A stretch of DNA of 64,000 nucleotides from Candidatus Methanophagales archaeon (GTDB lineage: Archaea; Halobacteriota; Syntropharchaeia; Alkanophagales; Methanospirareceae): the NCBI GenBank assembly GCA_003336485.1, contig QENH01000200.1, positions 7,510 through 71,509 on the forward strand. Direction: 5' to 3'. Shown in pieces: positions 1 through 64,000 of this stretch (position 1 is the first letter of the stretch; each line of letters begins with the position of its first letter). The notes beneath the pieces are model-generated. The model ran no database searches and was not told where the DNA came from. It saw nothing but the letters and a program-made list of their open reading frames with translations. The position numbers were made by a program, and so were the translations under genes.

Positions 1-1
1 C

Positions 2-883
2 GAAATATTAGTGGCAGAGGGTAACTCCACTGATGATACAATGAATATCGTTGAGGCGTACGCGAGAAAATACAAGAACATAAAACTACTAAATAATTCA
101 ACCGGAAACACAGCCATTGGAAGAAATATATGCATAGAGCATGCTACGGGGGAGATGTTAATGAACTACTCCGGTCATGTTATAGCCGAGAAGAACCTTC
201 TTAATGTACTTGCATTAAAACTCTTAAAACTACCTAAAGAGATCGCTGGGGTTGGCTGTTCCAACATTTCTCCTAAGGCACAGAATTTTGTTGGACAGGT
301 GACAGGTGTTGCGTTCTCCGGATTTATGGGTGGCAAAAATAGCTTCCCTCAAAACGAGGTATTCCAAGAGGAAAGATTCGTTGAACACGTTTCCTTTACC
401 TGCTACAGAAGAGGAATAGTCGAAGAAGTTAGTAACTTTGATCCGGAGTTTTGGTGCGGTCAGGACGCTGAGCTCGATATACGAATAAAGAAGGCGGGGT
501 ACAAGCTTTTGTACACTCCGGAAACAAGAGTCTATCATTTCAAGAGAAGTACCTTCCGCTCTCTCTTTAGACAGATGTACAGCTATGGGCTAGCACGGGC
601 AAAGATGGTTAAAAAACATCCTGACACTTTTCGTATAGTTTACCTGTTCGGTTCGGGGTTCATACTCGGCATAATACTTTTGAGCGCCCTTACTATTCTC
701 AAACTTATCCCCCCGGAGCTTATTGCAACTCTTGCGTTACTGTATGTTCTACTTTCTATTATCAGCTCGATTCAAGTTACAAAAAAACCGGGCTTAGTTA
801 TGGCGAGTATTCTCTTTTATTTCGTAACTCATGTTAGCTATGGACTAGGGTTCTTCCGAGGGATATTCTATGGCAAGCTTTAA
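2..883 (+). CDS. Glycosyltransferase family 2, Dol-P sugar transferase-like. The 5' end lies outside the window and the C-terminus has transmembrane helices.
   Basis: The frame is open from position 2. The N-terminus reads EILVAEGNSTDDT, matching the GT2 DxD-region pattern, and hydrophobic helices follow at the C-terminus (LFGSGFILGIILLSALTIL...) as in AglJ/AglD/Dpm1-like enzymes. Confidence 0.65.
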   Translation, partial: EILVAEGNSTDDTMNIVEAYARKYKNIKLLNNSTGNTAIGRNICIEHATGEMLMNYSGHVIAEKNLLNVLALKLLKLPKEIAGVGCSNISPKAQNFVGQVTGVAFSGFMGGKNSFPQNEVFQEERFVEHVSFTCYRRGIVEEVSNFDPEFWCGQDAELDIRIKKAGYKLLYTPETRVYHFKRSTFRSLFRQMYSYGLARAKMVKKHPDTFRIVYLFGSGFILGIILLSALTILKLIPPELIATLALLYVLLSIISSIQVTKKPGLVMASILFYFVTHVSYGLGFFRGIFYGKL

Positions 884-930
884 CCGAAAGAATTTTATAG
901 ATTAATACACTATAAGCAAAGAGGCAGACT

Positions 931-1896
931 ATGGCTAAAATCGGACTCATAGGCGTGGGAAAATGGGGTATAAATCACCTCAAATCTTTGAGTGGACTAG
1001 AATGCGAACTAGTGGGAATTTCGGATACAAATCAGGAAAAAAAAAGTGTCGCCGATGAATATGACATAAAATTCTTTACCGACTACAGGGAACTTCTAAA
1101 GGTGGTGGATGCAGTTACCGTAGTTGTCCCAACCGACCTGCATTATAAGATTGCCAAAGATTGTTTAGAATTGGGAAAGCATCTATTGATAGAAAAGCCC
1201 ATAACGACCAAATCAGAGCAAGCCAAAGAACTTGTCAAGATTGCGGAAGATAAAGGACTTATACTTTCTGTCGGCTATCTATATCGATTCAACAATTCTA
1301 TAAAGAGACTAAAAGAATTGATGGAAGAGATAGGCGAAATACAATATATAACCTGCAGATATATGCATTCCACAAAACCACCAAGAAAAGATTCTGGCGT
1401 TATACTCAACCTGGGTATACACCCTATGGATATACTTAACTTCATCACGGATAGAAGACCACTTAAAGTCTATTCCAAAAAGAAGAATCAGATTTCGGAA
1501 CAATTTGAAGATTCTGCAATGATCGTGCTCGATTATGGCGACTTCTTCGCTACAATTGAGGTCAGTTGCTGTCACCCGGAAAAGAAGAGAGATATGTGGA
1601 TTATCGCCGAGAAAGAGAAGATATACGTGGATTATTTCGAGCAGAAAATCGTAAGGTATCCATTGAAGGTGAGCTATGAAAAAATCGAGAAAGAGGAACC
1701 CGTGGAAGAATCAATAACAAAAAATGAGTCGCTCAAGGACGAGCTCGAATATTTCATCCAATCAGTCGATAAAAAAAACGCGGAGGGGATTTCCAACACC
1801 TTAAACATAGGTAAGGAAGAATATTACACAACAAGGATCTGTGAACTCAGTATTAAATCAGCAGAAACGAGAAAGGAGATGGCACTCCATGATTAA
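931..1896 (+). CDS. Gfo/Idh/MocA family NAD-dependent oxidoreductase (WbpB-like UDP-GlcNAcA 3-dehydrogenase)
   Basis: N-terminal Rossmann motif MAKIGLIGVGKWG, EKP motif (LIEKPI), 321 aa. It sits in an operon with an acetyltransferase and an aminotransferase. Confidence 0.75.
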   Translation: MAKIGLIGVGKWGINHLKSLSGLECELVGISDTNQEKKSVADEYDIKFFTDYRELLKVVDAVTVVVPTDLHYKIAKDCLELGKHLLIEKPITTKSEQAKELVKIAEDKGLILSVGYLYRFNNSIKRLKELMEEIGEIQYITCRYMHSTKPPRKDSGVILNLGIHPMDILNFITDRRPLKVYSKKKNQISEQFEDSAMIVLDYGDFFATIEVSCCHPEKKRDMWIIAEKEKIYVDYFEQKIVRYPLKVSYEKIEKEEPVEESITKNESLKDELEYFIQSVDKKNAEGISNTLNIGKEEYYTTRICELSIKSAETRKEMALHD

Positions 1897-2545
1897 TGTC
1901 TCGGTAGCGAAGACCGCGGAAATAATGAAAAACGTGGAATTGGGAAAAAATGTAGAGATAGGAGACTTCGTTATAATCGGCATTCCCCCAGAAGGCAAGA
2001 AGGAAGGAGAACTTAAGACTGTCATAGGCGATTCTGCCATCATAAGATCTCACACCGTGATCTATGCTGGTACGGTTATAGGAAACAATTTTCAAAGCGG
2101 CAACCATACAGCCATAAGGGAGGGAAATATTATAGGAACTAATGTTAGCATAGGTACAATGAGTGTGGTCGAGTTCAAAACCAAGATAGCAGATAATGTC
2201 CGGATTCATTCCCAAGCATTCATTCCCGAATATTGCGAACTCCATGAGGGATGTTGGATAGGCCCAAACGTAGTGCTGACCAACGCGCCATTCCCAAAAT
2301 CAGCCAAGTCCAAAGAATTCCTGAAGGGTGTCATCATATCCGAAGCTGCAAAAATTGGGGCCAATTCGACTATTCTGCCGGGAGTAAAGATTGGCAAAAA
2401 TGCCTTGGTTGGTGCGGGCAGCGTTGTTACAAAAGATGTGCCTGACGGCAAAGTGGTTGTAGGAAACCCGGCAAAAGTTGTCCGGGACGTTTTTGAATTG
2501 AAATATCCCACAGGCGAAAAGGCATATGAAGAGGGTGAAACATGA
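1889..2545 (+). CDS. Left-handed beta-helix (hexapeptide repeat) sugar N-acetyltransferase (WbpD-like)
   Basis: Repeated [LIV]-G-x-x-x-x hexapeptides (IGDSAIIRSHTVIYAGTVIGNN...). The start is placed at MINVSV, with GGAGA 10 nt upstream and an 8-nt overlap with the upstream gene. The ORF-track start at 1841 lies inside the upstream gene. Confidence 0.75.
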   Translation: MINVSVAKTAEIMKNVELGKNVEIGDFVIIGIPPEGKKEGELKTVIGDSAIIRSHTVIYAGTVIGNNFQSGNHTAIREGNIIGTNVSIGTMSVVEFKTKIADNVRIHSQAFIPEYCELHEGCWIGPNVVLTNAPFPKSAKSKEFLKGVIISEAAKIGANSTILPGVKIGKNALVGAGSVVTKDVPDGKVVVGNPAKVVRDVFELKYPTGEKAYEEGET

Positions 2546-3642
2546 AGATACCACTAGTGGATTTAAAAGCCAATTATCTTTCTATAAAGACGGAGATTGA
2601 TTCTGCAATACAAAGGGTTATAGACAATACAGCATTTATAATGGGCGAGAACGTCAAAAATTTTGAGATACATTTTGCGAATTTCAGCAATGCGAAACAT
2701 GCCATCGGCTGTTCAAGCGGGACCAGTGCTCTCCATCTAGCCCTGATGGCAGCGGAAGTCGGACCTGATGACGAGGTTATAACAGTTCCGAACACCTTCA
2801 TCGCGACTACTGAATGCATAACTCATGTTGGTGCCACAGTAAAGTTTGTTGATGTGGACCCTCAAACACTCCTAATTGATATTGACAAGCTAGAGCACGC
2901 GATAACACCACAAACAAAAGCAATCATCGTTGTTCATCTCTATGGGCAGATGCCGGATATGGAACGGATAAGGGAGATCGGAAAGAAGAGTGACCTAACG
3001 ATAATAGAGGATTCTGCGCAAGCACATGCTGCCGAATTCAAGGGGCACTCGCCAGGTTACTATGGCGATATTGCGACATTTAGTTTTTTCCCCGCCAAGA
3101 ACCTCGGATGCTTTGGGGATGGTGGCGCAGTCGTAACAAATGATGACAAGTTGGCAGAACGAATCAGGTTGCTTGTGGATCATGGTAGGACGACCAAATA
3201 TGAACATAAGATAGAAGGATACAATTATAGGCTTGATGCCTTACAGGCGGCCATACTGGATGCGAAGCTTCCCCACCTTGAAAAGTGGACTCATCTAAGG
3301 CGACAGCATGCAAAATTCTACAAAGATAACTTGCCTTCTGAAGTGAGAACTCCCTCCGAGACTGAGAATTACAAGTATGTCTATTACATGTATGTATTAA
3401 GGACAGACAAAAGGGATGATTTGATGGCTTTTCTAAAAGAGAAAGAAGTAAGTTGCGGTATTCACTATCCCATACCATTACATTTGCAACCTGCTTACAG
3501 TTATAGGGCTTATAAAAGCGGTGACTTCCCCGTTGCAGAAAAGGCAGCAAAGGAGATACTATCGATACCTATTTATCCGGAAATGACGCAAGAACAATTG
3601 CGGTATATAGTCGATAGTATAACGGAATTCTTTAGTATTTGA
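2542..3642 (+). CDS. DegT/DnrJ/EryC1/StrS family PLP-dependent sugar aminotransferase (WbpE-like)
   Basis: 366 aa. Motifs include CSSGTSALHLAL, a ~190-aa spacing to the PLP-lysine region (FSFFPAKNLGCFGDGGAV) and GYNYRLDALQAAIL. It is ATGA-coupled to the upstream gene. Confidence 0.8.
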   Translation: MKIPLVDLKANYLSIKTEIDSAIQRVIDNTAFIMGENVKNFEIHFANFSNAKHAIGCSSGTSALHLALMAAEVGPDDEVITVPNTFIATTECITHVGATVKFVDVDPQTLLIDIDKLEHAITPQTKAIIVVHLYGQMPDMERIREIGKKSDLTIIEDSAQAHAAEFKGHSPGYYGDIATFSFFPAKNLGCFGDGGAVVTNDDKLAERIRLLVDHGRTTKYEHKIEGYNYRLDALQAAILDAKLPHLEKWTHLRRQHAKFYKDNLPSEVRTPSETENYKYVYYMYVLRTDKRDDLMAFLKEKEVSCGIHYPIPLHLQPAYSYRAYKSGDFPVAEKAAKEILSIPIYPEMTQEQLRYIVDSITEFFSI

Positions 3643-3645
3643 GCC

Positions 3646-4536
3646 TCATTTATAGCCTCTCTCATTCTCTTGCAGATAGCGCCCAATTTCTGCTTTCAAC
3701 TCTTCTTGTTCTAACGCAAAATCGATAATCGCTTTTATATAGCCCGTCTTATCTCCCGCATCATATCTCTTACCTTTGAACGAATAAGCAAGAACTTCTT
3801 CCTTATCCATCAGCAGTTTAATAGCGTCCGTAAGCTGGATTTCTGTTCCACTTCCCGGCTTCGTCTCCCTGATACAATCGAATATCGCAGGTGTGAACAC
3901 ATAACGCCCAACGGTACCTATGTTAGACGGGGCTTCTTCTATACTCGGCTTTTCTATTATCTCTTCTATGCGGTAGATGAATTCCTCTATTTCTCGCCCT
4001 TTTATCATCCCATAACTGCTCACCTTCTCTTTTGGAACCTTTTCGACAGCAATTATTGATTTGTTATAGCGCCCAAACAAATTCGTGAGTTGCTTAATGC
4101 AAGGTATCTCCGCCTTTATTATATCATCGCCTAATAAGATAGCGAAAGGTTCATTGCCTACATGCTTTTCTGCCTTTAAAACAGCATCGCCCAAGCCTCT
4201 TGGCTCCTTCTGTCTTATGTAATGGATGTCAACTAAGGCGGATATATCTTTTATTTCTCTCAATAGCGCATATTTCTTATTCTTGAATAAATGGCTTTCC
4301 AGTTCGGGCGAGGTATCAAAATAATCCTCGATAGCCTTTTTGCCCCTGCCGGTAACGATTATAAGATCTTCAATTCCTGCTGCTATTGCTTCTTCAACGA
4401 CAAATTGGATGATTGGGGTATCTATAATAGGTAACATCTCCTTGGGCATGGATTTTGTAGCAGGGAGAAATCTAGTTCCTAATCCTGCTGCAGGTATTAC
4501 CGCTTTCCTTATCGTTTGCTCTGCCATCTTACCCAC
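3646..4536 (-). CDS. Sugar-1-phosphate nucleotidyltransferase (UTP-glucose-1-phosphate uridylyltransferase GalU/AglF-like)
   Basis: N-terminal AVIPAAGLGTRFLPATKSMPKEMLP is the canonical GalU/RmlA G-rich loop. Length is 296 aa. Confidence 0.8.
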   Translation of the reverse strand: MGKMAEQTIRKAVIPAAGLGTRFLPATKSMPKEMLPIIDTPIIQFVVEEAIAAGIEDLIIVTGRGKKAIEDYFDTSPELESHLFKNKKYALLREIKDISALVDIHYIRQKEPRGLGDAVLKAEKHVGNEPFAILLGDDIIKAEIPCIKQLTNLFGRYNKSIIAVEKVPKEKVSSYGMIKGREIEEFIYRIEEIIEKPSIEEAPSNIGTVGRYVFTPAIFDCIRETKPGSGTEIQLTDAIKLLMDKEEVLAYSFKGKRYDAGDKTGYIKAIIDFALEQEELKAEIGRYLQENERGYK

Positions 4537-4648
4537 TTAACCTAGTTTTAATAAATTAAAGCGGACATATATCGCTAATTATATATATGTACCACGCCAG
4601 TAATTATTTTATACTATCTAAGATTTAAGAACTAATAGTGAGTGGGAA

Positions 4649-7249
4649 ATGGATAAAATAAGTATAAATATGAAAGGGCTAGAAAAAACATCAATAATCT
4701 ATGGTGTCATATTGGCGCTGATATTCTGTGTTTCGCTTGCTATACGGGGTGTTTTACCATATGCGAGTGTTTTTACTGATACATTCGTCAAATTTGGCGG
4801 GAATGACCCTTGGTATAAGATGCGAGTGGTGGAAAACATGCTGCAGAACTTCCCGCATCGTATTTACTTCGACCCGTTCACATATTATCCTCATGGTACG
4901 CATTTGGGCGTTGGACCGTTATTTGATTACTTGCTTGCGGTTATTATATGGCTAATCGGGCTTGGGAACCCTTTCGCTACTTTAGGTCAGCAGGGAATAG
5001 AAGTAATAGGCGCCTGGTATCCTGCCGTTTTGGGCGCTCTTACTGTTTTACCGGTCTATTTTATAGGAAAAGAATTATGGGGCAGGAATGCCGGCATTCT
5101 CTCCGCAGCCCTAATCGCTATTCTCCCGGGACAGTTCTTATCCCGTTCTCTATTGGGCTTCACAGACCATCACGTTATGGAAACGCTATTCAGTACGATA
5201 GCAATCCTATTCATCATTTTAGCGATAAAGGCGGCGAAGAAGAATGGAATAACATTTCATACCATATTGGAGAAGGATTGGACTTCTTTGAAGAGGCCAA
5301 TGCTTTATTCCTTCTTCGGCGGCATATTCCTCGGAAGTTATTACCTCGCGTGGATGGGTGCCTCACTCCTCATCTTTGTTCTGATTATCTTTGCAGCGGT
5401 GCAGTATGTGCTAGACCATGTAAGAGGCGTAAGCACTGATTATCTTTGCATTATTGCCGTCCCGGTTTTTATTATTTCGTTACTGATGATTGCCCCCGTG
5501 CCATATATTGGCTCTCTAACGGGCATTTCGTTTATTTCGCTTCTCCTTGTAATAGCTGTATTTCTTATTTTGAGTGCTCTTTCAGTTTTGATGGACAGGA
5601 AGAAAATGAACCCTTATGGGTATCCTATTGCGATATTGGCTGTTGCTGTATCATCCATCATCATTTTGAGCGCTTTGAGTCTACCCATATACTCAAAGAT
5701 TATCGGAGCGCTTCATGTCTTTATTCCTTCTGCGTCCAGTTTGACCATAGCTGAAGTTCATCCAATGCATATTATATCACAATATACCGGTAAGTTCACC
5801 GATGGTGAAGCCTGGCGCTGGTTCACCACGCCCTTTTTCGTTGCCTTCGCTGCTTTTCCCTTGATCGGCTATAACATAGCGAAGAAATTCAGGGCAGAAG
5901 AGATGTTGATCCTTGTATGGAGTGTGGTAATGCTGTTTGCATGTTTTGGGCAGAATAGGTTCGCGGCATATTATGCAGTGAACGTTGCTCTTCTCTGTGG
6001 ACTCGTTTCCTGGAAGCTAATTGAGTTTGTATGGCTTAGAGGCGCGGGCGATGCGGTAGAAAAAGCGGGGGTGAAGATAAAGGGGAAGACGAAAGGGGGA
6101 GCAGGTATGGAGAAGGCGAAGCCTAATAAAAAAGTGCATAATGATGAGAAGAGACCGGAAATGGATAAAGTAAAGCGGTATTTACGTCCGGAGCTCATAA
6201 TTACGTGCATCATCATAGGCGTAGTTGTATTTATCCCACCGCTAAATGCTTCTTTAGCAAGTGCGAAATATGGTGGCGGTCCTGCTGACGATTGGTACGA
6301 ATCTCTCTCCTGGATGCGGAATAACACGCCCGATACAGGTGTTGACTATTATGCACACTATGACCGACCACCGATAAATGAAACAACCGGTAGAATAGAG
6401 GATTATAACTATCCGGAATCGGCATATTCGGTAATAAGCTGGTGGGACTATGGACATTGGATTACGCGCATCGCTCGTAGGATTCCCGTTGCCAATCCGT
6501 TCGGGCAGCAGGGCATAGGGGGGCCGTATCGTGGGAACGACCCCGGTGCGTGCCTATTCTTCGTTACAACGAACGTAAGCGAAGCGAACAATGTTGCCGA
6601 TGCGCTTGACGTGAAATATGTAGTGACAGATTTCATGATGGCCGATGCATTCAACGCATTTTATAATAAATTCGGTGCAATGACCGTTTGGTTTGGCGAT
6701 ACAGAAGGATATTACACTCAAGTTGTCACTGATGATGGTCCTCAAATAGGGCCAAGTACAAAGTATTTCAGCACGATGGTGGCACGACTTCACATATTCG
6801 ATGGTCGGGGTGTAGCACTAAGTGAAGAGTTCTATCTGGAGCCGTTACGCCATTACCGGCTTATTCACGAATCGCCCAGTAGCATAATTGTCATGGGTGG
6901 GCAACCGATAAAATATGTTAAGGTCTTCGAATACGTAGAAGGTGCGAAGCTAAAAGGAACCGCACCTATTGGTTCCATAGTGGAAATAGCGACAAATGTG
7001 TCTACAAATACGGGGCGCGAATATATCTATGCCGAGCGAATGATGTCAAATGGCACATACGAGTTCCCCGTGCCGTATTCAACGGCGGGGCCGATAGAAG
7101 GCGGCACGAATTTTGACGTTTTCGCATCGCCATATAAAGTGAGTGTAGGGTATGTAACAAACGCAACGGTGGCATGGACAGAGGCGAAGGAGATTAATGT
7201 GCCGGAAGAGGCAGTAATGGACGGCAAAATGATAACGGTGAATTCGTAA
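4649..7249 (+). CDS. aglB: Archaeal oligosaccharyltransferase AglB (STT3 family)
   Basis: 866 aa with a multi-TM N-terminal half, the STT3 hallmark WWDYG (SWWDYGHWI) and a soluble C-terminal domain. Confidence 0.9.
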   Translation: MDKISINMKGLEKTSIIYGVILALIFCVSLAIRGVLPYASVFTDTFVKFGGNDPWYKMRVVENMLQNFPHRIYFDPFTYYPHGTHLGVGPLFDYLLAVIIWLIGLGNPFATLGQQGIEVIGAWYPAVLGALTVLPVYFIGKELWGRNAGILSAALIAILPGQFLSRSLLGFTDHHVMETLFSTIAILFIILAIKAAKKNGITFHTILEKDWTSLKRPMLYSFFGGIFLGSYYLAWMGASLLIFVLIIFAAVQYVLDHVRGVSTDYLCIIAVPVFIISLLMIAPVPYIGSLTGISFISLLLVIAVFLILSALSVLMDRKKMNPYGYPIAILAVAVSSIIILSALSLPIYSKIIGALHVFIPSASSLTIAEVHPMHIISQYTGKFTDGEAWRWFTTPFFVAFAAFPLIGYNIAKKFRAEEMLILVWSVVMLFACFGQNRFAAYYAVNVALLCGLVSWKLIEFVWLRGAGDAVEKAGVKIKGKTKGGAGMEKAKPNKKVHNDEKRPEMDKVKRYLRPELIITCIIIGVVVFIPPLNASLASAKYGGGPADDWYESLSWMRNNTPDTGVDYYAHYDRPPINETTGRIEDYNYPESAYSVISWWDYGHWITRIARRIPVANPFGQQGIGGPYRGNDPGACLFFVTTNVSEANNVADALDVKYVVTDFMMADAFNAFYNKFGAMTVWFGDTEGYYTQVVTDDGPQIGPSTKYFSTMVARLHIFDGRGVALSEEFYLEPLRHYRLIHESPSSIIVMGGQPIKYVKVFEYVEGAKLKGTAPIGSIVEIATNVSTNTGREYIYAERMMSNGTYEFPVPYSTAGPIEGGTNFDVFASPYKVSVGYVTNATVAWTEAKEINVPEEAVMDGKMITVNS

Positions 7250-7320
7250 CAGGGGTTATGTGATGTCCAAAGGTATTCTCGTGAAAATCAGTGTAATCTT
7301 GTGGTTGCTATAAAAAGGAG

Positions 7321-8205
7321 TTAATGCGATAGGCCTAACTCATCCAAATAGATTTTATATCGACCTAAGCTACCACCGTAATTACCCGCCGATATTTTCA
7401 CCACGCCTTCTATATCGCGTACACTATTCACTGCGGCCTTCATCGCGCTTTTTACCGAATCGAGGGAAAGCCCATTTATGACTATTTCTGGAATTGCAGT
7501 TACAGAGTCCGGAACTTTTGACCCGCTTATTTTATGCATTAATGTGGGACAATAAAGATGATTTGTCGTGGGCCCTATCTCGGGATATTTCGTCTCCGGT
7601 TTAGAACCTGCAGCGCAGACATCAAAAGGAGTGATTGCACCTTCTATTTGATCTATTGCACGGATTGCCGTTTCACTCGCATCTAACGCAGCCTCTAAAG
7701 TTTCAGCAAGGAACCATAGGTTCCCTCCCATTACGCCTTTCTTATAGCCAATGCGATGCTCCACAAGGAACTCCCCCACCATTATCGGCACCGCTATGAC
7801 TTCCCGCCCGAATTTGTGTTCTATTGTTTCGTAGCCATCGCCACAATGCCCTATTCTATTCATGGTATCAATTTTCACTTCTGAATCGAGTGCATTGAAG
7901 ACAGAAGTCGTAGGCACTACCAGTATCCCCTGCCGTATCCGTTTCGATATTTCATAGTCCAGTTTTTTAACGGCATTCTCGCCATAGTTCACCCATAGTT
8001 GAACAAGTGCACCTTTTCTACCGTCTGGTGTTTCGTCTTCGTTCAACCACTTCTCCACTCCGCCTTCCGATTCACCAAAGACCGTGGAAGGCAATGCAGT
8101 GGCACCGAAAGCCGCTCGTTTCAAGCTCTTATCATCTCTCGCAGTTATGCATATCCTTGCGACTAATCCATCAAACGCTTCACAATAAGTCTTTTCGATC
8201 TCCAT
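7321..8205 (-). CDS. ftr: Formylmethanofuran--tetrahydromethanopterin N-formyltransferase
   Basis: 294 aa. The N-terminus MEIEKTYCEAFDGLVARICITA matches the Ftr N-terminus (EDTFAEAFD...ARVIITA). This is a methanogen/ANME marker. Confidence 0.85.
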   Translation of the reverse strand: MEIEKTYCEAFDGLVARICITARDDKSLKRAAFGATALPSTVFGESEGGVEKWLNEDETPDGRKGALVQLWVNYGENAVKKLDYEISKRIRQGILVVPTTSVFNALDSEVKIDTMNRIGHCGDGYETIEHKFGREVIAVPIMVGEFLVEHRIGYKKGVMGGNLWFLAETLEAALDASETAIRAIDQIEGAITPFDVCAAGSKPETKYPEIGPTTNHLYCPTLMHKISGSKVPDSVTAIPEIVINGLSLDSVKSAMKAAVNSVRDIEGVVKISAGNYGGSLGRYKIYLDELGLSH

Positions 8206-8270
8206 TTTTATTATTTCTTTTGGTAAAGCTTTTCTTTCTAAGAAAAGGTTTCCATTAAGTTAAAGAAGAC

Positions 8271-8831
8271 GTGAAAATAAGAGTGGGAATAACCGGGAAG
8301 CCGAAGATAGGGAAGTCAACGATTATAAAAGAAGAGATACAGCGATTGAAAGCGGAAGGGATTGCTGTGGGCGGCATGCTTACATCGGACATCCATAAAA
8401 GCGGCAGGCGAGTAGGTTTCTCGATAGAGGACATAAACTCCGGTGTCATGGGCATTCTGGCACATGTGCACCAGGGAGGTCCCAAAGTGGGTAAATATGG
8501 AGTAAACATAATTGATTTAGATTCCATCGGTGCAAACTCGATAAAAGATGCGGTTGCAAGTCTGGATATAGCAGTGATCTTCGTAGATGAAATAGGACCT
8601 ATGGAACTGAAGTCAATGCGTTTCATAACTGCGGTGGAAGAGGCGATAAAAAGTGATAAACATCTCATTGTCTCTGTGCATCAGAAGTCGGAGCACGAAC
8701 TGGTAAGGCGGATAAAAGACGATTTCGAGATAATTGCTGTTACGGAAGAGAACAGGGCTGAGATTGCTATGATCTTAAGTGAAAAAGTGTTTGGCTGTAA
8801 TGATTCAGCACAAGAAACGGTATATTTTTGA
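8271..8831 (+). CDS. Nucleoside-triphosphatase, THEP1/MJ1559 family
   Basis: P-loop GITGKPKIGKST and a size of 186 aa, typical of archaeal NTPase THEP1. Confidence 0.7.
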   Translation: MKIRVGITGKPKIGKSTIIKEEIQRLKAEGIAVGGMLTSDIHKSGRRVGFSIEDINSGVMGILAHVHQGGPKVGKYGVNIIDLDSIGANSIKDAVASLDIAVIFVDEIGPMELKSMRFITAVEEAIKSDKHLIVSVHQKSEHELVRRIKDDFEIIAVTEENRAEIAMILSEKVFGCNDSAQETVYF

Positions 8832-9607
8832 TGAGAGAAAGTTTCAGGCTAAAAGAGACGTTCGTATGGATAACCGCAGACGAAAAGAGGCACATAGAGG
8901 TTGCAAAAAAAGAGTTAACGCAACGCCGAAGAGATTTGGAACGATTCGCGCGCTGGCATCCTTACTTTCTTGTAACCTTTGAAAGCTACCCGATAGATGA
9001 GACAGAAGTCGGTAATGCCACTATAGCGGCGATAGTGCGAAGAATGATAGAGTCAGCGGAAAAATTCGGCTTAGGGCCGATGTCAGCAGTTGCAGGTACT
9101 TTAGCGGAGTTCGCAGTTGATGCAATGCAAGATGCCGGGGCGACATACGCAATGGTAGATAACGGTGGCGATGTTGCATTAATAACAGATAGAGCGATAC
9201 TTGTGGGCATATATGCAGGGGAAAGTCCCTTCTCGAACAAAATCGCACTTAAAATAAAACCTTCTGCCTCTATGGTGGGAATATGCACATCCTCTGGTAC
9301 CGTGGGACATTCCATAAGCTTTGGGCATGCAGATGCAGCGACGGTGATAAGTAATAGCGCATCTTTGTCCGATGCCGCAGCCACGGCACTATGCAATTCC
9401 GCCACAGACGCCCAATCTATCTCAAAGGTATTCCATTCGATCGACCACGTGGAAGGCATTGAAGGTGCGCTTGTAATATATAAGGACAAGCTTGCAACAT
9501 GGGGTGAAATTCCGGAAATAGCGCGTTTAAATAGTGAAGATCACACGAATTCTCAAAAAAGTTTTTATATACAAAAGACCAATATAAAAGTGGAGGAAGA
9601 GCTATGA
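8828..9607 (+). CDS. UPF0280 / ApbE-like protein
   Basis: GPMSAVAGTLAEFAVDAM...MVDNGGDVAL resembles the ApbE flavin-transferase core. The ~250-aa length matches the methanogen UPF0280 family. It is ATGA-coupled to the upstream NTPase gene. Confidence 0.5.
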   Translation: MMRESFRLKETFVWITADEKRHIEVAKKELTQRRRDLERFARWHPYFLVTFESYPIDETEVGNATIAAIVRRMIESAEKFGLGPMSAVAGTLAEFAVDAMQDAGATYAMVDNGGDVALITDRAILVGIYAGESPFSNKIALKIKPSASMVGICTSSGTVGHSISFGHADAATVISNSASLSDAAATALCNSATDAQSISKVFHSIDHVEGIEGALVIYKDKLATWGEIPEIARLNSEDHTNSQKSFYIQKTNIKVEEEL

Positions 9608-9804
9608 GTATAAGTCTGGATTTTATAGAATCATGTGAGAACCCGGGTATGTGTGGTCCATGGTGCCTCTTCCCGCTTACAATCATCCTGTTCGTGGCTA
9701 TAGTGGTTATACTGGGATTTGCGGAACGGCGTATAGTTGATTGGTATACTATTATACAAATTAAGAAACGCCTGGAAGAGAATGAAGTTCAACAATTTGA
9801 TTAG
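9604..9804 (+). CDS. Small hydrophobic protein, possibly spurious
   Basis: 66 aa with one predicted TM (LFPLTIILFVAIVVILGF). The start overlaps the upstream stop in an ATGA arrangement. Confidence 0.25.
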   Translation: MSISLDFIESCENPGMCGPWCLFPLTIILFVAIVVILGFAERRIVDWYTIIQIKKRLEENEVQQFD

Positions 9805-10076
9805 ATATATTCCCATTTTTTTCGTTACTAAAAGCGAGCAGAAATCTATAGTGATATCGTAGAGGTATAACGTTGCTTATGTATTTGTGCAGTATCCCCG
9901 GGATATTTACAAATTCAAAGCTATGGTTCGGGCTATCGGATTCCTCTCCGTTTTGGAAAAATCAAGACGATTGCGATAACAAATATTATTTTATATCTTG
10001 TGGGGGCGTACATATATATATCCTATGTCGGCTTATATCAAACAATCTCATTAAGATGAAAAGAGGCGAATAAGAA

Positions 10077-11366
10077 ATGAACGACAATTCTAGCACCGTC
10101 AAGTGGGAAAAGAAGGAATTAGAGAAAATTTCTTTGGCTGAAGGAGTTAACGTGGAAAAATTGGAACAACTCCTTGGAGCAGGTCAAGTGGTAATCCCAA
10201 AAAACGCAAAGAGGGCAGAGAAGGGAGACATAACGCTAAAAGCTATTGGCGCTGGGATGAGTATGAAAGTGAACGTTAACGTAGGTACGTCAACGGATTA
10301 TGTTAGCGTCGAGGAAGAAGTAAGAAAGGCAAAGGTAGCGGTAGAATACGGCGCGGATGCCATAATGGACCTCTCCACTGGTGGAAACCTCGCTGCAACC
10401 AGGAGAGCGATTTTGAAAGAGGTAGATGTGCCAGTAGGGACGGTCCCGATATACCAGGCGGCTTTAGAGAAGGCTGATGAACGGGCAGTAGTGGACATGA
10501 GTTCCGATGACTTGTTCAATGCGGTAAGGACCCATGCAAAAGACGGAATAGATTTTGTCACCATTCATGCCGGTGTCAATCAGAATTCGTTGGCACGATT
10601 GAAACTTAGCGGGCGCATATTAGATGTTGTCAGTCGCGGTGGCGCGTTCCTCGTTGCTTGGATGATACATAACGAGCGTGAGAATCCATTTTACGCCGAA
10701 TATGATTACCTGTTGGAAATAGCGAACGAGTATGATTTAACGCTCAGTTTGGGCGATGGTATGCGTCCAGGTTGCGTTTCCGATGCTTCCGACCGTGCCA
10801 AATTTGCAGAAGCTATTACACTTGGCGAACTCGTGAAACGAGCTCGTGAAGAAGGTGTACAGGCAATGGTCGAAGGCCCGGGACATGTGCCATTAGACGA
10901 AATAGAAGCATCTGTAAAGATAATAAAGCATGTAACTGATTTTGCACCGCTTTACCTCTTAGGGCCTCTTGTTACTGACATCGCACCCGGATACGACCAT
11001 TTCGTGAGTGCGATCGGTGGTGCGGTTGCGGGGATGTACGGTGCGGACTTCCTATGTATGGTTTCGCCATCAGAGCATTTGGCGTTGCCATCAGTGGACG
11101 ACATAAAGGAAGGCACGATCGTAACGAAGATAGCTGCGCATGTCGCAGACCTTGTAAGAGAGGGGCAACGAGAAAAGGCGAGACAATTAGATGCTGAGAT
11201 GGCTCATGCAAGGAAAGGCCTCGATTGGAAAAGGCAATTTGAGCTCGCGATGAACCCTGAGGAAGCGATGAGAATAAGAAATAGCAGACTCTCGAAAAGC
11301 GATGCATGCTCTATCTGTGGCGATCTGTGCGCGATAAAGATGGTGAAGGAGTGTTTGGAGAAATGA
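10077..11366 (+). CDS. thiC: Phosphomethylpyrimidine synthase ThiC
   Basis: 429 aa with a conserved radical-SAM-type C-terminal CxxCxxxxC ([13 protein letters not shown]) and an overall ThiC-like sequence. Confidence 0.9.
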
Positions 11367-11486
11367 TTTTGAGTTTGAGGGACTTAAACCAAGAGAATTA
11401 TATTAATTCCGCATCTTGTTCATTTTATGTGCTCTTAATGTAAGCAAATAGGATCTGTTTCTTCTACTTATGGTCTTTTATATGAC

Positions 11487-11534
11487 CTTGACGAATAGAA
11501 TAATGCAAAAAGATATGAGGTGAAAAAGAAGAAA
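11487..11534 (+). promoter_or_regulatory. Conserved 5' leader/promoter block shared by the three beta-helix paralogs. The other copies are at 14288-14322 and 16057-16107.
   Basis: The block ATGACGAATAGAATAA(A)TG(C/A)AAAAG recurs immediately upstream of each paralog start. Confidence 0.4.
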
Positions 11535-13940
11535 ATGAAAAAACCAATAGCAATTTTATTGATAGCTGCAATATTAACGCTAGGCATAGCTACAAGTGCA
11601 CTGCCATTCTCATTCTCAACTTGCGCAACTACAAATAACCAAGGATCTCCACTACTGGCAACAGCCATGCCAGCACTAGCACAAGGTAGCAATGGCACTC
11701 CTAGCGAAGGCGACGCCAGTAGTATGGAAATTCCCCCGAATGCTGAGGAAAATGAGATAACAACGGGCAAGGAGTACTTAAACACCATACAAATGGACGG
11801 TTCTTCATCAGCTCTTTCACATGATGATACAAAGCTTCCATACAACTCTTCGGGTAACAGACAAAAAGGCAGAGATATGCATACATTAGGGAAAATACCG
11901 AGTGAATCGGAACAGCCAGTAGAAGTATCAAAACCACCATTGAAAGGATCTAAACAGCCAGTAAAAGTATCGAAACCGCCAATTAAAGAATCCAAACAAC
12001 AATTAGTACATAATATAAACACAGGCGAGGACTTCACCACGATCCAAGCAGCAATAGATGATCCTGATACATTGGATGGACATACGATTACGGTTGATCC
12101 GGGAACGTATACGGAGAATGTAGCTGTTTACAAGTCTTTAACTATACACTCAACCACAGGTAATCCATTAGATACGATTGTTCAGACGAATTCTGATGAC
12201 CATGTCGTTAATGTATCTGCGGATTATGTGAACATAAAGGGGTTTACGGTGTCGGTGATAGATGATTGGATGAAGGCGGGAATATATCTCGGAAGCGGAG
12301 TGGATCACTGCACCCTCTCTGATAATAATATGACAGATACTTGGTGGGGCATCTATCTAGATCATTCCAACCACAACTATCTCTCTAACAATAACGCCTG
12401 GTATAACGAGTATGGCATCTCTCTGGATTATTCCAGCAACAACTGTCTCTCTAACAATAACGCCTGGTATAATAACGAGTATGGCATAGGTCTATCTCAT
12501 TCCAGCAACAACTGTCTCTCTAACAATAATATCTCGGATTTTAACTTTTATAGCATCTACCTATTGGAATCTAGCAACAACTCCATCTCTAACAATAATC
12601 TCTGGAATAACGAGGATGGCATATACCTATCTTATTCCAGCGACAACTATATTTCTAACAATAATGGTTGGGCTAACAATGGTTATTTCATTAGGCTGTC
12701 GCATTCCAGCAACAACCATATTTCTAACAATAATGCATGGTCAAACTTCTTGGGTGGTATCCGTTTGTCACATTCCAGCAACAACACGATCTCCAACATT
12801 AATACTTCGAACAACGATTTCTTTGGCATTTGTCTATCTGATTCCGACAACAACGGTCTCTATAACAATAATGTCTCGAACAACGGGGATTATGGTATCT
12901 GCCTCTCTTCCTCGAGTAGCAACACCATCTACAACAACTACTTCAACAACACGAACAACGCCTATGATGATGGAACCAACATCTGGAACATCTCAAAAGA
13001 AAATGGACCAAATATCATTGGTGGTGACTATCTTGGTGGGAACTATTGGAGCGATTACACGGGCATAGATGAAGATGGCGATGGACTTGGAGATACTTTG
13101 CTACCATACAACTCTTCTGGTGAGATCCAAAATGGCGGTGATTTGCGGCCATTAGTTACAGCGTGTTTTACACCGCCGGAGATCACTTCTTCCGCCCCTC
13201 TTTCTCCGGTTAACGATACAATATGCACATGGCGGACATTTAACGTTACGGTAGATCAGACGGTGAACGTGCGCTGGTATTTGAACGATATGTTATTATT
13301 CACGAACCTAAGTGTGCGAAAAGCCGATTGCACACTCCATGCAGAGGTTGTGGGAGAACACAACGTAACAGCAAATGCATCGAATGCAAATGGCTCTGAT
13401 CTGCAGACCTGGATCTGGAATGTGACTGGTTTTACTGCGGAGCCGCCTGAAATAACATACTATGCCCCCAAATCGCCGGTTAACGATACCCGAAATGCAA
13501 CAAGGACATTCAACATCACAATCAATCAATCAGTAAATGTTAGTTGGCAGATAAACGGCACGACAGTTCAGGCCAATGAGGGTCTAACCGAAGCATCATA
13601 CACGAATACAAGTGCGGTCATTGGGACCTGGAACGTTTCTGTGATTGTAAGCAATGCAAATGGGACCGACATGCAGACGTGGATATGGACTGTAACATCA
13701 CCATGTTTCATAGCAACAGCAGCATATGGGACGCCATTGCACGGAGATATAGACGTTTTGAGAGATTTCCGAGACGAATATCTGATGTCGAATCCAACCG
13801 GGAGAGCATTTGTAAAAGTTTATTATAATGCAAGTCCCCCAATTGCTGATTGGATAAGGGCGAATGAAGGATTGGGAACTGCTGTACGGGAAGGTTTTGT
13901 TAAACCATTAGTGTATGTTACGAGGATGTTTGTAGGCTGA
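11535..13940 (+). CDS. Secreted right-handed parallel beta-helix (PbH1/NosD-like) repeat surface protein, paralog 1
   Basis: Signal peptide [22 protein letters not shown] (ORF-track start at 11520 adds a K-rich extension). Sequence features in order:
- K/P-rich 11-aa repeats ([11 protein letters not shown]);
- ~22-aa PbH1 repeats (GIxLxxSSNNxxSNNN);
- NosD-like tail [28 protein letters not shown];
- two ~90-aa Ig-like repeats;
- a conserved C-terminal CFIATAAYG domain. Confidence 0.8.
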
Positions 13941-14322
13941 GCGGGGATATTTTGAACTGAATTCTGTCATCGCGATAACACGTCCCAAAGTTGGCTCTTC
14001 GTCCGTCCAGAACTCCCACATATCTTCATCACACGCCGAGTCATATATTCGCGGTGAATTCTCAGTATTGTCTGTCTCACCCTTATCCCGGTCATTGGTG
14101 AGCCAAGCAGTAGAGGAGAGCAACAATAATTTTTGAAGGGTGTATAGCGCGGTTTATTTCGATTATTCAGCCCTGCTTGTGGAGTCGAAAGAGGTTTCTA
14201 CTTTTGGAGTTATAAGGTCACAACTTGTTTATACGTTATCAACACACCAAAATAACACCTGTTCATTCTACCGAGGGTGTTTTATATCAACATGACGAAT
14301 AGAATAAATGAAAAGGAAAAAA

Positions 14323-15876
14323 ATGAAAAACCCAATAGCAATTTTATTGATAACTGCAATATTAACGCTAGCCATAGCTACAAGTGCACTGCCATTCTCG
14401 GCTTGCGCAACTACAAATAACCAAGATTCTTTGATACGGGCAACAGCCATGCCAGCACTAGCACAAGATAGTAAGGATACTCCCTGCGAAGACAACGCCA
14501 ATAGTATGGGATTTGCCCCGAACGCTGAGGAAAATGAGATAACAACGGGCAAGGAGGGCTTAGACACCATACAAATGGACGGGTCTTCATCAGCTCTTTC
14601 GCATGGCGATACAAAGCTACCATACAACTCTTCTGGCAACATAAAAAATGGCGGAGATCTGCATACATTAGAGAAAAAATCGAGTGGATCGAAACCGCCA
14701 GTGAAAGTATCGAAACAGCCGGTGAAAATATCGAAACCACCCGTGAAAGTATCTAAACTACTTTTAGTTCATAATAGGGACACCGGCAAGAACTTTGCTA
14801 CGATACAGGCTGCGATTGATGATTCTGATACCGTAGATGGGCATACGATTATGGTTGATCCAGGAACGTATACGGAAAATATAGTTGTTTACAAGTCTCT
14901 AACGATCAGATCAACCACAGGTAATCCGGCGGATACGATTGTCCCGGCTGCGGATTATAGAGCTCATGTCTTTAATGTGACCGCGGATTATGTGACTATA
15001 CGCGGGTTTACGGTATCGGGGGCAAATGATTATGATACACTGCCGGCCGGAATATATCTGGGAAACGGAGTGGATCACTGCAACATCTTAGATAATAATC
15101 TAATTGACAATTGGAGGGGCATCGATATATACTATTCCAACAACAACGGTCTCTCTAACAATAACGCCTGGTATAACGAGTATGGCATCGGTCTATCTCA
15201 TTCTAGCAACAACTGTCTCTCTAACAATAATATCTCGAATTTTAACCATTATAGCATCTACCTATTGGAATCTAGCAACAACTCCATCTCTAACAATAAT
15301 CTCTGGGATAACGAGTATGGCATATATCTGTCTTATTCCAGCAACAACTATATTTCTAACATTAATGGTTGGGCTAACAATTGTCATCTCATTACGCTGT
15401 CACATTCCTGCAACAACCATATTTCTAACATTAATGCATGGTTAAACTTCTATGGGGGTATCAGTTTGTCACATTCCAGCAACAACTCTATCTCAAACAT
15501 TAATACTTCGAACAACGATTTCTTTGGCCTCTATCTATCGGATTCCGACAACAACTGTCTCTATAACAATATTGTCTCGAACAACGGGGATTATGGTATC
15601 TACCTCTCTTCTTCTAGTAGCAACACCATCTACAACAACTATTTTGACAACACGAACAATGCTTGGGATGACGGAAGCAACATCTGGAACATCACGCCGA
15701 CCTTAGGCGAGAATATCATTGGCGGTTGCTTGCAGGGAGGTAATTATTGGAGCGATTACACGGGCATAGATGAAGATGGTGATGGACATGGAGATACAAT
15801 GCTACCATACAACTCTCCTGGTGAGATACAAAATGGCGGCGATTTGCGACCATTGGTACCTAGAACGTTTTTATGA
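14323..15876 (+). CDS. Secreted beta-helix repeat surface protein, paralog 2 (lacks the C-terminal domain)
   Basis: It has the same signal peptide and N-terminal region as paralogs 1 and 3, PbH1 repeats and the NosD-like tail, but ends at ...GDLRPLVPRTFL with no Ig-like or CFIATAAYG domain. Confidence 0.7.
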   Translation: MKNPIAILLITAILTLAIATSALPFSACATTNNQDSLIRATAMPALAQDSKDTPCEDNANSMGFAPNAEENEITTGKEGLDTIQMDGSSSALSHGDTKLPYNSSGNIKNGGDLHTLEKKSSGSKPPVKVSKQPVKISKPPVKVSKLLLVHNRDTGKNFATIQAAIDDSDTVDGHTIMVDPGTYTENIVVYKSLTIRSTTGNPADTIVPAADYRAHVFNVTADYVTIRGFTVSGANDYDTLPAGIYLGNGVDHCNILDNNLIDNWRGIDIYYSNNNGLSNNNAWYNEYGIGLSHSSNNCLSNNNISNFNHYSIYLLESSNNSISNNNLWDNEYGIYLSYSSNNYISNINGWANNCHLITLSHSCNNHISNINAWLNFYGGISLSHSSNNSISNINTSNNDFFGLYLSDSDNNCLYNNIVSNNGDYGIYLSSSSSNTIYNNYFDNTNNAWDDGSNIWNITPTLGENIIGGCLQGGNYWSDYTGIDEDGDGHGDTMLPYNSPGEIQNGGDLRPLVPRTFL

Positions 15877-16107
15877 TTGTACGCAATGTTTTGGCTGCAC
15901 AATGAGATTTTTTTATATATATATCAAGCCAAAATGTTCTAGCAAGCAGGTAGCGGCATTTTCCACTTGAAGAGTAAAAAACCCCTATCGTACCCATTTT
16001 ATGAGTCCCTAACACCTATGAATATGACATATTCACCCAACCTATGTCTTTTTATGCAGATATGATGAATAGAACAAATGCAAAAGTATGATGTGGAAAA
16101 GATAAAA

Positions 16108-19100
16108 ATGAAAACCCCAATAGCAATATTATTAATAGCCGCAATATTAACGCTAGCCATAGCTACAAGTGCACTCTCATTCTCGGCTTGCGCAACTACA
16201 AATAACCAAGAATCTTCGACATTGGCAACAGCCATGCCAGCACTAGCACAAGGTAGCAATGGTACCCCTAACGAAGACGACACCAGTAGTAGGGGATTTA
16301 CCCCGGATGCTGTGGCATGTGTCTTAACAAAGGACGTGGTGGCCTTTGATACCGTACAAATGGACGGTTTTGCATCTGCCCTTTCGCATGAAGATACAAC
16401 GCTTCCATACAACTCTTCGGGTAACAGACAAAAAGGCAGAGATATGCATACATCAGGGAAAATACCGAGTGAATCGGAACAGCCAGTAGAAGTATCAAAA
16501 CCACCATTGAAAGGATCTAAACAGCCAGTAAAAGTATCGAAACCGCCAATGAAAGAATCCAAACAACAATTAGTACATAATATAGACACAGGCGAGAACT
16601 TCACCACGATACAAGCTGCGATTGGTGATCCTGATACCGAGAATGGGCATACGATTACGGCTGATCCGGGAACGTATACGGAGAATGTAGTTGTTTACAA
16701 GTCTTTAACTATTCGCTCAACCACAGGAAATCCAGCAGATACGATTGTTCAGGCGGCGGATTCCTATGATCATGTCGTTAATGTGACTGCGGATTCTGTG
16801 ACTATAAGCGGGTTTACGGTGTCGGCGATAGATGGATATGCTGCAGGGATATATCTTGGAAGCGGAGTGGATCACTGCAATATCTCTGATAATAATGTAA
16901 CTGTCACTTATGGGTCGGGTATATATCTAGATTGTTCTAGCAACAACCTTATCTCTAACAATAATGCCTGTGGTAACGGGCCATCTGGCATCGAGCTGTC
17001 TCATTCCAACACCAATACTATCGTTAACAATACTGCAGACTATAATGACGAATATGGAATCCATCTGGATTATTCCAGCAACAACTTCATCTCTAACAAT
17101 AATGCCAGCGGGAATAACGGGCATGGCATCTATCTATCTCATTCCAACAACAACTCTCTTTCTAGCAATAATGTCTCGCAGTGTTGGTATGGCATCTATC
17201 TATCTCATTCCAACAACAACTCTCTTTCTAACAGTAATGTTTGGGGATTCGATGATGATGGCATCAGTCTATATTATTCTAGCAACAATTCGCTCTATAA
17301 CAATAACGTCTGGCTTAGCAGTGGTACGGGCATCCGTCTGTCATCTTCCAGCCACAACTCGCTCTCTAACAATAATGTCTTTAGTAACCTTGCTTTTGGC
17401 ATCGCGCTATATGGATCCAGCAACAACTCTCTTTCTACTAATACCCTAGAAAATAACGATTATGGCATCGAGCTGTCTCATTCCACCTGCAACTCGCTCT
17501 ATAACAATAATGTCTTGAAGAATGATGAGCATGGCATCCACCTCTCTTCTTCAGATAGCAACCTCATCTACAACAACATTTTCAACAACACGAACAACGC
17601 CTATGATGATGGAAGCAACATCTGGAACATCACAAAAGAATATACCCCAAACGGGAACATCATTGGCGGTCCTTACTTAGGGGGGAACAATTGGAGCGAT
17701 TACATGGGCATAGATAAAGATGGCGATGGACTTGGAGATACTTTGATGCCATACAACTCTTCGGGCGACATCCAAAACGGCGGCGATTTGCGGCCATTAG
17801 TGGAACCATCTGAACTACCAGTACATAATACAAACACAGGCGAGAACTTCGCCACGATACAAGCTGCGATTGATGATCCTGATACCGTGAATGGGCATAC
17901 GATTACGGCTGATCCGGGAACGTATATAGAGAATGTAGTTGTTTACAAGTCTTTAACTATGCACTCAACCTCAGGAAATCCATCAGATACGATTGTTCAG
18001 GCGGCGGATTCCTATGATCATGTCGTTAATGTGACTGCGGATTATGTGACTATACGCGGGTTTACGGTGTCGGGGGCATCATATGGATGGGATATAGCGG
18101 GAATATATCTTGGAAGCGGAGTGGATCATTGCACCATCTCTGATAATAATATAACTGACAATGGGTGGGGCATCTATCTGGATCATTCCAGCCACAACCA
18201 TCTCTATAACAATAATGTCCGGGGTAACGTCGGCGTTAATGGCGGCGGAATCAGGCTGTCATATTCCGGCGGCAACACTCTCTCTAACAATAACGTCTTG
18301 AACAACGAGGATGATGGCATCTGGCTATATCATTCCAACAACAACACTCTCTCTAACATTAATGCATCGCATAACTACTTTGGCATCATTCTGTCACATT
18401 GCAGCAACAACTCGCTCTTTAATATTGATGCTTCTAACGCATTCGCAAGCATATGGCTCTCTCAATCCAGCAACAACTCGCTCTTTAACATTAATGCCCG
18501 CCACAGCTCTGGTGACGCCGGCATTGTGCTGTTTCAATCCAGCAACAACTCGCTCTCTAACATTAATGCATCGGATGTCATGGGTTATCCTGGCATACAC
18601 CTCTCATCTTCCAGCAACAACTCGCTCTTTAACATTAATGCCTTTAACAACTTTTTAGGCATCGAGCTGTCAGATTCCAGCAACAACACTCTCTATAACA
18701 ATAATGTCTCGAATAACTATCTGTGGGGCATCGAGCTGTCACATTCCTCCTGCAACTCGCTCTATAACAATAATGTCTCGAACAATTATGATCTTGGCAT
18801 CCGCCTCTCTTCTTCAAACAATAACCGCATCTACAACAACATTTTCAACAACACGAACAACGCCTATGATGATGGAACAAACATCTGGAACATCACAAAA
18901 GAATATACGCCAAACGGGAACATCATTGGCGGTACTTACTTAGGGGGGAACAATTGGAGCGATTACATGGGCATAGATGAAGATGGCGATGGACTTGGAG
19001 ATACTTTGCTGCCATACAACTCTTCGGGCGACATCAAAAATGGCGGCGATTTGCGGCCTTTAGTGGAACCATCTGAACTACCAGTACATAATATAGACAC

Positions 19101-20616
19101 AGGCGAGAACTTCGCCACGATACAAGCTGCGATTGATGATCCTGATACCGTGAATTGGCATACGATTACGGCTGATCCGGGAACGTATACGGAGAATGTA
19201 GTTGTTTACAAGTCTTTAACTATTCGCTCGACCACAGGAAATCCATCAGATACGATTGTTCAGGCGGCGGATTCCTATGATCATGTCGTTAATGTGACTG
19301 CGGATTCTGTGACTATAAGCGGGTTTACGGTGTCGGGGGCACCAAGTTGGGATAGTGCAGGGATATATCTTGGAAGCGGAGTGGATCTTTGCACCATCTC
19401 TGATAATAATATAACTGACAATGGGAGGGGCATCTATCTGGATCATTCTAGCCACAACACTCTCTCTAACAATAATGCCCTGAAGAACTTTTGGTGTGGC
19501 ATCTATCTAGATTATTCCAGCAACAACAAGCTCCTCAACAATACTATCTTTCGAGGCGATTATGGCATCTATCTGGATTATTCCAGCAACAACTTCCTCT
19601 ATAACAATACTGTCGATTGGAGCGGTATGGAAGGCATAATTATGTCACATTGCAGCAACAATTCGCTCTTTAACAATAATGCCTGGGGTGTCAATGGTCC
19701 AGGCATCCATCTATCTTCTTCCAGCAACAACAACAATCTCTCAAACAATAATGCCTGGCATAACCTTGATGGTATCATTCTGTCACATTGCAGCAACAAC
19801 TCGCTCTTTAACAATAACGCCTGGTATAACGAGTATGGCATAGGTCTATATCATACCAACAACAACACTCTCTCAAACATTAATGCATCGCATAACGACT
19901 TTGGCATCTATCTGTATCATTGCAGCAGCAACTCGCTCTTTAACAATAACGCCTTTAACAACTATTTTGGCATCGAGCTGTCACATTCCAGCAACAACTC
20001 TATCTCAAACATTAATACATCGAACAACGATTTCTTTGGCATCTATCTATCTGATTCCGACAACAACTGTCTCTATAACAATATTGTCTTGAAGAATGAT
20101 GAGCATGGCATCCACCTCTCTTCTTCAGATAGCAACCTCATCTACAACAACATTTTCAACAACACGAACAACGCCTATGATGATGGAAGCAACATCTGGA
20201 ACAGCACAAACACCACGGGACCGAACATCATTGGTGGACCTTATATTGGCGGTAACTATTGGTCTGATTATGCAGGTATTGATTCGAATCATGATGGTTT
20301 TGGCGATACGCCTTATAATATACCGCCAGGCGGCATTAGCAAAGATTATTTACCGCTGGTTCCTGTTGAACCATCACCATGTTTCATAGCAACAGCAGCA
20401 TATGGTACGCCATTGCACGATGATATAGACGTTTTGAGAGATTTCCGAGACGAATATCTGATGATGAATCCAACAGGGAGAACATTTGTAAAAGTTTATT
20501 ATACATTGAGTCCACCGGTTGCGGATTTGATAAGGGGAAATGAAGGACTGGGAACTGCTGTACGGGAGGGTTTTGTTAAACCCTTAGTGTATGTTACGAG
20601 GATGTTTGTAGGCTGA
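16108..20616 (+). CDS. Giant secreted beta-helix repeat surface protein, paralog 3 (three tandem NosD-like modules)
   Basis: The same signal peptide is followed by three ~420-aa modules, each starting [22 protein letters not shown] and ending ...[13 protein letters not shown], then the C-terminal CFIATAAYG domain. The ORF-track start at 16078 is an upstream in-frame ATG. Confidence 0.8.
16576..20345 (+). repeat. Three tandem ~1.25 kb coding modules inside paralog 3. They start near 16576, 17824 and 19087, with a period of about 1248-1263 bp.
   Basis: Read directly from the sequence. Module ends are about 95% identical at nucleotide level (for example 17650-17822 vs 18900-19083), while interiors differ in PbH1 repeat content. 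Confidence 0.85.
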
Positions 20617-20636
20617 GCGGGGATATTTTATTCCAT

Positions 20637-21221
20637 TTATGTGAAAAACTTCTCGTTCAGAATCTCAATCGCATCCTTCTCTCTACGCCCGCCGCATTTT
20701 TCGACTATGTCCGCATAATGTACCATCTCTTTTTTTAGCTCTTCCTGTTCTCGTTCATCCCTGGTCATTTTATACCGCGTTGCGAGTATAGTAGCTTCAA
20801 TCACCGCATTAAGCCCCCTATTTATCGCTTTTAGCTCATTCCAATTGATTTTCACTGCTATGGGCGTCAATTGAAAGATGGAATATACACCGCTCTTCTC
20901 TTCTAAAACCGCCCGGAATATTATCCCCGATTGCGCTTCTTTTAGTACCGGAAATCCGGAAAGAGCTGAATAATGCGATTTGTCCAACTTCTCAAATGCC
21001 GCTTTCACGAATAAGACCGCGTCACAGGTTACATTCGCGGCTAATTTGTCCGTTTCCGTCACGTTAGAAAGGGTTCTTGAACCTTTGTATAGTTTCACAA
21101 AATGCCCGTTTGTTGTTGTTATTATACCAATAGGGGCAGCATTGAACGTGCCCACAGCGGATCTCGAGGTAACTATTACTTCTGATATGCCCTCGTCTAT
21201 GCCAGCTTCTCTTATGTTCAT
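20637..21221 (-). CDS. DUF447-like protein (predicted flavin-binding split barrel)
   Basis: 194 aa. It resembles methanogen DUF447 proteins, but the family assignment comes from memory and is not computed. Confidence 0.4.
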   Translation of the reverse strand: MNIREAGIDEGISEVIVTSRSAVGTFNAAPIGIITTTNGHFVKLYKGSRTLSNVTETDKLAANVTCDAVLFVKAAFEKLDKSHYSALSGFPVLKEAQSGIIFRAVLEEKSGVYSIFQLTPIAVKINWNELKAINRGLNAVIEATILATRYKMTRDEREQEELKKEMVHYADIVEKCGGRREKDAIEILNEKFFT

Positions 21222-21285
21222 TCTTAAAATCAGTTAAAAATATCTTTTTTGCTGATGCCGAAAAGAGCGAAAACAAAACGCGGTT

Positions 21286-22122
21286 CTAGCTCTTTTTTCT
21301 AATATGTGTAATTGCTGCAGTTAATATCAGAATGATGATTACTGTAGTCGCGTCGAGAGAAGGTAGGGTAGAGGATGACTTACCGATTGTTATTTCGACT
21401 GGCTTGGATTGTGAGACTTTAGAGTCCGCATTCACGAAAGCAAGAGCGGTGTATTGCCCTTCTTCTTCGTCTGTAGTATCCCAGAAAAGTTTAACGTGTT
21501 TTTCTTCTCCCACGATCAGCTCTTCGGGAAAGCCGGGTATCTCTTCCGCTTTTACCCCATCTTTGTACACCGTCACGTTTGGATAAGCGGTTGTACGCAC
21601 GTCCCCATTGTTATTGATAACCAAATCGAACTTCAGAATGTCTCCACGTGAAACGCTTGTGGTAGGGACAGAGAAGGAAGTAATTATAGCTGAGATAACG
21701 GCACCGGGTTTCACGAAATTAGCATACGTCTTTGCCTTTAGCGAGATGATGTAGCCAACTGCAGACCCTTCTCCACTAGCGCCCGAGACCCGTTTTTTGC
21801 CCGCTGCTTTTATCCAGCCATTGTATTCCCCGAGTTTCGCATCTTCCGGAACAATAAGGGTTAAGATAACTTCTTCTGTCTCTCCAGCGTGCAAATCGAA
21901 TTCCGCAGGCGAAAACGATATCAAATCCGACATTTCGCCGCCCTTCTCCATTACGAAATGATTGTCAAAATCCTTTTCTAATGAATAGACCAAAACAGAT
22001 ATGTTATGCACCTTTCCAAGCTCCACGCTACCGAAGCTTGCTCCAGTTATCCCAAATGCACTTGCTGTACTGATACAAAACAAGATGCAAAGGATAAATA
22101 CCAGTGCGGCCTTTTTTATCAT
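21286..22122 (-). CDS. Secreted protein with a C-terminal TM anchor
   Basis: N-terminal signal peptide MIKKAALVFILCILFCISTASA. The C-terminus has a hydrophobic helix plus a basic tail (TVIIILILTAAITHIRKKS) and no PGF motif. Confidence 0.5.
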   Translation of the reverse strand: MIKKAALVFILCILFCISTASAFGITGASFGSVELGKVHNISVLVYSLEKDFDNHFVMEKGGEMSDLISFSPAEFDLHAGETEEVILTLIVPEDAKLGEYNGWIKAAGKKRVSGASGEGSAVGYIISLKAKTYANFVKPGAVISAIITSFSVPTTSVSRGDILKFDLVINNNGDVRTTAYPNVTVYKDGVKAEEIPGFPEELIVGEEKHVKLFWDTTDEEEGQYTALAFVNADSKVSQSKPVEITIGKSSSTLPSLDATTVIIILILTAAITHIRKKS

Positions 22123-22194
22123 GGTTTTTCTCTTTGACTTATTAAAAAAAAATAAAAAGACAAAAAGAAAAAGGTTTTGTCTTACTCTACTATG

Positions 22195-22710
22195 CTACGC
22201 TATGCTAAATATTAGTTCGACTGTTCCGTTATACTTGCCGGCTTCTTGGTATGACGGCACGTTTAGCCCTGCACTGAAATCTTCTGTGCTCTGACTGGTC
22301 ACAGTTCCTATCTCAACATCCTGTCCTTCATTGTCTAATGGTATTTCATTTAACTCAAAATTATCTGCTGGGATTACTTTCCCTTCCGATGGCGTTGGTT
22401 TATATCCTTTCGACGAGTTAGTCAAACCATAGGTACCACCCACTTCTATGGTGAATGCTGCTTCCACCAAAGCCTCGAGACCTCCAGTGTTATCTAGCGT
22501 AAATGACGGCGATAGCTCTTTCAACACTCCAGGAGCCATGTCGCCAAAATCCGCTTCCGCTATACTAATACTTACATCGATGCCTTTTACATTTACTGAA
22601 TACTCTACAGACTCTGTAATCTGGACTTTCTCAGCAGATGCTGCTACCGCTATGATCATAGCAAACATCCATAGAGCAAATACAATCGCTATTTTTTTCC
22701 CCCTTTTCAT
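22195..22710 (-). CDS. Secreted protein of unknown function
   Basis: Signal peptide MKRGKKIAIVFALWMFAMIIAVAASA. It lies next to the other secreted protein. Confidence 0.45.
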   Translation of the reverse strand: MKRGKKIAIVFALWMFAMIIAVAASAEKVQITESVEYSVNVKGIDVSISIAEADFGDMAPGVLKELSPSFTLDNTGGLEALVEAAFTIEVGGTYGLTNSSKGYKPTPSEGKVIPADNFELNEIPLDNEGQDVEIGTVTSQSTEDFSAGLNVPSYQEAGKYNGTVELIFSIA

Positions 22711-22996
22711 CTTTTTTCAGATCACCCCCTAACCATATACCATTACTACATGGCAAGATGATAAGTTAAGAACCTATATAAATATGTGTCCCATGTTGTT
22801 ACGAAAAGACAACCAAATCTTAATATTTTTGGGTATTTCTGCTAAACCCAAATAGGTTAGGCATGCCTAAAAAGGTTAGCGTTGCAAAAAAGATTGAGGG
22901 GCATTGAAATGGCCGTTACCTTTTTCTCATTTACAACTTAATTGATGAACAGTACGTTAAGCGAGAGATAGTAATCGAAAATACAGGAGTAAAAAA

Positions 22997-24343
22997 ATGG
23001 ACCTCGAGGGATTTGCGAAGCGGAAATTAAGAGAAGGCGAAGCAGACAGTAGGATAATGGCAGAGTTGTGCACTCGCATATTAGAAATAAAGCGTGATCG
23101 TATAACGAGAGAAAAGGCCGATGCGATTTCTAACGCGGTATTAGAAGAAGCTAAGATGACGCTCGATTTTAATGACGCACTTATCACCGAACTCAAATCA
23201 GACGTAAGAATGGGCGAGTTGGGAGTTGGATCCCGAGGCGCAGGTGATTTTTATGCCCATGAGAAGATAGGCGAGCTAATAGGTGCTACGGGCGCCGTAG
23301 TTGACTCATCGAGCCTGAGTGATTCGGGTGTGGTGCGTCTCCCGGCAGGGAATAAGGAGAAGTTAATTGTGGTGACGGTAGACGGAATGCATTCGCGGCT
23401 GAGCGATTTCCCGTTTCTCGCTGGTTTTCATGTTGCGCGTGCGGCACTTCGTGACGTGTACGTAATGGGCGCCACACCAGTTGCGTTACTTTCAGACATT
23501 CATGTGGCGGATGACGGCGACGTTGCGAAGATATACGACCATATCGCAGGCATTTCCACTGTCTCAGACGCTGCAAACGTTCCGCTTGTTACGGGCTCAA
23601 CATTGAGAATCGGTGGTGATGTGGTAATAGGGGAACGGATGACGGGCTGTGTAGGCGCAGTTGGCGTGGCTGATACTGTCGTAACGAGAGAAGGCGCAAA
23701 AGAAGGTGATCTGATTTTGATGAGCGAAGGCGCAGGTGGAGGCACTATAACCACTGCCGCTTTGTATTACGGTGAACCGGAAGTGGTGCGGGAAACGCTG
23801 AACATAAAATTCCTGGACGCTTGTAATGCGCTTATCAAAGAAGACCTAGTGAAGAAGGTACATCTAATGACCGATGTCACGAACGGCGGAATCAGGGGCG
23901 ATGCAAATGAGATAGCAAAAGTGTCACACGTGAAACTCGTCTTTCATGAAGATCGAATACGTAATTTAGTAAATAAAAAGGTGCTTGCAATGCTAAAACG
24001 GCGTGCGATAGACTATTTGGGCGTATCTCTGGATGCACTTCTGGTCATTTGTCCCGCGGAAGTTGCAGAAGATGTTGAAGCAGTTGTAAGGGGCGCCGGG
24101 GTGCAAATAGTGGAGATTGGCAAAGTTGTAGCGGGAGAAGGTGCTGAAATTGTTGTTGACAGTGAAGCTAAAGATTTTTCGCCTAAATTCCGTGAGTCTG
24201 CTTATACGCCGATAAAGAAGGTTGTGGGTGAATCAGGGCAGAATTTTGAAGCGATGAAGCGGAAAGTGGATAAGGCGGTTGAAGACGCAGTCAGGAAGAA
24301 AGATGCGGTAAAAAGGATTTTGGAATCTTCACAATACCCATAG
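22997..24343 (+). CDS. AIR synthase-related (PurM-like superfamily) protein
   Basis: 448 aa with a PurM-like N-domain (VDGMHSRLSDFPFLAGFHVARAALRDVYVMGATP) and a C-domain, as seen in methanogen PurM-like proteins. Confidence 0.65.
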   Translation: MDLEGFAKRKLREGEADSRIMAELCTRILEIKRDRITREKADAISNAVLEEAKMTLDFNDALITELKSDVRMGELGVGSRGAGDFYAHEKIGELIGATGAVVDSSSLSDSGVVRLPAGNKEKLIVVTVDGMHSRLSDFPFLAGFHVARAALRDVYVMGATPVALLSDIHVADDGDVAKIYDHIAGISTVSDAANVPLVTGSTLRIGGDVVIGERMTGCVGAVGVADTVVTREGAKEGDLILMSEGAGGGTITTAALYYGEPEVVRETLNIKFLDACNALIKEDLVKKVHLMTDVTNGGIRGDANEIAKVSHVKLVFHEDRIRNLVNKKVLAMLKRRAIDYLGVSLDALLVICPAEVAEDVEAVVRGAGVQIVEIGKVVAGEGAEIVVDSEAKDFSPKFRESAYTPIKKVVGESGQNFEAMKRKVDKAVEDAVRKKDAVKRILESSQYP

Positions 24344-25066
24344 ATATATTATTGCAATCAGTACTGGCTGATGAATAAGGTAAATTAGTAATGAATGCCT
24401 ACCAAAAAGGCAAAGCAATCTTATAACCGCGGAATTAGAAAGGTCACAAAGGTTAAAACGCCGTGTGCAGTCGGGATATAACATATATCCAAGAAATAGC
24501 CCGATTAGGATCACGCCGAACCAGGGTAAAATCGGGAAATAGTCTATAGTATAAAAGTGCTCGGGCGTGAGCCCTAACCACATCAACCAGGAGAACCCCA
24601 AAGTATAGTTCTTTAAGTATAGTCCAAGCGATACGAAAAGAACACCCGGCATCAGATTCCATAAACGGAGTTTTAAGAATGGATAAGCCATAATAATCGA
24701 AATCCCAATAAGATGAAGAACACCAAAAACAACAAAACCCGCTCGCAAAAAGAGCCAGGTCGCTATGCTGATGACCAAACCCCATGCAAATATTTTTAGA
24801 CCCCGTTTGAGATATTTCCGGTATAATCTCTTCCTCTGTTTCTTCTTAGCTCTAGAGTAACTAATGGTTAGTGAGATACCGACCAGAAGAATAAATATTG
24901 TCGCTGTTGCACGCCCAAAATATAACCAGAAACCTGAATGTACGTTAAGATCGTATCCGCCAAAATAATCCAGATCGTAGAGTAAATGGAACAGGATCAT
25001 CATGAATATAGCAATTCCACGCATAAAATCTAGCTCCCAAAATCGCTGCTCCAACTTATTAGCCAT
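24329..25066 (-). CDS. DUF1624 / acyltransferase-3-like integral membrane protein
   Basis: The start is placed at MANKLEQRFWELDFMRGIAIFMMILFHL, the FMRG..I motif of the DUF1624 / heparan N-acetyltransferase-like family. The protein is multi-TM. Confidence 0.55.
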   Translation of the reverse strand: MANKLEQRFWELDFMRGIAIFMMILFHLLYDLDYFGGYDLNVHSGFWLYFGRATATIFILLVGISLTISYSRAKKKQRKRLYRKYLKRGLKIFAWGLVISIATWLFLRAGFVVFGVLHLIGISIIMAYPFLKLRLWNLMPGVLFVSLGLYLKNYTLGFSWLMWLGLTPEHFYTIDYFPILPWFGVILIGLFLGYMLYPDCTRRFNLCDLSNSAVIRLLCLFGRHSLLIYLIHQPVLIAIIYLWVL

Positions 25067-25146
25067 TAAAAACGAAATGTAAACGAAAGCTTTTATATTC
25101 AGAAACTTTGATATTGGATTATAACTCACGTGAAGGGTAGTGCGAA

Positions 25147-25872
25147 ATGACGACATGGACTGAATTGAAGTTTGGAGGCAGGACTTTTTCCCCGGAAGTG
25201 CGGAAATTGGGCGATATGAAGGAAGTCGTATTAGACAAGCGCTTTTTAGCGTGTGCGGACATGGATATGGCGCTGTATTTCATGTTCAGGGAAGTATCAA
25301 AGAATGAAGAGGACGAGAAGCGGATAAAAGAAAGAGAGCTGAGATACGACATCACTATTATCCCCCCGAATACGCTCGGCGCGGAATTTGTTAAAACCGC
25401 GGGACACTATCATCCCCTTATACCGGGTTCACAAATGACATATCCCGAGATGTACGAGGTATTAGAAGGCGAAGCACATTATCTTTTACAGTGCAGAGAT
25501 GAAGATGGCGGTACCGAGAAGATAACAGATGTAGTTGTGGTAAAGGCGAAAAAAGGCGATACTGTTATAATACCGCCCAATTACGGGCATGTTACGATAA
25601 ACCCATCTGAAGCGACGTTAAAAATGGCTAACTGGGTTGCAAGGGCTTTCTCTTCGATCTACGAGCCGATACGAGTAAAAGGCGGTGCCGCGTACTTCGA
25701 GCTGACCAACGGCGAGTTTATTAAGAACGAAAAATATGGGGCCGTGCCTGATATTAGGTTCCTTAAGCCTGAGGCGACAGGGATAAAGCAAATAAAGCTG
25801 AACAAAGAAGTGACAATGTACGAACTACTTCGAGAGCCCGAAAAGTTGCAGTTCCTTATATCACACATTTGA
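25147..25872 (+). CDS. Cupin-type glucose-6-phosphate isomerase (cPGI)
   Basis: Signature motifs TIIPPNTLGAEFVKTAGHYH (TxxPxxxGxExxxTxGHxH) and PPNYGHVTIN (PPxxxHxxxN). The 241-aa length fits archaeal cPGIs. Confidence 0.6.
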   Translation: MTTWTELKFGGRTFSPEVRKLGDMKEVVLDKRFLACADMDMALYFMFREVSKNEEDEKRIKERELRYDITIIPPNTLGAEFVKTAGHYHPLIPGSQMTYPEMYEVLEGEAHYLLQCRDEDGGTEKITDVVVVKAKKGDTVIIPPNYGHVTINPSEATLKMANWVARAFSSIYEPIRVKGGAAYFELTNGEFIKNEKYGAVPDIRFLKPEATGIKQIKLNKEVTMYELLREPEKLQFLISHI

Positions 25873-26025
25873 AACTTCCGGATATTTTTATTGGACTCTT
25901 CACCATTCTCGCCTCCTTCTATAGTCGGTCTACAAAGGATTTTGATAGATAGAATATTCAAGAGATGTAATTAATACTAATGTCAGAAAGCGAATATAAG
26001 AAGGCGAGAAGCGAAGTGATTAATA

Positions 26026-26844
26026 ATGACGCTAAGAGATTATTTAAAGGATTCTGAGATGAAAGGTGTTGAACTACAAAGGAATCCGTATCTCATCAGT
26101 GCTTTCTATTTGATCCTGATAACAATTGCAGAGTGGGTAACAAATTATCATCCTAAATTTGGGATTGCATCACACGTTTTCATCATGATCCTACTGTTTT
26201 GTCATTTCGCTCTGGTATCAGACAAAGATGATAATTTAGCACATTATCTTATTGCTCTTCTTCTCGCCCCGCTTATACGTATACTGAGCTTATGTCTACC
26301 ATATATACAGTTCAGTTGGATCTTTAGCTTCACGCTCGTGTCAATACCACTATTCATAGCGATCTTTACCTGCATGTGGCTGCAAGGGCTACACGGAGCG
26401 GATGTTGGGTTTTCGTCACCCAAGTTGAAGTACCTGCCACTAGAAGCAGGAATAATTCTTTTTGCCGTAGCTCTGGGAATAGCGGAATATATGATTTTAA
26501 GACCCAACCCATTGCCGGCGTCAGGAACATTGAATTTAATCATCGCATCACTACTTTTAATAATATGCACGGGCTTTTTAGAGGAGCTGATCTTCAGGGG
26601 TTTGCTACAATATAATGCAGTAAGAGTGATGAGTAAATGGCGTGGTATCTTTATTGTATCCGCTATTTTCGGCGTGCTTCACCTTGGAAATATATCCCCG
26701 TGGCATTTAGATTGCTTCTTTGCTGGCGCTGTTGGGTTTCTGTTTGCCGTAGTGCGCGATAAAACAGGATCAATACACGGTATAAGCTTCGCGCACGGCA
26801 TTATAAACATAGTTCTGTTTTTAATCGCACCGCTTTATTTTTGA
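26026..26844 (+). CDS. CPBP family intramembrane glutamic endopeptidase (CAAX protease / Abi)
   Basis: Multi-TM protein with the FLEELIFRGLL motif (EExxxR) and the FGVLH motif. Confidence 0.7.
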   Translation: MTLRDYLKDSEMKGVELQRNPYLISAFYLILITIAEWVTNYHPKFGIASHVFIMILLFCHFALVSDKDDNLAHYLIALLLAPLIRILSLCLPYIQFSWIFSFTLVSIPLFIAIFTCMWLQGLHGADVGFSSPKLKYLPLEAGIILFAVALGIAEYMILRPNPLPASGTLNLIIASLLLIICTGFLEELIFRGLLQYNAVRVMSKWRGIFIVSAIFGVLHLGNISPWHLDCFFAGAVGFLFAVVRDKTGSIHGISFAHGIINIVLFLIAPLYF

Positions 26845-26901
26845 TCGTCTGTATTTTTCTTTTGAGTTCAAAACACAGATTATCGCCTTTAGCCCTTACC
26901 C

Positions 26902-27774
26902 CTACCTCTTTTTCAACCGGTTACTTATAGAAGGATAGAAGATAAATGCCAGAGGCACGAGGAATAGCATGACGATTGCCACTTTGCCTGTGGCCGAGCC
27001 AGAAGAGAAGAGGGTAAGAAGAATAGGGTCTTCCTTTTGTACCTCAAAGAGGTAGGGGACGGTATCGCCCATGAACTCCTTTGTTCTATTGAGAATGCCA
27101 TCGTAAGAGCCGTTACGCGATGCGAGAGCTGAGATACGGACCATAGTAACGGTATTTGACGCGAAAGTTTCCTTCACGTAGAAATAAAGCACGACCCTTC
27201 GCTCTGTTACCTTCCCTTCTTCCTTTGATTCCTTCGTGACAATGAGCTTCTTTGCTGCTATCGTCTCATTAAAGACTAAACCATGTTCTCTTTCATACTC
27301 TTCCGACCGCCAAAATCCGGCTGCCCAACTTACATTATGCACCGGCACCTCTGCTATGCCTTCCTCTTTTATCGTATAGCCCAACGCGGGATAGCAAACA
27401 ATAGGCGGATGGAAGCTAGAGCGGTTATTTGATTGCATGATGAGAAAGAATACCGGCTGGTAATATTTCGGATGCGAGTATGCACGCATGAGCATTACGT
27501 CCGCGTTCAAGCGTTCTGCAAGACCTGTCGTGTTGTACTCATAGGCAGTCCAATTCCCTAGCTGCTCTGGGAACTTCTGTAGGTGCTCGTTGTTTCCGAA
27601 GTCCATCTTTGTTCGAACAGGCGTGGCATCGTCAGAAGCATACGAGAGCTCGGTATCTATCGTGGTGATCGTTCTGGCGAGTATCATAGACGGTGTTGAA
27701 AAGACGATGATAATAACGAAAACGAGCAAAAGGAGCCCTATGACCCGTGAATATTCTTCAAAGAAACTCCTCAT
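26902..27774 (-). CDS. Archaeosortase-associated protein, possible EpsI analogue
   Basis: 290 aa with an N-terminal TM, a large extracytoplasmic domain and a C-terminal TM. Its start is a 4-nt ATGA overlap with the stop of the archaeosortase gene, in the same gene order as bacterial epsH-epsI. Confidence 0.4.
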   Translation of the reverse strand: MRSFFEEYSRVIGLLLLVFVIIIVFSTPSMILARTITTIDTELSYASDDATPVRTKMDFGNNEHLQKFPEQLGNWTAYEYNTTGLAERLNADVMLMRAYSHPKYYQPVFFLIMQSNNRSSFHPPIVCYPALGYTIKEEGIAEVPVHNVSWAAGFWRSEEYEREHGLVFNETIAAKKLIVTKESKEEGKVTERRVVLYFYVKETFASNTVTMVRISALASRNGSYDGILNRTKEFMGDTVPYLFEVQKEDPILLTLFSSGSATGKVAIVMLFLVPLAFIFYPSISNRLKKR

Positions 27775-28628
27775 TTCGTTCTCCCCGTAACTTTACACCC
27801 AAAGAGACTACTTATTAGTATCAAGAATATAAGCGCGATGATGAATAGCAGGGGGCTGAAAAGGGTATGGTAAAATCCTGTTGCCGTCTCCGCGCCATAT
27901 GCGTTTGCAATTAGTAGTAGAGATGTAACCCGGATGATATTGGCGAGGATTGCAAGAGGGGGCGTTATACAGAGCAAGATGATCTTCTTATACAACGGGC
28001 ACCGTAAAATGTAGATGAATAGCGTTGCTATTGCCAATAGCGAGATGAGCGAATTCATGCCGCTGCATGGCAAACCGATAATGAAAGCGGCATCTTCAAG
28101 CCGAATCTCCGCCCCTATCCGTGTAACGGGAATACCAAGCATTTCGAGAATTAATGCAGGGAAATATGCAGACAGAGTTTGTAGTGCGTTTGCGACTTTT
28201 CCCAGGAACTCTGGTGGCAATGGGATAGCGAAGATAAGATAGGCGATTGGAAATATGAGAGTGCGCATCAGAGGTTTACCATAGAAATAAAGGATCAAAC
28301 CGCTTGTTGTGAATAAGAATGATAGCGCGGATAAGAAAGGGAAGAGCTTGATAATGCCGATGATATAAAGGATAAGGCCAAAGGCGAAGACGTAGATTCC
28401 TGGTTTACAGGGTTCCTGATTGTCTCCCGGCTCGCTCTTCTTATAGTCTCTGACATTCCACCACGCGATAACGCATGATATAATTAGGATCAAGAACCCA
28501 TGTGTGTAGCACGGATCGGTCCGCCAGAAACTGGCTAACCATATCGGTATAAAGTTGGAAAAAGGCGATGGGAAATATAAAATGACTAAGAGCAGCAAGA
28601 TAAAAATAGTGGTCTTCTTCATCTTCAT
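27771..28628 (-). CDS. Archaeosortase (exosortase/archaeosortase family transpeptidase)
   Basis: 285 aa, polytopic. It carries the family catalytic motif PCSGMNSL (Cys), a conserved Arg in NIIRVTSLL, and an N-terminal lysine-rich stretch followed by a TM. Confidence 0.7.
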   Translation of the reverse strand: MKMKKTTIFILLLLVILYFPSPFSNFIPIWLASFWRTDPCYTHGFLILIISCVIAWWNVRDYKKSEPGDNQEPCKPGIYVFAFGLILYIIGIIKLFPFLSALSFLFTTSGLILYFYGKPLMRTLIFPIAYLIFAIPLPPEFLGKVANALQTLSAYFPALILEMLGIPVTRIGAEIRLEDAAFIIGLPCSGMNSLISLLAIATLFIYILRCPLYKKIILLCITPPLAILANIIRVTSLLLIANAYGAETATGFYHTLFSPLLFIIALIFLILISSLFGCKVTGRTK

Positions 28629-28661
28629 ATACTTCTCTTTATACTAAGTTCTTAATATTTA

Positions 28662-29030
28662 TTATTTGAGTATCGCGTTGTACTCATAAGTGAACTCCAT
28701 TGTGACAAGCTGGAAACGATAATTAACGCTATATCTTCTCTCGGTCTTCGCCGGAAATACCATCTCGTTCTGAGCACCATCTTCGTTCCACCTTATTGAT
28801 ACCACAATATCGCCGGAATTATTCAGCGTCACAATATGACTACCAACAATGCTTGCATGCCATAAATCCACATGTATCTCAAAATCGGTCACCTCACAGC
28901 CGAGATCGTTTATCTGTATCGCATGTTTTTCGTTCTCGTTACCCATTAATCCAAATGCAGATGCCGAGTTAAGAGAAGCCGCAAGAAGTAATGCTATAAC
29001 AACGCCAAATAAGAGATCTCGCCTTCCCAT
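28662..29030 (-). CDS. Small secreted protein
   Basis: Signal peptide MGRRDLLFGVVIALLLAASLNSASA, 122 aa. It lies 34 nt upstream of the archaeosortase gene on the same strand. Confidence 0.45.
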   Translation of the reverse strand: MGRRDLLFGVVIALLLAASLNSASAFGLMGNENEKHAIQINDLGCEVTDFEIHVDLWHASIVGSHIVTLNNSGDIVVSIRWNEDGAQNEMVFPAKTERRYSVNYRFQLVTMEFTYEYNAILK

Positions 29031-29098
29031 AATTATATTAATAGATACAAAAAATATAAATACGAGCAGGACCTTCTTGTGTAAGAAGGAAATAAAAG

Positions 29099-30076
29099 AT
29101 GAGAACTGCGTGGTTGGGGATACGGATGGGGCTTTGTGTATTGCTCCTGTTTGCGGTGATCTATGCGCTATTAATCGTCATAGCTACAGCTACCGGAGTG
29201 GGCACGCCGATAGTTTACGCTCTACTTGCTGCTGGATTAGTGGCTGTTCAGTTCATTATAGGTCCAAAGATAGTAGAGAAGACCATGCACGTTCGCTATG
29301 TTTCAGAGACGGAAGAGCCGGAATTGCATCGGATGGTGACGGAATTAGCGATGAAAGCAGGGATACCCAAGCCAAAAGTAGGGATTTCTGAAATAGCGAT
29401 ACCGAATGCGTTCGCGTTCGGCACATCAAAAAGGAAAGCAAGGGTTTGTGTTACTAGGAGATTGATGCAGATGCTAAGCAGAGATGAGTTAGAAGCGGTT
29501 TTAGGGCATGAAATATCACACATACAGCATCACGATATGGTAGTTATAACCGCGCTGAGTGTAATACCGATGATCTGCTACTTTATCTATTTCAGCTTCT
29601 TCTGGTCCGGTCTCTTTGGTGGCGGCGATAGCGATAGAGAAGGGGCGTTACCTATGATGGCGATTGCACTTATTGCATTTGCATTATACTTCATAAGCAA
29701 CCTCATCGTGCTTTATGGATCGCGAATAAGGGAATATTATGCAGATGCCGGAAGTGTAGAGCTAACGAATAAGCCTCATGAACTTGCTTCTGCGTTATAC
29801 AAAATGATCTATGGTAGTGCAGGAGTGAAACAAGAGAAGTTGAAGAAAGAACTGGGCAGCATGCGCGCTTTCTTTGCCGCAGATCCTGTAACAGCACGAG
29901 GCGATTTAAAGGATCTGAGCGCTGCTGACCTGGACAAGGATGGTAAGATAGACGCCCATGAACTGAAAATATTCGCAGAACGGGCGCAGGTGAGTCGTGC
30001 GGACAGGTTGATGGAGATCTTCTCCACGCATCCAAATCCCGTGAGTAGAGTTAAGAAGTTGGGTGAGTATTTATAA
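29099..30076 (+). CDS. htpX: HtpX-like M48 zinc metalloprotease
   Basis: HEISHIQHHD (HExxH) plus an HtpX-like TM topology, 325 aa. Confidence 0.8.
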   Translation: MRTAWLGIRMGLCVLLLFAVIYALLIVIATATGVGTPIVYALLAAGLVAVQFIIGPKIVEKTMHVRYVSETEEPELHRMVTELAMKAGIPKPKVGISEIAIPNAFAFGTSKRKARVCVTRRLMQMLSRDELEAVLGHEISHIQHHDMVVITALSVIPMICYFIYFSFFWSGLFGGGDSDREGALPMMAIALIAFALYFISNLIVLYGSRIREYYADAGSVELTNKPHELASALYKMIYGSAGVKQEKLKKELGSMRAFFAADPVTARGDLKDLSAADLDKDGKIDAHELKIFAERAQVSRADRLMEIFSTHPNPVSRVKKLGEYL

Positions 30077-30107
30077 GGTCTGAAAACTACGAGTTTAGTT
30101 TCTTTGT

Positions 30108-30644
30108 TTATCTAGCATTTTTACTCACACGCTCAACAGCCACCTTTATCATCGCCACTATGCCCTTCTCGTTCCATCGCGAGGAATCGATTACCAGATC
30201 ATAAATGGTAAGATCGTCCAAGAGTATACCGTAATATTGCTCATATCGCTTATGTTCGGACCGTTCTCGGTCTCTCATTGCAGAAAGAGCATCAATGTAG
30301 GCGACACCTTCGCGACTACCAATTCGTCTCGCTCTTATTTCCGAGGGTGCTTTCAACCATATCTTCAAATCTGCTTTGGGGACAAAGAATCCGGCCAGTC
30401 GGCTTTCTATAATGACATTGTCACGCTTCATCGCCTCCTTGCCCTGCAGCTCATCTATCTGCCTATCGAACTCATCGTTATCTTCTGCTAATTTGTTAAA
30501 ATGCGCCAATTGCAATTTCTTAGCATTCGCTATTTGCCGGAACATTTCGCCCGCAGAGATTAGCTCCATCTCAAATTCACGCGATAGCAAATTCGCAACT
30601 GTTGTTGTTCCACTGCCTGGAAGACCGCTTATTGTTAGTCGCAT
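30108..30644 (-). CDS. cmk: Archaeal cytidylate kinase
   Basis: P-loop ISGLPGSGTTTVANLL. The 178-aa length is typical of archaeal Cmk. Confidence 0.75.
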   Translation of the reverse strand: MRLTISGLPGSGTTTVANLLSREFEMELISAGEMFRQIANAKKLQLAHFNKLAEDNDEFDRQIDELQGKEAMKRDNVIIESRLAGFFVPKADLKIWLKAPSEIRARRIGSREGVAYIDALSAMRDRERSEHKRYEQYYGILLDDLTIYDLVIDSSRWNEKGIVAMIKVAVERVSKNAR

Positions 30645-30700
30645 AAAACATTCTTTAAAAGAAAGTTTTATTAAAGGAATAGTTTTTCAATAATTTTTGG

Positions 30701-30812
30701 TAATCGGACGCAGATGAACGCAGATAATCAGGATTTTAAATATAAGGTTTAATTGACGGAGGAGATTATTAGAATCATTGAGGAACTAGTTTTCTGCGTA
30801 AATCCGCGTCCT
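30701..30812. repeat. Intergenic element with inverted termini, ~110 nt, copy 1. Copy 2 is at 49547-49660.
   Basis: The shared core is AATCGGACGCAGATAAT...GATTTT(A/T)AAT...GACGGAGGAGATTATTAGA. In copy 1 the termini GGACGCAG and CTGCGT..GCGTCC are reverse complements. Confidence 0.5.
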
Positions 30813-30896
30813 AAATAGGTGGAAGTTATACTTCATATATGCACTGCTCGGCGCTCTCCGCGGTGATAAAACAGTATATTTTTAGACTGTGTTGGT

Positions 30897-32405
30897 TTAT
30901 CCTTTTATAACACCAATGGCTCTGAAAGCCGCTACTTTCTTCGCTATACCTGATACTTCACAACTTTGAACTACCACTTCCGGGTCTTTATAGGCTGCGG
31001 AAACTTCTTCCGCCAGCTCGCCATATTTGTCAAATTGGATACCTCTCTTCTTCCTCACATCTCGCTTTGTTCGTTCTCGTGTCTTCACTATTATATTCCG
31101 TTTCGCTAATTCCGCTTTCACTTCACTACCTCGGTATTGCCTCATTGCCGCTGTCCTGCTCATTTCTCTACCAGAGCCATGAGCACAACTTCCAAAAGTC
31201 TCATCTCTTGCTACGTTTGTGCCCACCGCCAAGAAACTGCGTGTGCCCATAGAGCCGGGAATTAACACCGGCTGGCCAACGTTTCTATAGATCGGTGGTA
31301 ATCGTTCGTCACCTGCGGGGAACGCCCGTGTCGCACCTTTTCGATGCACACACAACTTCTTACGCTTCCCGTCCACCACATGCTCTTCCTCTTTCGCTAT
31401 GTTATGTGCAATGTCGTACACCAGCCGAACTTCCATATCTTCCGCTTTTCTTCGTAGCACGTCTTCAAATACTTTTCTTGTCCAGTGGGTTGCGAGTTGC
31501 CTATTCGCAAAAGCGTAATTCGCACATGCGCACATCGAAACGAAATAATCCATACCCGTGTCACTGTTCAAATAAGCGCAAGCCAGTTCACGTTCTAAGC
31601 CGAGTATCTTTGATAACGTTGCATCCTTGTTCATCTCGCGTTCGAAATTCCGCAGATAGTAAGAGCAAACGCCGTGTGATAAGCCCCTGCCACCGGTATG
31701 GATCAAAACAGTTACCTGCCCCACCTCTTCTATTCCATACGCATTTGCAAGTTGCTCATCAAAGATCTCATCCACTACCTGCACCTCTAAAAAGTGATTC
31801 CCCGAACCGAGCGTACCTAACTGTGGCGAGCCCCGCTTCTTTGATTTCTCGTCTATCTTATCTATACTTGCTGCTTTTAATCTACCGCCCTCTTCTGTGC
31901 GCTCTATATCCTCTGGCCAGCCATAACCATTTTCAATGCACCATTTGGAACCACCCAATAGCACATCATCTAACTGACTATGCGACAACTTCACTTTCCC
32001 GGATAGTCCCAGCCCCGCGGGGATATAGTCAAATAAGCTGTCCAATATCTCGGACAAATGAGGCCTCACGTCACCCTCCTTCAGATTGGTGCGCATAAGC
32101 CTAACGCCACAGTTTATGTCGTATCCAACGCCACCGGGGGAAATGACACCGTCCTCGAAATCCGTAGCTGCAACGCCGCCTATCGGGAAGCCATAACCCT
32201 GGTGCCCATCGGGCATAACCAGAGAGTATTTCTCTATGCCTGGGAGCGAAGCGATATTGATTGTTTGTTGTAGCGTCAGGTCGCTTTTCAGCTTTTCCAA
32301 AAGCGCTTCTGCCGCATATACCCTTGCCGGCACTCGCATGTACTCTTTATATGATTGGGGTACTTCCCATACATCGTCCCTTATCTTTTTAAGCGGAATT
32401 GCCAT
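30897..32405 (-). CDS. rtcB: RNA-splicing ligase RtcB
   Basis: 502 aa with motifs GSGNHFLEV, the C-terminal HGSGR-type block (CAHGSGREMSR) and contiguous homology with no intein. Confidence 0.9.
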   Translation of the reverse strand: MAIPLKKIRDDVWEVPQSYKEYMRVPARVYAAEALLEKLKSDLTLQQTINIASLPGIEKYSLVMPDGHQGYGFPIGGVAATDFEDGVISPGGVGYDINCGVRLMRTNLKEGDVRPHLSEILDSLFDYIPAGLGLSGKVKLSHSQLDDVLLGGSKWCIENGYGWPEDIERTEEGGRLKAASIDKIDEKSKKRGSPQLGTLGSGNHFLEVQVVDEIFDEQLANAYGIEEVGQVTVLIHTGGRGLSHGVCSYYLRNFEREMNKDATLSKILGLERELACAYLNSDTGMDYFVSMCACANYAFANRQLATHWTRKVFEDVLRRKAEDMEVRLVYDIAHNIAKEEEHVVDGKRKKLCVHRKGATRAFPAGDERLPPIYRNVGQPVLIPGSMGTRSFLAVGTNVARDETFGSCAHGSGREMSRTAAMRQYRGSEVKAELAKRNIIVKTRERTKRDVRKKRGIQFDKYGELAEEVSAAYKDPEVVVQSCEVSGIAKKVAAFRAIGVIKG

Positions 32406-32514
32406 TTGAACCTTCCTCCCTATTTGTAATTACTGCGCATTAGTTTAAAAAATTTATGAAAAAAATAAGAGTCCGAAAAAAAATGGGACGCCATGCGAAC
32501 AAACCAAAACAAAA

Positions 32515-32886
32515 CTATGCGCCTGGCGGCTGTGTATCAGCACCTAAAGCTTCTCGTAACTGCTGCTGCAACTGCTGGTATCGCTTCTGTACACGCTCAT
32601 CCTGCCGTTCCAGCGTTTTCAATCGCAAGGCGTAGGTCTCTTTCTTCTCTGACAGTTCCACCTTTACTTCGTCCTTACCGGTTTTTATCATCAACATGCC
32701 AACATTTTTGTATATCGCTGTTTTTTCATCGTGCTTTTCCAATTCCTCTAACGCGTTTTCTGAGTCTTGCAACATAGCCTCCACCTGCATCTTCTGCCTG
32801 CCCGCGGCTTCTATTTGAACCTTAAGCTGCTGAAGCTGAGCAAGCTGGTTCTGTAACTGCGGTGGCATCTCTCCACTTCCACTCAT
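32515..32886 (-). CDS. pfdB: Prefoldin subunit beta
   Basis: 123 aa of coiled coil, starting QLQNQLAQLQQLK and ending QQQLREAL. Typical archaeal PfdB. Confidence 0.75.
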   Translation of the reverse strand: MSGSGEMPPQLQNQLAQLQQLKVQIEAAGRQKMQVEAMLQDSENALEELEKHDEKTAIYKNVGMLMIKTGKDEVKVELSEKKETYALRLKTLERQDERVQKRYQQLQQQLREALGADTQPPGA

Positions 32887-32980
32887 CTTATTTATTATCC
32901 CCTCATTTACCGTATGTCATTATTTATTTACGATTTTAGTTAAACTATTACTTTTCAGTCCTTATAAGTATAAATACATC

Positions 32981-34381
32981 ATGACCGAAGAAAGAGAGAA
33001 AGTAGGAGTATTAGTTATTTCTTATGGCTCACGAGCGGCTGCGCTAATAGATGCACTGAGCAGAAGTGCGAGTTATGACGCGCGTTTGTTTGTTGCGGAC
33101 AAGCAAAGGAACCCGTTTAACGTGTCACATGCCGAGAAGCACGTGGTCATCCCAGATCTGGATGTGGAGAAGATATGTGAGTTCGTGGAGGCGAATAAAA
33201 GCAGCATAGATTTCGGGATTTGCGGCCCAGAGAAGCCAATAATTGCCGGTGTTCGGGATCTGGTAGAGCATAAGACAGGAGTGCCAATGATATGTCCGAC
33301 GAAGAGATATGCAATAGAAGGAAGCAAAGCATCGCAACGGTATCTGATTGAGGATTGTTGTGCAGAGGCGAATCCTAAATTCAAAGTCTTTCATCATGCG
33401 GATTATAAGAGCGTAAGTGAAGTGAAAGATGCGGTATGGGCATTTTTAGACGAGTTTGGCGATGAAGTGGCAGTGAAGCCAGATAAGCCCGCTGCGGGTA
33501 AGGGCGTGGGGGTCTGGGGCGACCACTTCACCTGTCGGGAGCACCTTTTCACACATTTCCGATCCATTTTTGAGAGTGGTAGTGACGTGATATTAGAGGA
33601 GCGAGTAGAGGGCGAAGAATCGAGCTTTCAGGCGTTCTGTGATGGTAAAAGGCTCCTCGCTCTACCGGACACAAGGGATTATAAACGCGCTTTCGATTCC
33701 GATTTGGGCCCAAATACGGGTGGTATGGGCGCTTATAAGGACACTACCGATTGGCTGCCGTTTATGGATGAACGTGATCGTGAAGAGGAGGTGCTTTTGG
33801 TTCAGAAGATATTCAACAAATTGAGGGGTAACGGAAGCAATGACGAGCTTAGGGGTATACCGCTTTATGTCGCTTTTATGCATACTCGAGACGGTGCGAA
33901 GATACTAGAGATAAACAGTCGACCGGGCGACCCCGAAATAATGGGTTTATTGCCGGTTTTGGAGAACGATTTTGTGGATCTCTGCTTTCGTATGATAGAA
34001 GGGACTCTTTCACGGCTCGAATGTGCGAATAAAGCAACAGTGGTGACGTATGCAGTGCCGATGGATTATGGCGGTTACCGTAAAAAAGATAGCGGCGATA
34101 AAAGGGTGGATTTGAGTGCGGCCTATGCGTTGCAGGATACTTATGGTGATCATTTGCGGGTCTATCCCGGGTCTATGGAGTTACGTGCAGATGGAAATAC
34201 ATACGCGCTTGGATCACGAACTGTTTGCACCGTGGGCGTTGGTGAGACGATGGAAGATGCGAGGGAACTATCGCTGGAAGGGATTAGGAATATAGATGGT
34301 GCGTTGTGGAACCGGTGGGACGTGGGAGCTGCACATTACATAGAGCGGAACATAAAGAAGATGCGGGAGTTGCGTGGATAA
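32981..34381 (+). CDS. ATP-grasp enzyme of the phosphoribosylamine--glycine ligase (PurD) family, divergent
   Basis: The N-terminus VLVISYGSRAAALIDAL parallels PurD VLVVGSGGREHA. Other matches are GPEKPIIAGVRD and the ATP-grasp segment VAVKPDKPAAGKGVGVW. At 466 aa it is longer than canonical PurD. Confidence 0.5.
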   Translation: MTEEREKVGVLVISYGSRAAALIDALSRSASYDARLFVADKQRNPFNVSHAEKHVVIPDLDVEKICEFVEANKSSIDFGICGPEKPIIAGVRDLVEHKTGVPMICPTKRYAIEGSKASQRYLIEDCCAEANPKFKVFHHADYKSVSEVKDAVWAFLDEFGDEVAVKPDKPAAGKGVGVWGDHFTCREHLFTHFRSIFESGSDVILEERVEGEESSFQAFCDGKRLLALPDTRDYKRAFDSDLGPNTGGMGAYKDTTDWLPFMDERDREEEVLLVQKIFNKLRGNGSNDELRGIPLYVAFMHTRDGAKILEINSRPGDPEIMGLLPVLENDFVDLCFRMIEGTLSRLECANKATVVTYAVPMDYGGYRKKDSGDKRVDLSAAYALQDTYGDHLRVYPGSMELRADGNTYALGSRTVCTVGVGETMEDARELSLEGIRNIDGALWNRWDVGAAHYIERNIKKMRELRG

Positions 34382-34422
34382 TAAACAAAAACAAAGATAC
34401 TAAATAACTAAAGAGTGCTGAA

Positions 34423-35148
34423 ATGTGGTACTTTTACATTATAATCGGTTTACTTGTCTTTTTTGCTTTTACCGTAAGAGTTATTACCGGTTTTGGTTCT
34501 GCAATGATTTTAACACCGGTTTTATCACTCTTTTTAGGCCCGAAGAACGCGGTTATCATTAGTATACTCATGGAAAGTGTAATGGCGGTGGTTTTTATAG
34601 TAAAAGAGAAGCTTAATTTCGAGATAAGGCAGATTTTTAGCGGCGGTATAGTGGGAATAATTGTAGGCATAATATTGTTTGGGTTATTACCGACACGAAT
34701 ATTGGGGTTGATTATAGGAATAAGTGTTCTTACGTTTTCCGTCATCTTTCTCCTGAATATAAACTTCCGAACGAAAAGGGAGGGGCTGCTATTTACCGTT
34801 CTTGGGTTAATAAGTGGTTCTATGGGTGTCTTGACGGGAATAAATGGGCCACCAATCGTTTTTGGTTTGGTAAATCAGCAATATGATGCAACATTCATAA
34901 GAAGATGCTTGATTACTTATTTAATTGTGATAGATATTATTACTTTGGCTTCATTTTCGATTTCCGGGTATGTAACGGTTGATCTAGTTCTACTTCTGAT
35001 TTATTCCATTCCTTTCATTCTTATCGCTTATGTGGTTGGGAAATATATATTGACTTTCACAGATCCGGAGAAGTTGAAACGAATTATTCTCTTTACTACT
35101 CTTTTCGTGGGAATCATTGCAATTTGGAAGTTCTTACCGTGGTGGTAG
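34423..35148 (+). CDS. TauE/SafE family sulfite/anion exporter membrane protein
   Basis: 241 aa. It has two repeated halves with the G-rich TM motifs typical of TauE/SafE (GFGSAMILTPVL...). Confidence 0.65.
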   Translation: MWYFYIIIGLLVFFAFTVRVITGFGSAMILTPVLSLFLGPKNAVIISILMESVMAVVFIVKEKLNFEIRQIFSGGIVGIIVGIILFGLLPTRILGLIIGISVLTFSVIFLLNINFRTKREGLLFTVLGLISGSMGVLTGINGPPIVFGLVNQQYDATFIRRCLITYLIVIDIITLASFSISGYVTVDLVLLLIYSIPFILIAYVVGKYILTFTDPEKLKRIILFTTLFVGIIAIWKFLPWW

Positions 35149-35276
35149 GTGCGTTTCTTTAGATTCTTCAGAAAAGCGAATCTACCCCTGCCAAAATCAT
35201 TTATCGCATTCTTTGAAACCGCAATAACAGCCTTTCCTATACGAATTTATATTGATACTCCGTATTTACTAAGTGT

Positions 35277-35816
35277 ATGAAGATCGCATGGGGGATTACA
35301 GGTGCAGGAGACCACATGACCGAATGTGTGACTTTTATGAGGCTGCTTAGCAAGAAGTACAACTTAGATGTTCATGTCTATCCCTCAAAAGAGGGCGTTG
35401 TAGTTTTGAAGTACTATAATCTCTTAAAAGAAGTTAAAGATAATTTCTCAAAGCTGAGCCCCGAAAAAGGGCCAAACGCACCGTTCATAGCAGGGAAAAT
35501 AGCGTTAGGCACTTACGAATTCTTTTTAATCGCACCCGCTACTGCAAATACAGTGGCAAAGATGGCATATGGTATTGCGGATTCGCTTATTACTAATTCT
35601 GCTGCACAGGCCATGAAGGCGAACGTGCCGGTGTATATCTTCCCCGTAGACCAGAAAGAGGGCGAAATAATGACTACGCTACCTGATGGTAGGGCTTTAA
35701 AGTTAAGAATTCGGAAAGAGGATGCCGATAATGTAGAGACGTTACGGGGGATGCGTGGCATCAATGTTTTAAGCCGGGTACATGAGGTAAAAGATGTGGT
35801 GGAGCAGCATAGCTGA
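35277..35816 (+). CDS. Flavoprotein (archaeoflavoprotein AfpA / CoaC-like flavin-binding fold)
   Basis: The N-terminus KIAWGITGAGD matches the flavoprotein family (PF02441-like), and a PATANT-like segment (APATANTVAKMAYGIAD) follows. Confidence 0.6.
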   Translation: MKIAWGITGAGDHMTECVTFMRLLSKKYNLDVHVYPSKEGVVVLKYYNLLKEVKDNFSKLSPEKGPNAPFIAGKIALGTYEFFLIAPATANTVAKMAYGIADSLITNSAAQAMKANVPVYIFPVDQKEGEIMTTLPDGRALKLRIRKEDADNVETLRGMRGINVLSRVHEVKDVVEQHS

Positions 35817-35872
35817 TTAGTCTATGGAGACCACAGTTAGTTGCCGACTCCGAGAATCTATTTGATCTTTTA

Positions 35873-36274
35873 TTATTGCGCTTTGGTTCTCACGCCATAT
35901 TTGGCATACATGTAAAGCGCTATCTCAAGGGTAACATGTAAATCTCTCTCCTCGAGCGGTTTGAGTACATAGCCATAAGGCTCTGTTATCTTTGCTCGTT
36001 GTACTGTCTCGTCATCCGCATAAGCAGTGAGATATACGACAGGGATTTTGAAGCGAGTGCGAATCTGATCTGCTGCTTCTATACCGTCCATGCCATCTTT
36101 CAGCACAATATCCATCAATACTAAATCAGGCTTCATCTCTCCTGCCTTTCCTATAGCTTCTTCTCCTGTAGATGCTATCGCAGGTACCGTGTATCCCCAA
36201 GTCACCAACAGATCTTTTAGATCCTTTGCAAAAAGGACCTCATCCTCAACAATCATTATATTTGCTTCTGCCAT
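35873..36274 (-). CDS. Stand-alone response regulator receiver (CheY-like) domain protein
   Basis: 133 aa with an acidic pocket (IMIVEDE), the phospho-acceptor DLVLMDIVL and the K-containing YVLKP. Confidence 0.8.
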   Translation of the reverse strand: MAEANIMIVEDEVLFAKDLKDLLVTWGYTVPAIASTGEEAIGKAGEMKPDLVLMDIVLKDGMDGIEAADQIRTRFKIPVVYLTAYADDETVQRAKITEPYGYVLKPLEERDLHVTLEIALYMYAKYGVRTKAQ

Positions 36275-36388
36275 TTTTTTATCCCCCCTTTATTTTAGCT
36301 TGGTATTATAACGCTAACTTTCTATTCTATTGTGTAGCATAGTATATAAAACTACCCTACTTAAAATTTGTATATTGAAAACATCGTA

Positions 36389-36568
36389 TTACTCTTCCTT
36401 ATTTTTCCCAGTTTCAATCTCCTTCTTTATCGCCGCTGCTATTTCCGGATCGTCTTCTTCTATTATGAAAACACCCCGATAACCACAATCCCGGCATTCA
36501 TATATCTCGCCAAGCCAGGGCTCATAGTTCAACTCCTCAGAGCCACATTTCGGACAGATTTTCATCTT
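36389..36568 (-). CDS. Small zinc-ribbon protein (59 aa), absent from the ORF track
   Basis: Own translation: MKICPKCGSEELNYEPWLGEIYECRDCGYRGVFIIEEDDPEIAAAIKKEIETGKNKEE. It has two CxxC pairs, and its ATG directly abuts the tpiA stop on the same strand. Confidence 0.5.
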   Translation of the reverse strand, partial: KMKICPKCGSEELNYEPWLGEIYECRDCGYRGVFIIEEDDPEIAAAIKKEIETGKNKEE

Positions 36569-37249
36569 CTACACCCCCGACACCAGGTCCAACAATGCCG
36601 CCCTTGGATCCTTTGCCTTCACTACGCCAGAAGCCAGCAGCACACCGTCTGCGCCTAACTCTATCGCCGCTTTTACATCCTCGCCATTTGTTACTCCTGC
36701 GCCGCAAAGCACAACACAGTCCGCATATACTCGTTTCACTTCTTTCACCGTTTCTTCTACTATCCCCGGATCCTCCTTTGATACGGATCTGCCGCTACCG
36801 ATCAACTCCGGCGGTTCCACTGCGACTGCGTACGGTTTCAGTTCCGCAACCGCTTTACTCACCGCGATATTATTCGTGCAGACTATCGTTGGAAGGTCTA
36901 AGCTTGCTGCTTTACCTATGATGAACTCAATATCCGCGATTTTCAGCCGGTGCTCTGAATGATTCACGAGTGTGCCCGTAGCGCCCGCCGCCTTTATTGA
37001 CTCCAGCGTTACAAAGCCAGTATGACTGCCCGGTTCCACTGCCTCAACGTGCTGTGCGAAACACGGAATCTTCACTGACGATGCTATCTTCGCAAGTTCC
37101 ACCTGCTGTGGGCAGATGACAATACTCATATCCTGCTCTGCTGCAACAGCCTCGCATATTTTGGCGAGTTTTAGACCCTTAGCCCCTGCAGATTCTAGGT
37201 AGGTCTTTTCGTTTAGCACGATTACCGGCAGATCTATTTTTCTTCCCAT
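36569..37249 (-). CDS. tpiA: Triosephosphate isomerase (archaeal short form)
   Basis: 226 aa. The sequence IVLNEKTY...VICPQ...NHSEHRL...LVCTNN...AVEPPELIG matches archaeal TIM. Confidence 0.85.
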   Translation of the reverse strand: MGRKIDLPVIVLNEKTYLESAGAKGLKLAKICEAVAAEQDMSIVICPQQVELAKIASSVKIPCFAQHVEAVEPGSHTGFVTLESIKAAGATGTLVNHSEHRLKIADIEFIIGKAASLDLPTIVCTNNIAVSKAVAELKPYAVAVEPPELIGSGRSVSKEDPGIVEETVKEVKRVYADCVVLCGAGVTNGEDVKAAIELGADGVLLASGVVKAKDPRAALLDLVSGV

Positions 37250-37318
37250 AATTAATTATTCTTTCACTTATCTCCTTTCTTTGATAGGTATACACTAACT
37301 AAATGTACGTTTTTTATT

Positions 37319-38020
37319 TCATATAACTTGTTTCAGTTCTCCGATATTAAGCACAGAAAACGTGGGTTTCGATTCATACTTTAGCCCCTTGTCCGCGTCC
37401 GCGTTATCGATAAGCACGGAATCAATACCGGCCCGATTTGCCGCTAATATCCCTACCGTGCTGTCATCTACTAGTATCACGTCAGCCCTACGCATATTCA
37501 ATTCACTCAGGACCTTATTAATGTAATAAGGGCTGGGCTTCCTCTTTGCCAGACTTGGCAAATCGCTACTCCGTCCATACCATATTTTGAAGTGCGGTTT
37601 CAAGTGGAAATGCGCAAGTGCATAGTCCACACACGCCTGTTGTGAATCGCTCACCACGGCAAGATAAAATTGTCCGCTGAGATAGTTTATTATCGCCTCG
37701 GATCCGTCGCATAGTTTTATCTTGCCTGTTCGCATCGCTTCTATCTTCGCTTCTATGACGTCCGCCTCCCGCCGTGCCCAGAACTCTTCTGTATCTAATC
37801 CGAACCTATTACAAAATCGTCTCACGCCTGCTTCGCCATCGGAATGCAGAGGCGCGAGAAATAAACTATCTATCTCCGTCATGGAGAGAGATAGCCCATA
37901 ATGCCGCAAAGTTTTTCTGAATGCTTCATAGGCCCACTCATGTGCTATCGCCCTTACACCCCTCGAATTCAGAAGCGTTTCGTCCATATCGAAGATGACT
38001 GTCTTATATCTATTCACCAT
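37319..38020 (-). CDS. HAD superfamily hydrolase
   Basis: Motif I VIFDMDETL at the N-terminus and the C-terminal VDDS-type motif (ILVDDSTVGILAA). Confidence 0.7.
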   Translation of the reverse strand: MVNRYKTVIFDMDETLLNSRGVRAIAHEWAYEAFRKTLRHYGLSLSMTEIDSLFLAPLHSDGEAGVRRFCNRFGLDTEEFWARREADVIEAKIEAMRTGKIKLCDGSEAIINYLSGQFYLAVVSDSQQACVDYALAHFHLKPHFKIWYGRSSDLPSLAKRKPSPYYINKVLSELNMRRADVILVDDSTVGILAANRAGIDSVLIDNADADKGLKYESKPTFSVLNIGELKQVI

Positions 38021-38102
38021 ATAACTACATAAGTAGTATACAGGAAGTTATAACCCATAAAAATTTATTACGAATGAAACGAAAGAAGGAGAAAGTGCAA
38101 AA

Positions 38103-38519
38103 ATGAGTGTCGAAACGAAGGAACTGCATTTTGATACACAAGGCGAAGTGGAAATAATAAACATAACGGGGAAGGTGAACGGTAAATTAAGAGAATCTGC
38201 GATTGAGGACGGTATTGTAACTGTCTTCGTGCCTGGTGCGACGGGAGCGATCACAACAATAGAATACGAGCCCGGTCTGCTGCAGGATTTACCCACCGCC
38301 TTGGAACGGTTATTTCCTAAGGGTATTGGATACGAGCATGAATATAGATGGCATGACGGTAACGGGCATTCGCACGTAAGAGCATCTTTCTTAGGCCCGT
38401 CTTTGACCGTGCCCTTCAGAGCGAAAAAGCTCATGCTGGGAACGTGGCAGCAAGTGATATTTATCGAGCTGGACAATAAGAGGCGGTCAAGAAGAATAAT
38501 CCTTCAGATAATCGGGTAG
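38103..38519 (+). CDS. YjbQ/UPF0047 family protein (secondary thiamine-phosphate synthase-like)
   Basis: 138 aa. DITxxV-like and HVRASFLGPSLTVP motifs are characteristic of the YjbQ family. Confidence 0.75.
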   Translation: MSVETKELHFDTQGEVEIINITGKVNGKLRESAIEDGIVTVFVPGATGAITTIEYEPGLLQDLPTALERLFPKGIGYEHEYRWHDGNGHSHVRASFLGPSLTVPFRAKKLMLGTWQQVIFIELDNKRRSRRIILQIIG

Positions 38520-38940
38520 CGAGATATACGAGAAGGGCAATTGTCGCCTGAAGACATGGGGTAATCATGTTAAAAATATCAAAATGATCCACCAGCAGAT
38601 ACTCGCAATATTTTTAAAATCTCTCGGTAATTCTTTTCTCGCCCCACCCGGAACAAAACCCTGATAAAATCGCGGTAATCGGTGATGAATCTTGCCCTGA
38701 TTAAGATATTCGTCACTTCTTCCTCTTCTTTTCCGCTTATCCTAAATCATATCTCCTTTATATTCTCTTAATACTCTCGTTGTTATTTGATAGCCCCATG
38801 AACACAATAATCGCAAACATAGCCATTATAACCACTATCTTCACACCGCTATTTTTTCTTCTTATCCCTCTACTTCTAACCACGATGCAATCGCTTTTAG
38901 TGAATCAAGTGCAGTTTTAGATCGCTAAAATCTAATAATA

Positions 38941-39357
38941 TTGATGTTCTCGTTCTCAAGCGCGAAACCGAGTTCGATAAAAGATGGACGTGTGGAAGGC
39001 GATATTCAAAACTTCCTCAGACGATGTAAGGAGCATCCGATTTATACCTTTTCCTGTTTGATGCTTCTAATCTTGCTTTTTTGGGTAATTGGTTATTATA
39101 GCTGGGATTTGTTGTGGAATGTTTGTGCATTCGTCACAATGCTACCGATCCTTTCGGTATTTGCATTGATATTGAATATTTTCTTTGTTGAGTTTGTGCA
39201 TCGGCTCGATAATACGCTGAAAATGTACAAAATTCTGCCCATCGTAGCTTTTTGGGGGCGTTATTTCCTGACTGCACAATTTACCGCTAATCAATATCTG
39301 ATTAATGGTGTGAGTGTAGGGCTATTAGAGGGGGTGTTAAAGGTTGTTTCTAAATAA
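38941..39357 (+). CDS. Hypothetical membrane protein
   Basis: 138 aa with two or three hydrophobic helices and no recognisable motif. Confidence 0.3.
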   Translation: MMFSFSSAKPSSIKDGRVEGDIQNFLRRCKEHPIYTFSCLMLLILLFWVIGYYSWDLLWNVCAFVTMLPILSVFALILNIFFVEFVHRLDNTLKMYKILPIVAFWGRYFLTAQFTANQYLINGVSVGLLEGVLKVVSK

Positions 39358-39366
39358 AATGTAGGA

Positions 39367-40503
39367 CTACCTTTTTCGTCCTACCAGATATGCTACTGCT
39401 AATAGCCCTGCAATAGCGAATACCATTTCAAACCCTATTGTTTCCCTTGGACTAGGTGTGGCCATTGTCCTGGTTGTCGCAGGTGTAGAAATTAGATCCA
39501 CTTTAACAGGAAGCATTATGCTTTTATATTCCGCAGTTGACTTATCTCCTCCAAAATAATAACAAATATCGCTCTCAACATTGAACACACCAACTTGATT
39601 CGTTTTTATGCCCACCCCGATATGTCTTTCCTTTCCCGGTTCTACGGTATAATTAGCTGTATACATACCTGCTCCAGATTCTATAAATTCTATGGATGTA
39701 ATGCTCATTCCTGATGGGACTTTTAGTATCAGTTGCAAAGTCATCGTTGGCTTTGTTATTAGATTGACCGCAGAAAGAGATAATAGAATATCTTCTCCAA
39801 CAGTGACATCTGTCTTTTCTCCATGGAGATAAACACTTGGTTCTCCGGGTTTGGGAGTTGGTGGCGGGGTCTCAGTTGGTGTTTCTGTTGGCATAGAAGT
39901 GTATGTTGATGCCTGTGTGGACGTAGTTATTGTTGGAGTTGGTATGTAGGAGGGGGTAGGTGTTATAAATGGCGTGGGACTCGGTGCTTGTAAGTGGAAA
40001 GGAGTAATAGTAGGTAAATGTTTTGGTGAAGGAGTTATAGCAGGAGTTGGACTTGGTGAAGGTGTTGGTGAAAGTATTGGTGAAGGTGTTATGGTAGGAG
40101 TTGGACTTAGTGTGGGTGTTGGTGAAGGTGTTGGCGAAGGTGTTGGCGAAGGTGTCAATACCTTATAACTCACGGAGATAGTTTTTGTAGCGGTATCACC
40201 AGCATTATCAGTTGCTTCCACTTTTATTATATTGGTGTTGGGGTTTAACGAAATGGTTTTACTCCAGAAAGATGTGCCTGATGCAAGCTCTCCGTTGACC
40301 AGGACACCCTCAATTACTGCTCCCGGAGAAGTGGGGAATGCTGTACCAGAAACCGTTATGGTACCCGTAATCACTTCTGCCTCATCTTCAGGTGTAGCTA
40401 TTTCCAACAAAGGAGCACTTGCAAGCACGGATGTCAAAGAATATATAAGTAAGAAAATGCTGATAGGTACTATAATGAAACCCCTCAAACCTATCCTTTT
40501 CAT
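39367..40503 (-). CDS. PGF-CTERM-anchored surface protein with a Pro/Thr/Ser-rich linker
   Basis: - Start placed at [19 protein letters not shown] (signal/TM).
- Long TPSPTPSP linker.
- C-terminal [23 protein letters not shown], a PGF-CTERM archaeosortase A sorting signal. Confidence 0.7.
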
Positions 40504-40513
40504 GCCAACCTCT

Positions 40514-42811
40514 TTACTGTTCCAATCTAACAATTGGTATCCAAGTATTATAAACTATTATGCTTAGATATGTTTCGGGACCCGTATCAAATTCACTTTC
40601 TGTTGCAACAATAGTAACTTCCCTTGGCTTTGCGATATTTCCTTCTTCATCATTGGCATGTATTATAAAAGTATATCTACCCTCCTTCTTCGGAACAAAG
40701 CTCACCATATACCTATTTCCTACCTCTTCTTTTAACTCCAATGTGGTCAAGTTTATTTCATACATTGTATCATTGCTTATCTGGTCTATGGCAAAATCAG
40801 GTTCAATCAGGGTTACATATACACGCTCTACCTTCAAATCATCTACTACTACCGCCCATATCTCTATTTCTTCACCCACCATCACAGTCTGATTATCAAT
40901 TGAATCTAAGATAGTTGGAGGGAAATCAAGGGCTCCGAATTGGGATCCTATGTATGTTGACGATGACAAAGAGCCATCTCCAGGATATACTGGTGCGGGA
41001 TGCCCAATTCCATCACCATTGTCATCCAACAACGAAATTTGAGGCGATAATCCTACTTTATCGAGCGTATCAGAATATGCTTTTATCTCAGGCACATTTG
41101 ATGTTTCTTCAAAAGCTTCTTTTATGTTCTTCCCTTTTGCTATCGAGTTGAAGAAATATTTTGAGAATGTAGCGCCTGTTTGCTCTATCAACGAATTCGC
41201 TTTTGCGCCCGTTGATGTTACAATTATCCTGCCAGCCGTTGAAAGATTACAAATGAAACTGCCAGAACTACACGATTCTATCACCACCGTTATCTTATAG
41301 CATCCCGTATCAGCGGACAATTCATCCAGATTAGAATCCAACTCCGAAGAACTCAATGTCTCTCCAAGTCCTTTTAACAGAAGCATATCTTCTTTTCCAT
41401 GACCTATTATGTAAATGAACAATGGGACCTCGGTGCCTACTTTCCCCTCTGCCCATGTGTTTATCGCATACGAAATATTTTCCTTTGATGTTTGCATGTC
41501 TACTCTCTCAAAGTTCATGGGACTGAGATAAAATAGCCTTTCATCAGTGAAGCCGCGCTTCAAGAGTGTGTCATAAGTCATGTTTGCTGTCAGGTCAATG
41601 TAATTCTGCGATAGCCATTCGTCGTTTCTGCCAACGATTATAATTGCATATCCTACTTCAATACGGTATTGTTTTACGGTAAAACACATAGTTTCGCTCT
41701 TTATCGCTTTCCCTCCGATAACACAAGAGGCATTTACGTTCCATTCTCCGACCTCATTTGGCGGAAAAGTAATGGCGTAGGAGCCGCTTAATGTGGTCAT
41801 TACAGGCTGCTCTGCAATTTCACCTGTGGGCGATTTGAATATCATGGTTACTATTGTGCTGGATGCAGGAACTATTTCTCCAGAAACCGTTACGCTTTCT
41901 GATCTGTTCAACATAGCAGGACTTACTGAGATTGTGATATGTGTTGGTGGGGTTGGAGTGGGAGTTGGATATTCGTAAGTTGTGGGGGATGCAACAGGTG
42001 TTGGCGTTTGCTGAGCTGAGGGTGAAGGCGTTAATGTTTGAGAAGGTGAAGGTTCTGGAGTGGGAACCGCTCCTCTTGCCTCCTTCTTATCCACTATAAA
42101 ACCAAAAGCAATACCGCTACCATCAGTTTCGAGCTTAATCTTTAACGTGTCCCCAGTGAACCATTCCGTCCACATATCCGCTTCACTTAAAGGGCCCCAA
42201 CTGTATCCATATGTTGCAAGTTCATTCTTGTCTATATCGAGTATCCGCACATAATCATCTTCCAAGAGTTCTATCTTGGTAAAATGAATCCTCATTTCAG
42301 CTACTCCCGGTTCCGAGATGGTCCAGATGTTTTCATAGTTGTTTGCATACGGATGATAGGTTTCTGCTAAATATGAGGATGTTGGTGCTGATTCTGTCCG
42401 CCTTTCCACTTCATCCACTATAAAACCAAAAGCAATACCGCTACCATCAGTTTCGAGCTTAATCTTTAACGTGTCCCCAGTGAACCATTCCGTCCACATA
42501 TCCGCTTCACTTAAAGGGCCCCAACTGTATCCATATGTTGCAAGTTCATTCTTGTCTATATCGAGTATCCGCACATAATCATCTTCCAAGAGTTCTATCT
42601 TGGTAAAATGAATCCTCATTTCAGCTACTCCCGGTTCCGAGATGGTCCAGATGTTTTCATAGTTGTTTGCATACGGATGATAGGATTCTGCTAAATACGA
42701 AGCTGAAACAGTTTGGATTCCGAGTGGGAAGATTCCGATTGACAAGACACATATCAAAAGGATACTACCTAAAAATATGCCGAGCTTCATGATTTTGCCC
42801 TTTCTCTTCAT
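40514..42811 (-). CDS. Secreted legumain/C13-like cysteine peptidase with two tandem CUB-like domains
   Basis: - Signal peptide.
- Two ~130-aa near-identical CUB-like domains ([18 protein letters not shown]...YVRILD...).
- Peptidase core with His in IIGHG and Cys in VIESCSSG, the C13/caspase-like dyad arrangement. Confidence 0.55.
42091..42694 (-). repeat. Near-perfect tandem duplication of the CUB-like domain coding segment (2 copies of ~324 bp)
   Basis: Read directly from the sequence: 42091-42370 and 42415-42694 are nearly identical. Confidence 0.85.
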
Positions 42812-42870
42812 GCTCTCTTCACACCATATAATAAAAAAAGTGAGGCTATTTTTTTTTTCGCCTCACAAGA
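42812..42870 (-). terminator. Hairpin plus oligo-T terminator-like structure after the stop of the PGF-CTERM gene at 42846-43538
   Basis: On the minus strand the sequence is GTGAGGC-GAAAAAAAAAATA-GCCTCAC followed by TTTTTTTT, and the hairpin spans the stop codon. Archaeal termination typically occurs at oligo-T tracts. Confidence 0.5.
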
Positions 42871-43538
42871 TATGCTACTGCTAATGATCCTGTGACCGCT
42901 AAAACTGCTTCAAATCCGGATATTATCGCTGGCGTTTCAGTTGGTAGTTCCTTTACCGTTATAGGATATGTTAGCGATATTGGATTATAATGGTCTTTGT
43001 TATTCCCTGGATAATATAATCCGCTGAAATGTAAAGTATGCTGACCAATTCTCGCATTCTCATCCGCTTTGATATGTAGCGAGATTGTCCTCACCGTTCC
43101 GGGTGGGATTTCGAAAAGTGGTGCATAAGCAACTCCAGCGGCTGTTGCCCATGCATATTCTTCTGAATAGATATGTATTCCGGAAGGAACACTGACATGC
43201 GCTTCCATATGCAATACCACATCGTTCAACGACGGATTGTCTATATATAACTCAACAATACCATCTTGTTTCTTTTCAATTATATCAATTACTGGCCTTA
43301 AACGAACAGTTGGCCCCACTCTGAATTTCTCTTCCGATGGTTTTGGTGTAGCTGGCGCTGGCGTAATAGTGGAGGTAACCACAGGTATAGTTGTTGGCGT
43401 AGACGTTATTATTGGTGCAGGCGTTAGCGTAACGGGCGTTATTGAGGAGGTATATAGCATTGGATAAACAACAAAGGCAATAAGACTAATTACTGCGATT
43501 ATAACACTTGCTAAAGCTATTTTTTCACCTTTATCCAT
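42846..43538 (-). CDS. PGF-CTERM-anchored surface protein
   Basis: - N-terminal TM/signal anchor.
- Thr/Pro-rich stretch.
- C-terminal SGFEAVLAVTGSLAVAYLVRRKKK, a PGF-CTERM signal. Confidence 0.7.
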   Translation of the reverse strand: MDKGEKIALASVIIAVISLIAFVVYPMLYTSSITPVTLTPAPIITSTPTTIPVVTSTITPAPATPKPSEEKFRVGPTVRLRPVIDIIEKKQDGIVELYIDNPSLNDVVLHMEAHVSVPSGIHIYSEEYAWATAAGVAYAPLFEIPPGTVRTISLHIKADENARIGQHTLHFSGLYYPGNNKDHYNPISLTYPITVKELPTETPAIISGFEAVLAVTGSLAVAYLVRRKKK

Positions 43539-43669
43539 TACGTTTCATCTCCTTTTCATAACCTACTTTCATGGATAGATTTACAAATAAACTTGGGTAT
43601 GATAAATGAATAGCCATCGGGAAAAAAAATCATATTCTTAAAATAGCTAGTGCGGGCTGCTTAAATCAA

Positions 43670-43766
43670 TCATTTCTTTCGTCCTACGAAATATGCTATG
43701 GCTAATAGCTCAGCGATAGCAAATATTACTTCAAATCTCGGCGATTTTTGGTAATAGGGGTGCTAA
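43670..43766 (-). pseudogene. Orphan remnant of a PGF-CTERM gene 3' end
   Basis: Own translation of the minus strand: ...HPYYQKSPRFEVIFAIAELLAIAYFVGRKK*. There is no start codon, and an in-frame stop lies immediately upstream. Confidence 0.5.
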
Positions 43767-43831
43767 AAATGTACAACTTAAAAATAGCACAATACTGTAT
43801 CTCTTCCATTTTTGCTTTTTGACCATAACGG

Positions 43832-45088
43832 TTACAGATTCGCCTTATACGCCTCTATCGTCTTCTCTATATCATCGTCAGTATGTGCAAAACAGACGAA
43901 ATTCGTCTCAAACTGAGAAGGCGGAAAGAACACACCAGCAGACAACATTTTATGGAAAAAGCGTGTATATTTGGCTTTATCGCAATCCAAAGCATCGGCA
44001 TAGTTCTTTACCGCCGCACCGCCTGGACTAAAGAAGACCTTGAACATCGAACCAACACCCGAAACACAGCCTTCAACGCCTGAGTCACGCACTAGCTCGC
44101 TTAAAACTGACCGCATAGTCGCACCACGCTCGTTTATCCTTTCCGGTACACTATCTCGTTCCAATATCTCTATCGTTTTCAAGCCCGCAGTAACCGAAAC
44201 AGGATTACCACTAAATGTCCCTGCCTGATATACCGCACCGGAAGGCGCTACTAACGCCATAATCTCGCGCTTGCCGCCGAACATGCCGATAGGGAAACCA
44301 CCACCTACGATCTTACCCAAAACCGTTAAGTCCGCATCCACACCATAATATTCCTGCGCACCGCCCAACGCCAACCGAAAGCCAGTAATTACCTCATCAA
44401 GAATGAGTAGTACGTCGTTCTCCTTCGTTATTCTTCGCACTTCACCCAAATAGTCATCTGCAGGCGGTATCGGACCCACATTCCCCATCACCGGCTCCAA
44501 TATAATAGCAGCAACCGAATTATTCTCCAGCACAGAGGTAAGCGCCTCCGTATCATTAAATGGAATTTGAAGCGTGTTCGTCACGGAATCCTTAGGTATA
44601 CCTTCTGAGTCAGGAATACCAAATGTTGTAGCGCCGGAACCTGCCTTTACGAGCACGCCATCATGTGCACCGTGAAACCCGCCCTCTATCTTCACTATTT
44701 TATCGCGTCCCGTAAACCCCCTTGCAAGCCTTATAGCCGCCATCGTTGCTTCACTCCCGGTATTAACAAACCGGACCATCTCAACAGAAGGGTAATGGCT
44801 TATTACCTTCTTCGCAAGCGTTATCTCCTTCTCATGCGGCGTACCATAAAGCCACCCTTTTTCGAGCTGATCTACGACTGCATGCTTCACCTCTTCGTTT
44901 CCATGCCCTAAAACAAGCGGGCCATACGCCAAACAGTAGTCAATGTATTCTTTACCATCCACATCGTATATCTTCGACCCTTTCGCACGCGCCGTATAAA
45001 ACGGATACGGCTTATATGCTCGCACCGGGCTGCTAACACCACCGGGCATATACCCCTTTGCAAGTTCAAAAAGCTTCTCGGATTTCAT
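43832..45088 (-). CDS. hemL: Glutamate-1-semialdehyde 2,1-aminomutase
   Basis: 418 aa with an aminotransferase class III fold and an overall sequence ([12 protein letters not shown]...) that matches HemL. Confidence 0.9.
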
Positions 45089-45089
45089 T

Positions 45090-45449
45090 TTACTTCAATT
45101 CCTTCAGTCTTATAGCTTCATTTATACGCAACAAATCTATTAAATGCTCACAAGCCCTAAAAGCCGCCGTCCTATGCTTCGCACCTACCAAAATAGCAAC
45201 GATAATATCGCCCACTTCCAGTAAGCCATGCCGATGTATGACCTCCACAGCTTCGATGTCAAACTTATCAAAAGCATCTCGTTTTAACTGCTCAAGCTCG
45301 GCCTGCGCATTATCTTCTAGCTCTACTGCCATGCCTTTTAGACCCGCCTCAGCCCGCACCACACCGACAAAAGTCACTATGGCACCTATACCCCGCTTCT
45401 CCATCGCCCTTACGGCGCCATCAATGGAAATCTCTTGTTCTGTAATCAT
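45090..45449 (-). CDS. moaE: Molybdopterin synthase catalytic subunit MoaE
   Basis: [11 protein letters not shown] and [36 protein letters not shown] align with E. coli MoaE. Confidence 0.6.
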
Positions 45450-45495
45450 CTAAAAATGCGCTTTATTTTATTTCGCTATGTTCTATTATGCTAGG

Positions 45496-45837
45496 TTATA
45501 CCCTTCTTATTGTAATATCGCGCTTCTTTGGCATCAACTGCCGCAGGATTTCCTTAAATTGAGTATCGTTTATCATGCTCTTTAGCCTTCCACTCTGCGC
45601 TAATCCAATTAGCTGGTTCTCTAGCAGTTCCGCATATTCTGGCTTTGCCATTCTTATGTTCGTTAGCCGTTCTCGCGCTTCCGGTGAGAGAATCTGCTTG
45701 ATAATACTTTGTTTCGCCTCTTCTATCTCTTGCCGCTTTTCCTCTTCCGCGCCCGCTCCTGCCTGAACCTGCGCCAGCTCTTCATACTTGCGCCTTTTTA
45801 TCGCTTCTAGTTCCGCTTCACTCGCCATTTGTAACAC
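45496..45837 (-). CDS. PDCD5/TFAR19-like dsDNA-binding protein
   Basis: 113 aa. QILSPEARERLTNIRMAKPEYAELLENQLIGLAQSGRL is the conserved PDCD5-family core. Confidence 0.7.
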   Translation of the reverse strand: MLQMASEAELEAIKRRKYEELAQVQAGAGAEEEKRQEIEEAKQSIIKQILSPEARERLTNIRMAKPEYAELLENQLIGLAQSGRLKSMINDTQFKEILRQLMPKKRDITIRRV

Positions 45838-46288
45838 CTGCTGCTTCTTCTAAGACTTCCTTGATCGGTTCTTGAGTATTTTTTAGCTCGTGTGCGGCAT
45901 CATCGAGAAAAGATTGCCCCTTTGGCGATATTTTACGCCCTTTTTTCGTCTTTATCACATACTCGGCCTGTTCTAACTGAGAAAGCACCTCTCGTATTAT
46001 CTTCCCAGAAGCAGCTCTAAACCGCGCTTTCTTTACGCCCCTTCTGGCACTACTACCGTAATACGTACGAAGCCTTGACACTCCTACAGGCCCATGAAGA
46101 TATATCTGCCGCAGCACAGATGCACATCGCACCCACCACCAGTCCTTATCCTCAGGCGGTAATTCCTTGCTCATGCCTTTCTTTACGTCCTTGCTCCACT
46201 CTGGCATAGTGATAACCTTGTTCTTCTTTAATTCCGCCCCTACCGACTTCGTCAGTTTATCCGGTGGCACATCGTATACCGTCGTCAT
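45818..46288 (-). CDS. rps19e: 30S ribosomal protein S19e
   Basis: 156 aa. The sequence TVYDVP...KDWWWVRCASVLRQIY matches S19e. Confidence 0.85.
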   Translation of the reverse strand: MTTVYDVPPDKLTKSVGAELKKNKVITMPEWSKDVKKGMSKELPPEDKDWWWVRCASVLRQIYLHGPVGVSRLRTYYGSSARRGVKKARFRAASGKIIREVLSQLEQAEYVIKTKKGRKISPKGQSFLDDAAHELKNTQEPIKEVLEEAAGVTNGE

Positions 46289-46333
46289 TTTACTTTACTT
46301 TTTTATTGCAGACATAAAAAGTTATTTGATAAA

Positions 46334-46374
46334 AAACCTTTTCTTAGAATGAAAAGCTTTACCAAAAGAAACAG
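46334..46374. promoter_or_regulatory. ~40-nt quasi-palindromic intergenic motif, copy B. Copy A is at 8217-8254 (inverted) and copy C at 54774-54812.
   Basis: Consensus: AACCTTTTCTTAGAA(A/T)GAAAAGCTTTACCAAAAGAAACA. All three copies lie in divergent promoter regions. Confidence 0.5.
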
Positions 46375-46475
46375 GTTTTTCTGCGAAGCATTTATGATAA
46401 AGTTTTTTGTAAAAAGAAAAAGAGTAAAGAAAGCGTCATTAAAGTAATAAGATACAATAAAAGGAGAAGAAACAA

Positions 46476-47906
46476 ATGGAAGTGAAAATCGGTTTGGAAT
46501 GCCATGCACAACTTCTTACAAAGTCTAAATTGTTTTGTTCTTGCTCTACAGACTATCATAACGCTGATCCAAATACGCACGTCTGTGCAACCTGTTTAGG
46601 CTTACCCGGCGCTTTGCCGGTCGTGAACACACGAGCAATAGGATATGCGATAAAAATAGCGCTTGCTTTGGGCTGTGAAGTGCAAGAGGAAACCATATTC
46701 TACCGAAAGAATTATTACTATCCCGACCTACCCAGAGGGTTCCAGATCACGCAGTATGATTTCCCCATCGCTTTTAATGGCTTGGTACGAATAGAAAGTG
46801 ATAGCGGCGATGGAAGCAAAGAGCGAGAGATAAGGATTACGCGCGTGCATATGGAGGAAGACCCCGGTAGGCTGGCATATAAGGGTACGATAGATAGCGC
46901 GAAATATTCTCTTGTTGATTATAACCGGTCGGGAATGCCGTTAGTTGAGATAGTGACCGAGCCCGACCTCAAGTCGCCGAAAGAGGCGCGGATATTCTTA
47001 GGTAAGTTGAGGAGCATACTGGAATATTTAGACGTCTATGATGGCGATTTGGAAGGTGCAATGCGAGTTGATGCGAATATATCCATAGAAGGGGGCGATA
47101 GGGCAGAAGTAAAGAACATATCGTCATATAAGGGTGTGGAGCGTGCGTTATTGTTCGAGATAACACGGCAGAAGAATTTGTTGCGCCGAGGACTTAATGT
47201 CCGACTGGAGACACGCCATTACGATGAAGTGCGTGGGATAACTCTTTCCATGCGTACGAAAGAGTTTGAGCATGACTATCGCTATTTCCCAGAGCCAGAT
47301 CTCGTGCCTATTTGCATTTCTGACCGTGTAGAAGCGGTGAGGCAGGAGATACCCGAACTCCCGGACGAAAAGCGGAAGCGATTCCTCGCCCTATATTCTA
47401 TTACACCGGAACATGCGAGTTCGCTCACTTACGATCTCCCTATTGCGGTTTACTACGAAGCTGTAGCGTCTAAGATAGATCCGCGGTTAAGTGCTACGTG
47501 GATTGCGGATGTTCTGAAGGGCGAACTGAATTATCGCTCTATTTCAATGCGTGAGGCGTCAAAAAGGATACCTCATGATGAGTTCGTCACCATCTTGCGA
47601 TCTTTGGAGCAGGGTGTGATTACCGAGCGAGGGGCGACTACGATAATAAGGGCGATGCTTGATAAGGGCGGTAAGCCAGAAGAGATAATCAAGATAAAAG
47701 GTCTGGCAAGTATGGGTTCGGAAGAGACGGAAAAGATAATCTATGGCGTACTAAAGGATAACAAAGCCGTAATAGCAGATTATAAAGCGGGAAAAAAGGA
47801 AACGTTGAATTTCTTAGTCGGGCAGGTAATGAAGCATACACAGGGTAGAGCGGACCCAAAAGAAGTTAGTAGATTGATACGGGACAAGATAGAAAGTGGC
47901 GTTTAG
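46476..47906 (+). CDS. gatB: Asp-tRNA(Asn)/Glu-tRNA(Gln) amidotransferase subunit B
   Basis: 476 aa. The N-terminus IGLECHAQL.TKSKLFCSC...CATCLGLPGALPVVN is the GatB signature. It is shorter than GatE. Confidence 0.85.
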   Translation: MEVKIGLECHAQLLTKSKLFCSCSTDYHNADPNTHVCATCLGLPGALPVVNTRAIGYAIKIALALGCEVQEETIFYRKNYYYPDLPRGFQITQYDFPIAFNGLVRIESDSGDGSKEREIRITRVHMEEDPGRLAYKGTIDSAKYSLVDYNRSGMPLVEIVTEPDLKSPKEARIFLGKLRSILEYLDVYDGDLEGAMRVDANISIEGGDRAEVKNISSYKGVERALLFEITRQKNLLRRGLNVRLETRHYDEVRGITLSMRTKEFEHDYRYFPEPDLVPICISDRVEAVRQEIPELPDEKRKRFLALYSITPEHASSLTYDLPIAVYYEAVASKIDPRLSATWIADVLKGELNYRSISMREASKRIPHDEFVTILRSLEQGVITERGATTIIRAMLDKGGKPEEIIKIKGLASMGSEETEKIIYGVLKDNKAVIADYKAGKKETLNFLVGQVMKHTQGRADPKEVSRLIRDKIESGV

Positions 47907-47949
47907 GAGAGTTGTATTTGGTTAGCGAACCATAAAAAAAAGTATTCCA

Positions 47950-48491
47950 TCATCCTTTGATAAAATCAGCCTCTGACGCTGTGATCAACTTATACATCTT
48001 CGGCCGCCTGTCCTTGAGGTAGCTATGGTTGGCCGCTGGATGGGTCATCCCATAGTGCCCCGAGATGCAGTCAGCAATAAGCAACGTGTCCTGCTGATGA
48101 TTGGCCTGAACAATGATGTCACCGTGAGGTCCTATAATGATACTGTTGCCGCGATAGTGCCATTGGTTTGAATCTCGTTCCTCATATCCTGCACGGTTAG
48201 AATATGCATAGAATACATTATTAGTATATGCAAAGGCTGGAAGCACGAGAGTTGAAACGTCAGGATATGGAACAGCACTGCGATTGCCGTTGGGTAGAGT
48301 ATAATAATAGTCCGCAGCAGTTGGACCTACAATGAGCTTTGCACCTTTGAGGGCGAGCATTCGAGAAAGCTCAGGGAACTCATTCTCATAGCAGTTGAGA
48401 ATACCAACAGGTTCACCACGCGCTCATGGAGCACCGCGGTTTGTGGATATTGAAAGTGGTCAATAAAATTTTTGTTGATGTTTTCCATGAA
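47950..48491 (-). pseudogene. Carbon-nitrogen hydrolase (nitrilase superfamily) gene remnant, frameshifted and N-terminally truncated
   Basis: The 136-aa ORF holds only the C-terminal half. The catalytic-Cys region GEPVGILNCYENEFPE lies upstream in a different frame, preceded by an in-frame TGA. An ATG at 48489 gives MENINKNF..., which frameshifts after ~25 codons. Confidence 0.5.
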
Positions 48492-48500
48492 GATCAAGCG

Positions 48501-49493
48501 TCAAAATCCATCTCGCTTCCTCAATCCCTCTTCATCTGCGTATCTCTCTATTAAAGGCCTTATCTCCTCGCTGTACCAGCCCTTTTTGATGTACCGCGGA
48601 TAGATAGGTAGTCGTTCCCGTAATTCGAAAGGTGCAACTCTCCTTCGGAGTTCGTCCTCTCGTGGCCATGGCGATTCGGGATTTATGTAGTCTATTGTCT
48701 TCTCCGCTATCCCGCCGAGGTCCGATGCGCCCAGTTCTATCAACTCCGTTGGCGAAGTCAAATTCGGCGGGACCTGTATCGCTATCTCATTCGGCAGTAT
48801 ATCTTTCGCTGCACGGACAACGTCCTTCAGCTCCTCGAAACTCGGTGGAGTTTTGTCCCCCATTGGTGTGAACGGTTTAGGTAAGAATGGCTGGATAATA
48901 ACCTCCTGTATGTGCCCATACTGCCCATGTACTGATTTTATAGCTTCTAAAGCGCGAATATGGTCGCCCTTTTCTTCGCCTATGCCAACTAATATGCCCG
49001 TAGTGAACGGTATCTTGAGCCTACCCGCCTCTTCCATCATCGCCAATCTCAGATTCGGATCTTTACCCGGCGAGTTCTTATGCGCTTCTAGTTCAGAAGT
49101 GGTTTCAAGCATCAAGCCTATAGACGCATTCACTGGTCGTAGTTCCTTTAATTCCGCTCTATTCAGCACGCCCAAATTGCAGTGAGGCAGTAATCCCTGC
49201 TTAATCGCGAGTTTGCACAGCTCTTTTGTGTATTCTATGAGGGTGGAGCACCCCAAAGAGGCAAGGCGATCTGTGAAGAAGTGCGCAAGATGTGCGAGTT
49301 CTGGCTTTTCGCCTGCTGTGAATAGCGCTTCTGTCACCGCACCGCAATTAGTTATGCCCTCTAAAAATTCGCGCTTCTCTATCACGTAAGCCTCTTCTAA
49401 GCTACGTGCTTTAAACACGCAATAGTCACATGCATTCCTGCATACATTCGTCACCGGTATGAAGATGTTCTTGGAGAAGGTGATGTATCTCAT
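48501..49493 (-). CDS. cofG: FO synthase subunit 1 (7,8-didemethyl-8-hydroxy-5-deazariboflavin synthase CofG)
   Basis: Radical SAM motif CRNACDYC and an overall sequence matching CofG, 330 aa. Confidence 0.8.
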   Translation of the reverse strand: MRYITFSKNIFIPVTNVCRNACDYCVFKARSLEEAYVIEKREFLEGITNCGAVTEALFTAGEKPELAHLAHFFTDRLASLGCSTLIEYTKELCKLAIKQGLLPHCNLGVLNRAELKELRPVNASIGLMLETTSELEAHKNSPGKDPNLRLAMMEEAGRLKIPFTTGILVGIGEEKGDHIRALEAIKSVHGQYGHIQEVIIQPFLPKPFTPMGDKTPPSFEELKDVVRAAKDILPNEIAIQVPPNLTSPTELIELGASDLGGIAEKTIDYINPESPWPREDELRRRVAPFELRERLPIYPRYIKKGWYSEEIRPLIERYADEEGLRKRDGF

Positions 49494-49546
49494 TTCCTTT
49501 TATTCTATTTCTCTTTGATTGCTTATATTTGATTTTTTGTATTTGA

Positions 49547-49660
49547 TAATCGGACGCAGATAATATGATTTTTAATATTTTTGATGGTTTATTAGACGGA
49601 GGAGATTATTAGACTCTTCTATCATCTCGTGGAAATCTGTGTAATCTCGTGGCGTATAAA
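49547..49660. repeat. Intergenic element, copy 2 (see 30701-30812)
   Basis: It shares the core AATCGGACGCAGATAAT...GACGGAGGAGATTATTAGA with copy 1. Confidence 0.5.
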
Positions 49661-49730
49661 AAAGGAGCTAAACAAATACAAGTTAAAGTATAAATATTAA
49701 TCACTGGCTAATGTGGGAGAGCGAAAGAAG

Positions 49731-50588
49731 ATGAAAATAATACCCGGAAAGTCGTCACAGCTCCTGGCTGCGAGAATAGCATCGGAACTGGACTGTAACG
49801 TCTCGTTATGTGAGTTCAAGAAATTCCCCGATGGGGAGTCATACACGCGAGTATTAGATGACATAAAAGACGAAGAAGTAACCATCGTTCAGAGCATCGT
49901 AACCGATTCCGACCTGATATGCCTGTTGCAACTGATAGATGCGGTAGAAGAAGCGCATGAAACAACAGTGGTTATACCGTATCTAGGGTATGCGAGACAG
50001 GATAAGAAGTTTAAATCAGGCGAGGCGATAAGCGCAAGAGCTGTTGCAAGGTGCTTGTGTCTTGATAGTATCAAAAGGATTTATGTAGTTAATGTGCATA
50101 ATAACGCCATATTGCAGTATTTCGATAAAGAAACAAAGGATCTGGATGCAGCTCACACAATTGGCGATTACATAGCGAGGAAGGAAATAACACATCCTGT
50201 GATAATCGGACCGGACGCAGGAGCGAATGGGTTAGCGAAAGCAGTTGCCGCACCTCATGGCTTCGATTACGATGTGCTGGAGAAGCGGCGGATAAGCGGC
50301 GAGGAAGTGGAAATATCGCCGCGAGCGTTGAGCGTGGCGGGGAAGAACGTTATTATCGTAGATGACATCATCTCTACCGGTGGCACAATAGCAGAAGCGG
50401 CCACTATGCTAAAAGCGCAGGGCGCAGTGGACGTTCATGTTACGTGCATACATGGCCTTTTTGTGCAAAATGCGACTCTGCGGATGTTTAAAGCAGGCGT
50501 CAAAGAGATAACCGCAACGGATACATTAGAATCCGCTTTTAGCACGATAAGCATCGCTAAGATGGTTGCCGAAGAGTTGACGAAGTGA
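49731..50588 (+). CDS. prs: Ribose-phosphate pyrophosphokinase
   Basis: Start placed at MKIIPGKSS. The PRPP-binding loop IIVDDIISTGGT is present. The ORF-track start at 49713 is also possible. Confidence 0.85.
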   Translation: MKIIPGKSSQLLAARIASELDCNVSLCEFKKFPDGESYTRVLDDIKDEEVTIVQSIVTDSDLICLLQLIDAVEEAHETTVVIPYLGYARQDKKFKSGEAISARAVARCLCLDSIKRIYVVNVHNNAILQYFDKETKDLDAAHTIGDYIARKEITHPVIIGPDAGANGLAKAVAAPHGFDYDVLEKRRISGEEVEISPRALSVAGKNVIIVDDIISTGGTIAEAATMLKAQGAVDVHVTCIHGLFVQNATLRMFKAGVKEITATDTLESAFSTISIAKMVAEELTK

Positions 50589-50622
50589 AAAATAAATAAA
50601 TAATCTTGTGGTTTCCTTTTCG

Positions 50623-52077
50623 TCATTCACCGCCGAAGAATCGTCTCATTGTCGGATACATCTCCATCATCTGCTCAGACGCTACGTCTTCATAGAGCCG
50701 GTATGCAATGCTCACCGCCAGAAGTAAACCAGTCCCTGATGCCTGTCCAAGTGTGCCGAACATACTCGAAACCACGCACAACACGCCCAGAATAGCACCG
50801 CCCATAAGCGCTATTTTCGGGATGTATCCTTCCATCATTCGTTCTATCGTTGACGCTGTCCTACGATGCCCCGGTATTTGTAGCCCTGAGTTATGTATCT
50901 GCGCTGCCACATCTTTAGCACCCATTCCTGTTGTATTTATCCAGAACAGGGCAAACATCGCGCCACCTACGATCATAAAAGAGAAGTCAATACACAATCT
51001 TATGGCAATTTGCCAACCTTCAATGCCCGGAAGCACAAGTGCAGGGTACCAATCCCAGGGGCTATATATAGGGCTGAGATAATACATCAAGCCTGAAACC
51101 GCAGTGTTCCCTTCAAACGTCCCAAAAATAGTTATTCCTTGTGAATAAAGCATCCTCCCAAAACCCTGTATGGTCGCTTGTAACGCTCTTACAAGGATCA
51201 TTGGCAGCACACTTGCGTACAACAGCTTAATAGGGAATTTCCCCCGTGCTCCTCTTGCTACCGCATGTGCTAACGGTATCTCTAACCGAGTGCTCTCAAG
51301 ATAAACAACGGTGAAAAATACCGCAATCGTGGATATAAGCGCAATCAGGTGATTTTGGAAAAGGAAAGTCATTCCACCTTCCAGTATCTCGTACCCCGGT
51401 ACTTGTTGCACTATTTCTATCCATCTTGGGATTACGCCCACGGCCCATCCGCTTTGATCGGGAATCCAACTTATAAGGCCGATAATTACCTGTTGCGAGA
51501 CACCTGCGAGGATGAACAGTGAAACACCTGATCCTATACCCCATTTCGAGACCACCTCATCCATGAAGTATATCAGCATCCCACCAGCGAAGACCTGAAG
51601 AAACAGCATGGTCGTAATCCAGAATGGATCCACGCCAAGCTGCGCTGCTACTGCCAGGTCGGGCTTATAAAAGCCTACAACGTACGTCAGACTAATAAAA
51701 GCAGCAAAGACCAAAACGAGCAGTTTCTGGATGTTCTGATAAAACGCCTGATCCTTGGGATCGCTCAAGTTCAACTTTACTATACCTGCACCGACTAAGA
51801 GTTGTAATACAATAGAAGCATCAACAATTGGCATAATACCAAGAGCAGTTAGCGAGAATCGCTCCCCTGCAAATATCGCACGCCATTGCCCGAATAGGTC
51901 CATTGACTCAGGCGATAGCCCAAATAGGGGGATATTACCAAGGGCAAAAAAGAGAACGAGTATGCCCACTGTCCAGGCCAATTTAGTTTTAAAATGAACG
52001 TGCCACTCGGGACGTTCAACCATGGGGAATTTACCTAAAACAGACGATACTACATCTCTGAAGTTTATCGCACTCAT
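50623..52077 (-). CDS. secY: Preprotein translocase subunit SecY
   Basis: 484 aa with 10 TM helices. It sits immediately downstream of uL15 as in the conserved operon. Confidence 0.9.
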   Translation of the reverse strand: MSAINFRDVVSSVLGKFPMVERPEWHVHFKTKLAWTVGILVLFFALGNIPLFGLSPESMDLFGQWRAIFAGERFSLTALGIMPIVDASIVLQLLVGAGIVKLNLSDPKDQAFYQNIQKLLVLVFAAFISLTYVVGFYKPDLAVAAQLGVDPFWITTMLFLQVFAGGMLIYFMDEVVSKWGIGSGVSLFILAGVSQQVIIGLISWIPDQSGWAVGVIPRWIEIVQQVPGYEILEGGMTFLFQNHLIALISTIAVFFTVVYLESTRLEIPLAHAVARGARGKFPIKLLYASVLPMILVRALQATIQGFGRMLYSQGITIFGTFEGNTAVSGLMYYLSPIYSPWDWYPALVLPGIEGWQIAIRLCIDFSFMIVGGAMFALFWINTTGMGAKDVAAQIHNSGLQIPGHRRTASTIERMMEGYIPKIALMGGAILGVLCVVSSMFGTLGQASGTGLLLAVSIAYRLYEDVASEQMMEMYPTMRRFFGGE

Positions 52078-52497
52078 CTAAGTAATACTCACCGTGCCTC
52101 CAGCACTTTCTATCTTCCCCTTCGCTGTCTCGGTAACTGCATTCGCTGTGAGCATCAGCTTCTTCGTTACTTTGCCCTTGCCCAGAATCTTTTGTATACC
52201 TAGCTCCGTGACATCGAGATAAATACCATCTGCTTTCTCTTCCGCTTTACCGTCCCTTATCAGTTCTGCTAGCATCTCTTCTAAATTACCGATATTAAGT
52301 GTCCCTTCGTCATGGCGGTTATGCTGATTTGAGATATGCTGCCCTTTTATTATACCCATCTTCAACGATCGTACGACATGATGTGAGTGCGCTCCCGCGT
52401 TACCGACACCGCCCCTACTTCCTTTCCCTCTTCGTTTCTTATGTGAGCCACCGCCGCAGGTTCTTGTTCCGCGTATCCTTTTTAGTCTCTTCTTCAT
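52078..52497 (-). CDS. rpl15: 50S ribosomal protein uL15
   Basis: The basic, Gly-rich N-terminus RIRGTRTCGGGSHKKRRGKGSRGG matches uL15. Confidence 0.85.
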   Translation of the reverse strand: MKKRLKRIRGTRTCGGGSHKKRRGKGSRGGVGNAGAHSHHVVRSLKMGIIKGQHISNQHNRHDEGTLNIGNLEEMLAELIRDGKAEEKADGIYLDVTELGIQKILGKGKVTKKLMLTANAVTETAKGKIESAGGTVSIT

Positions 52498-52613
52498 GAT
52501 CTATGCATGCCCTCTTAATCTTATAGTCTATCTCAGGTTTAAAAATATACTATACATTTCTTTTTATAGCACAGCAATAGTATAGTTTTATATATTATAA
52601 TATTGGGGGATTA

Positions 52614-53171
52614 ATGAAAATGTCAGAAATAAATATAAAAATAGAGAATGTTGTAGCGAATGCGAGGATTACTGAGAGCCTGGACCTGGAATATGTCGAA
52701 TCTCAGTTAGAAGAAGCGATGTTCACGAAAAAGAAGTTCCCTGGTCTCGTGTATAGGACAAAAGAGCCCAAATCCGCTTTTCTTATCTTCCGCTCTGGAA
52801 AAGTAGTATGCACGGGAGCGAAGACCAAAGAAGGTGTGCGTACTGTAATGGATAAGCTTGCTGCGGACCTCAGAGGCGTAGGTATAGAAGTGGAAGAGCA
52901 TCCCGAATTCAAAGTGCAAAATATCGTGGCTTCTGCCGATCTTGGGAAAGAGCTTAACCTCGGGGCTATTGTGATGGGTTTAGAGCTAGAAGGTATGGAA
53001 TATGAGCCCGAAGTTTTCCCCGGCTTAGTTTATCGTATAACCGATCCAAAGAGTGCTATATTGATTTTCAGTTCGGGCAAGCTGGTTATAACTGGTGGGA
53101 AGACGTTAGACGATTGTAAAAAGTCCGTAGAGATATTACTGACAAAATTAAGGAGTTTAAACCTGTTTTGA
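52614..53171 (+). CDS. tbp: TATA-box-binding protein
   Basis: 185 aa comprising two direct repeats (ENVVANARI... / QNIVASADL...) characteristic of TBP. Confidence 0.9.
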   Translation: MKMSEINIKIENVVANARITESLDLEYVESQLEEAMFTKKKFPGLVYRTKEPKSAFLIFRSGKVVCTGAKTKEGVRTVMDKLAADLRGVGIEVEEHPEFKVQNIVASADLGKELNLGAIVMGLELEGMEYEPEVFPGLVYRITDPKSAILIFSSGKLVITGGKTLDDCKKSVEILLTKLRSLNLF

Positions 53172-53181
53172 GCGTTTATGA

Positions 53182-53994
53182 TTGATGGGCGATAAAGAGA
53201 AGCTGAAAGTAGCAGTTGCGGGAAAGGGCGGTGTGGGTAAAACGACCATTGCCGGCACGCTCGCCCGACTCCTTGCGAGGGATGGGCATACGGTAATAGC
53301 AGTGGATGCAGATCCTTCAATGAACTTAAAATTTGTATTGGGTATAAAGGAGAATCCAAAGCCAGTGTCTGAGCTAAAGGACTTGATTTTCGAGCGGACG
53401 AACGCTTATTCTGGGATCTACAAATTGAATCCCAAAGTGGATGACGTAATCCGAAGATACGGGGCAGAAGGACCCGACGGGGTGACATTGTTGGTAATGG
53501 GAACGATAGAGAAAGGCGGGTCAGGCTGCACATGCCCGGAAAATGCGTTCCTTCGCTCTTTGTTGCATCATACCCTGTTCAAGGAAAACACGGTTATAAT
53601 GGATATGGAAGCAGGGATAGAGCATTTGGGTAGGGGAACGGCAAAGGGGGTTGATCTACTGCTTGCCGTGGTAGAGCCAGGGATGAGATCGGTAGAGACA
53701 GTGGGTAGAATAAAGAAACTCGGAGAGGATATAGGGATAAAGAATATGGCGGCGGTGATGAACAAGGTTACAGATTCAGAGATGGTAAAAACGATAGAAA
53801 CCAAATTAAATGCTATGGGCATTCCATTGCTGGCGATCATACCTCACGATCCGGAGTTGATAAAGGCGGATATAGAGAATAAAGCACCTTTAGATGTGGG
53901 TGGGGATGCAGTTGAGCATATAAAAACAATTAAAGAACTCTTAATTGATTGCCAAACAAATACCGAATACTTAAATAGCAGATATAATAAATGA
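53182..53994 (+). CDS. CooC-type nickel-insertion ATPase (MinD/ParA superfamily)
   Basis: Deviant Walker A AGKGGVGKTT and the CooC CxC metal motif (GSGCTCPE). Confidence 0.65.
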   Translation: MMGDKEKLKVAVAGKGGVGKTTIAGTLARLLARDGHTVIAVDADPSMNLKFVLGIKENPKPVSELKDLIFERTNAYSGIYKLNPKVDDVIRRYGAEGPDGVTLLVMGTIEKGGSGCTCPENAFLRSLLHHTLFKENTVIMDMEAGIEHLGRGTAKGVDLLLAVVEPGMRSVETVGRIKKLGEDIGIKNMAAVMNKVTDSEMVKTIETKLNAMGIPLLAIIPHDPELIKADIENKAPLDVGGDAVEHIKTIKELLIDCQTNTEYLNSRYNK

Positions 53995-54006
53995 GACTAG
54001 TAGCAG

Positions 54007-54300
54007 ATGGAGAACAAGGATAAAGAGCGGGATAAAAAAAGGGCAGAATATGAGGAAGGCTTAAAAAAGACGTTGATACCACTCGCATTTGGTATTCTTG
54101 CAGGTGCCTTATCCTTTATTTTGATAAAAGATCCCGTATCAACGGATGGTTTGATTATTGCAATCATAATGATATTTGTGCAGAAGTTTGTCTATCAGTT
54201 CTTGCATATACCCATGGAAGGTGCAAAAGACTGGATTTATCTCGCTTTTATGACTCTTTTCTGCTGGTTCGTCGCTTATACATTAATGTTGAATCTGTAG
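54007..54300 (+). CDS. Small membrane protein
   Basis: 97 aa with a charged N-terminus followed by two or three TM helices. Confidence 0.4.
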   Translation: MENKDKERDKKRAEYEEGLKKTLIPLAFGILAGALSFILIKDPVSTDGLIIAIIMIFVQKFVYQFLHIPMEGAKDWIYLAFMTLFCWFVAYTLMLNL

Positions 54301-54771
54301 ATCGGAATTCAGAATAATGTGGGTAGCTGCGATAGCGAGGGCATCAGTGACATCGTCGGGCTTTGGCATTTCCGCTAATTTGAGCTTCTCGACTACACTG
54401 GTGGCGACTTCGCTCTTCGTTGCCCTGCCATATCCGGTTATAATGCTCTTTACCTCGGATGTGTTATAGTCATATGCCGGTATGTCTGAGATCGCAGCAG
54501 TTAAGAGACAAACCCCTCGTGCCTGTCCAACACTTAACGCTGTCTTCACGTTTGTATTGAAGAAAATCATCTCTATTGCCATAACATCTGGCGTAACGTC
54601 CTTTATCACGGCGAGCAGATCATAATAGATCTTCTTTAATCGCTCTCCATTCGATTGCGCGGGTGTTGTCTTTACATAACCAAAATCAATTGGTTTTAAT
54701 CGTCCGTTGTTTAACTCGACAACACCCCATCCAGTGCGAGCAGTTCCTGGGTCTATTCCTATCACACGCAT
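54283..54771 (-). CDS. ruvC: Crossover junction endodeoxyribonuclease RuvC (bacterial-type Holliday junction resolvase)
   Basis: RVIGIDPGTARTGWGVV, AIEMIFF, LSVGQARGV, TGYGRATKSEV and DDVTDALAIAATH are colinear with E. coli RuvC motifs, including the catalytic D/E/D/D positions. Confidence 0.7.
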   Translation of the reverse strand: MRVIGIDPGTARTGWGVVELNNGRLKPIDFGYVKTTPAQSNGERLKKIYYDLLAVIKDVTPDVMAIEMIFFNTNVKTALSVGQARGVCLLTAAISDIPAYDYNTSEVKSIITGYGRATKSEVATSVVEKLKLAEMPKPDDVTDALAIAATHIILNSDLQIQH

Positions 54772-54803
54772 AAAAAAACCTTTCTTTCAAAAAGAAAGCT
54801 TTA

Positions 54804-54878
54804 CCAAAGAAACAATATACCTTAGGTAAGATAACCTTCTTCCAAAGAAACAATATACCTTAGGTAAGATAACCTTTC
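54804..54878. repeat. Two tandem copies of a 38-nt unit (CCAAAGAAACAATATACCTTAGGTAAGATAACCTTTCT)
   Basis: Read directly from the sequence. It lies immediately 3' of motif copy C, in the ruvC/csl4 divergent region. Confidence 0.8.
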
Positions 54879-54973
54879 TTTCAAAAAGTTTTAAAACATT
54901 TAGCAAAGAAATATTAATTATACTTAGTATAAAGTAAATTGTTAAGGGGGAGTGAAAAGAAGGAAAGGAAGTA

Positions 54974-55537
54974 ATGGAGAAAGAAGAAGGTATTGTAGTT
55001 CCTGGGGATTTCCTGGGTACTTCTGAGGAATTTACGCCTGGGATGGGCGTGTATGATGAAACTGGAAATATTTATGCCTCTGTGACCGGAGAGATTAGCA
55101 TAAGTGATAAGAGGGTTATAGATGTCCTGCCAAAAGTAGGGACACCGCCAGTGCCAGAAGAGGGAGATGTGGTTATAGGCAGGATAGAAGATTTGAGAGA
55201 TGCTGTTGCTGTCGTGAATATAGCGCGAGTGAAAGGTAAAGATGATCGAGATGTTGCATCATCCACGCAGGGTATTATCCATATATCGAATATAAAGAGC
55301 GGGTATGTGTCAGAATTGCAGCGTGAGTTTGGTTATCTGGATCTGGTGAAGGCGAAAGTGCTGGACGCAAAGGCATTAAGACTTAGCACGGAGGGAAATG
55401 ATTTGGGCGTGATAAAAGCGATATGCGGGAAATGCAAAGGCGATTTGAGGAAGAAAGGGAATACGTTGACGTGTGATACGTGCAAGAGGGTAGAAGAAAG
55501 GAAGCTATCTGACGATTATGGTAAGGGATTAGTGTAG
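54974..55537 (+). CDS. csl4: Exosome complex RNA-binding subunit Csl4
   Basis: An S1 domain plus a C-terminal zinc ribbon (CGKCKGDL...CDTCKR), 187 aa. Confidence 0.8.
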   Translation: MEKEEGIVVPGDFLGTSEEFTPGMGVYDETGNIYASVTGEISISDKRVIDVLPKVGTPPVPEEGDVVIGRIEDLRDAVAVVNIARVKGKDDRDVASSTQGIIHISNIKSGYVSELQREFGYLDLVKAKVLDAKALRLSTEGNDLGVIKAICGKCKGDLRKKGNTLTCDTCKRVEERKLSDDYGKGLV

Positions 55538-55568
55538 CTAGCATACTAAACTAAGTGGTGATGTAAGC

Positions 55569-55859
55569 ATGGAGAATGGCGGGATAAAGATAAAGGTAGT
55601 GGAAAGGGCGGAGAATGAGCTGCGGCTGGAGATAGAAGGGGAGGGCAATACGCTTTTAGCACCGCTGACTTCCAAGCTCCTGGAGAATGAAAATGTAGAC
55701 CTAGCAACCAATAGCATGACACATTCGCTGCTGGGCAATTCCATATTGTATGTGAAGATGAAGGAGGGTGATGCTTTAGAAGCCATAAAATCTGCACTTA
55801 CTTCTCTTGCTTCCGACTTTGAAGAGTTTGGGCGGAAATACCGGGCGGCAATAGTCTAG
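55569..55859 (+). CDS. rpoL: DNA-directed RNA polymerase subunit L (Rpo11)
   Basis: 96 aa. IKVVERAENELRLEIEGEGNTLLAPL matches the Rpo11 N-terminus. Confidence 0.8.
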   Translation: MENGGIKIKVVERAENELRLEIEGEGNTLLAPLTSKLLENENVDLATNSMTHSLLGNSILYVKMKEGDALEAIKSALTSLASDFEEFGRKYRAAIV

Positions 55860-55915
55860 TGGTAGGACATAGGCTTCCCAAGCCTGTAACCCGGGTTCGA
55901 GCCCCGGTTGCCGCA
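55845..55915 (+). tRNA. tRNA-Gly (anticodon CCC)
   Basis: Manually folded:
- acceptor stem GCGGCAA/TTGCCGC;
- D-arm GTCT/GGAC;
- anticodon stem TAGGC/GCCTG with loop TTCCCAA;
- T-arm CCGGG-TTCGAGC-CCCGG;
- discriminator A.
No CCA is encoded, as is common in archaea. It overlaps the rpoL stop by 15 nt. Confidence 0.85.
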
Positions 55916-56018
55916 TAAAGCCGCCGCTCGTGTGGGGACGGTTTTCGGCAGACAACCATTAGGATATTAGTTTAGAACCGCTATCAAAGTAAACTAAATA
56001 CTGTGTTGGGCTGAGGAT

Positions 56019-57101
56019 ATGGATCAGATAAAGAAATATGAATTCAGGAAGGTATTGGAAGAACTGAGGGAAAAGACCGGGCGAGGAACCGAGCTCGTTT
56101 CCGTTTACATCCCGCAGGATAAACAGATTTCAGATGTTACTTCTCAGCTCCGTTCGGAGCACGGGCAGGCGATGAACATAAAGAGTAAATCGACACGTAC
56201 TAATGTTCAAAGCTCTCTGGAGTCAATATTAGCGAAGCTGCGGTACGTGCGTGTGGATGAGAACGGGTTGGTTATTTTCTGCGGTGCCGTTGCTAAGGGA
56301 GGGGACAGGACAGATATAGAAACTTTCATTGTGGAGCCGCCAGCGAAGATATATTCCTATATCTACCATTGTGATTCGAGCTTCTTCCTCGAGCCGCTGG
56401 AAGATCTAGTGGACGAGCACGAAAAATACGGCTTGATTGTGCTTGACAAAAGAGAGGCAACGATCGGTCTATTGAATGGTAAGGTGATAGAGTCGCTGAA
56501 GCACATAACTTCCGCTGTTCCGGGAAAGATGAGAAAAGGTGGGCAATCAGCACCGAGATTCCAGCGGCTGCGGTTAATAGCAATCGGGGATTTTTATAAG
56601 CGAATAGGCGAACATACAACACAAGCATTGCTTCATATGGACCTGAAAGGCATTTTGATTGGTGGACCCAGTCCGACGAAGGAGGAATTTTTAAAGGGGT
56701 CTTTCCTGCATTATGAGTTACAAGATAAGATACTGGGCATTTTTGATGTTGCATATACGGATGAATCGGGACTCTATGAACTCGTAGACAAAGCGGATGA
56801 TGTATTAGAGGGGTTGGATTTGGTGCGTGAGCGGAAGCTGATGACAAGGCTCATGAAACTATTGGTTAATAAGGATACTATGGTGGCATACGGCGAACAA
56901 GAAGTGCGGCGGAAATTGGAACAGGGTGCGGTGGATACGCTTTTGGTATCGGAAGAGCTAGATAAGGCGCTTGTGCACGATTTGGTGGAGATGGCCGAGG
57001 TGATAGGGTCAGACGTGGAACTAATTTCAATGGAGTTTGAGGAAGGTGCGCAGTTAAAGCGAGCTTTTGGTGGCGTTGCTGCTATATTGCGCTATGGCTA
57101 G
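56019..57101 (+). CDS. prf1: Peptide chain release factor aRF1
   Basis: The N-terminus YEFRKVLEELREKTGRGTELVSVYIP, the NIKS-containing segment QAMNIKSKSTR and the GGQ motif (KMRKGGQSAPRFQRLR) are all present. Confidence 0.85.
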   Translation: MDQIKKYEFRKVLEELREKTGRGTELVSVYIPQDKQISDVTSQLRSEHGQAMNIKSKSTRTNVQSSLESILAKLRYVRVDENGLVIFCGAVAKGGDRTDIETFIVEPPAKIYSYIYHCDSSFFLEPLEDLVDEHEKYGLIVLDKREATIGLLNGKVIESLKHITSAVPGKMRKGGQSAPRFQRLRLIAIGDFYKRIGEHTTQALLHMDLKGILIGGPSPTKEEFLKGSFLHYELQDKILGIFDVAYTDESGLYELVDKADDVLEGLDLVRERKLMTRLMKLLVNKDTMVAYGEQEVRRKLEQGAVDTLLVSEELDKALVHDLVEMAEVIGSDVELISMEFEEGAQLKRAFGGVAAILRYG

Positions 57102-57356
57102 AAGGTAAATTCACGCCATGGGCCTGTGTCCGCCCCACCGATTAAAAGCACACACAGCAAAAGGCTTATATATCCCTTGTACACTTCCAATTTTTAACGG
57201 TCTGCTTTGTGGAAGGCGATAAAAACAAAGATGGACCTTACTTAAAGCGATACGAACGAAGCGTACTTTAGCTTGACCTGAAACTGCTCTGAACCATTTT
57301 GTGATGAAATCCTCAATTTTCTTATTGTATTGTCTAGATACTCAATATACAATAAA

Positions 57357-57527
57357 GAACCCACCGCCGCGGATGGCCCGGTAGGCGCCATCTCCTTTCC
57401 ATACGCTGCCGTCAGTAGGTGCGCCGTCCGTCATAGCAAACCAGACATTGTTGTCAGGCAGGACTTCGTATCCGCGTTTTAGCTCGAGAATTGATGTACT
57501 GTAAGCTTTGAGGTTTCATGTAATTTG
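57357..57527 (-). pseudogene. Short gene fragment (C-terminal ~57 codons, no start) in a decayed intergenic region
   Basis: Own translation: NLKAYSTSILELKRGYEVLPDNNVWFAMTDGAPTDGSVWKGDGAYRAIRGGGFFIVY*. It is bounded upstream by an in-frame TGA and has no ATG. It weakly resembles the C-terminus of FGE-sulfatase/SUMF1-like domains (NVWEW...R..RGGS). Confidence 0.3.
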
Positions 57528-57785
57528 AGGGGGTTTTGAGGATACCAAAGCTTTGATCCGTTGTGTTGCAAGGCTATAGCAGAGAGTAGCGGTTCCAAAT
57601 AATGTGCTTCGCATTTTGTTCGTTCTATCGCTTTATGACAACCTTTTTGGTGGTGAGTATCAAAACAAAAAAGCGAATAGCTTTTAATATCCTAGGTCAT
57701 ACCTGTGATAAACGTGTAGTTTATGTCATCGGCGGTCTTGCTTAAAGGCAGGCCTTGTACTTAAGTACGCTGTATGGTGACTTTA

Positions 57786-58499
57786 TCAACCCCAACGTTC
57801 ATGGCTCAACATTGACCGATTCAACTCTTCTTTATATAAACGCCATTGCGGCATAAATTTATCCAGATATGCTATAAAACGATCGCTGTGGTTGCGCACT
57901 AAAAGGTGTATCATCTCGTGTACGATAATGTATTCAAGACAGGTTTCCTGCTTTTTCGCGAGTTCTAGATTTAACCAAATTCGACGACTTGCAAGAGTGC
58001 AAGTGCCCCATTTGGTTTTCATTTTCTTAATACCCCAGTCATCAACTTCCACTCCGATTATCTTTTGCCATTTATCCAATAGTGCAGGTACTTGATCTTT
58101 AAGTTGCTTCCGATACCATTTGGTAAGCACTTTCTCGCGCTGCTCGGTCGTGCTCCCAACCCGAACGTAAAGGTCAATATAGGTTTTATTGCGTATTTCT
58201 ACTTTGGGGCTAGCATTGCAATAAATAACATTTAATATATAGCGCCTGCCGTTGTAATAATGACTTTCTCCGGACACAAATTTACGTGCTGATTGACGTT
58301 CTTGAGCTTCAAATTTCAATTGCTGTTTTCTTATCCACGCCATTTTCGTTATAGCAAAAAGGCTAACAGCATCATCATCTAGTTTCAGTGGTGTAGCAAT
58401 GCGCACCCGGCCGTTGGGCGGATATACACCAAGATGCAGATTCTTTATATCCTTTCTTACCACATCTATTGATAGGTCACCTACAGTAATCCGGTGCAT
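57786..58499 (-). CDS. DUF45/YgjP-like M48-family zinc metallohydrolase (accessory gene often found with type I R-M systems)
   Basis: HEMIHLLVRNH (HExxH), 237 aa, positioned directly downstream of hsdR. Confidence 0.75.
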   Translation of the reverse strand: MHRITVGDLSIDVVRKDIKNLHLGVYPPNGRVRIATPLKLDDDAVSLFAITKMAWIRKQQLKFEAQERQSARKFVSGESHYYNGRRYILNVIYCNASPKVEIRNKTYIDLYVRVGSTTEQREKVLTKWYRKQLKDQVPALLDKWQKIIGVEVDDWGIKKMKTKWGTCTLASRRIWLNLELAKKQETCLEYIIVHEMIHLLVRNHSDRFIAYLDKFMPQWRLYKEELNRSMLSHERWG

Positions 58500-58500
58500 T

Positions 58501-61500
58501 TTAATAGTCCCTCTGATTTTTGACTAACCCAAAAATAAGGTCTACTTCATCATCATCATCTATGTGTTTTCGTATCGCATATTTTACTTCACGCTCCTTT
58601 ATCAAATTGCCACGCCAGCCGTCTTTTTTCGTGTGACTGATTTCCGCATCCAGAGCAATCGTGAGTTCTTCATCATGGCTCAAATTATCGTATAGGGCGC
58701 GTTTGGCATTAGAATCCAACCGTTTAGGATATATAGCAGAATCAGCAGGTTTTTTTACTTTTTTACTTAATTCGACTATTTTGGCCAAATATTCTTTATA
58801 ACTTTTGGCTTCTTCTTTTCGTTCATTTATCAATTCATCCAGAAGCGTTGACATATTCTCGTAATACTTCGGATTGGTAGGCATTTGATCGATTATCAGC
58901 CTGCGCATATTGTTTTCTATTGTTTCCGCCACGGCTTCTTTGTTCCTTGTTATGCCTTTCGGTAATGCGTTTACCGCATCCGCGCCTCGTTCTACGATCA
59001 AATCGATCAGCGTCATGTCATCAAAAGCAGAAATCGTTTTGCTTTCTTCTGCACCTATGTACGTGTCTATCAAATGACGCATAGCAGGCTCGTATGCCTT
59101 CAAGTCAATATAATCACCACTTGCCAGTTTTATTTCGGCTCTTACAGCTTCATAATACGCAACATCTCTTTTTATCTGCTCAATTTCTTCTGGTCTATAA
59201 CCGGCTTTCACCATTTCGTTTGCTATGTCGGCATAGGCTCTGATCAATGCTGCTGTATGCTTATATAATGCGATACGCTTTTGTTCCGTTTCTTTTAATT
59301 CGTTCTTAATTTCCGGGTTGCCACAGAAGTAACGAGTATAAGCCAGAGTATCTTTTGGTGCTGCTACCGGTTCGCACAACGCTTTTATTGCTTCCAGTGC
59401 ATTATCTAATCGTTCCTTGCCCAGTGCCAATCTGTCAGTCAATAAACCTGCTACATCTTCTTGTTCGTACGCATCGAATGCTCCTGAGGTATAATCGTCT
59501 ATTGCCTTTTCAAGGCTTTTGAATAGGTCTTTGTAATCGATGATATAGCCATATTCTTTGTCATCGCCATCTAAACGGTTTACACGGCAGATGGCTTGAA
59601 ACAGCCCATGATCCTGCATACTCTTATCAATGTAGAGATAGGTAGCGGAAGGGGCGTCAAAGCCCGCAAGCAGTTTATCCACAACAATGAGCAATTTCAT
59701 CTGGGCAGGTTCTTCTACAAACTTCTTTTTTACTTCTTCTTCAAACGTCTTTGGATCTTTACCATCCAACATCTTCTGATAAACGTCGTATTTCTTCAGT
59801 TTGTCAGTAGGCGAGTCTTCGCCGGTGCTTTCGCCTTTTTGGTCTCCCATTGAGGGTATGTAAGAGGTGACAATGGCACATTTTTTCAAGCCTGCATTTT
59901 GAAACAGTTCATAATATCTACATGCCTGATAAATACTACCTGAGACCAGCATGGCATTGCCCGCACCGTTTTGCAGCCGGTCTTTTGTTTCTATGTCCAG
60001 TAAAATATCGGCAACAATTTTTTCTAATCGTGATTGTGAGCTGAGGACACGTTTCATGGTGCCCCATTTCTTCTTCAGTTCGATTTTGGCGTAGTCGGTT
60101 AATCCTCTTGTCTTTGCCTCGAACCACTGGTCTATCTTTGCCGGTGAGGTGATATTCTGGTCAACGTTCCGTGCCTCGTATCGCAGATCAAGCACTACCT
60201 CATCTTTTACTGCTTCATCGTATTTGTAGGTGTGGATATATTTGCCAAATACTTCTATGCTTTTCTTCTTATCTTTCTTTAGCAGGGGCGTGCCGGTAAA
60301 ACCGATGAGCAATGCATCAGGCAAAATGAATTTCATGGCTTCGTGCAGCTTACCCGACTGTGTGCGGTGGCACTCATCCACAAATACGTAGATGTCGCCT
60401 TTTGCTCGAAAGTCTCTGGGCAGATTTTTCCGGAGGTCTTCTATATAGCCGTCATAATCAGCCTCTTCTTTATTTGCGAATTTATGGATTAGCGAGCAGA
60501 GCAGCCAGGGCGTTGTCGCATTCAATTTATCAATCAAATCTATTCCGCTTCTGGTGCGGGCAATCTTTTCACTGAGACCCAAAAATACTTTCTCTATCTG
60601 CTTATCCAGATCATCACGGTCGGTGATGATGAGTACCCGGGCATCATTGATATTCTCGCGTATCCATTTGGCAAGCCAGACCATGATCAGGCTTTTGCCG
60701 CTACCCTGGGAGTGCCAGATGATACCGCCTTCGCGTTTGCCTATGCTTGCCTGAGATGTCTTGACTGCAAAGTACTGATTGTGCCGGCAGATCTTTTTGG
60801 TGCCGCGATCGTAGACGATAAAATCGTGTAAGAGCTCCAGAAACCGCTCTTTATTGCATAGCTGTGTAATGTGCCGATCAAGCGGGTTTTCTATGTCGCT
60901 TTCTTCTTTCCATGAGAGCCAATATTTTTCCGGTGTTTCGATAACGCCGTAGCGGATGCCTTCGGTATCGTTGCCTGCCATTATCAATTGAATAGTAGCA
61001 AAAAACGGGCGGATAAAAGTTTGCTTTTGATTGTCCAGATTCTGGCGAATACCTTCGGAAACGGACACGGTGCTGCGTTTTAGTTCCAATACGCCTAAGG
61101 CAATGCCATTGACATATAGCACCACGTCCGGGCGTTTATCGTTTTCGCCTTTTACTGTTACCTCTTCTGCTATGGCGAACTCATTTTCAAGTGGATTTTC
61201 CCAATCTATCAGCTTAACGGTCTGGGTGTTTTCACCTACCTCTTCCTTTACACTTACGCCATAACGCAACAGGGAATATACATCTTTGTTGAGGTCGTGC
61301 AAACTCTTGCTCTGGTTGGTTGCGGCCCTGGTAAGCTCGTAAATGGCTTTGACGATAAGGATCTGGCTATAACCTCTTTTAAGCAGGTACTGGTGTAAAA
61401 TCTTCTTTTCTATATTGCCATTGTTCTCGCGGTCTTCCCAGTTGCCGAGATATTCATAGCCTAAATGTGTTTGGAACAGGTCTACCACTCGGTCCTGTGT

Positions 61501-61530
61501 GATGCGTTCTATTTGTCCTATTGGTGTCAT
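58501..61530 (-). CDS. hsdR: Type I restriction enzyme R subunit HsdR
   Basis: 1009 aa with an N-terminal nuclease-domain region, the SF2 helicase motif I (HSQGSGKS) and DEAH-like motif II (VFVDECHRTQ), plus C-terminal helical domains. Confidence 0.9.
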   Translation of the reverse strand: MTPIGQIERITQDRVVDLFQTHLGYEYLGNWEDRENNGNIEKKILHQYLLKRGYSQILIVKAIYELTRAATNQSKSLHDLNKDVYSLLRYGVSVKEEVGENTQTVKLIDWENPLENEFAIAEEVTVKGENDKRPDVVLYVNGIALGVLELKRSTVSVSEGIRQNLDNQKQTFIRPFFATIQLIMAGNDTEGIRYGVIETPEKYWLSWKEESDIENPLDRHITQLCNKERFLELLHDFIVYDRGTKKICRHNQYFAVKTSQASIGKREGGIIWHSQGSGKSLIMVWLAKWIRENINDARVLIITDRDDLDKQIEKVFLGLSEKIARTRSGIDLIDKLNATTPWLLCSLIHKFANKEEADYDGYIEDLRKNLPRDFRAKGDIYVFVDECHRTQSGKLHEAMKFILPDALLIGFTGTPLLKKDKKKSIEVFGKYIHTYKYDEAVKDEVVLDLRYEARNVDQNITSPAKIDQWFEAKTRGLTDYAKIELKKKWGTMKRVLSSQSRLEKIVADILLDIETKDRLQNGAGNAMLVSGSIYQACRYYELFQNAGLKKCAIVTSYIPSMGDQKGESTGEDSPTDKLKKYDVYQKMLDGKDPKTFEEEVKKKFVEEPAQMKLLIVVDKLLAGFDAPSATYLYIDKSMQDHGLFQAICRVNRLDGDDKEYGYIIDYKDLFKSLEKAIDDYTSGAFDAYEQEDVAGLLTDRLALGKERLDNALEAIKALCEPVAAPKDTLAYTRYFCGNPEIKNELKETEQKRIALYKHTAALIRAYADIANEMVKAGYRPEEIEQIKRDVAYYEAVRAEIKLASGDYIDLKAYEPAMRHLIDTYIGAEESKTISAFDDMTLIDLIVERGADAVNALPKGITRNKEAVAETIENNMRRLIIDQMPTNPKYYENMSTLLDELINERKEEAKSYKEYLAKIVELSKKVKKPADSAIYPKRLDSNAKRALYDNLSHDEELTIALDAEISHTKKDGWRGNLIKEREVKYAIRKHIDDDDEVDLIFGLVKNQRDY

Positions 61531-61533
61531 ATC

Positions 61534-62150
61534 TTAGCCCCCTATAACTTTCCAATGCCCGCCTTTATCTGGGCCAACTCTTATAAGTTTACCCTCTTGT
61601 TGCAAGTTTTGGATGTTTCTTTCGATTGAACGTGTGGTTACGCCAATTATTTCTGCAAGTTCCGGTATCGTTATCCAGTCATTTGATTTAATTGCCTCCA
61701 CTATTTTCACCGACGTTTTCACCGACGTTTCTTCCGGAACAATATAGTTACTTAGCTTAAACTCAAGATAAAAACCGGAGAAATCATACTTGAATTCAGG
61801 TACGGGCAAACCAGCTCTCTTGCATTCACTGTTAATTTTCTGAATGCCTCGCCCCCCATGCTTCAATTAAGCCTGCACGGAAAAATGCATTCGCAATATC
61901 GGGATTATACGGTTTGGAGGGGTGTTTTTGTTTTAGCGTTTCAATTGTCCAGTTTTCAGGTAATTGACCATCGTTCCATAAAACTATTTTATCATCATAA
62001 ACGCTTATTTGGATGGGGACGCCGTTGCTATAATCTTTGTGTACAACGGCATTTAACAGGGCTTCACGCAAAGCCGGTCTGGGAAACGGGTATTTTTCAA
62101 TTCTGGTCAGATCGTCATAACTTATATTCGCCCTCATGTATTTGGTAAGC
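61534..62150 (-). pseudogene. Transcriptional-regulator-like ATPase gene (HATPase_c_4 core plus C-terminal wHTH; AlbA_2/Schlafen-like family), 5'-truncated and frameshifted
   Basis: Two overlapping ORFs (61832-62230 and 61534-61866) carry the HATPase_c_4-like core (LLNAVVHKDYSNGVPIQISVYDDKIVLWNDG) and the wHTH tail. The frameshift is near the C-run at ~61855-61861. Homology stops at ~62150, where sequence identical to the beta-helix repeat begins. Confidence 0.6.
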
Positions 62151-64000
62151 AGCAACACGATACATAGCAATACCGCTTCAAGCAACGACTTCGGCATCGA
62201 TCTGTATTCTTCAAGCAACAATAACCGCATCTATAACAACTACTTCAACAACTTCCATAACAATGCTCGAGATGACGGGAGCAACATCTGGGACATCTCG
62301 CCGACCTTAGGAGGGAACATAATCGGCGGTTCCTGGCTGGCTGGTAACTACTGGAGCGATTATGCCGGAATAGATGCAAATGGCGATGGGCTTGGAGATA
62401 CATTACTACCGTATAACGCCAATGGTGATATTTTAATAGGTGGCGATATGCATCCATTGGTTCCAGCGGGTATTGCACCCCTTTTAGCACTAAAAAAATC
62501 AGACGACCTCGATCCCATCCCGCCCGGCGGCACATTGAACTATTCTATTATCGTGAATAACGTTGGATATATAACAACAACGAATGTCACAGTGACAGAG
62601 ACATACGATATGAACGTTGCCTACGACTCGGCTATGCCTGCGCCTTCATCAGGAAACGACATGTGGATATTCCCGGTGCTCAATGCAAACGAGAGCAAAT
62701 GGATCAATATTTCCGTTATTGTCAACCCGTCCATTCCGATAGGAACGGTCCTACATAATACCGTTAATGTGTCCAGTGCAGAAGGAGTAACTGATTCTGA
62801 TACAGAGGCTACAACTGTCTTCTTCGGTGAACAAAACTGCACCTGTGGCGACATATGTGTAATTACAACCGGCTGGTGGCGAGATGGCGGCGCGTTTCAT
62901 CCAACTGATACGCCGATACAAGATGCAATAGAGAACGCAGGTACGGGTGATACTATTTGCGTTAAGGATGGCACGTACAATGAGAACGTGAATGTGGACA
63001 AGCGATTAACGCTAAAATCGGATAACTGTGCTGCTTCGACCACGGTTAATGCTTTATATCCAAATGAGCATGTATTTGAGGTGACTGCGGATTATGTAAA
63101 CATATCGGGATTCACTGTTAAAGGAGCAACAGGTAAAGGAAAGGCAGGAATATATCTCAGCAGTAGCATAGATCACTGCAACATTTATGATAACAACGCT
63201 TCGGATAATAACTATGGCATCTATATGATGGAGTCGAGCTACAACAGGATCACAAGCAATACCGTCTCGAACAACGACAGGTATGGCATTTACCTGCGGC
63301 GTGAGTCGAGCAACTACAACACAATCACAAACAACATTGCTTTGAACAACGACTACGGCATCCGCCTGTCTCATTCCAGCAACAACACGATACATAGCAA
63401 TACCGCTTCAAGCAACGACTTCGGCATCGATCTGTATTCTTCAAGCAACAATAACCGCATCTATAACAACTACTTCAACAACTTCCATAACAATGCTCGA
63501 GATGACGGGAGCAACATCTGGGACATCTCGCCGACCTTAGGAGGGAACATAATCGGCGGTTCCTGGCTGGCTGGTAACTACTGGAGCGATTATGCCGGAA
63601 TAGATGCAAATGGCGATGGGCTTGGAGATACATTACTACCGTATAACGCCAATGGTGATATTTTAATAGGTGGCGATATGCATCCATTGGTTCCAGCGGG
63701 TATTGCACCCCTTTTAGCACTAAAAAAATCAGACGACCTCGATCCCATCCCGCCCGGCGGCACATTGAACTATTCTATTATCGTGAATAACGTTGGATAT
63801 ATAACAACAACGAATGTCACAGTGACAGAGACATACGATATGAACGTTGCCTACGACTCGACTATTCCTGCGCCTTCCGTAGGGAATGACACGTGGATAT
63901 TCCCTGCACTCAATGCAAACGAGACCAGATGGATTAATATTTCCGTTTCTGTCAATCCGTCCACTCCGATAGGAACTGTTCTACATAATATCGTTAAGGT
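62136..64000 (+). CDS. Beta-helix/NosD-like plus DUF11-like repeat protein. It is open-ended with no stop in the window, no signal peptide at the first ATG, and is probably a fragment.
   Basis: Own translation of the plus strand from ATG 62136 (preceded by an in-frame TAA at 62118): [40 protein letters not shown]...[37 protein letters not shown]...DUF11-like LALKKSDDLDPIPPGGTLNYSIIVNNVG...CTCGDICVITTGWW...PbH1 repeats, then the same unit again. The ORF track missed it because the ORF does not terminate inside the window. The minus-strand ORFs listed here are antisense artefacts. Confidence 0.6.
   Translation, partial: MYLVSSNTIHSNTASSNDFGIDLYSSSNNNRIYNNYFNNFHNNARDDGSNIWDISPTLGGNIIGGSWLAGNYWSDYAGIDANGDGLGDTLLPYNANGDILIGGDMHPLVPAGIAPLLALKKSDDLDPIPPGGTLNYSIIVNNVGYITTTNVTVTETYDMNVAYDSAMPAPSSGNDMWIFPVLNANESKWINISVIVNPSIPIGTVLHNTVNVSSAEGVTDSDTEATTVFFGEQNCTCGDICVITTGWWRDGGAFHPTDTPIQDAIENAGTGDTICVKDGTYNENVNVDKRLTLKSDNCAASTTVNALYPNEHVFEVTADYVNISGFTVKGATGKGKAGIYLSSSIDHCNIYDNNASDNNYGIYMMESSYNRITSNTVSNNDRYGIYLRRESSNYNTITNNIALNNDYGIRLSHSSNNTIHSNTASSNDFGIDLYSSSNNNRIYNNYFNNFHNNARDDGSNIWDISPTLGGNIIGGSWLAGNYWSDYAGIDANGDGLGDTLLPYNANGDILIGGDMHPLVPAGIAPLLALKKSDDLDPIPPGGTLNYSIIVNNVGYITTTNVTVTETYDMNVAYDSTIPAPSVGNDTWIFPALNANETRWINISVSVNPSTPIGTVLHNIVK
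62150..62630 (+). repeat. Direct repeat, copy 1, of a ~1.23 kb unit. Copy 2 is at 63380-63860.
   Basis: Blocks compared by eye (62161-62340 vs 63391-63570 and 62581-62630 vs 63811-63860) are identical at a 1230-bp offset. Downstream the copies diverge to roughly 85%. Confidence 0.8.
63380..63860 (+). repeat. Direct repeat, copy 2 (see 62150-62630)
   Basis: Same comparison as for copy 1. Confidence 0.8.

Follow-up and report, generated by a model that had tools for sequence, protein, structure and literature searches.

The window, a stretch of 64,000 nucleotides from a Candidatus Methanophagales archaeon (contig QENH01000200.1), carries a ruvC gene on its minus strand (54283-54771). The gene is an ATG-to-stop open reading frame for a crossover-junction endodeoxyribonuclease RuvC of 162 amino acids, which begins MRVIGIDPGTARTGWGV. 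The first-pass annotation had placed it among archaeal information-processing genes, namely TBP, a cooC-like ATPase, Csl4 and RpoL, and we found that this setting also includes aRF1, SecY and L15. On one side lie SecY (50623-52077) and L15 (52078-52497), both on the minus strand, followed on the plus strand by TBP (52614-53171), a P-loop ATPase of the MinD/CooC/ArsA class (53182-53994) and a small membrane protein of 97 amino acids (EMC6-arch, 54007-54300; PF19094, 73.8 bits). On the other side, again on the plus strand, are the exosome subunit gene csl4 (54974-55537; Pfam ECR1_N and EXOSC1), RpoL (55569-55859), tRNA-Gly(CCC) (55845-55915) and aRF1 (56019-57101). A type I restriction island starts about 1 kb past aRF1. 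Elsewhere the window encodes AglB, formylmethanofuran:H4MPT formyltransferase, RtcB, S19e and GatB, as well as an exosortase-family (EpsH-type) protein with PGF-CTERM proteins (all by Pfam), and an Rfam scan of the window returned tRNA and no other RNA family. The gene content outside the ruvC neighbourhood is that expected of a methane-metabolising archaeon.

The 18-nt overlap with a small membrane-protein gene that had been noted earlier is real. By ORF coordinates, the 3' ends of ruvC and of its convergent partner, the archaeal EMC6 homologue, share positions 54283-54300. The overlap is identical in the related loci L001-L005 and L007-L010 and differs by a few bases in L006, as judged from tblastn coordinates. 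EMC6-arch is a conserved convergent downstream neighbour of ruvC and a synteny anchor, not a functional partner; csl4 is the conserved upstream neighbour, transcribed divergently, and serves as a second anchor. The ruvC-csl4 intergenic region (54772-54973, 202 nt) contains an AT-rich TATA-like module that ends in the palindrome CTTTCTTTTTGAAAGAAAG, immediately 5' of the ruvC ATG. This module occurs about three times in the gap, and the stretches 54804-54838 and 54842-54876 are identical 35-nt tandem copies. In seven close relatives (94-96% protein identity) the gap measures 81-181 nt and, by our reading, holds one or two copies of the module, and in more distant ANME-1 it measures 59-86 nt. 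The region is a putative promoter or leader of ruvC.

Full colinearity of the RuvC motifs had been claimed for the protein, and all of the listed motifs were found in the translation of 54283-54771 in the correct order: IGIDPG (residues 4-9), GWGV (14-17) and AIE (65-67), followed by GQARGV (82-87), TGYGRATKSEV (112-122) and DALAIAATH (143-151). The Pfam RuvC model PF02075 matched over its entire length (1-148 of 148) with 137.9 bits against a cut-off of 22.2. Both NCBIfam RuvC equivalog models were passed as well, NF000711 with 189.1 bits (cut-off 163) and TIGR00228 with 116.5 bits (cut-off 100.65). The Pfam scan of the protein gave no family other than RuvC, and neither YqgF/RuvX (PF03652) nor Hjc (PF01870) was among its matches. 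When the PDB was searched by sequence, the only significant matches were the RuvC proteins of E. coli, Thermus, Pseudomonas and Deinococcus (E values from 1e-26 to 5e-19), with E. coli RuvC (1hjr) aligned over residues 3-155 at E = 1.2e-26. The protein is thus a member of the bacterial RuvC family by every testable criterion. The enzyme itself is already known, and many homologues have been annotated automatically as 'crossover junction endodeoxyribonuclease RuvC' in public MAGs.

Alignment with E. coli RuvC showed that the catalytic acids D7, E67, D140 and D143 correspond to E. coli D7, E66, D138 and D141, and that the wedge residue Phe70 and the lysines Lys108 and Lys119 correspond to Phe69, Lys107 and Lys118. 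All seven of these important E. coli residues are kept in the window protein and in the eight archaeal and bacterial homologues that were examined. Across a 37-sequence alignment the four acids, K108 and K119 were invariant, and F70 was kept in at least 90% of the sequences. Judged from these alignments, the active site is intact and nothing points to altered catalysis residues. An AlphaFold2 model of the protein, for which the 37-sequence alignment served as input, had a mean pLDDT of 93.3 and a pTM of 0.89, and the top 12 PDB fold matches to this predicted structure were all RuvC (TM 0.83-0.95, rmsd 1.1-2.6 Å). The bacterial structures compared were 1hjr, Thermus thermophilus 4ep4, 4ld0 and 6s16, the last of which is a complex of RuvC with a Holliday junction, Pseudomonas 6lw3, and Deinococcus 7w8d and 7xhj. 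Crystal structures of RuvC, the junction complex 6s16 among them, superposed on the model with TM 0.85-0.95 and rmsd 1.1-1.6 Å. The window protein resembles these enzymes in its length, its DEDD site, its Phe wedge and its lysines, at about 35-38% identity in the fold-search alignments. It differs from them in its archaeal host and in its gene arrangement, which is a solitary ruvC between EMC6 and csl4 and not yebC-ruvC-ruvA-ruvB.

The first-pass annotation had named in advance a different RNase H-fold family, such as YqgF, as the outcome that would speak against RuvC. The folds are indeed related, and YqgF/RuvX did appear in the fold search, far down the list. However, RuvX (7ess) and YqgF (1nu0) reached a TM of only 0.49-0.52 against the model, compared with about 0.9 for RuvC, so the protein is RuvC rather than YqgF, in agreement with the equivalog models. 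RuvC is also its sole Pfam match, its length is right for RuvC, and it has no extra domains. That the gene encodes a YqgF/RuvX protein or a transposon-type RuvC-like nuclease, or that it is a decaying relic, is therefore hardly credible.

Decay is excluded by the invariant catalytic tetrad together with the substitution pattern. For ruvC and the seven close relatives, pairwise dN/dS lay at 0.08-0.13, and for ruvC and three distant ANME-1 lineages at 0.13-0.20. Among the neighbours of ruvC, the values against the close relatives were 0.08-0.12 for aRF1 and 0.09-0.12 for SecY, and those of L15, RpoL and Csl4 were above that of ruvC. Across lineages, RuvC diverged to a similar extent as its neighbours, with 68-81% identity compared with 72-80% for Csl4 and 75-82% for aRF1. 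By these ratios, ruvC is under purifying selection as strong as that acting on aRF1 and SecY. A comparison of GC content and codon usage with the neighbouring genes had been proposed earlier as a check on foreign origin. The GC content of ruvC (0.454) and its GC3 (0.448) proved host-like and fell inside the range of the neighbouring genes. For codon usage the outcome was mixed, in that the fit of ruvC to its neighbours was the lowest among 15 genes, but only marginally (-1.21 versus -1.02 to -1.15). The compositional test for foreign origin was thus negative for GC and GC3, which is expected if the transfer is old.

We then asked how widely the gene is distributed. About 67 protein clusters, with 54-95% identity to the window RuvC, ranked above the first bacterial match, and all of the named ones belong to Methanophagales (ANME-1), Methanospirareceae or Alkanophagales. 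Methanospirareceae is the basal ANME-1c family. A GTDB scan with one genome per species recovered 20 loci, all of which were read as ANME-1 from RuvC identity and shared synteny, with a few taxon labels taken as wrong. The gene order of the window, with aRF1, RpoL and Csl4 divergent from RuvC and EMC6 convergent to it, was the same in 13 of the 20 loci. EMC6 adjoins ruvC in 15 of them, since two further loci have EMC6 alone, and the other five loci are for the most part short or break off at ruvC. The Alkanophagales and Syntrophoarchaeum ruvC genes are also solitary, in neighbourhoods unlike that of ANME-1. In Syntrophoarchaeum, ruvC adjoins SRP19, and UvrA lies 5 kb off.

This distribution bears on the concern that a bacterial gene was wrongly joined to archaeal sequence during assembly or binning. 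Two facts could be taken to favour such an error. The bacteria with the nearest non-archaeal relatives are often found in metagenomes of these kinds, and several public records of the ruvC locus carry wrong taxon labels. However, the gene overlaps the archaeal EMC6 gene by 18 nt inside an archaeal gene block. Furthermore, one of the 13 syntenic loci lies on a contig of 141.7 kb from the single-cell genome AG-394-G06, and an independent Logan assembly contains an identical RuvC protein in the same gene arrangement. Because the arrangement recurs in independent assemblies, mis-assembly and mis-binning are excluded for practical purposes, and we give this explanation almost no weight.

A mobile source for the gene, either as part of an integrated virus or mobile element or as a recent arrival through one, also had to be considered. 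Phage RuvC-like resolvases exist, PHROG 159 matched the protein at 90.5 bits, and the restriction island beyond aRF1 might be read as a sign of mobile DNA nearby. The PHROG score is well below that of the cellular model, though, and a scan of IMG/VR for close relatives returned none. Viral relatives reached at most 46% identity in the profile scan, compared with about 50-55% for cellular bacteria. Next to ruvC there is no integrase, transposase or repeat boundary, and its composition is host-like. The gene also keeps its place between csl4 and EMC6 in lineages where identity of the housekeeping proteins around it has fallen to 57-82%. Taken together, these observations make a mobile origin very improbable.

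To place the protein among its relatives, an exhaustive search was made over 1.84 billion cluster representatives, which returned 11,528 proteins at E <= 0.001. The ANME-1 RuvC cluster scored 238 bits, compared with 153 bits and 49% identity for the next full-length representative. The tier below the archaeal sequences is bacterial, at about 50-55% identity, and includes entries named Levybacteria, 'Patescibacteria group' and Xenobia; named near bacterial relatives were few and mostly Patescibacteria. A look-up of 20 near-relative clusters yielded one non-archaeal name, a Ruminococcus sp. MAG. The third-best representative (P0121, 272 amino acids) was considered as a novel fused RuvC and rejected, as it is an internally duplicated bacterial sequence and most likely an assembly artefact. 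Four of the nearest non-archaeal ruvC loci were inspected. All had bacterial contexts, and in three of them ruvA and ruvB follow directly downstream (ruvC-ruvA-ruvB in P0070 and P0095, yebC-ruvC-ruvA-ruvB in P0127); the fourth, P0100, has yebC-ruvC. The RuvC proteins of Patescibacteria/CPR and allied bacteria (Levybacteria P0069 and P0093; P0070 and P0095) are the nearest non-archaeal ones, at about 50-55% identity, and share with the window protein the extended C-terminal motif PKPDDVTDALA. Unlike the window gene, theirs stand in ruvC-ruvA-ruvB operons beside bacterial ribosomal genes.

The phylogeny that had been suggested as a check was run by neighbour joining (NJ), with trees of 203 and 112 RuvC sequences and bootstrapping of the latter. 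The ANME-1 RuvC proteins and two Alkanophagales-type sequences (P0067 and P0066) formed one clade with a bootstrap of 94/100, and in the NJ trees this clade was nested among bacterial sequences. The next branch in both point trees was the RuvC of Candidatus Syntrophoarchaeum butanivorans (OFV66877.1 and relatives). The node joining it to the ANME-1/Alkanophagales clade had a bootstrap of 15/100, and the Syntrophoarchaeum protein is nearly equally similar to ANME-1 (182 bits) and to the bacterial tier (180 bits). Three sister orders make up the class Syntrophoarchaeia (PMC9894754), and the branching order of RuvC, with ANME-1 and Alkanophagales first and then Syntrophoarchaeum, mirrors their organismal kinship. 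One transfer before the split of ANME-1 and Alkanophagales is well supported by the protein tree, and a single transfer into the ancestor of the whole class is plausible on the same data. Beyond the ANME-1/Alkanophagales ancestor the age of the transfer is uncertain, because of the 15/100 bootstrap of the Syntrophoarchaeum link. Because branching in the NJ trees beyond the archaeal clade cannot be relied on, we give the donor as bacterial, with the closest named hits in Patescibacteria. The suggestion of an old bacterial acquisition is thus borne out by the same slot in divergent ANME-1, the host-like GC and GC3, a dN/dS of about 0.1 and the ANME-1/Alkanophagales clade in the trees.

Next, we looked for the partners of RuvC. 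The earlier statement that the gene has no adjacent ruvA or ruvB holds in the 64-kb window and across the 24 archaeal loci related to it. Of the 55 ORFs in the window that were surveyed with Pfam, which are nearly all of the long non-overlapping ones, none had a RuvA, RuvB, Hjc, RadA or Hel308 domain. Two bacterial RuvA/RuvB pairs served as tblastn queries on 371 kb of archaeal DNA, comprising the window and the 24 archaeal loci (each relative's locus at most 20 kb), and gave only generic AAA+ matches (22-33% identity). Judged by local gene content, the window ruvC lies outside any RuvABC system.

The usual view is that Hjc is the archaeal resolvase and RuvC the bacterial one, and a review reports that, of the sequenced archaea, only Thermoplasma lacks Hjc (PMC10956419). 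The archaeal Hjc/Hje enzymes (PF01870, PD-(D/E)XK) presumably carry out the same task as the window RuvC, as small homodimeric Mg2+-dependent nucleases that make symmetric nicks in junctions, but they are unrelated to it in fold and ancestry. A local HMM for Hjc, made from sequences of P. furiosus, A. fulgidus and Sulfolobus (two), was applied to six-frame ORFs of the window and loci, 387 kb in total and a small part of a genome. Its sole match was a bacterial UPF0102 protein, and the window and the archaeal loci gave none. With A. fulgidus Hjc as the query, a database search yielded 71 candidates; those with names belonged to Archaeoglobi and the Methanosphaera group, and none was recognisable as Syntrophoarchaeia. 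Likewise, among the best 120 matches to a profile of 10 diverse Hjc proteins, the named entries were only Archaeoglobi and Methanosphaera, and again none could be recognised as Syntrophoarchaeia. The contigs of two candidate Hjc proteins had WGS prefixes unrelated to ANME-1 assemblies. We consider it possible, though doubtful, that ANME-1 and Alkanophagales, and perhaps all Syntrophoarchaeia, gave up Hjc in favour of a bacterial RuvC acting independently of RuvAB.

The findings above favour the view that the product of the window gene is a functional Holliday-junction resolvase, a canonical RuvC of bacterial origin, and that the gene entered an ancestor of ANME-1 and Alkanophagales and was from then on passed down vertically as a housekeeping gene of the chromosome. 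We regard this as the probable explanation, and the transfer may have been earlier still, within the class Syntrophoarchaeia. As in the rest of its family, the enzyme would be a homodimer with an RNase H-like fold that binds the four-way DNA junction. Phe70 would wedge into the junction crossover, and with Mg2+ held by D7, E67, D140 and D143 the enzyme would nick two strands of the same polarity symmetrically, so that the products would be nicked duplexes that a ligase can seal. The sequence, the predicted structure and the selection data are all consistent with this mechanism. After the transfer, only ruvC would have been kept and ruvAB would not, since ruvAB is unlinked in the archaeal loci and linked to ruvC in three of the four bacterial relatives. 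Bacterial RuvC receives its junctions from the RuvAB motor, and the function of E. coli RuvC in vivo depends on RuvAB, so a solitary RuvC would need some substitute for it. Because the archaeal ruvC is solitary, whereas most of its nearest bacterial relatives stand in ruvC-ruvA-ruvB operons, the archaeal enzyme most likely works without the RuvAB branch-migration motor. It may act alone on spontaneously migrating junctions, or together with archaeal helicases (Hel308/Hjm or Hef). We infer junction cleavage in vivo, the dimeric state, RuvAB independence and the identity of the partners. Weaker fold matches (TM 0.5-0.7) were obtained with mitochondrial Cce1/Ydc2, chloroplast MOC1, poxvirus A22 and the RuvC of lactococcal phage bIL67, which are divergent branches with 12-19% identity to the window protein in the fold alignments. 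These proteins provide a precedent for RuvC-fold dimers that resolve junctions without RuvAB. The ANME-1 protein lies outside their branches, as a regular RuvC of the bacterial type.

It is also conceivable that the protein was put to a new use, in which it would perform other structure-specific cleavage, at stalled or reversed forks, on chromosome dimers or catenanes, or on viral replication intermediates, while Hjc still does the ordinary resolution of recombination. No RuvAB partner was found near ruvC in the window and the archaeal loci, and a second resolvase might be specialised, like Hje in Sulfolobus, if Hjc is near-universal as reported (PMC10956419). The copy number of the TATA-like module differs among close relatives, which may hint at tunable expression. 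On the other hand, all residues known to matter for junction binding and cleavage are kept, and the equivalog models that the protein passes are meant to capture conserved function. In addition, models of defence systems gave no match to RuvC, and the gene sits in a stable housekeeping neighbourhood and not in a defence island. We therefore regard a new use as unlikely, and take the canonical resolvase of bacterial origin as our working explanation.

A search of the literature, including full texts and supplements, turned up nothing that mentions RuvC, Hjc or Holliday junctions for ANME-1 or Syntrophoarchaeum. The 'RuvC' in a paper on Methanoperedens plasmids belongs to the unrelated RuvC_1 transposase family. 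What appears to be undescribed is the fixed, constrained and solitary presence of RuvC across ANME-1 and Alkanophagales, and in Syntrophoarchaeum, together with its conserved slot among information-processing genes, its age and its bacterial nearest relatives.

Collectively, these data indicate that an order of environmentally important methane-oxidising archaea and its sister order keep a bacterial RuvC with RuvAB not nearby. The gene is a clean marker of an ancient transfer from bacteria to archaea in Syntrophoarchaeia, and the ANME-1 protein offers a natural test of whether RuvC is able to function in a recombination pathway of archaea. If Hjc is missing from these organisms, a core repair enzyme would have been displaced. 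Its replacement by RuvC, if true, would amount to non-orthologous displacement within the core machinery of recombination at the level of a class. A resolvase from bacteria would then have become integrated into a RadA-based pathway of the archaeal/eukaryote-like kind, where its new partners might be PCNA, Hel308 or Hef, for example.

In the ruvC-csl4 intergenic region (window 54772-54973, 202 nt), an AT-rich, TATA-like module, GGTATATTGTTTCTTTGGTAAAG...CTTTCTTTTTGAAAGAAAGG, occurs repeatedly. We found about three copies of it in this spacer, among them an exact 35-nt tandem pair. The corresponding spacer measures 81-181 nt in the seven close relatives L001-L007, whose RuvC proteins are 94-96% identical to that of the window, and by our reading each of these spacers carries one or two copies. 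In distant ANME-1 genomes the spacer is short (59-86 nt) and is without the AT-rich module. The repeated module upstream of ruvC may represent a duplicated promoter or operator. On the other side of csl4, a tRNA-Gly(CCC) gene (55845-55915) lies on the same strand as the RpoL ORF (55569-55859) and overlaps its final 15 nt.

About 0.7 kb past aRF1, the window encodes a YgjP-like metallopeptidase together with HsdR (1009 aa), a type I restriction subunit; after these come small fragments of HTH and HATPase_c_4 type (57786-62535 in all). Neither HsdM nor HsdS was identified among the window ORFs scanned. The HsdR/YgjP pair is also present in L002 and L007 and is missing within the flank of L004, and this segment therefore looks like a variable island at the edge of the conserved block. 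Elsewhere in the window, three large NosD/right-handed beta-helix proteins of 806, 522 and 1512 aa follow one another (11520-20616) and are presumably located at the cell surface. Further along, the window encodes an EpsH-type member of the exosortase family (27771-28628) and, at 39367-40533 and 42846-43538, two PGF-CTERM proteins.

Five GTDB representative genomes (L005, L012, L015, L018 and L019) encode an ANME-1-type RuvC with 68-94% identity, and the ANME-1 syntenic block was also seen in four of them, L018 providing a ruvC match only. Because of this RuvC, and of the block in those four, the public labels found across these MAGs ('Halobacteria archaeon', 'Methanosarcinales archaeon' and 'Nitrosotalea sp.') look wrong. 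Among the RuvC homologues, the protein ranked third in the representative search, P0121 (ENA contig, 272 aa), is a bacterial RuvC in which a stretch of about 100 residues is repeated exactly; we read it as most likely an assembly artefact rather than a fusion of two RuvCs. The Hjc search also led to an archaeal contig, L044, with a small recombination-repair cluster (2557-4399). Here Hjc is accompanied by another putative junction nuclease, a PF10107 (Endonuc_Holl) protein, at a distance of about 1 kb, and by an ATP-dependent DNA ligase at 1.5 kb.

Directly beside the canonical secY, L001 (6645-8066) and L007 (14175-15635) carry a second, divergent SecY paralogue with 59-61% identity to the window SecY; it is absent from the window and from the other relatives. 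The window also encodes a P-loop ATPase of the MinD/CooC/ArsA-Get3 class and an archaeal EMC6 homologue (PF19094) at 53182-54300, the EMC6 gene starting 12 nt 3' of the ATPase gene and secY (50623-52077) lying about 2 kb away. This adjacency is kept in L001-L007, and 0.9-2.8 kb separates the two genes in L015 and L019. This arrangement could be a membrane-protein insertion module.

Follow-up and report, generated by a model that had tools for sequence, protein, structure and literature searches.

Bioinformatics analysis revealed that the window (the whole 64-kb stretch of DNA analysed here, which originates from ANME-1, an uncultured methane-oxidising archaeon) contains the 3' half of a type I restriction-modification (R-M) operon, with intact hsdR and ygjP genes placed behind the remnant of a regulator gene, and with neither hsdM nor hsdS. 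Probably, a vertically inherited operon lost hsdM and hsdS through a rearrangement at a short microhomology, which left the hsdR-ygjP stub. HsdR of type I systems depends on the M2S1 core for finding and binding DNA, and is itself without a DNA-recognition element. Because of this dependence, the locus appears to be an incomplete type I R-M system, predicted from its gene content neither to methylate nor to restrict DNA by itself. All of the elements that the initial annotation had assigned to a remnant type I R-M locus were recovered by ORF, profile and alignment evidence, none of them being due to chance, and are located as follows:

57102–57785, no strand: spacer between the R-M module and the aRF1 gene (blastn)
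57786–58499, minus strand: ygjP, DUF45/YgjP-like HExxH metallohydrolase, 237 aa, intact, starting 1 nt past the hsdR stop
58501–61530, minus strand: hsdR, type I restriction subunit, 1009 aa, intact
61534–61854, minus strand: regulator remnant, distal piece, with the end of HATPase_c_4, a TSVK linker repeat, wHTH and the stop codon at 61534–61536 (Pfam, alignment)
61852–61857, minus strand: G6 homopolymer, where a +1 insertion shifts the reading frame of the regulator remnant (DNA alignment with relatives L007 and L013)
61856–62155, minus strand: regulator remnant, proximal piece, residues 232–331, with the start of HATPase_c_4 (PF13749; alignment to intact 443- and 449-aa proteins)
62148–62155, no strand: rearrangement junction, 8-nt imperfect microhomology (three-way comparison)
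62136–64000, plus strand: NosD/Beta_helix/DUF11 cell-surface-type repeat gene, 5'-truncated, running off the window (Pfam, repeats, ORF coordinates)

The product of hsdR scores 541.6 bits against TIGR00348 hsdR (cutoff, 284.55), gives an end-to-end alignment (residues 1–1007) to the PADLOC REase_I model PDLC03044, and has Pfam matches to HSDR_N, SWI2_SNF2/ResIII and T1R_D3-like domains. In agreement with the 1009-aa protein with intact helicase motifs described in the initial annotation, all motifs of the PD-(D/E)xK nuclease and the SF2 helicase are present: PD...ELK (134/149), GSGKS (276), DECH (385), TGTP (412), and QAICR (645). Across 53 relatives, 238 columns are conserved at 95% or more; HsdR retains 236 of these, and is no outlier among the relatives. 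The closest solved structure is that of HsdR from EcoR124I (2W00; E-value, 8 × 10−36), a distantly related type IC enzyme that shares the nuclease and SF2 motor core (residues 100–677).

YgjP matches PF01863 over the full length of the domain (204.6 bits; profile positions 3–206 of 207) and carries the HExxH motif as HEMIH at positions 194–198. Conserved columns are kept at 44 out of 45 positions, the exception being V201, which replaces the glutamate of HExxHxxE located three residues past the second histidine; E is found at this position in 61 of the 64 relatives, including the three closest. The gene directly follows hsdR in the same orientation, with a gap of 1 nt, and in 64 out of 66 relatives ygjP is found within 150 nt after hsdR, in line with its earlier description as the usual type I partner. 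Literature searches for a documented link of YgjP/DUF45 or COG1451 to type I systems gave nothing usable, and we know of no ygjP partner of EcoR124I. The lack of erosion in hsdR and ygjP fits a very recent loss of hsdM and hsdS and continued selection equally well.

Among the 45 HsdR relatives with enough upstream DNA to be counted, 44 have hsdM and hsdS ahead of hsdR in the same orientation, whereas the operon of the window is cut at 62155. When HsdM and HsdS sequences from relatives were used as tblastn queries, no match, not even a fragment, was found across the 64-kb window. Profile HMMs built from 51 HsdM and 53 HsdS sequences likewise detected no member among the 696 stop-to-stop ORFs of the window (best E-values, 0.32 and 0.36, respectively). 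Neither an HsdM (N6_Mtase) nor an HsdS (Methylase_S, two target recognition domains) is encoded within the 64 kb, which extends the earlier remark that both genes are missing upstream of hsdR.

The question of whether relatives have the two missing genes at the corresponding position is answered by a syntenic ANME-1 relative (Methanophagales MAG JAUWND010000016, referred to as L006), in which the operon occupies the same site next to aRF1, and hsdM-x-ASCH-hsdS abuts hsdR. L006 and the window share 92.6% nucleotide identity across hsdR-ygjP, and 90.7% across the 7.9 kb of core genes next to it. The dS values of hsdR and ygjP (0.19–0.30) equal those of the flanking core genes (0.12–0.34), and dN/dS of the two genes ranges from 0.14 to 0.22 overall (0.14–0.18 for hsdR in comparison with the three ANME-1 relatives L006, L025 and L002). 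Since the synonymous divergence matches that of the neighbouring core genes, these values indicate that hsdR-ygjP was inherited vertically and, as judged from substitution patterns, was functional in the past.

On the aRF1 side, part of the spacer (57102–57483) is conserved with L006 and L025, while blastn found the sequence at 57484–57776 to be unique to the window, and the R-M homology to all of the relatives stops at 57777–57782. At the position of the spacer, L006 has an IS5/IS1182-like transposase remnant. An Rfam scan of 56900–64000, spacer included, gave no match. When metagenomes were searched with aRF1 as the anchor, distant relatives were found to lack R-M genes and to have aRF1 followed by a TraB-like gene; in L091, the only close relative for which a right flank was available, the sequence diverges straight past aRF1. 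The search recovered neither a clean empty site nor the state before the deletion.

The regulator remnant (61537–62155, minus strand) aligns with residues 232–443 of intact 437–449-aa AlbA_2+HATPase_c_4+wHTH proteins, the C-terminal 212 codons being all that is left of a ~440-aa gene. Residues 1–231 are missing together with the whole AlbA_2 (Schlafen-like) domain, which occupies residues 3–108 in the intact relatives. HATPase_c_4 and wHTH are both recognisable, but split by a +1 frameshift: the proximal piece matches PF13749 with 48.5 bits, and the distal piece, which corresponds to residues 332–443 in the alignment to L007 and L013, matches Pfam HTH_11, HTH_24 and the tail of HATPase_c_4. 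The frame is broken at the G6 run, which is G5 in L007 and GGGGA in L013 at the same site; the six-G version is also present in a Logan contig from SRR6058406. The domain family, 5'-truncation and frameshift named in the initial annotation are all borne out by these alignments. The frameshifted stub is a case of secondary decay, and in annotation the regulator should be marked as a pseudogene and the locus as an incomplete R-M system. As a clock for the loss, the frameshift is uninformative, as one lesion in the ~620-bp stub versus none in the 3.7 kb of hsdR and ygjP has P ~0.14 under equal neutral rates.

As reported before, the homology of the regulator ends abruptly where the beta-helix repeat begins: the match to five independent relatives (including L007, L013, L093 and L094) ends at exactly 62155, and from 62148 rightwards the sequence is that of the second copy of a 1230-bp repeat belonging to a plus-strand NosD/Beta_helix/DUF11 ORF. 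Comparing the window with both repeat copy 2 and L007/L013 resolved the junction to 62148–62155, which reads TTGCTGCT on the minus strand, with TTGTTGCT in the parental repeat copy. The regulator remnant is joined here to the interior of the oppositely oriented beta-helix gene, the ORF of which opens after a stop at 62118 and has its first ATG (62136) inside the remnant. The beta-helix gene has Pfam matches to NosD (178 bits), Beta_helix, DUF11, and DUF7507, and consists of 1230-bp tandem modules (62148–62770 and 63378–64000 are 96% identical). When the gene was considered as a native neighbour, no similarity to the upstream DNA of L006 or to the NosD gene of L025 was found. Insertion of a mobile element was rejected as the cause, as there is no transposase, inverted repeat or target duplication at the junction.

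Since the repeat includes fully identical (100%) stretches of 300 nt or more, which are error-prone for assemblies, the junction could also be a chimeric join into a multi-copy repeat, with the true genome carrying an intact regulator, hsdS and hsdM at this place. A 7.3-kb contig from the Logan k=31 assembly of SRR6058406 is, however, 100% identical to the window over 54847–62182 and crosses the junction. It stops 30 nt into the repeat, as an artefact might lead one to expect, but it contains every junction 31-mer and ends exactly at the last unique one (62152–62182), where k-mers turn non-unique, and it carries the G6 frameshift as well. In addition, the overlap at the join is just 8 nt and imperfect, far under any assembler k-mer. 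Because a separate k=31 de Bruijn assembly spans the junction, a scaffolding artefact is unlikely, and the chimeric join with intact genes behind it is very improbable; SRR6058406 may be the read set behind the genome itself, in which case the contig confirms the junction against mis-scaffolding within one sample. Exact-protein look-ups with HsdR and the 110-aa regulator ORF returned only the same 7.3-kb contig, stopping at 62182, and the junction 34-mer had no match in JGI metagenome contigs. The junction, for which the initial annotation had named an assembly artefact as a refuting outcome, is taken as real.

Based on these observations, the common ancestor of this ANME-1 (Methanophagales) lineage would have carried, next to the aRF1 gene, an operon of the order hsdM - (cargo) - hsdS - (cargo, here the AlbA_2/HATPase_c_4/wHTH gene) - hsdR - ygjP. 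Illegitimate recombination at the 8-nt microhomology then probably joined regulator codon 232 to the interior of the oppositely oriented NosD/DUF11 gene. In the simplest version, this event would be a deletion that removed the 5' ends of both genes together with hsdS, hsdM and the operon promoter between them. The regulator stub is in addition frameshifted by a +1 slip in the G5 run. In the window, the stop codon of the regulator is located 3 nt ahead of the hsdR ATG, and in L006 hsdS overlaps the start of hsdR; hsdR thus has no intergenic promoter of its own; the operon promoter has probably been lost, and the locus is probably inactive. The loss of M and S would be harmless to the cell, because HsdR without the M2S1 core cannot find or bind DNA, and the stub could persist. 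The initial annotation had left a choice between a dying defence island and one disrupted at ~62150. The evidence supports reading these as one event, as the breakpoint cuts hsdR-ygjP off from the usual position of hsdM and hsdS. The word "dying" suits the locus but not the hsdR and ygjP genes, which are without erosion so far (236/238 and 44/45 conserved columns).

Loss of M and S has to be weighed against a split but working system, in which hsdR-ygjP was kept because its M2S1 core comes from hsdMS genes at an unlinked position, either the original pair moved by inversion or translocation or a second type I system of the same family. The geometry of the junction would suit inversion as well as deletion, and after an inversion both missing genes could still be present on the far side of the beta-helix gene. 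Neither hsdR nor ygjP is damaged or has excess substitutions at conserved positions, and their dN/dS is 0.14–0.22. Pairwise dN/dS, however, averages long branches and is blind to a recent release from selection; moreover, hsdR, probably without the operon promoter, is located directly behind a broken, frameshifted gene, and the genes are linked in 44 of the 45 loci of the HsdR clade. N-terminal fragments of the regulator, the reciprocal product of an inversion, were sought and none came from SRR6058406, which is a weak negative. The same search turned up other decayed loci. We know of no split type I architecture of the Staphylococcus aureus kind described in archaea. In S. aureus, a single hsdR works with hsdMS pairs, one to three in number, that lie far from it (PMC6918075); a lone hsdR is not automatically dead, which qualifies the earlier statement that an R subunit without M and S is non-functional on its own. 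On balance, the split system is considered unlikely. That hsdR-ygjP, shaped by purifying selection, has been kept as a still working pair is a distinctly doubtful proposition, for which action in trans with an unlinked hsdMS would be the most plausible form and a variant independent of M and S a far less likely one.

Such independence would make hsdR-ygjP a self-sufficient module of a translocase-nuclease and a metallohydrolase. The adjacency of the pair in 64 out of 66 loci and its intactness in the window without M or S agree with this, but hsdM and hsdS accompany the pair in 44 of the 45 informative loci, HsdR is devoid of a DNA-recognition element, YgjP of the window has V in place of the conserved glutamate of HExxHxxE, and relatives inactivate hsdR yet keep ygjP, which argues against an obligate function of the pair. 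This reading is the least credible of all. Loss of M and S from a vertically inherited operon is the preferred reading.

The state of the locus is ordinary decay of a defence locus. In L006 and L025, which are sister lineages with the same chromosomal site, hsdR has a nonsense codon and lacks codons 1–326, respectively, and L025 has no M or S. Of the more distant relatives, at other or unknown sites, L093 has a frameshift and a nonsense codon, while L095 and L096 have an hsdR-ygjP fusion and a split regulator. Lesions that differ in this way are consistent with restriction having been lost repeatedly in these uncultured archaea. Incomplete R-M loci are frequent. Structural variants in hsdRSM have, in addition, already been reported from variable genomic hotspots of ANME-1 (Zhou et al. 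2026, PMC13385816), a paper that gives the trend for the same clade, gene class and phenomenon; for these two reasons, the locus on its own matters little. It is of modest value as a base-resolved example of a vertically inherited type I operon, disabled at one site by different lesions in sister lineages, and it illustrates how hsdR, being harmless by itself, can remain after hsdMS has gone.

Among the known systems, the same-clade operons of L006 and Candidatus Methanoperedens nitroreducens (NZ_JMIY01000002, L005) are the most similar, with HsdR 82–91% and YgjP 80–94% identical to those of the window. The complete operons of this clade have hsdR-ygjP spacing equal to that of the window, which differs from them by the absence of hsdM, hsdS and the 5' 231 codons of the regulator and by the truncated beta-helix gene fused at the break. 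The Sau1-type systems of S. aureus likewise have an intact hsdR without adjacent hsdM or hsdS (PMC6918075), but in a conserved and stable arrangement, whereas the lone hsdR of the window results from a visible breakpoint in the neighbouring gene and its relatives belong to linked operons. The remnant of Staphylococcus epidermidis ATCC 12228, judged non-functional, is also a partial type I locus after component loss (PMC6918075); it has a truncated hsdR and has kept hsdS without hsdM, whereas in the window hsdR is intact and M and S are both gone.

Three genes occupy the minus strand at 57786–62155, in the 5′ to 3′ order gene stub, hsdR and ygjP:

61537–62155, minus strand: regulator stub, the C-terminal remnant of an AlbA_2/HATPase_c_4/wHTH gene, aligning to residues 232–443 of intact proteins of 437–449 aa
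58501–61530, minus strand: hsdR, a 1009-aa ORF with HSDR_N, SWI2_SNF2/ResIII and T1R_D3-like domains
57786–58499, minus strand: ygjP, with a full-length YgjP-like/DUF45 domain (204.6 bits) and the motif HEMIH

The initial annotation described an intact HsdR of 1009 aa with helicase motifs, followed by a YgjP/DUF45 HExxH gene, and both descriptions were confirmed. HsdR passes TIGR00348 (541.6 bits; cutoff, 284.55), aligns from end to end with PDLC03044, the type I REase model of PADLOC, and contains both the nuclease motif (PD134...ELK149) and helicase motifs (GSGKS276, DECH385, TGTP412 and QAICR645). Of the 238 columns conserved at 95% or more in an alignment of 53 relatives, it retains 236, its deviations at conserved columns being typical of the family (family median, 3). 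The nearest solved structure is that of EcoR124I HsdR (2W00; E-value, 8 × 10−36). The stop codon of hsdR and the start of ygjP are one base apart. At residue 201 of YgjP (58499–57786, minus strand), the window has HEMIHLLVRNH, as against HEMxHLxERNH in 61 of 64 relatives, the three closest among them. This replacement of a near-invariant glutamate beside HExxH by valine may be a first inactivating change.

The absence of HsdM and HsdS from the locus, also noted initially, holds within the 64 kb: tblastn with the HsdM and HsdS proteins of relatives gave no match, and profile HMMs (51 HsdM, 53 HsdS) found neither among all 696 window ORFs (stop-to-stop, at least 40 aa), with best E-values of 0.32 and 0.36. 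Scanning one genome for each species yielded 75 loci with relatives of the window HsdR. hsdM and hsdS lie upstream on the same strand in 44 of the 45 loci having at least 6 kb of upstream sequence, and ygjP starts at most 150 nt from the end of hsdR in 64 of the 66 with enough downstream DNA. Variable cargo is found between hsdM, hsdS and hsdR, namely the AlbA_2 regulator, DUF1016/YhcG nucleases, Bro-N, ORF6N, AAA_21, ASCH and, in some operons, even an OLD-family ATPase and UvrD pair; the internal cargo of this hsdM–hsdS–hsdR-ygjP operon family includes other defence genes. In two relatives (L094, 4019–7743; L099, 811–2706), OLD-family ATPase/TOPRIM and UvrD-helicase genes, a Gabija-like pair, are situated between hsdS and the AlbA_2 regulator.

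Intact homologues of the regulator consist of AlbA_2, HATPase_c_4 and a C-terminal winged helix, and in several relatives (L007, L013, L093, L094) their genes directly precede hsdR. The gene in the window is frameshifted and 5′-truncated, as first described: it lacks its first 231 codons, including the AlbA_2 domain, and is split by a +1 insertion (G6 at 61852–61857 versus G5 in L007 and GGGGA in L013). Since only 3 nt separate the stop codon of the stub from the hsdR ATG, hsdR lacks a separate intergenic promoter and must have depended on co-transcription from upstream. In the linker preceding the wHTH (61700–61730, minus strand), a TSVK tetrapeptide is tandemly repeated, with two copies in the window, three in L007 and five in L013.

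The abrupt end of regulator homology at about 62150, where beta-helix repeats begin, was borne out and could be placed precisely. Nucleotide homology stops exactly at 62155 for five independent relatives (L007, L013, L093, L094 and the protein P0003), while the sequence rightwards from 62148 equals copy 2 of a 1230-bp tandem module (62148–62447 and 63378–63677 are identical; 96% identity across 623 nt). The module is part of a plus-strand ORF with NosD, Beta_helix, DUF11 and DUF7507 domains that exceeds the window end, and the parental sequences share an 8-nt overlap (TTGCTGCT versus TTGTTGCT). The beta-helix ORF begins mid-module and its sole upstream ATG (62136) is inside the regulator stub; therefore, its own 5′ end and any signal peptide have been lost too. 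Two divergently oriented genes, both 5′-truncated at one point, are the expected product of a single deletion of the DNA separating them. If an inversion had instead broken these two genes, the local picture would be identical; this alternative is less favoured, and a search for its reciprocal product gave no match from the same sample, which is a weak negative. A cluster of NosD/beta-helix paralogues (ORFs of 806, 522 and 1512 aa) is found at 11520–20616, with patchy nucleotide identity of 65–75% to the truncated gene at 62148–64000; together they form a large, recombination-prone family of cell-surface repeat proteins.

That the join is an assembly artefact, a possibility raised initially, appears very improbable. 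In the Logan assembly (k = 31) of SRR6058406, one 7336-bp contig matches window 54847–62182 with 100% identity and stops at the last 31-mer unique in the window (62152–62182); thus, all junction-spanning k-mers, as well as the G6 frameshift, are present in the reads. In addition, an imperfect overlap of 8 nt could not make an assembler join the two sequences. The contig rules out mis-scaffolding but not population heterogeneity, because the read set may be the source of the genome itself; the junction 34-mer had no match in JGI metagenome contigs. A repeated 31-mer also coincides with the other end of the Logan contig, which breaks where a sequence of about 35 bp (CCAAAGAAACAATATACCTTAGGTAAGATAACCTT) is directly duplicated in tandem (two copies; 54800–54876), in the intergenic spacer that separates the divergent RuvC-like and Csl4 genes.

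In the proposed scenario, an ordinary type I R-M operon would have had its 5′ part removed or displaced by illegitimate recombination at 62148–62155. It is likely that the locus is a non-functional remnant left by a genuine rearrangement, more probably a deletion than an inversion; this supports the earlier view of a dying or disrupted type I system. HsdR of type I enzymes requires binding to the M2S1 core, the source of sequence recognition, for its activity, so the locus alone cannot restrict; a lone HsdR also does the cell no harm, and an intact hsdR can thus outlast hsdMS. The claim that R is non-functional without M and S therefore stands for the locus alone, but a lone hsdR is no proof of inactivity, as in S. 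aureus one hsdR serves distant hsdMS pairs (PMC6918075). With this precedent, a split system that still works is conceivable, though rather unlikely; neither hsdR nor ygjP is eroded, which is compatible with continued use and fits a very recent event equally. A role of hsdR-ygjP independent of M and S is hardly credible.

Three Methanophagales (ANME-1) MAG contigs are approximately 91–92% identical to the window. One of them, L006 (JAUWND010000016), is collinear (SecY through aRF1, 90.7% over 7.9 kb; hsdR-ygjP, 92.6%) and at this site, where the initial annotation had proposed looking for hsdM and hsdS in relatives, hsdM, a 114-aa ORF, an ASCH gene and hsdS are present, the last of these directly adjoining hsdR. 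In L006, hsdR itself (5320–8349) is interrupted by an in-frame stop at codon 913. The likewise collinear L025 has no M or S, and its hsdR (6278–8368) lacks codons 1–326. The dS values of hsdR (0.24–0.30) and ygjP (0.19–0.20) match those of flanking core genes (0.12–0.34), and dN/dS of hsdR/ygjP is 0.14–0.22, which therefore indicates vertical inheritance, with purifying selection acting over most of the period.

Decayed loci are also found elsewhere. In L093, the regulator and ygjP are intact, and hsdR (2028–5056) contains a frameshift near codon 152 and a nonsense codon. The regulator is split in L099, as well as in two Methanoperedens loci, beside an 820-aa fusion that appears to be an internal deletion joining hsdR to ygjP:

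L095, 1986–4448, and L096, 1942–4404: hsdR-ygjP fusion ORF with HSDR_N, SWI2_SNF2, T1R_D3-like and YgjP-like domains

The three types of lesion in orthologous or close hsdR genes (L006, L025, L093) represent repeated loss of restriction function. All components belong to well-known families, partial type I loci are common, and hsdRSM structural variants have been reported within variable hotspots of ANME-1 genomes (PMC13385816); the remnant is a correct but ordinary finding, its sole mildly notable aspect being that one inherited locus bears differing inactivating lesions across sister lineages.

Gene order past aRF1 differs between these lineages. In more distant aRF1-anchored relatives, R-M is absent and a TraB-like gene, missing from the window, L006 and L025, is found instead; in L078, L083, L085 and L089 (aRF1 amino-acid identity, 76–81%), this conserved membrane protein of approximately 440–490 aa is encoded downstream. 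Between ygjP and aRF1, L006 has an IS5/IS1182-like transposase remnant (DDE_Tnp_1_6, DUF772; 9985–10554, minus strand; window ~57385–57483), of which the window retains only the edge, followed by 293 bp (57484–57776) matching nothing. Window segments 30717–30839 and 49638–49679 show 79–88% identity to non-homologous places (L025, 1–123 and 5080–5121; L006, 634–673) and may be a small dispersed repeat.

Follow-up and report, generated by a model that had tools for sequence, protein, structure and literature searches.

Near the end of the 64-kb stretch of DNA that was analysed (hereafter the window), a gene for a repetitive surface protein begins exactly where a regulator gene on the opposite strand breaks off, and a long perfect repeat begins at the same place. 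The question raised by this locus is whether the join was made by recombination in the cell or by the assembly. An earlier note, made from the sequence, had named both possibilities. The features on which the answer depends are listed in the table.

Table. Features of the right-hand part of the window (positions are those of the window)
Feature	Positions	Strand	Content	Basis
YgjP-like metallopeptidase gene	57786..58499	-	left-most gene of a horizontally mobile hsdR unit	Pfam YgjP-like, 2e-60
hsdR, orphan type I restriction R subunit	58501..61530	-	intact, 1009 aa	Pfam HSDR_N, SWI2_SNF2, T1R_D3-like
AlbA_2/HATPase_c_4/winged-HTH regulator remnant (pseudogene)	61534..62155	-	two overlapping ORFs	Pfam HATPase_c_4 and HTH_11
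5'-truncated modular cell-surface protein ORF	62136..64000	+	beta-helix/NosD tail, DUF11, CTCGDICV linker, beta-helix; continues past the window end	
Recombination junction	62148..62155	.		three-way alignment of window, regulator orthologues L013/L007 and repeat copy 2
Identity block R, copy 1	62153..62630	+	last two beta-helix coils, NosD-type tail (IIGGSWLAGNYWSDY...GDGLGDT), first half of DUF11	
Single-copy segment	62631..63382	+	second half of DUF11, CTCGDICVITTGWW linker, beta-helix N-terminal cap, ~6 PbH1 coils	translation
Identity block R, copy 2	63383..63860	+	preceded by its own beta-helix coils	
Diverged continuation of module 2	63861..64000	+	84% identical to 62631-62770	

The open reading frame (ORF) is preceded by an in-frame stop codon (TAA, 62118-62120), ATG 62136 is its earliest start codon, and its end is cut off at 64000; of the source contig (79,743 bp), some 15.7 kb fall outside the window. 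Codons 1-4 (MYLV) derive from the antisense strand of the regulator, and the ATG is accidental, being the antisense of the regulator's TKYM codons. No hydrophobic stretch was present in the N-terminus (MYLVSSNTIHSNTASSNDFG) and no hydrophobic signal sequence in residues 1-30 (MYLVSSNTIHSNTASSNDFGIDLYSSSNNN), which are located in the final coils of a beta-helix. About the last 73 of the ~223 residues of the NosD domain are kept in the first module, and the beta-helix that opens the ORF is reduced to two coils. Translation and Pfam matches thus bear out the earlier description of a frame running from ATG 62136 to the window end, lacking a signal peptide and beginning inside a beta-helix. A hidden upstream start with a signal peptide, to be reached through a corrected frameshift, was excluded, since to the left of 62148 the DNA codes throughout for the regulator, on the opposite strand, and is collinear with the orthologues in L013 and L007. 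The ORF lacks both the leader of a complete secreted ANME-1 surface protein and the upstream region of its family. It is a headless remnant, most likely a pseudogene, and without a signal peptide its product is predicted to be unable to reach the surface.

Pfam matches in the ORF were NosD (6e-53), Beta_helix, DUF11 (two stretches) and DUF7507. Scores of 114.1 bits for TIGR03804 (cut-off 19.45), 179.9 bits for PF05048 NosD (cut-off 23.6; residues 266-488) and 74.7 bits for PF13229 Beta_helix (cut-off 25.9) place it among the beta-helix/CASH/NosD-domain proteins, and scores of 54.2 bits for PF01345 DUF11 (cut-off 24.6) and 28.1 bits for TIGR01451 (cut-off 24) assign it to the DUF11 proteins as well. 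Its nearest homologues are ANME-1/Methanophagales proteins annotated as 'cell surface glycoprotein / CASH / NosD domain', at no more than 70-75% identity; a protein-based search of metagenome contigs returned distant relatives only. Three other genes of the family lie in the window, each with a signal peptide or transmembrane start and a CFI-box-CTERM (NF041770) end. The ORF had been counted as a fourth beta-helix/DUF11 gene beside them. The relationship holds but the shared architecture does not: the three genes, at 11.5-20.6 kb, match NosD/Beta_helix without any DUF11 match, so that the ORF is a differently built paralogue.

The two copies of block R are identical over 478 nt at an offset of 1230 nt (410 codons). 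To the left of copy 1, a further 4 nt (62148-62151) match as well, with a single mismatch at 62152; beyond R, the other 140 comparable nt are 84.3% identical (22 differences), and 11 of the 19 differing codons in this continuation are non-synonymous. The earlier observation of a ~410-aa unit present twice, with identical blocks followed by ~85% identity, was therefore reproduced. By our own arithmetic, 478 straight matches against an 84% background have a probability of ~0.843^478, roughly 1e-36, and the block is accordingly not due to chance. An origin of the diverged block in a diversity-generating retroelement was rejected, the mismatches not being specific to adenine: all four bases occur among the 22 differences, C/T transitions being commonest, and A stands in copy 1 at 4 of them and in copy 2 at 2. 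A recent exchange with the beta-helix array at 11-21 kb was likewise rejected; array and ORF reach at best 67-75% identity, over stretches shorter than 400 nt, and no exact run that they have in common exceeds 20 nt, which leaves unsupported the proposal that a beta-helix module had been moved in from there by homologous exchange.

On the other side of the junction lies what is left of a type I restriction-modification island. Nucleotide homology to the islands of Methanoperedens and Methanosarcinales begins at ~57777-57792, and hsdR is 91-92% identical to that of other Methanophagales and 82-85% identical to that of Methanoperedens/Methanosarcinales. With hsdM and hsdS queries from L006 and L013, tblastn found neither gene in the 64-kb window, and without them the system is not functional as a type I enzyme. 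Intact orthologues of the regulator (449 aa and 443 aa) adjoin hsdR in two other archaea, L013 and L007. The remnant lacks approximately the first 234 codons, a part that was not found elsewhere in the 64 kb, and its reading frame is shifted by +1 within a C run at ~61851-61856 (window CGCCCCCCATG, L007 CGCCCCCAGG), as is expected of a dead gene. Among syntenic Methanophagales, hsdM-ASCH-hsdS-hsdR is intact in L006, and in L025 hsdR is cut at residue ~327 and fused to other genes; together with the loss of hsdM and hsdS from the window this indicates that the island decays by different deletions in each lineage. Insertion of the island into a surface-protein gene was ruled out, as the left flank, which holds eRF1, RNA polymerase subunit L and Csl4, is collinear with that of relatives and contains no beta-helix 5' half.

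Homology to the intact regulator extends to 62155 and the repeat starts at 62153, so that the two parents overlap by 3 nt perfectly (CAA, 62153-62155) or by 7 of the 8 nt at 62148-62155 (AGCA[G/A]CAA; AGCAGCAA versus AGCAACAA). The identity block hence does begin where the regulator is truncated, as had been noted before. Run SRR6058406, as assembled by Logan with k=31, served as an independent check. Its contig SRR6058406_325 equals window positions 54847-62182 without a mismatch (100%), crosses the junction unbranched and comes to its end 30 nt, exactly k-1, inside the repeat; both of its ends fall on 30-mers that are present twice (54809/54847 and 62153/63383), as k=31 predicts. The junction is therefore present in the reads as the dominant continuation, and the unbranched passage from 62155 to 62182 indicates that no intact-regulator continuation, which would read ...GGTAAGCAGCAAATC..., exists at comparable abundance. 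Of the two origins left standing by the earlier note, the unbranched contig and the microhomology at the breakpoint favour genuine recombination over an assembler join. The Logan assembly may share the library of the source contig, so this comparison tests the assembler and not the DNA preparation. GC content showed no discontinuity at the junction, and an exact search of species-representative genomes and JGI metagenome contigs gave no hit to the junction 42-mer.

The perfect repeat was compared with neighbouring modules of a relative, GoMg3.2 (L077), which are ~99% identical for ~360 nt and then ~90% identical, the break lying at the same TETYD position. Within a genome, R copies are 100% (window) and 97.9% (GoMg3.2) identical, and between genomes 82-86%; for the block after R the values are 86% (window) and 93% (GoMg3.2) within, and 77-84% between. 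Identity that is higher within than between genomes fits concerted evolution and not purifying selection. Judged from these identities, the R-block match is within-gene module homogenisation, a trait of the family, and the homogenising process is probably gene conversion.

Taken together, the locus was probably shaped by a genuine microhomology-mediated deletion (or inversion) that joined the interiors of two genes, the R block representing homogenised modules. One illegitimate rearrangement at 62148-62155 in an ANME-1 (Methanophagales) genome would suffice, and its most economical form would be a deletion between two divergently transcribed genes; we infer a deletion rather than an inversion. 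On the minus strand the island regulator would have lost its first ~234 codons along with hsdS and hsdM, and on the plus strand a multi-module secreted surface-protein gene would have been stripped of promoter, signal peptide and initial modules. The ~1.2 kb modules would have been kept alike by gene conversion or unequal crossing-over. Either the breakpoint would have fallen within a homogenised block or a conversion tract would have reached the end of the available homology, and in both cases the identity would start at the junction. The number and order of modules after the first R block are those of the assembly, in which copies may have been collapsed.

Repeat-induced misassembly after a real junction, with the wrong module threaded, modules collapsed or strain variants merged, is unlikely, though not negligible. 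The 478-nt exact repeat exceeds a typical short-read length, the Logan contig (k=31) ends at precisely this repeat, and homologous genes in three other ANME-1 assemblies begin at contig base 1-2 inside a module, the evidence including a 'partial' annotation of P0004; such contig-edge starts and the Logan break indicate that members of this family routinely defeat short-read assembly. In that event the perfect identity and the two-module layout would partly be artefacts. However, with the nodes that were seen (regulator side, R, 752-nt middle and diverged continuation) the window order is the sole path that uses each of them once, and the near-perfect blocks of GoMg3.2 keep scattered mismatches (97.9-99%) that pure collapse would erase. 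The truncation of both genes would stand even so.

A template switch at AGCA[G/A]CAA during library preparation (whole-genome amplification or PCR), inherited by both assemblers, is very improbable. Such switches typically leave a few bases of microhomology, as found here, and many public 'Methanophagales archaeon' ANME-1 genomes are amplified single-aggregate genomes (PMC9012536). Yet beside a chimera the true continuation of the regulator should also be seen, whereas the Logan contig is unbranched at 62155; the frameshift in the remnant is independent of the junction, the islands of relatives really do decay by deletions, and hsdM, hsdS and the regulator N-terminus occur nowhere else in the 64 kb. 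It is no less doubtful that the promoterless, leaderless module array might serve, by analogy with pilS/vls, as a silent donor archive from which DUF11/beta-helix modules would be gene-converted into expressed surface genes. The mosaic similarity would suit such a role, with perfect blocks abutting blocks of 84-86% and with so many of the differing codons changing the amino acid, as would the absence of a start region of the ORF's own; an archive of this kind would amount to cassette-based surface variation in uncultured methane-oxidising archaea. But within the window no expressed partner with recent tracts was found, the paralogues there being at most 75% identical, and the R block matches only its own next module. 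Moreover, the junction ties the array to a regulator that is dead and belongs to a decaying island, and this suggests accident and not design.

With a microhomology-mediated deletion as the preferred origin, the feature is real but ordinary, and its value is mainly practical. A perfect repeat that sets in exactly where a gene is cut short has the appearance of a chimeric join but can be the scar of a real deletion, and the k-1 end positions of contigs in an independent de Bruijn assembly can be used to test such joins without reads. For annotation, it is advisable to enter both ORF 62136 and the fragments of the regulator as pseudogenes and to label hsdR an orphan. The locus adds one more example of horizontally acquired type I restriction islands in ANME-1 decaying fast and differently per lineage, and one more of concerted evolution among the modules of ANME-1 beta-helix/DUF11 surface proteins. 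This concerted evolution accounts for the breaks that such genes cause in metagenome assemblies and for the poor reliability of their copy numbers.

Several known systems resemble parts of this locus. With the modular surface proteins of ANME-1/Methanophagales (P0001 of GoMg3.2; P0066), the ORF shares 60-75% amino-acid identity, the module order (CTCGDICVxTTGWW linker, PbH1 right-handed beta-helix, NosD-type tail ending ...GDGLGDT, DUF11) and near-identical blocks within the gene; complete members have a signal peptide or transmembrane start and many have a CFI-box-CTERM end, whereas the ORF is leaderless and starts inside a beta-helix, its C-terminus lying beyond the window. The likeness to NosD (the periplasmic copper-binding maturation protein of nitrous oxide reductase, PF05048/TIGR04247) consists of the parallel beta-helix signature and the C-terminal tail motif. 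Compared with genuine NosD, however, the ORF scores 143.8 bits against an NCBIfam cut-off of 300 for TIGR04247, has no adjacent nos genes, and carries the domain in repeated form, combined with DUF11; what the two have in common is fold and not function. In the type I restriction-modification island of Methanoperedens (L013) an AlbA_2/HATPase_c_4/HTH regulator lies between hsdS and hsdR, and the window's hsdR, downstream YgjP-like gene and regulator 3' half are collinear with it at 77-82% nucleotide identity, but hsdM, hsdS and the N-terminal half of the regulator are missing and what is left of the regulator is frameshifted. Finally, prokaryotic microhomology (illegitimate) deletion scars likewise join unrelated sequences at a 3-8 nt overlap, truncate both flanking genes and remove the genes between them. 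The present scar differs from ordinary ones in that one endpoint sits in a reiterated gene, and for this reason it meets the start of a long exact repeat and resembles an assembly join.

Self-comparison of the window at a 1230-nt offset gave an exact direct repeat of 478 nt (the R block, Table); the four bases 62148-62151 match as well at this offset and 62152 is mismatched. Past 62630 the copies are 84.3% identical (22 differences over 140 nt up to the window end), which confirmed the earlier note's description of identical blocks followed by divergence to ~85%. At 84.3% background identity, an unbroken stretch of 478 matches would by our own arithmetic have a probability of roughly 1e-36, and the R block is therefore a real discontinuity in divergence. 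The repeated unit of the ORF starting at ATG 62136 comprises 410 codons in four parts: the CTCGDICVITTGWW linker, a beta-helix cap with PbH1 coils, a NosD-type tail and a DUF11 domain. Matches were obtained to NosD (6e-53), Beta_helix, DUF11 (two stretches) and DUF7507 in Pfam and to parallel beta-helix and DUF11-type repeats in NCBIfam; judged by these domains, the predicted protein is a member of both the beta-helix/CASH/NosD-domain and the DUF11 families. Identification as the NosD maturation protein was ruled out (143.8 bits vs a cut-off of 300). Each of the best protein matches belongs to ANME-1/Methanophagales; their identity reaches 70-75%, and they carry the names 'cell surface glycoprotein', 'CASH domain-containing' and 'NosD domain-containing'.

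Coordinates of the features in the window (unless a contig is given) and the aligned junction sequences
Feature	Position	Strand	Remark
Array of three tandem signal-peptide beta-helix genes	11520-20616		blocks 85-94% identical among themselves
First paralogue	11520-13940		ends in CFI-box-CTERM (NCBIfam)
Middle paralogue	14308-15876		522 aa; ends directly after NosD-type tail, without CFI-box-CTERM
Third paralogue	16078-20616		ends in CFI-box-CTERM (NCBIfam)
Internally repeated ORF	40514-42811	minus	765 aa; weak Peptidase_C13, CUB, filamin-type matches
Repeat within this ORF	42089-42705		two 293-nt copies, 99% identical, 324 nt apart
RuvC-like gene	54283-54771	minus	one side of 38-nt tandem duplication
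38-nt tandem duplication	54809-54884		CCAAAGAAACAATATACCTTAGGTAAGATAACCTT, twice; intergenic; marks one end of Logan contig
Csl4-like exosome gene	54974-55537	plus	other side of 38-nt tandem duplication
(TSVK)n, 12-nt tandem repeat in regulator	61700-61730	minus	2 copies in window, 3 in L007, 5 in L013
Stop codon TAA	62118-62120	plus	precedes the frame
Beta-helix/DUF11 ORF	from 62136	plus	first start codon ATG; open up to window end
R block, copy 1	62153-62630	plus	identical to copy 2
R block, copy 2	63383-63860	plus	identical to copy 1
Junction, orthologues		plus	...TATTTGGTAAGCAGCAAATCAAG...
Junction, window	62148-62155	plus	...TATTTGGTAAGCAGCAACACGATACATAGC...
Junction, repeat copy 2		plus	...CATTCCAGCAACAACACGATACATAGC...
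ANME-1 homologue, other public assembly	L077 1-3211		starts at first contig bases
ANME-1 homologue, other public assembly	L082 1-2521		starts at first contig bases

Complete relatives and the three window paralogues open with a positively charged, hydrophobic leader. No hydrophobic leader was found within the first 30 residues of ORF 62136, which are the final two coils of a beta-helix, so that the earlier reading of a gene without signal peptide beginning in mid beta-helix stands, and the ORF fails as a complete secreted family member. Its initial 'MYLV' is the antisense of the regulator codons for TKYM. An upstream start reached through a corrected frameshift is impossible because the DNA upstream encodes the regulator, in antisense to the ORF. 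The middle paralogue may be truncated as well. The ORF at 40514-42811, with PGF-CTERM proteins on either side, is a further internally repeated surface-protein gene.

Searching species-representative genomes with the window hsdR protein (NCBI RCV62835.1) returned 75 loci, among which an intact regulator lies immediately upstream of hsdR in L013 (Methanoperedens, 449 aa) and L007 (a bin labelled Bacteroidales, 443 aa). In the window, two overlapping minus-strand ORFs (61534 to about 62155) match HATPase_c_4 and winged helix-turn-helix; about the first 234 codons are missing, and a C run near 61851-61856 is longer by one C, which divides the remainder into two frames. Both orthologue alignments end at 62155 and repeat identity runs from 62153, in agreement with the claim that the identity block starts where the regulator is truncated. 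By three-way comparison the two parents share CAA (62153-62155) without a mismatch and 7/8 bases over 62148-62155.

An exact-protein look-up of hsdR retrieved a Logan contig (L001, run SRR6058406, 7336 nt), whose reverse complement equals window 54847-62182 with 0 mismatches; the original assembler had no part in this check, although the library may have been shared. The contig's right end falls after exactly 30 nt of the repeat (30-mer 62153-62182 recurs at 63383) and its left end starts a 30-mer found twice (54809 and 54847); at both ends this is how a graph with k=31 should break, at k-1. It follows that the reads contain 31-mers spanning the junction of regulator and beta-helix, which an 8-nt imperfect overlap cannot produce. 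L001 is unbranched at 62155; an intact regulator continuation is thus not present at comparable abundance. Of the two origins proposed earlier, genuine recombination is supported by these 31-mers and the unbranched path, which contradict an assembler join. The junction 42-mer was absent from two public contig collections. Amplification from single aggregates underlies many public ANME-1 genomes (PMC9012536), and genomes obtained in this way are liable to template-switch chimeras; such an origin of the junction is nevertheless very unlikely, since the true path would normally coexist with the chimera, the regulator remnant has an additional frameshift, and hsdM/hsdS are absent. The suggested exchange by homology with the array at 11-21 kb finds no support: identity is <=75% over <400 nt, and the longest exact shared run is 20 nt.

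One chromosomal site was found in three states in three Methanophagales (window 57786-62155, L006 1-8346 and L025 1-8368, compared together with L013 5302-13030). Across the eRF1/YgjP/hsdR region, L006 and L025 align collinearly with the window (~91-92% nucleotide identity). In L006 homology stops at the hsdR start codon, and hsdS, an ASCH gene and hsdM lie upstream, hence a complete system; in L025 hsdR breaks off near residue 327, where unrelated genes adjoin it; the window has an intact but orphan hsdR beside the regulator remnant, and neither hsdM nor hsdS was found anywhere in the 64 kb. The hsdR unit is highly mobile: identities are 82-85% in Methanoperedens/Methanosarcinales and, among bins with a Bacteroidales label, 83-86%, values suggestive of either a recent horizontal spread or mis-binning. 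The picture is one of a horizontally acquired restriction island decaying through different deletions per lineage, with 62148-62155 as the scar in this lineage.

In the homologue of ANME-1 GoMg3.2 (L077), copies at an offset of 1359 nt are about 99% identical for ~360 nt and about 90% for ~540 nt and then unalignable, the drop falling at the same TETYD position as in the window gene. The R block is 100% identical within the window, 97.9% within GoMg3.2 and 82-86% between genomes; for the following block the values are 86%, 93% and 77-84%. Modules are thus more alike within than across genomes, the R block most strongly, which points to concerted evolution by gene conversion or unequal exchange and not to unusually strong purifying selection. 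Differences after the R block involve all bases, which excludes a retroelement-type, adenine-directed process, and 11/19 differing codons are non-synonymous. For identity to begin at the scar, the breakpoint could lie anywhere inside a homogenised block; alternatively, a conversion tract could have extended as far as homology was available. Neither case calls for a special mechanism.

The ANME-1 beta-helix/DUF11 surface-gene family defeats assemblers: the genes of GoMg3.2 and P0003 begin at contig base 1-2, inside a module, so that the public figures for copy number and length are probably systematic underestimates. The 478-nt exact repeat likewise exceeds short-read length, and module number and the module after the first R block may thus differ from the assembly; the window order is, however, the sole path using each segment once, counting only segments seen.

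As the regulator and the surface-protein gene are oriented away from each other, a single deletion, taking both 5' ends and everything in between, would account for the arrangement. The data fit an inversion at these breakpoints equally well; it would imply a reciprocal junction elsewhere. That the headless array serves as a silent cassette is highly improbable; ORF 62136, which adjoins a pseudogenised regulator and an orphan hsdR, is probably a pseudogene. The ORF and its junction are a real but ordinary feature, most suitably classified as a paralogue, truncated at its 5' end, of the known modular surface proteins of ANME-1: compared with the complete relatives, the modules are present and the family's beginning is missing.
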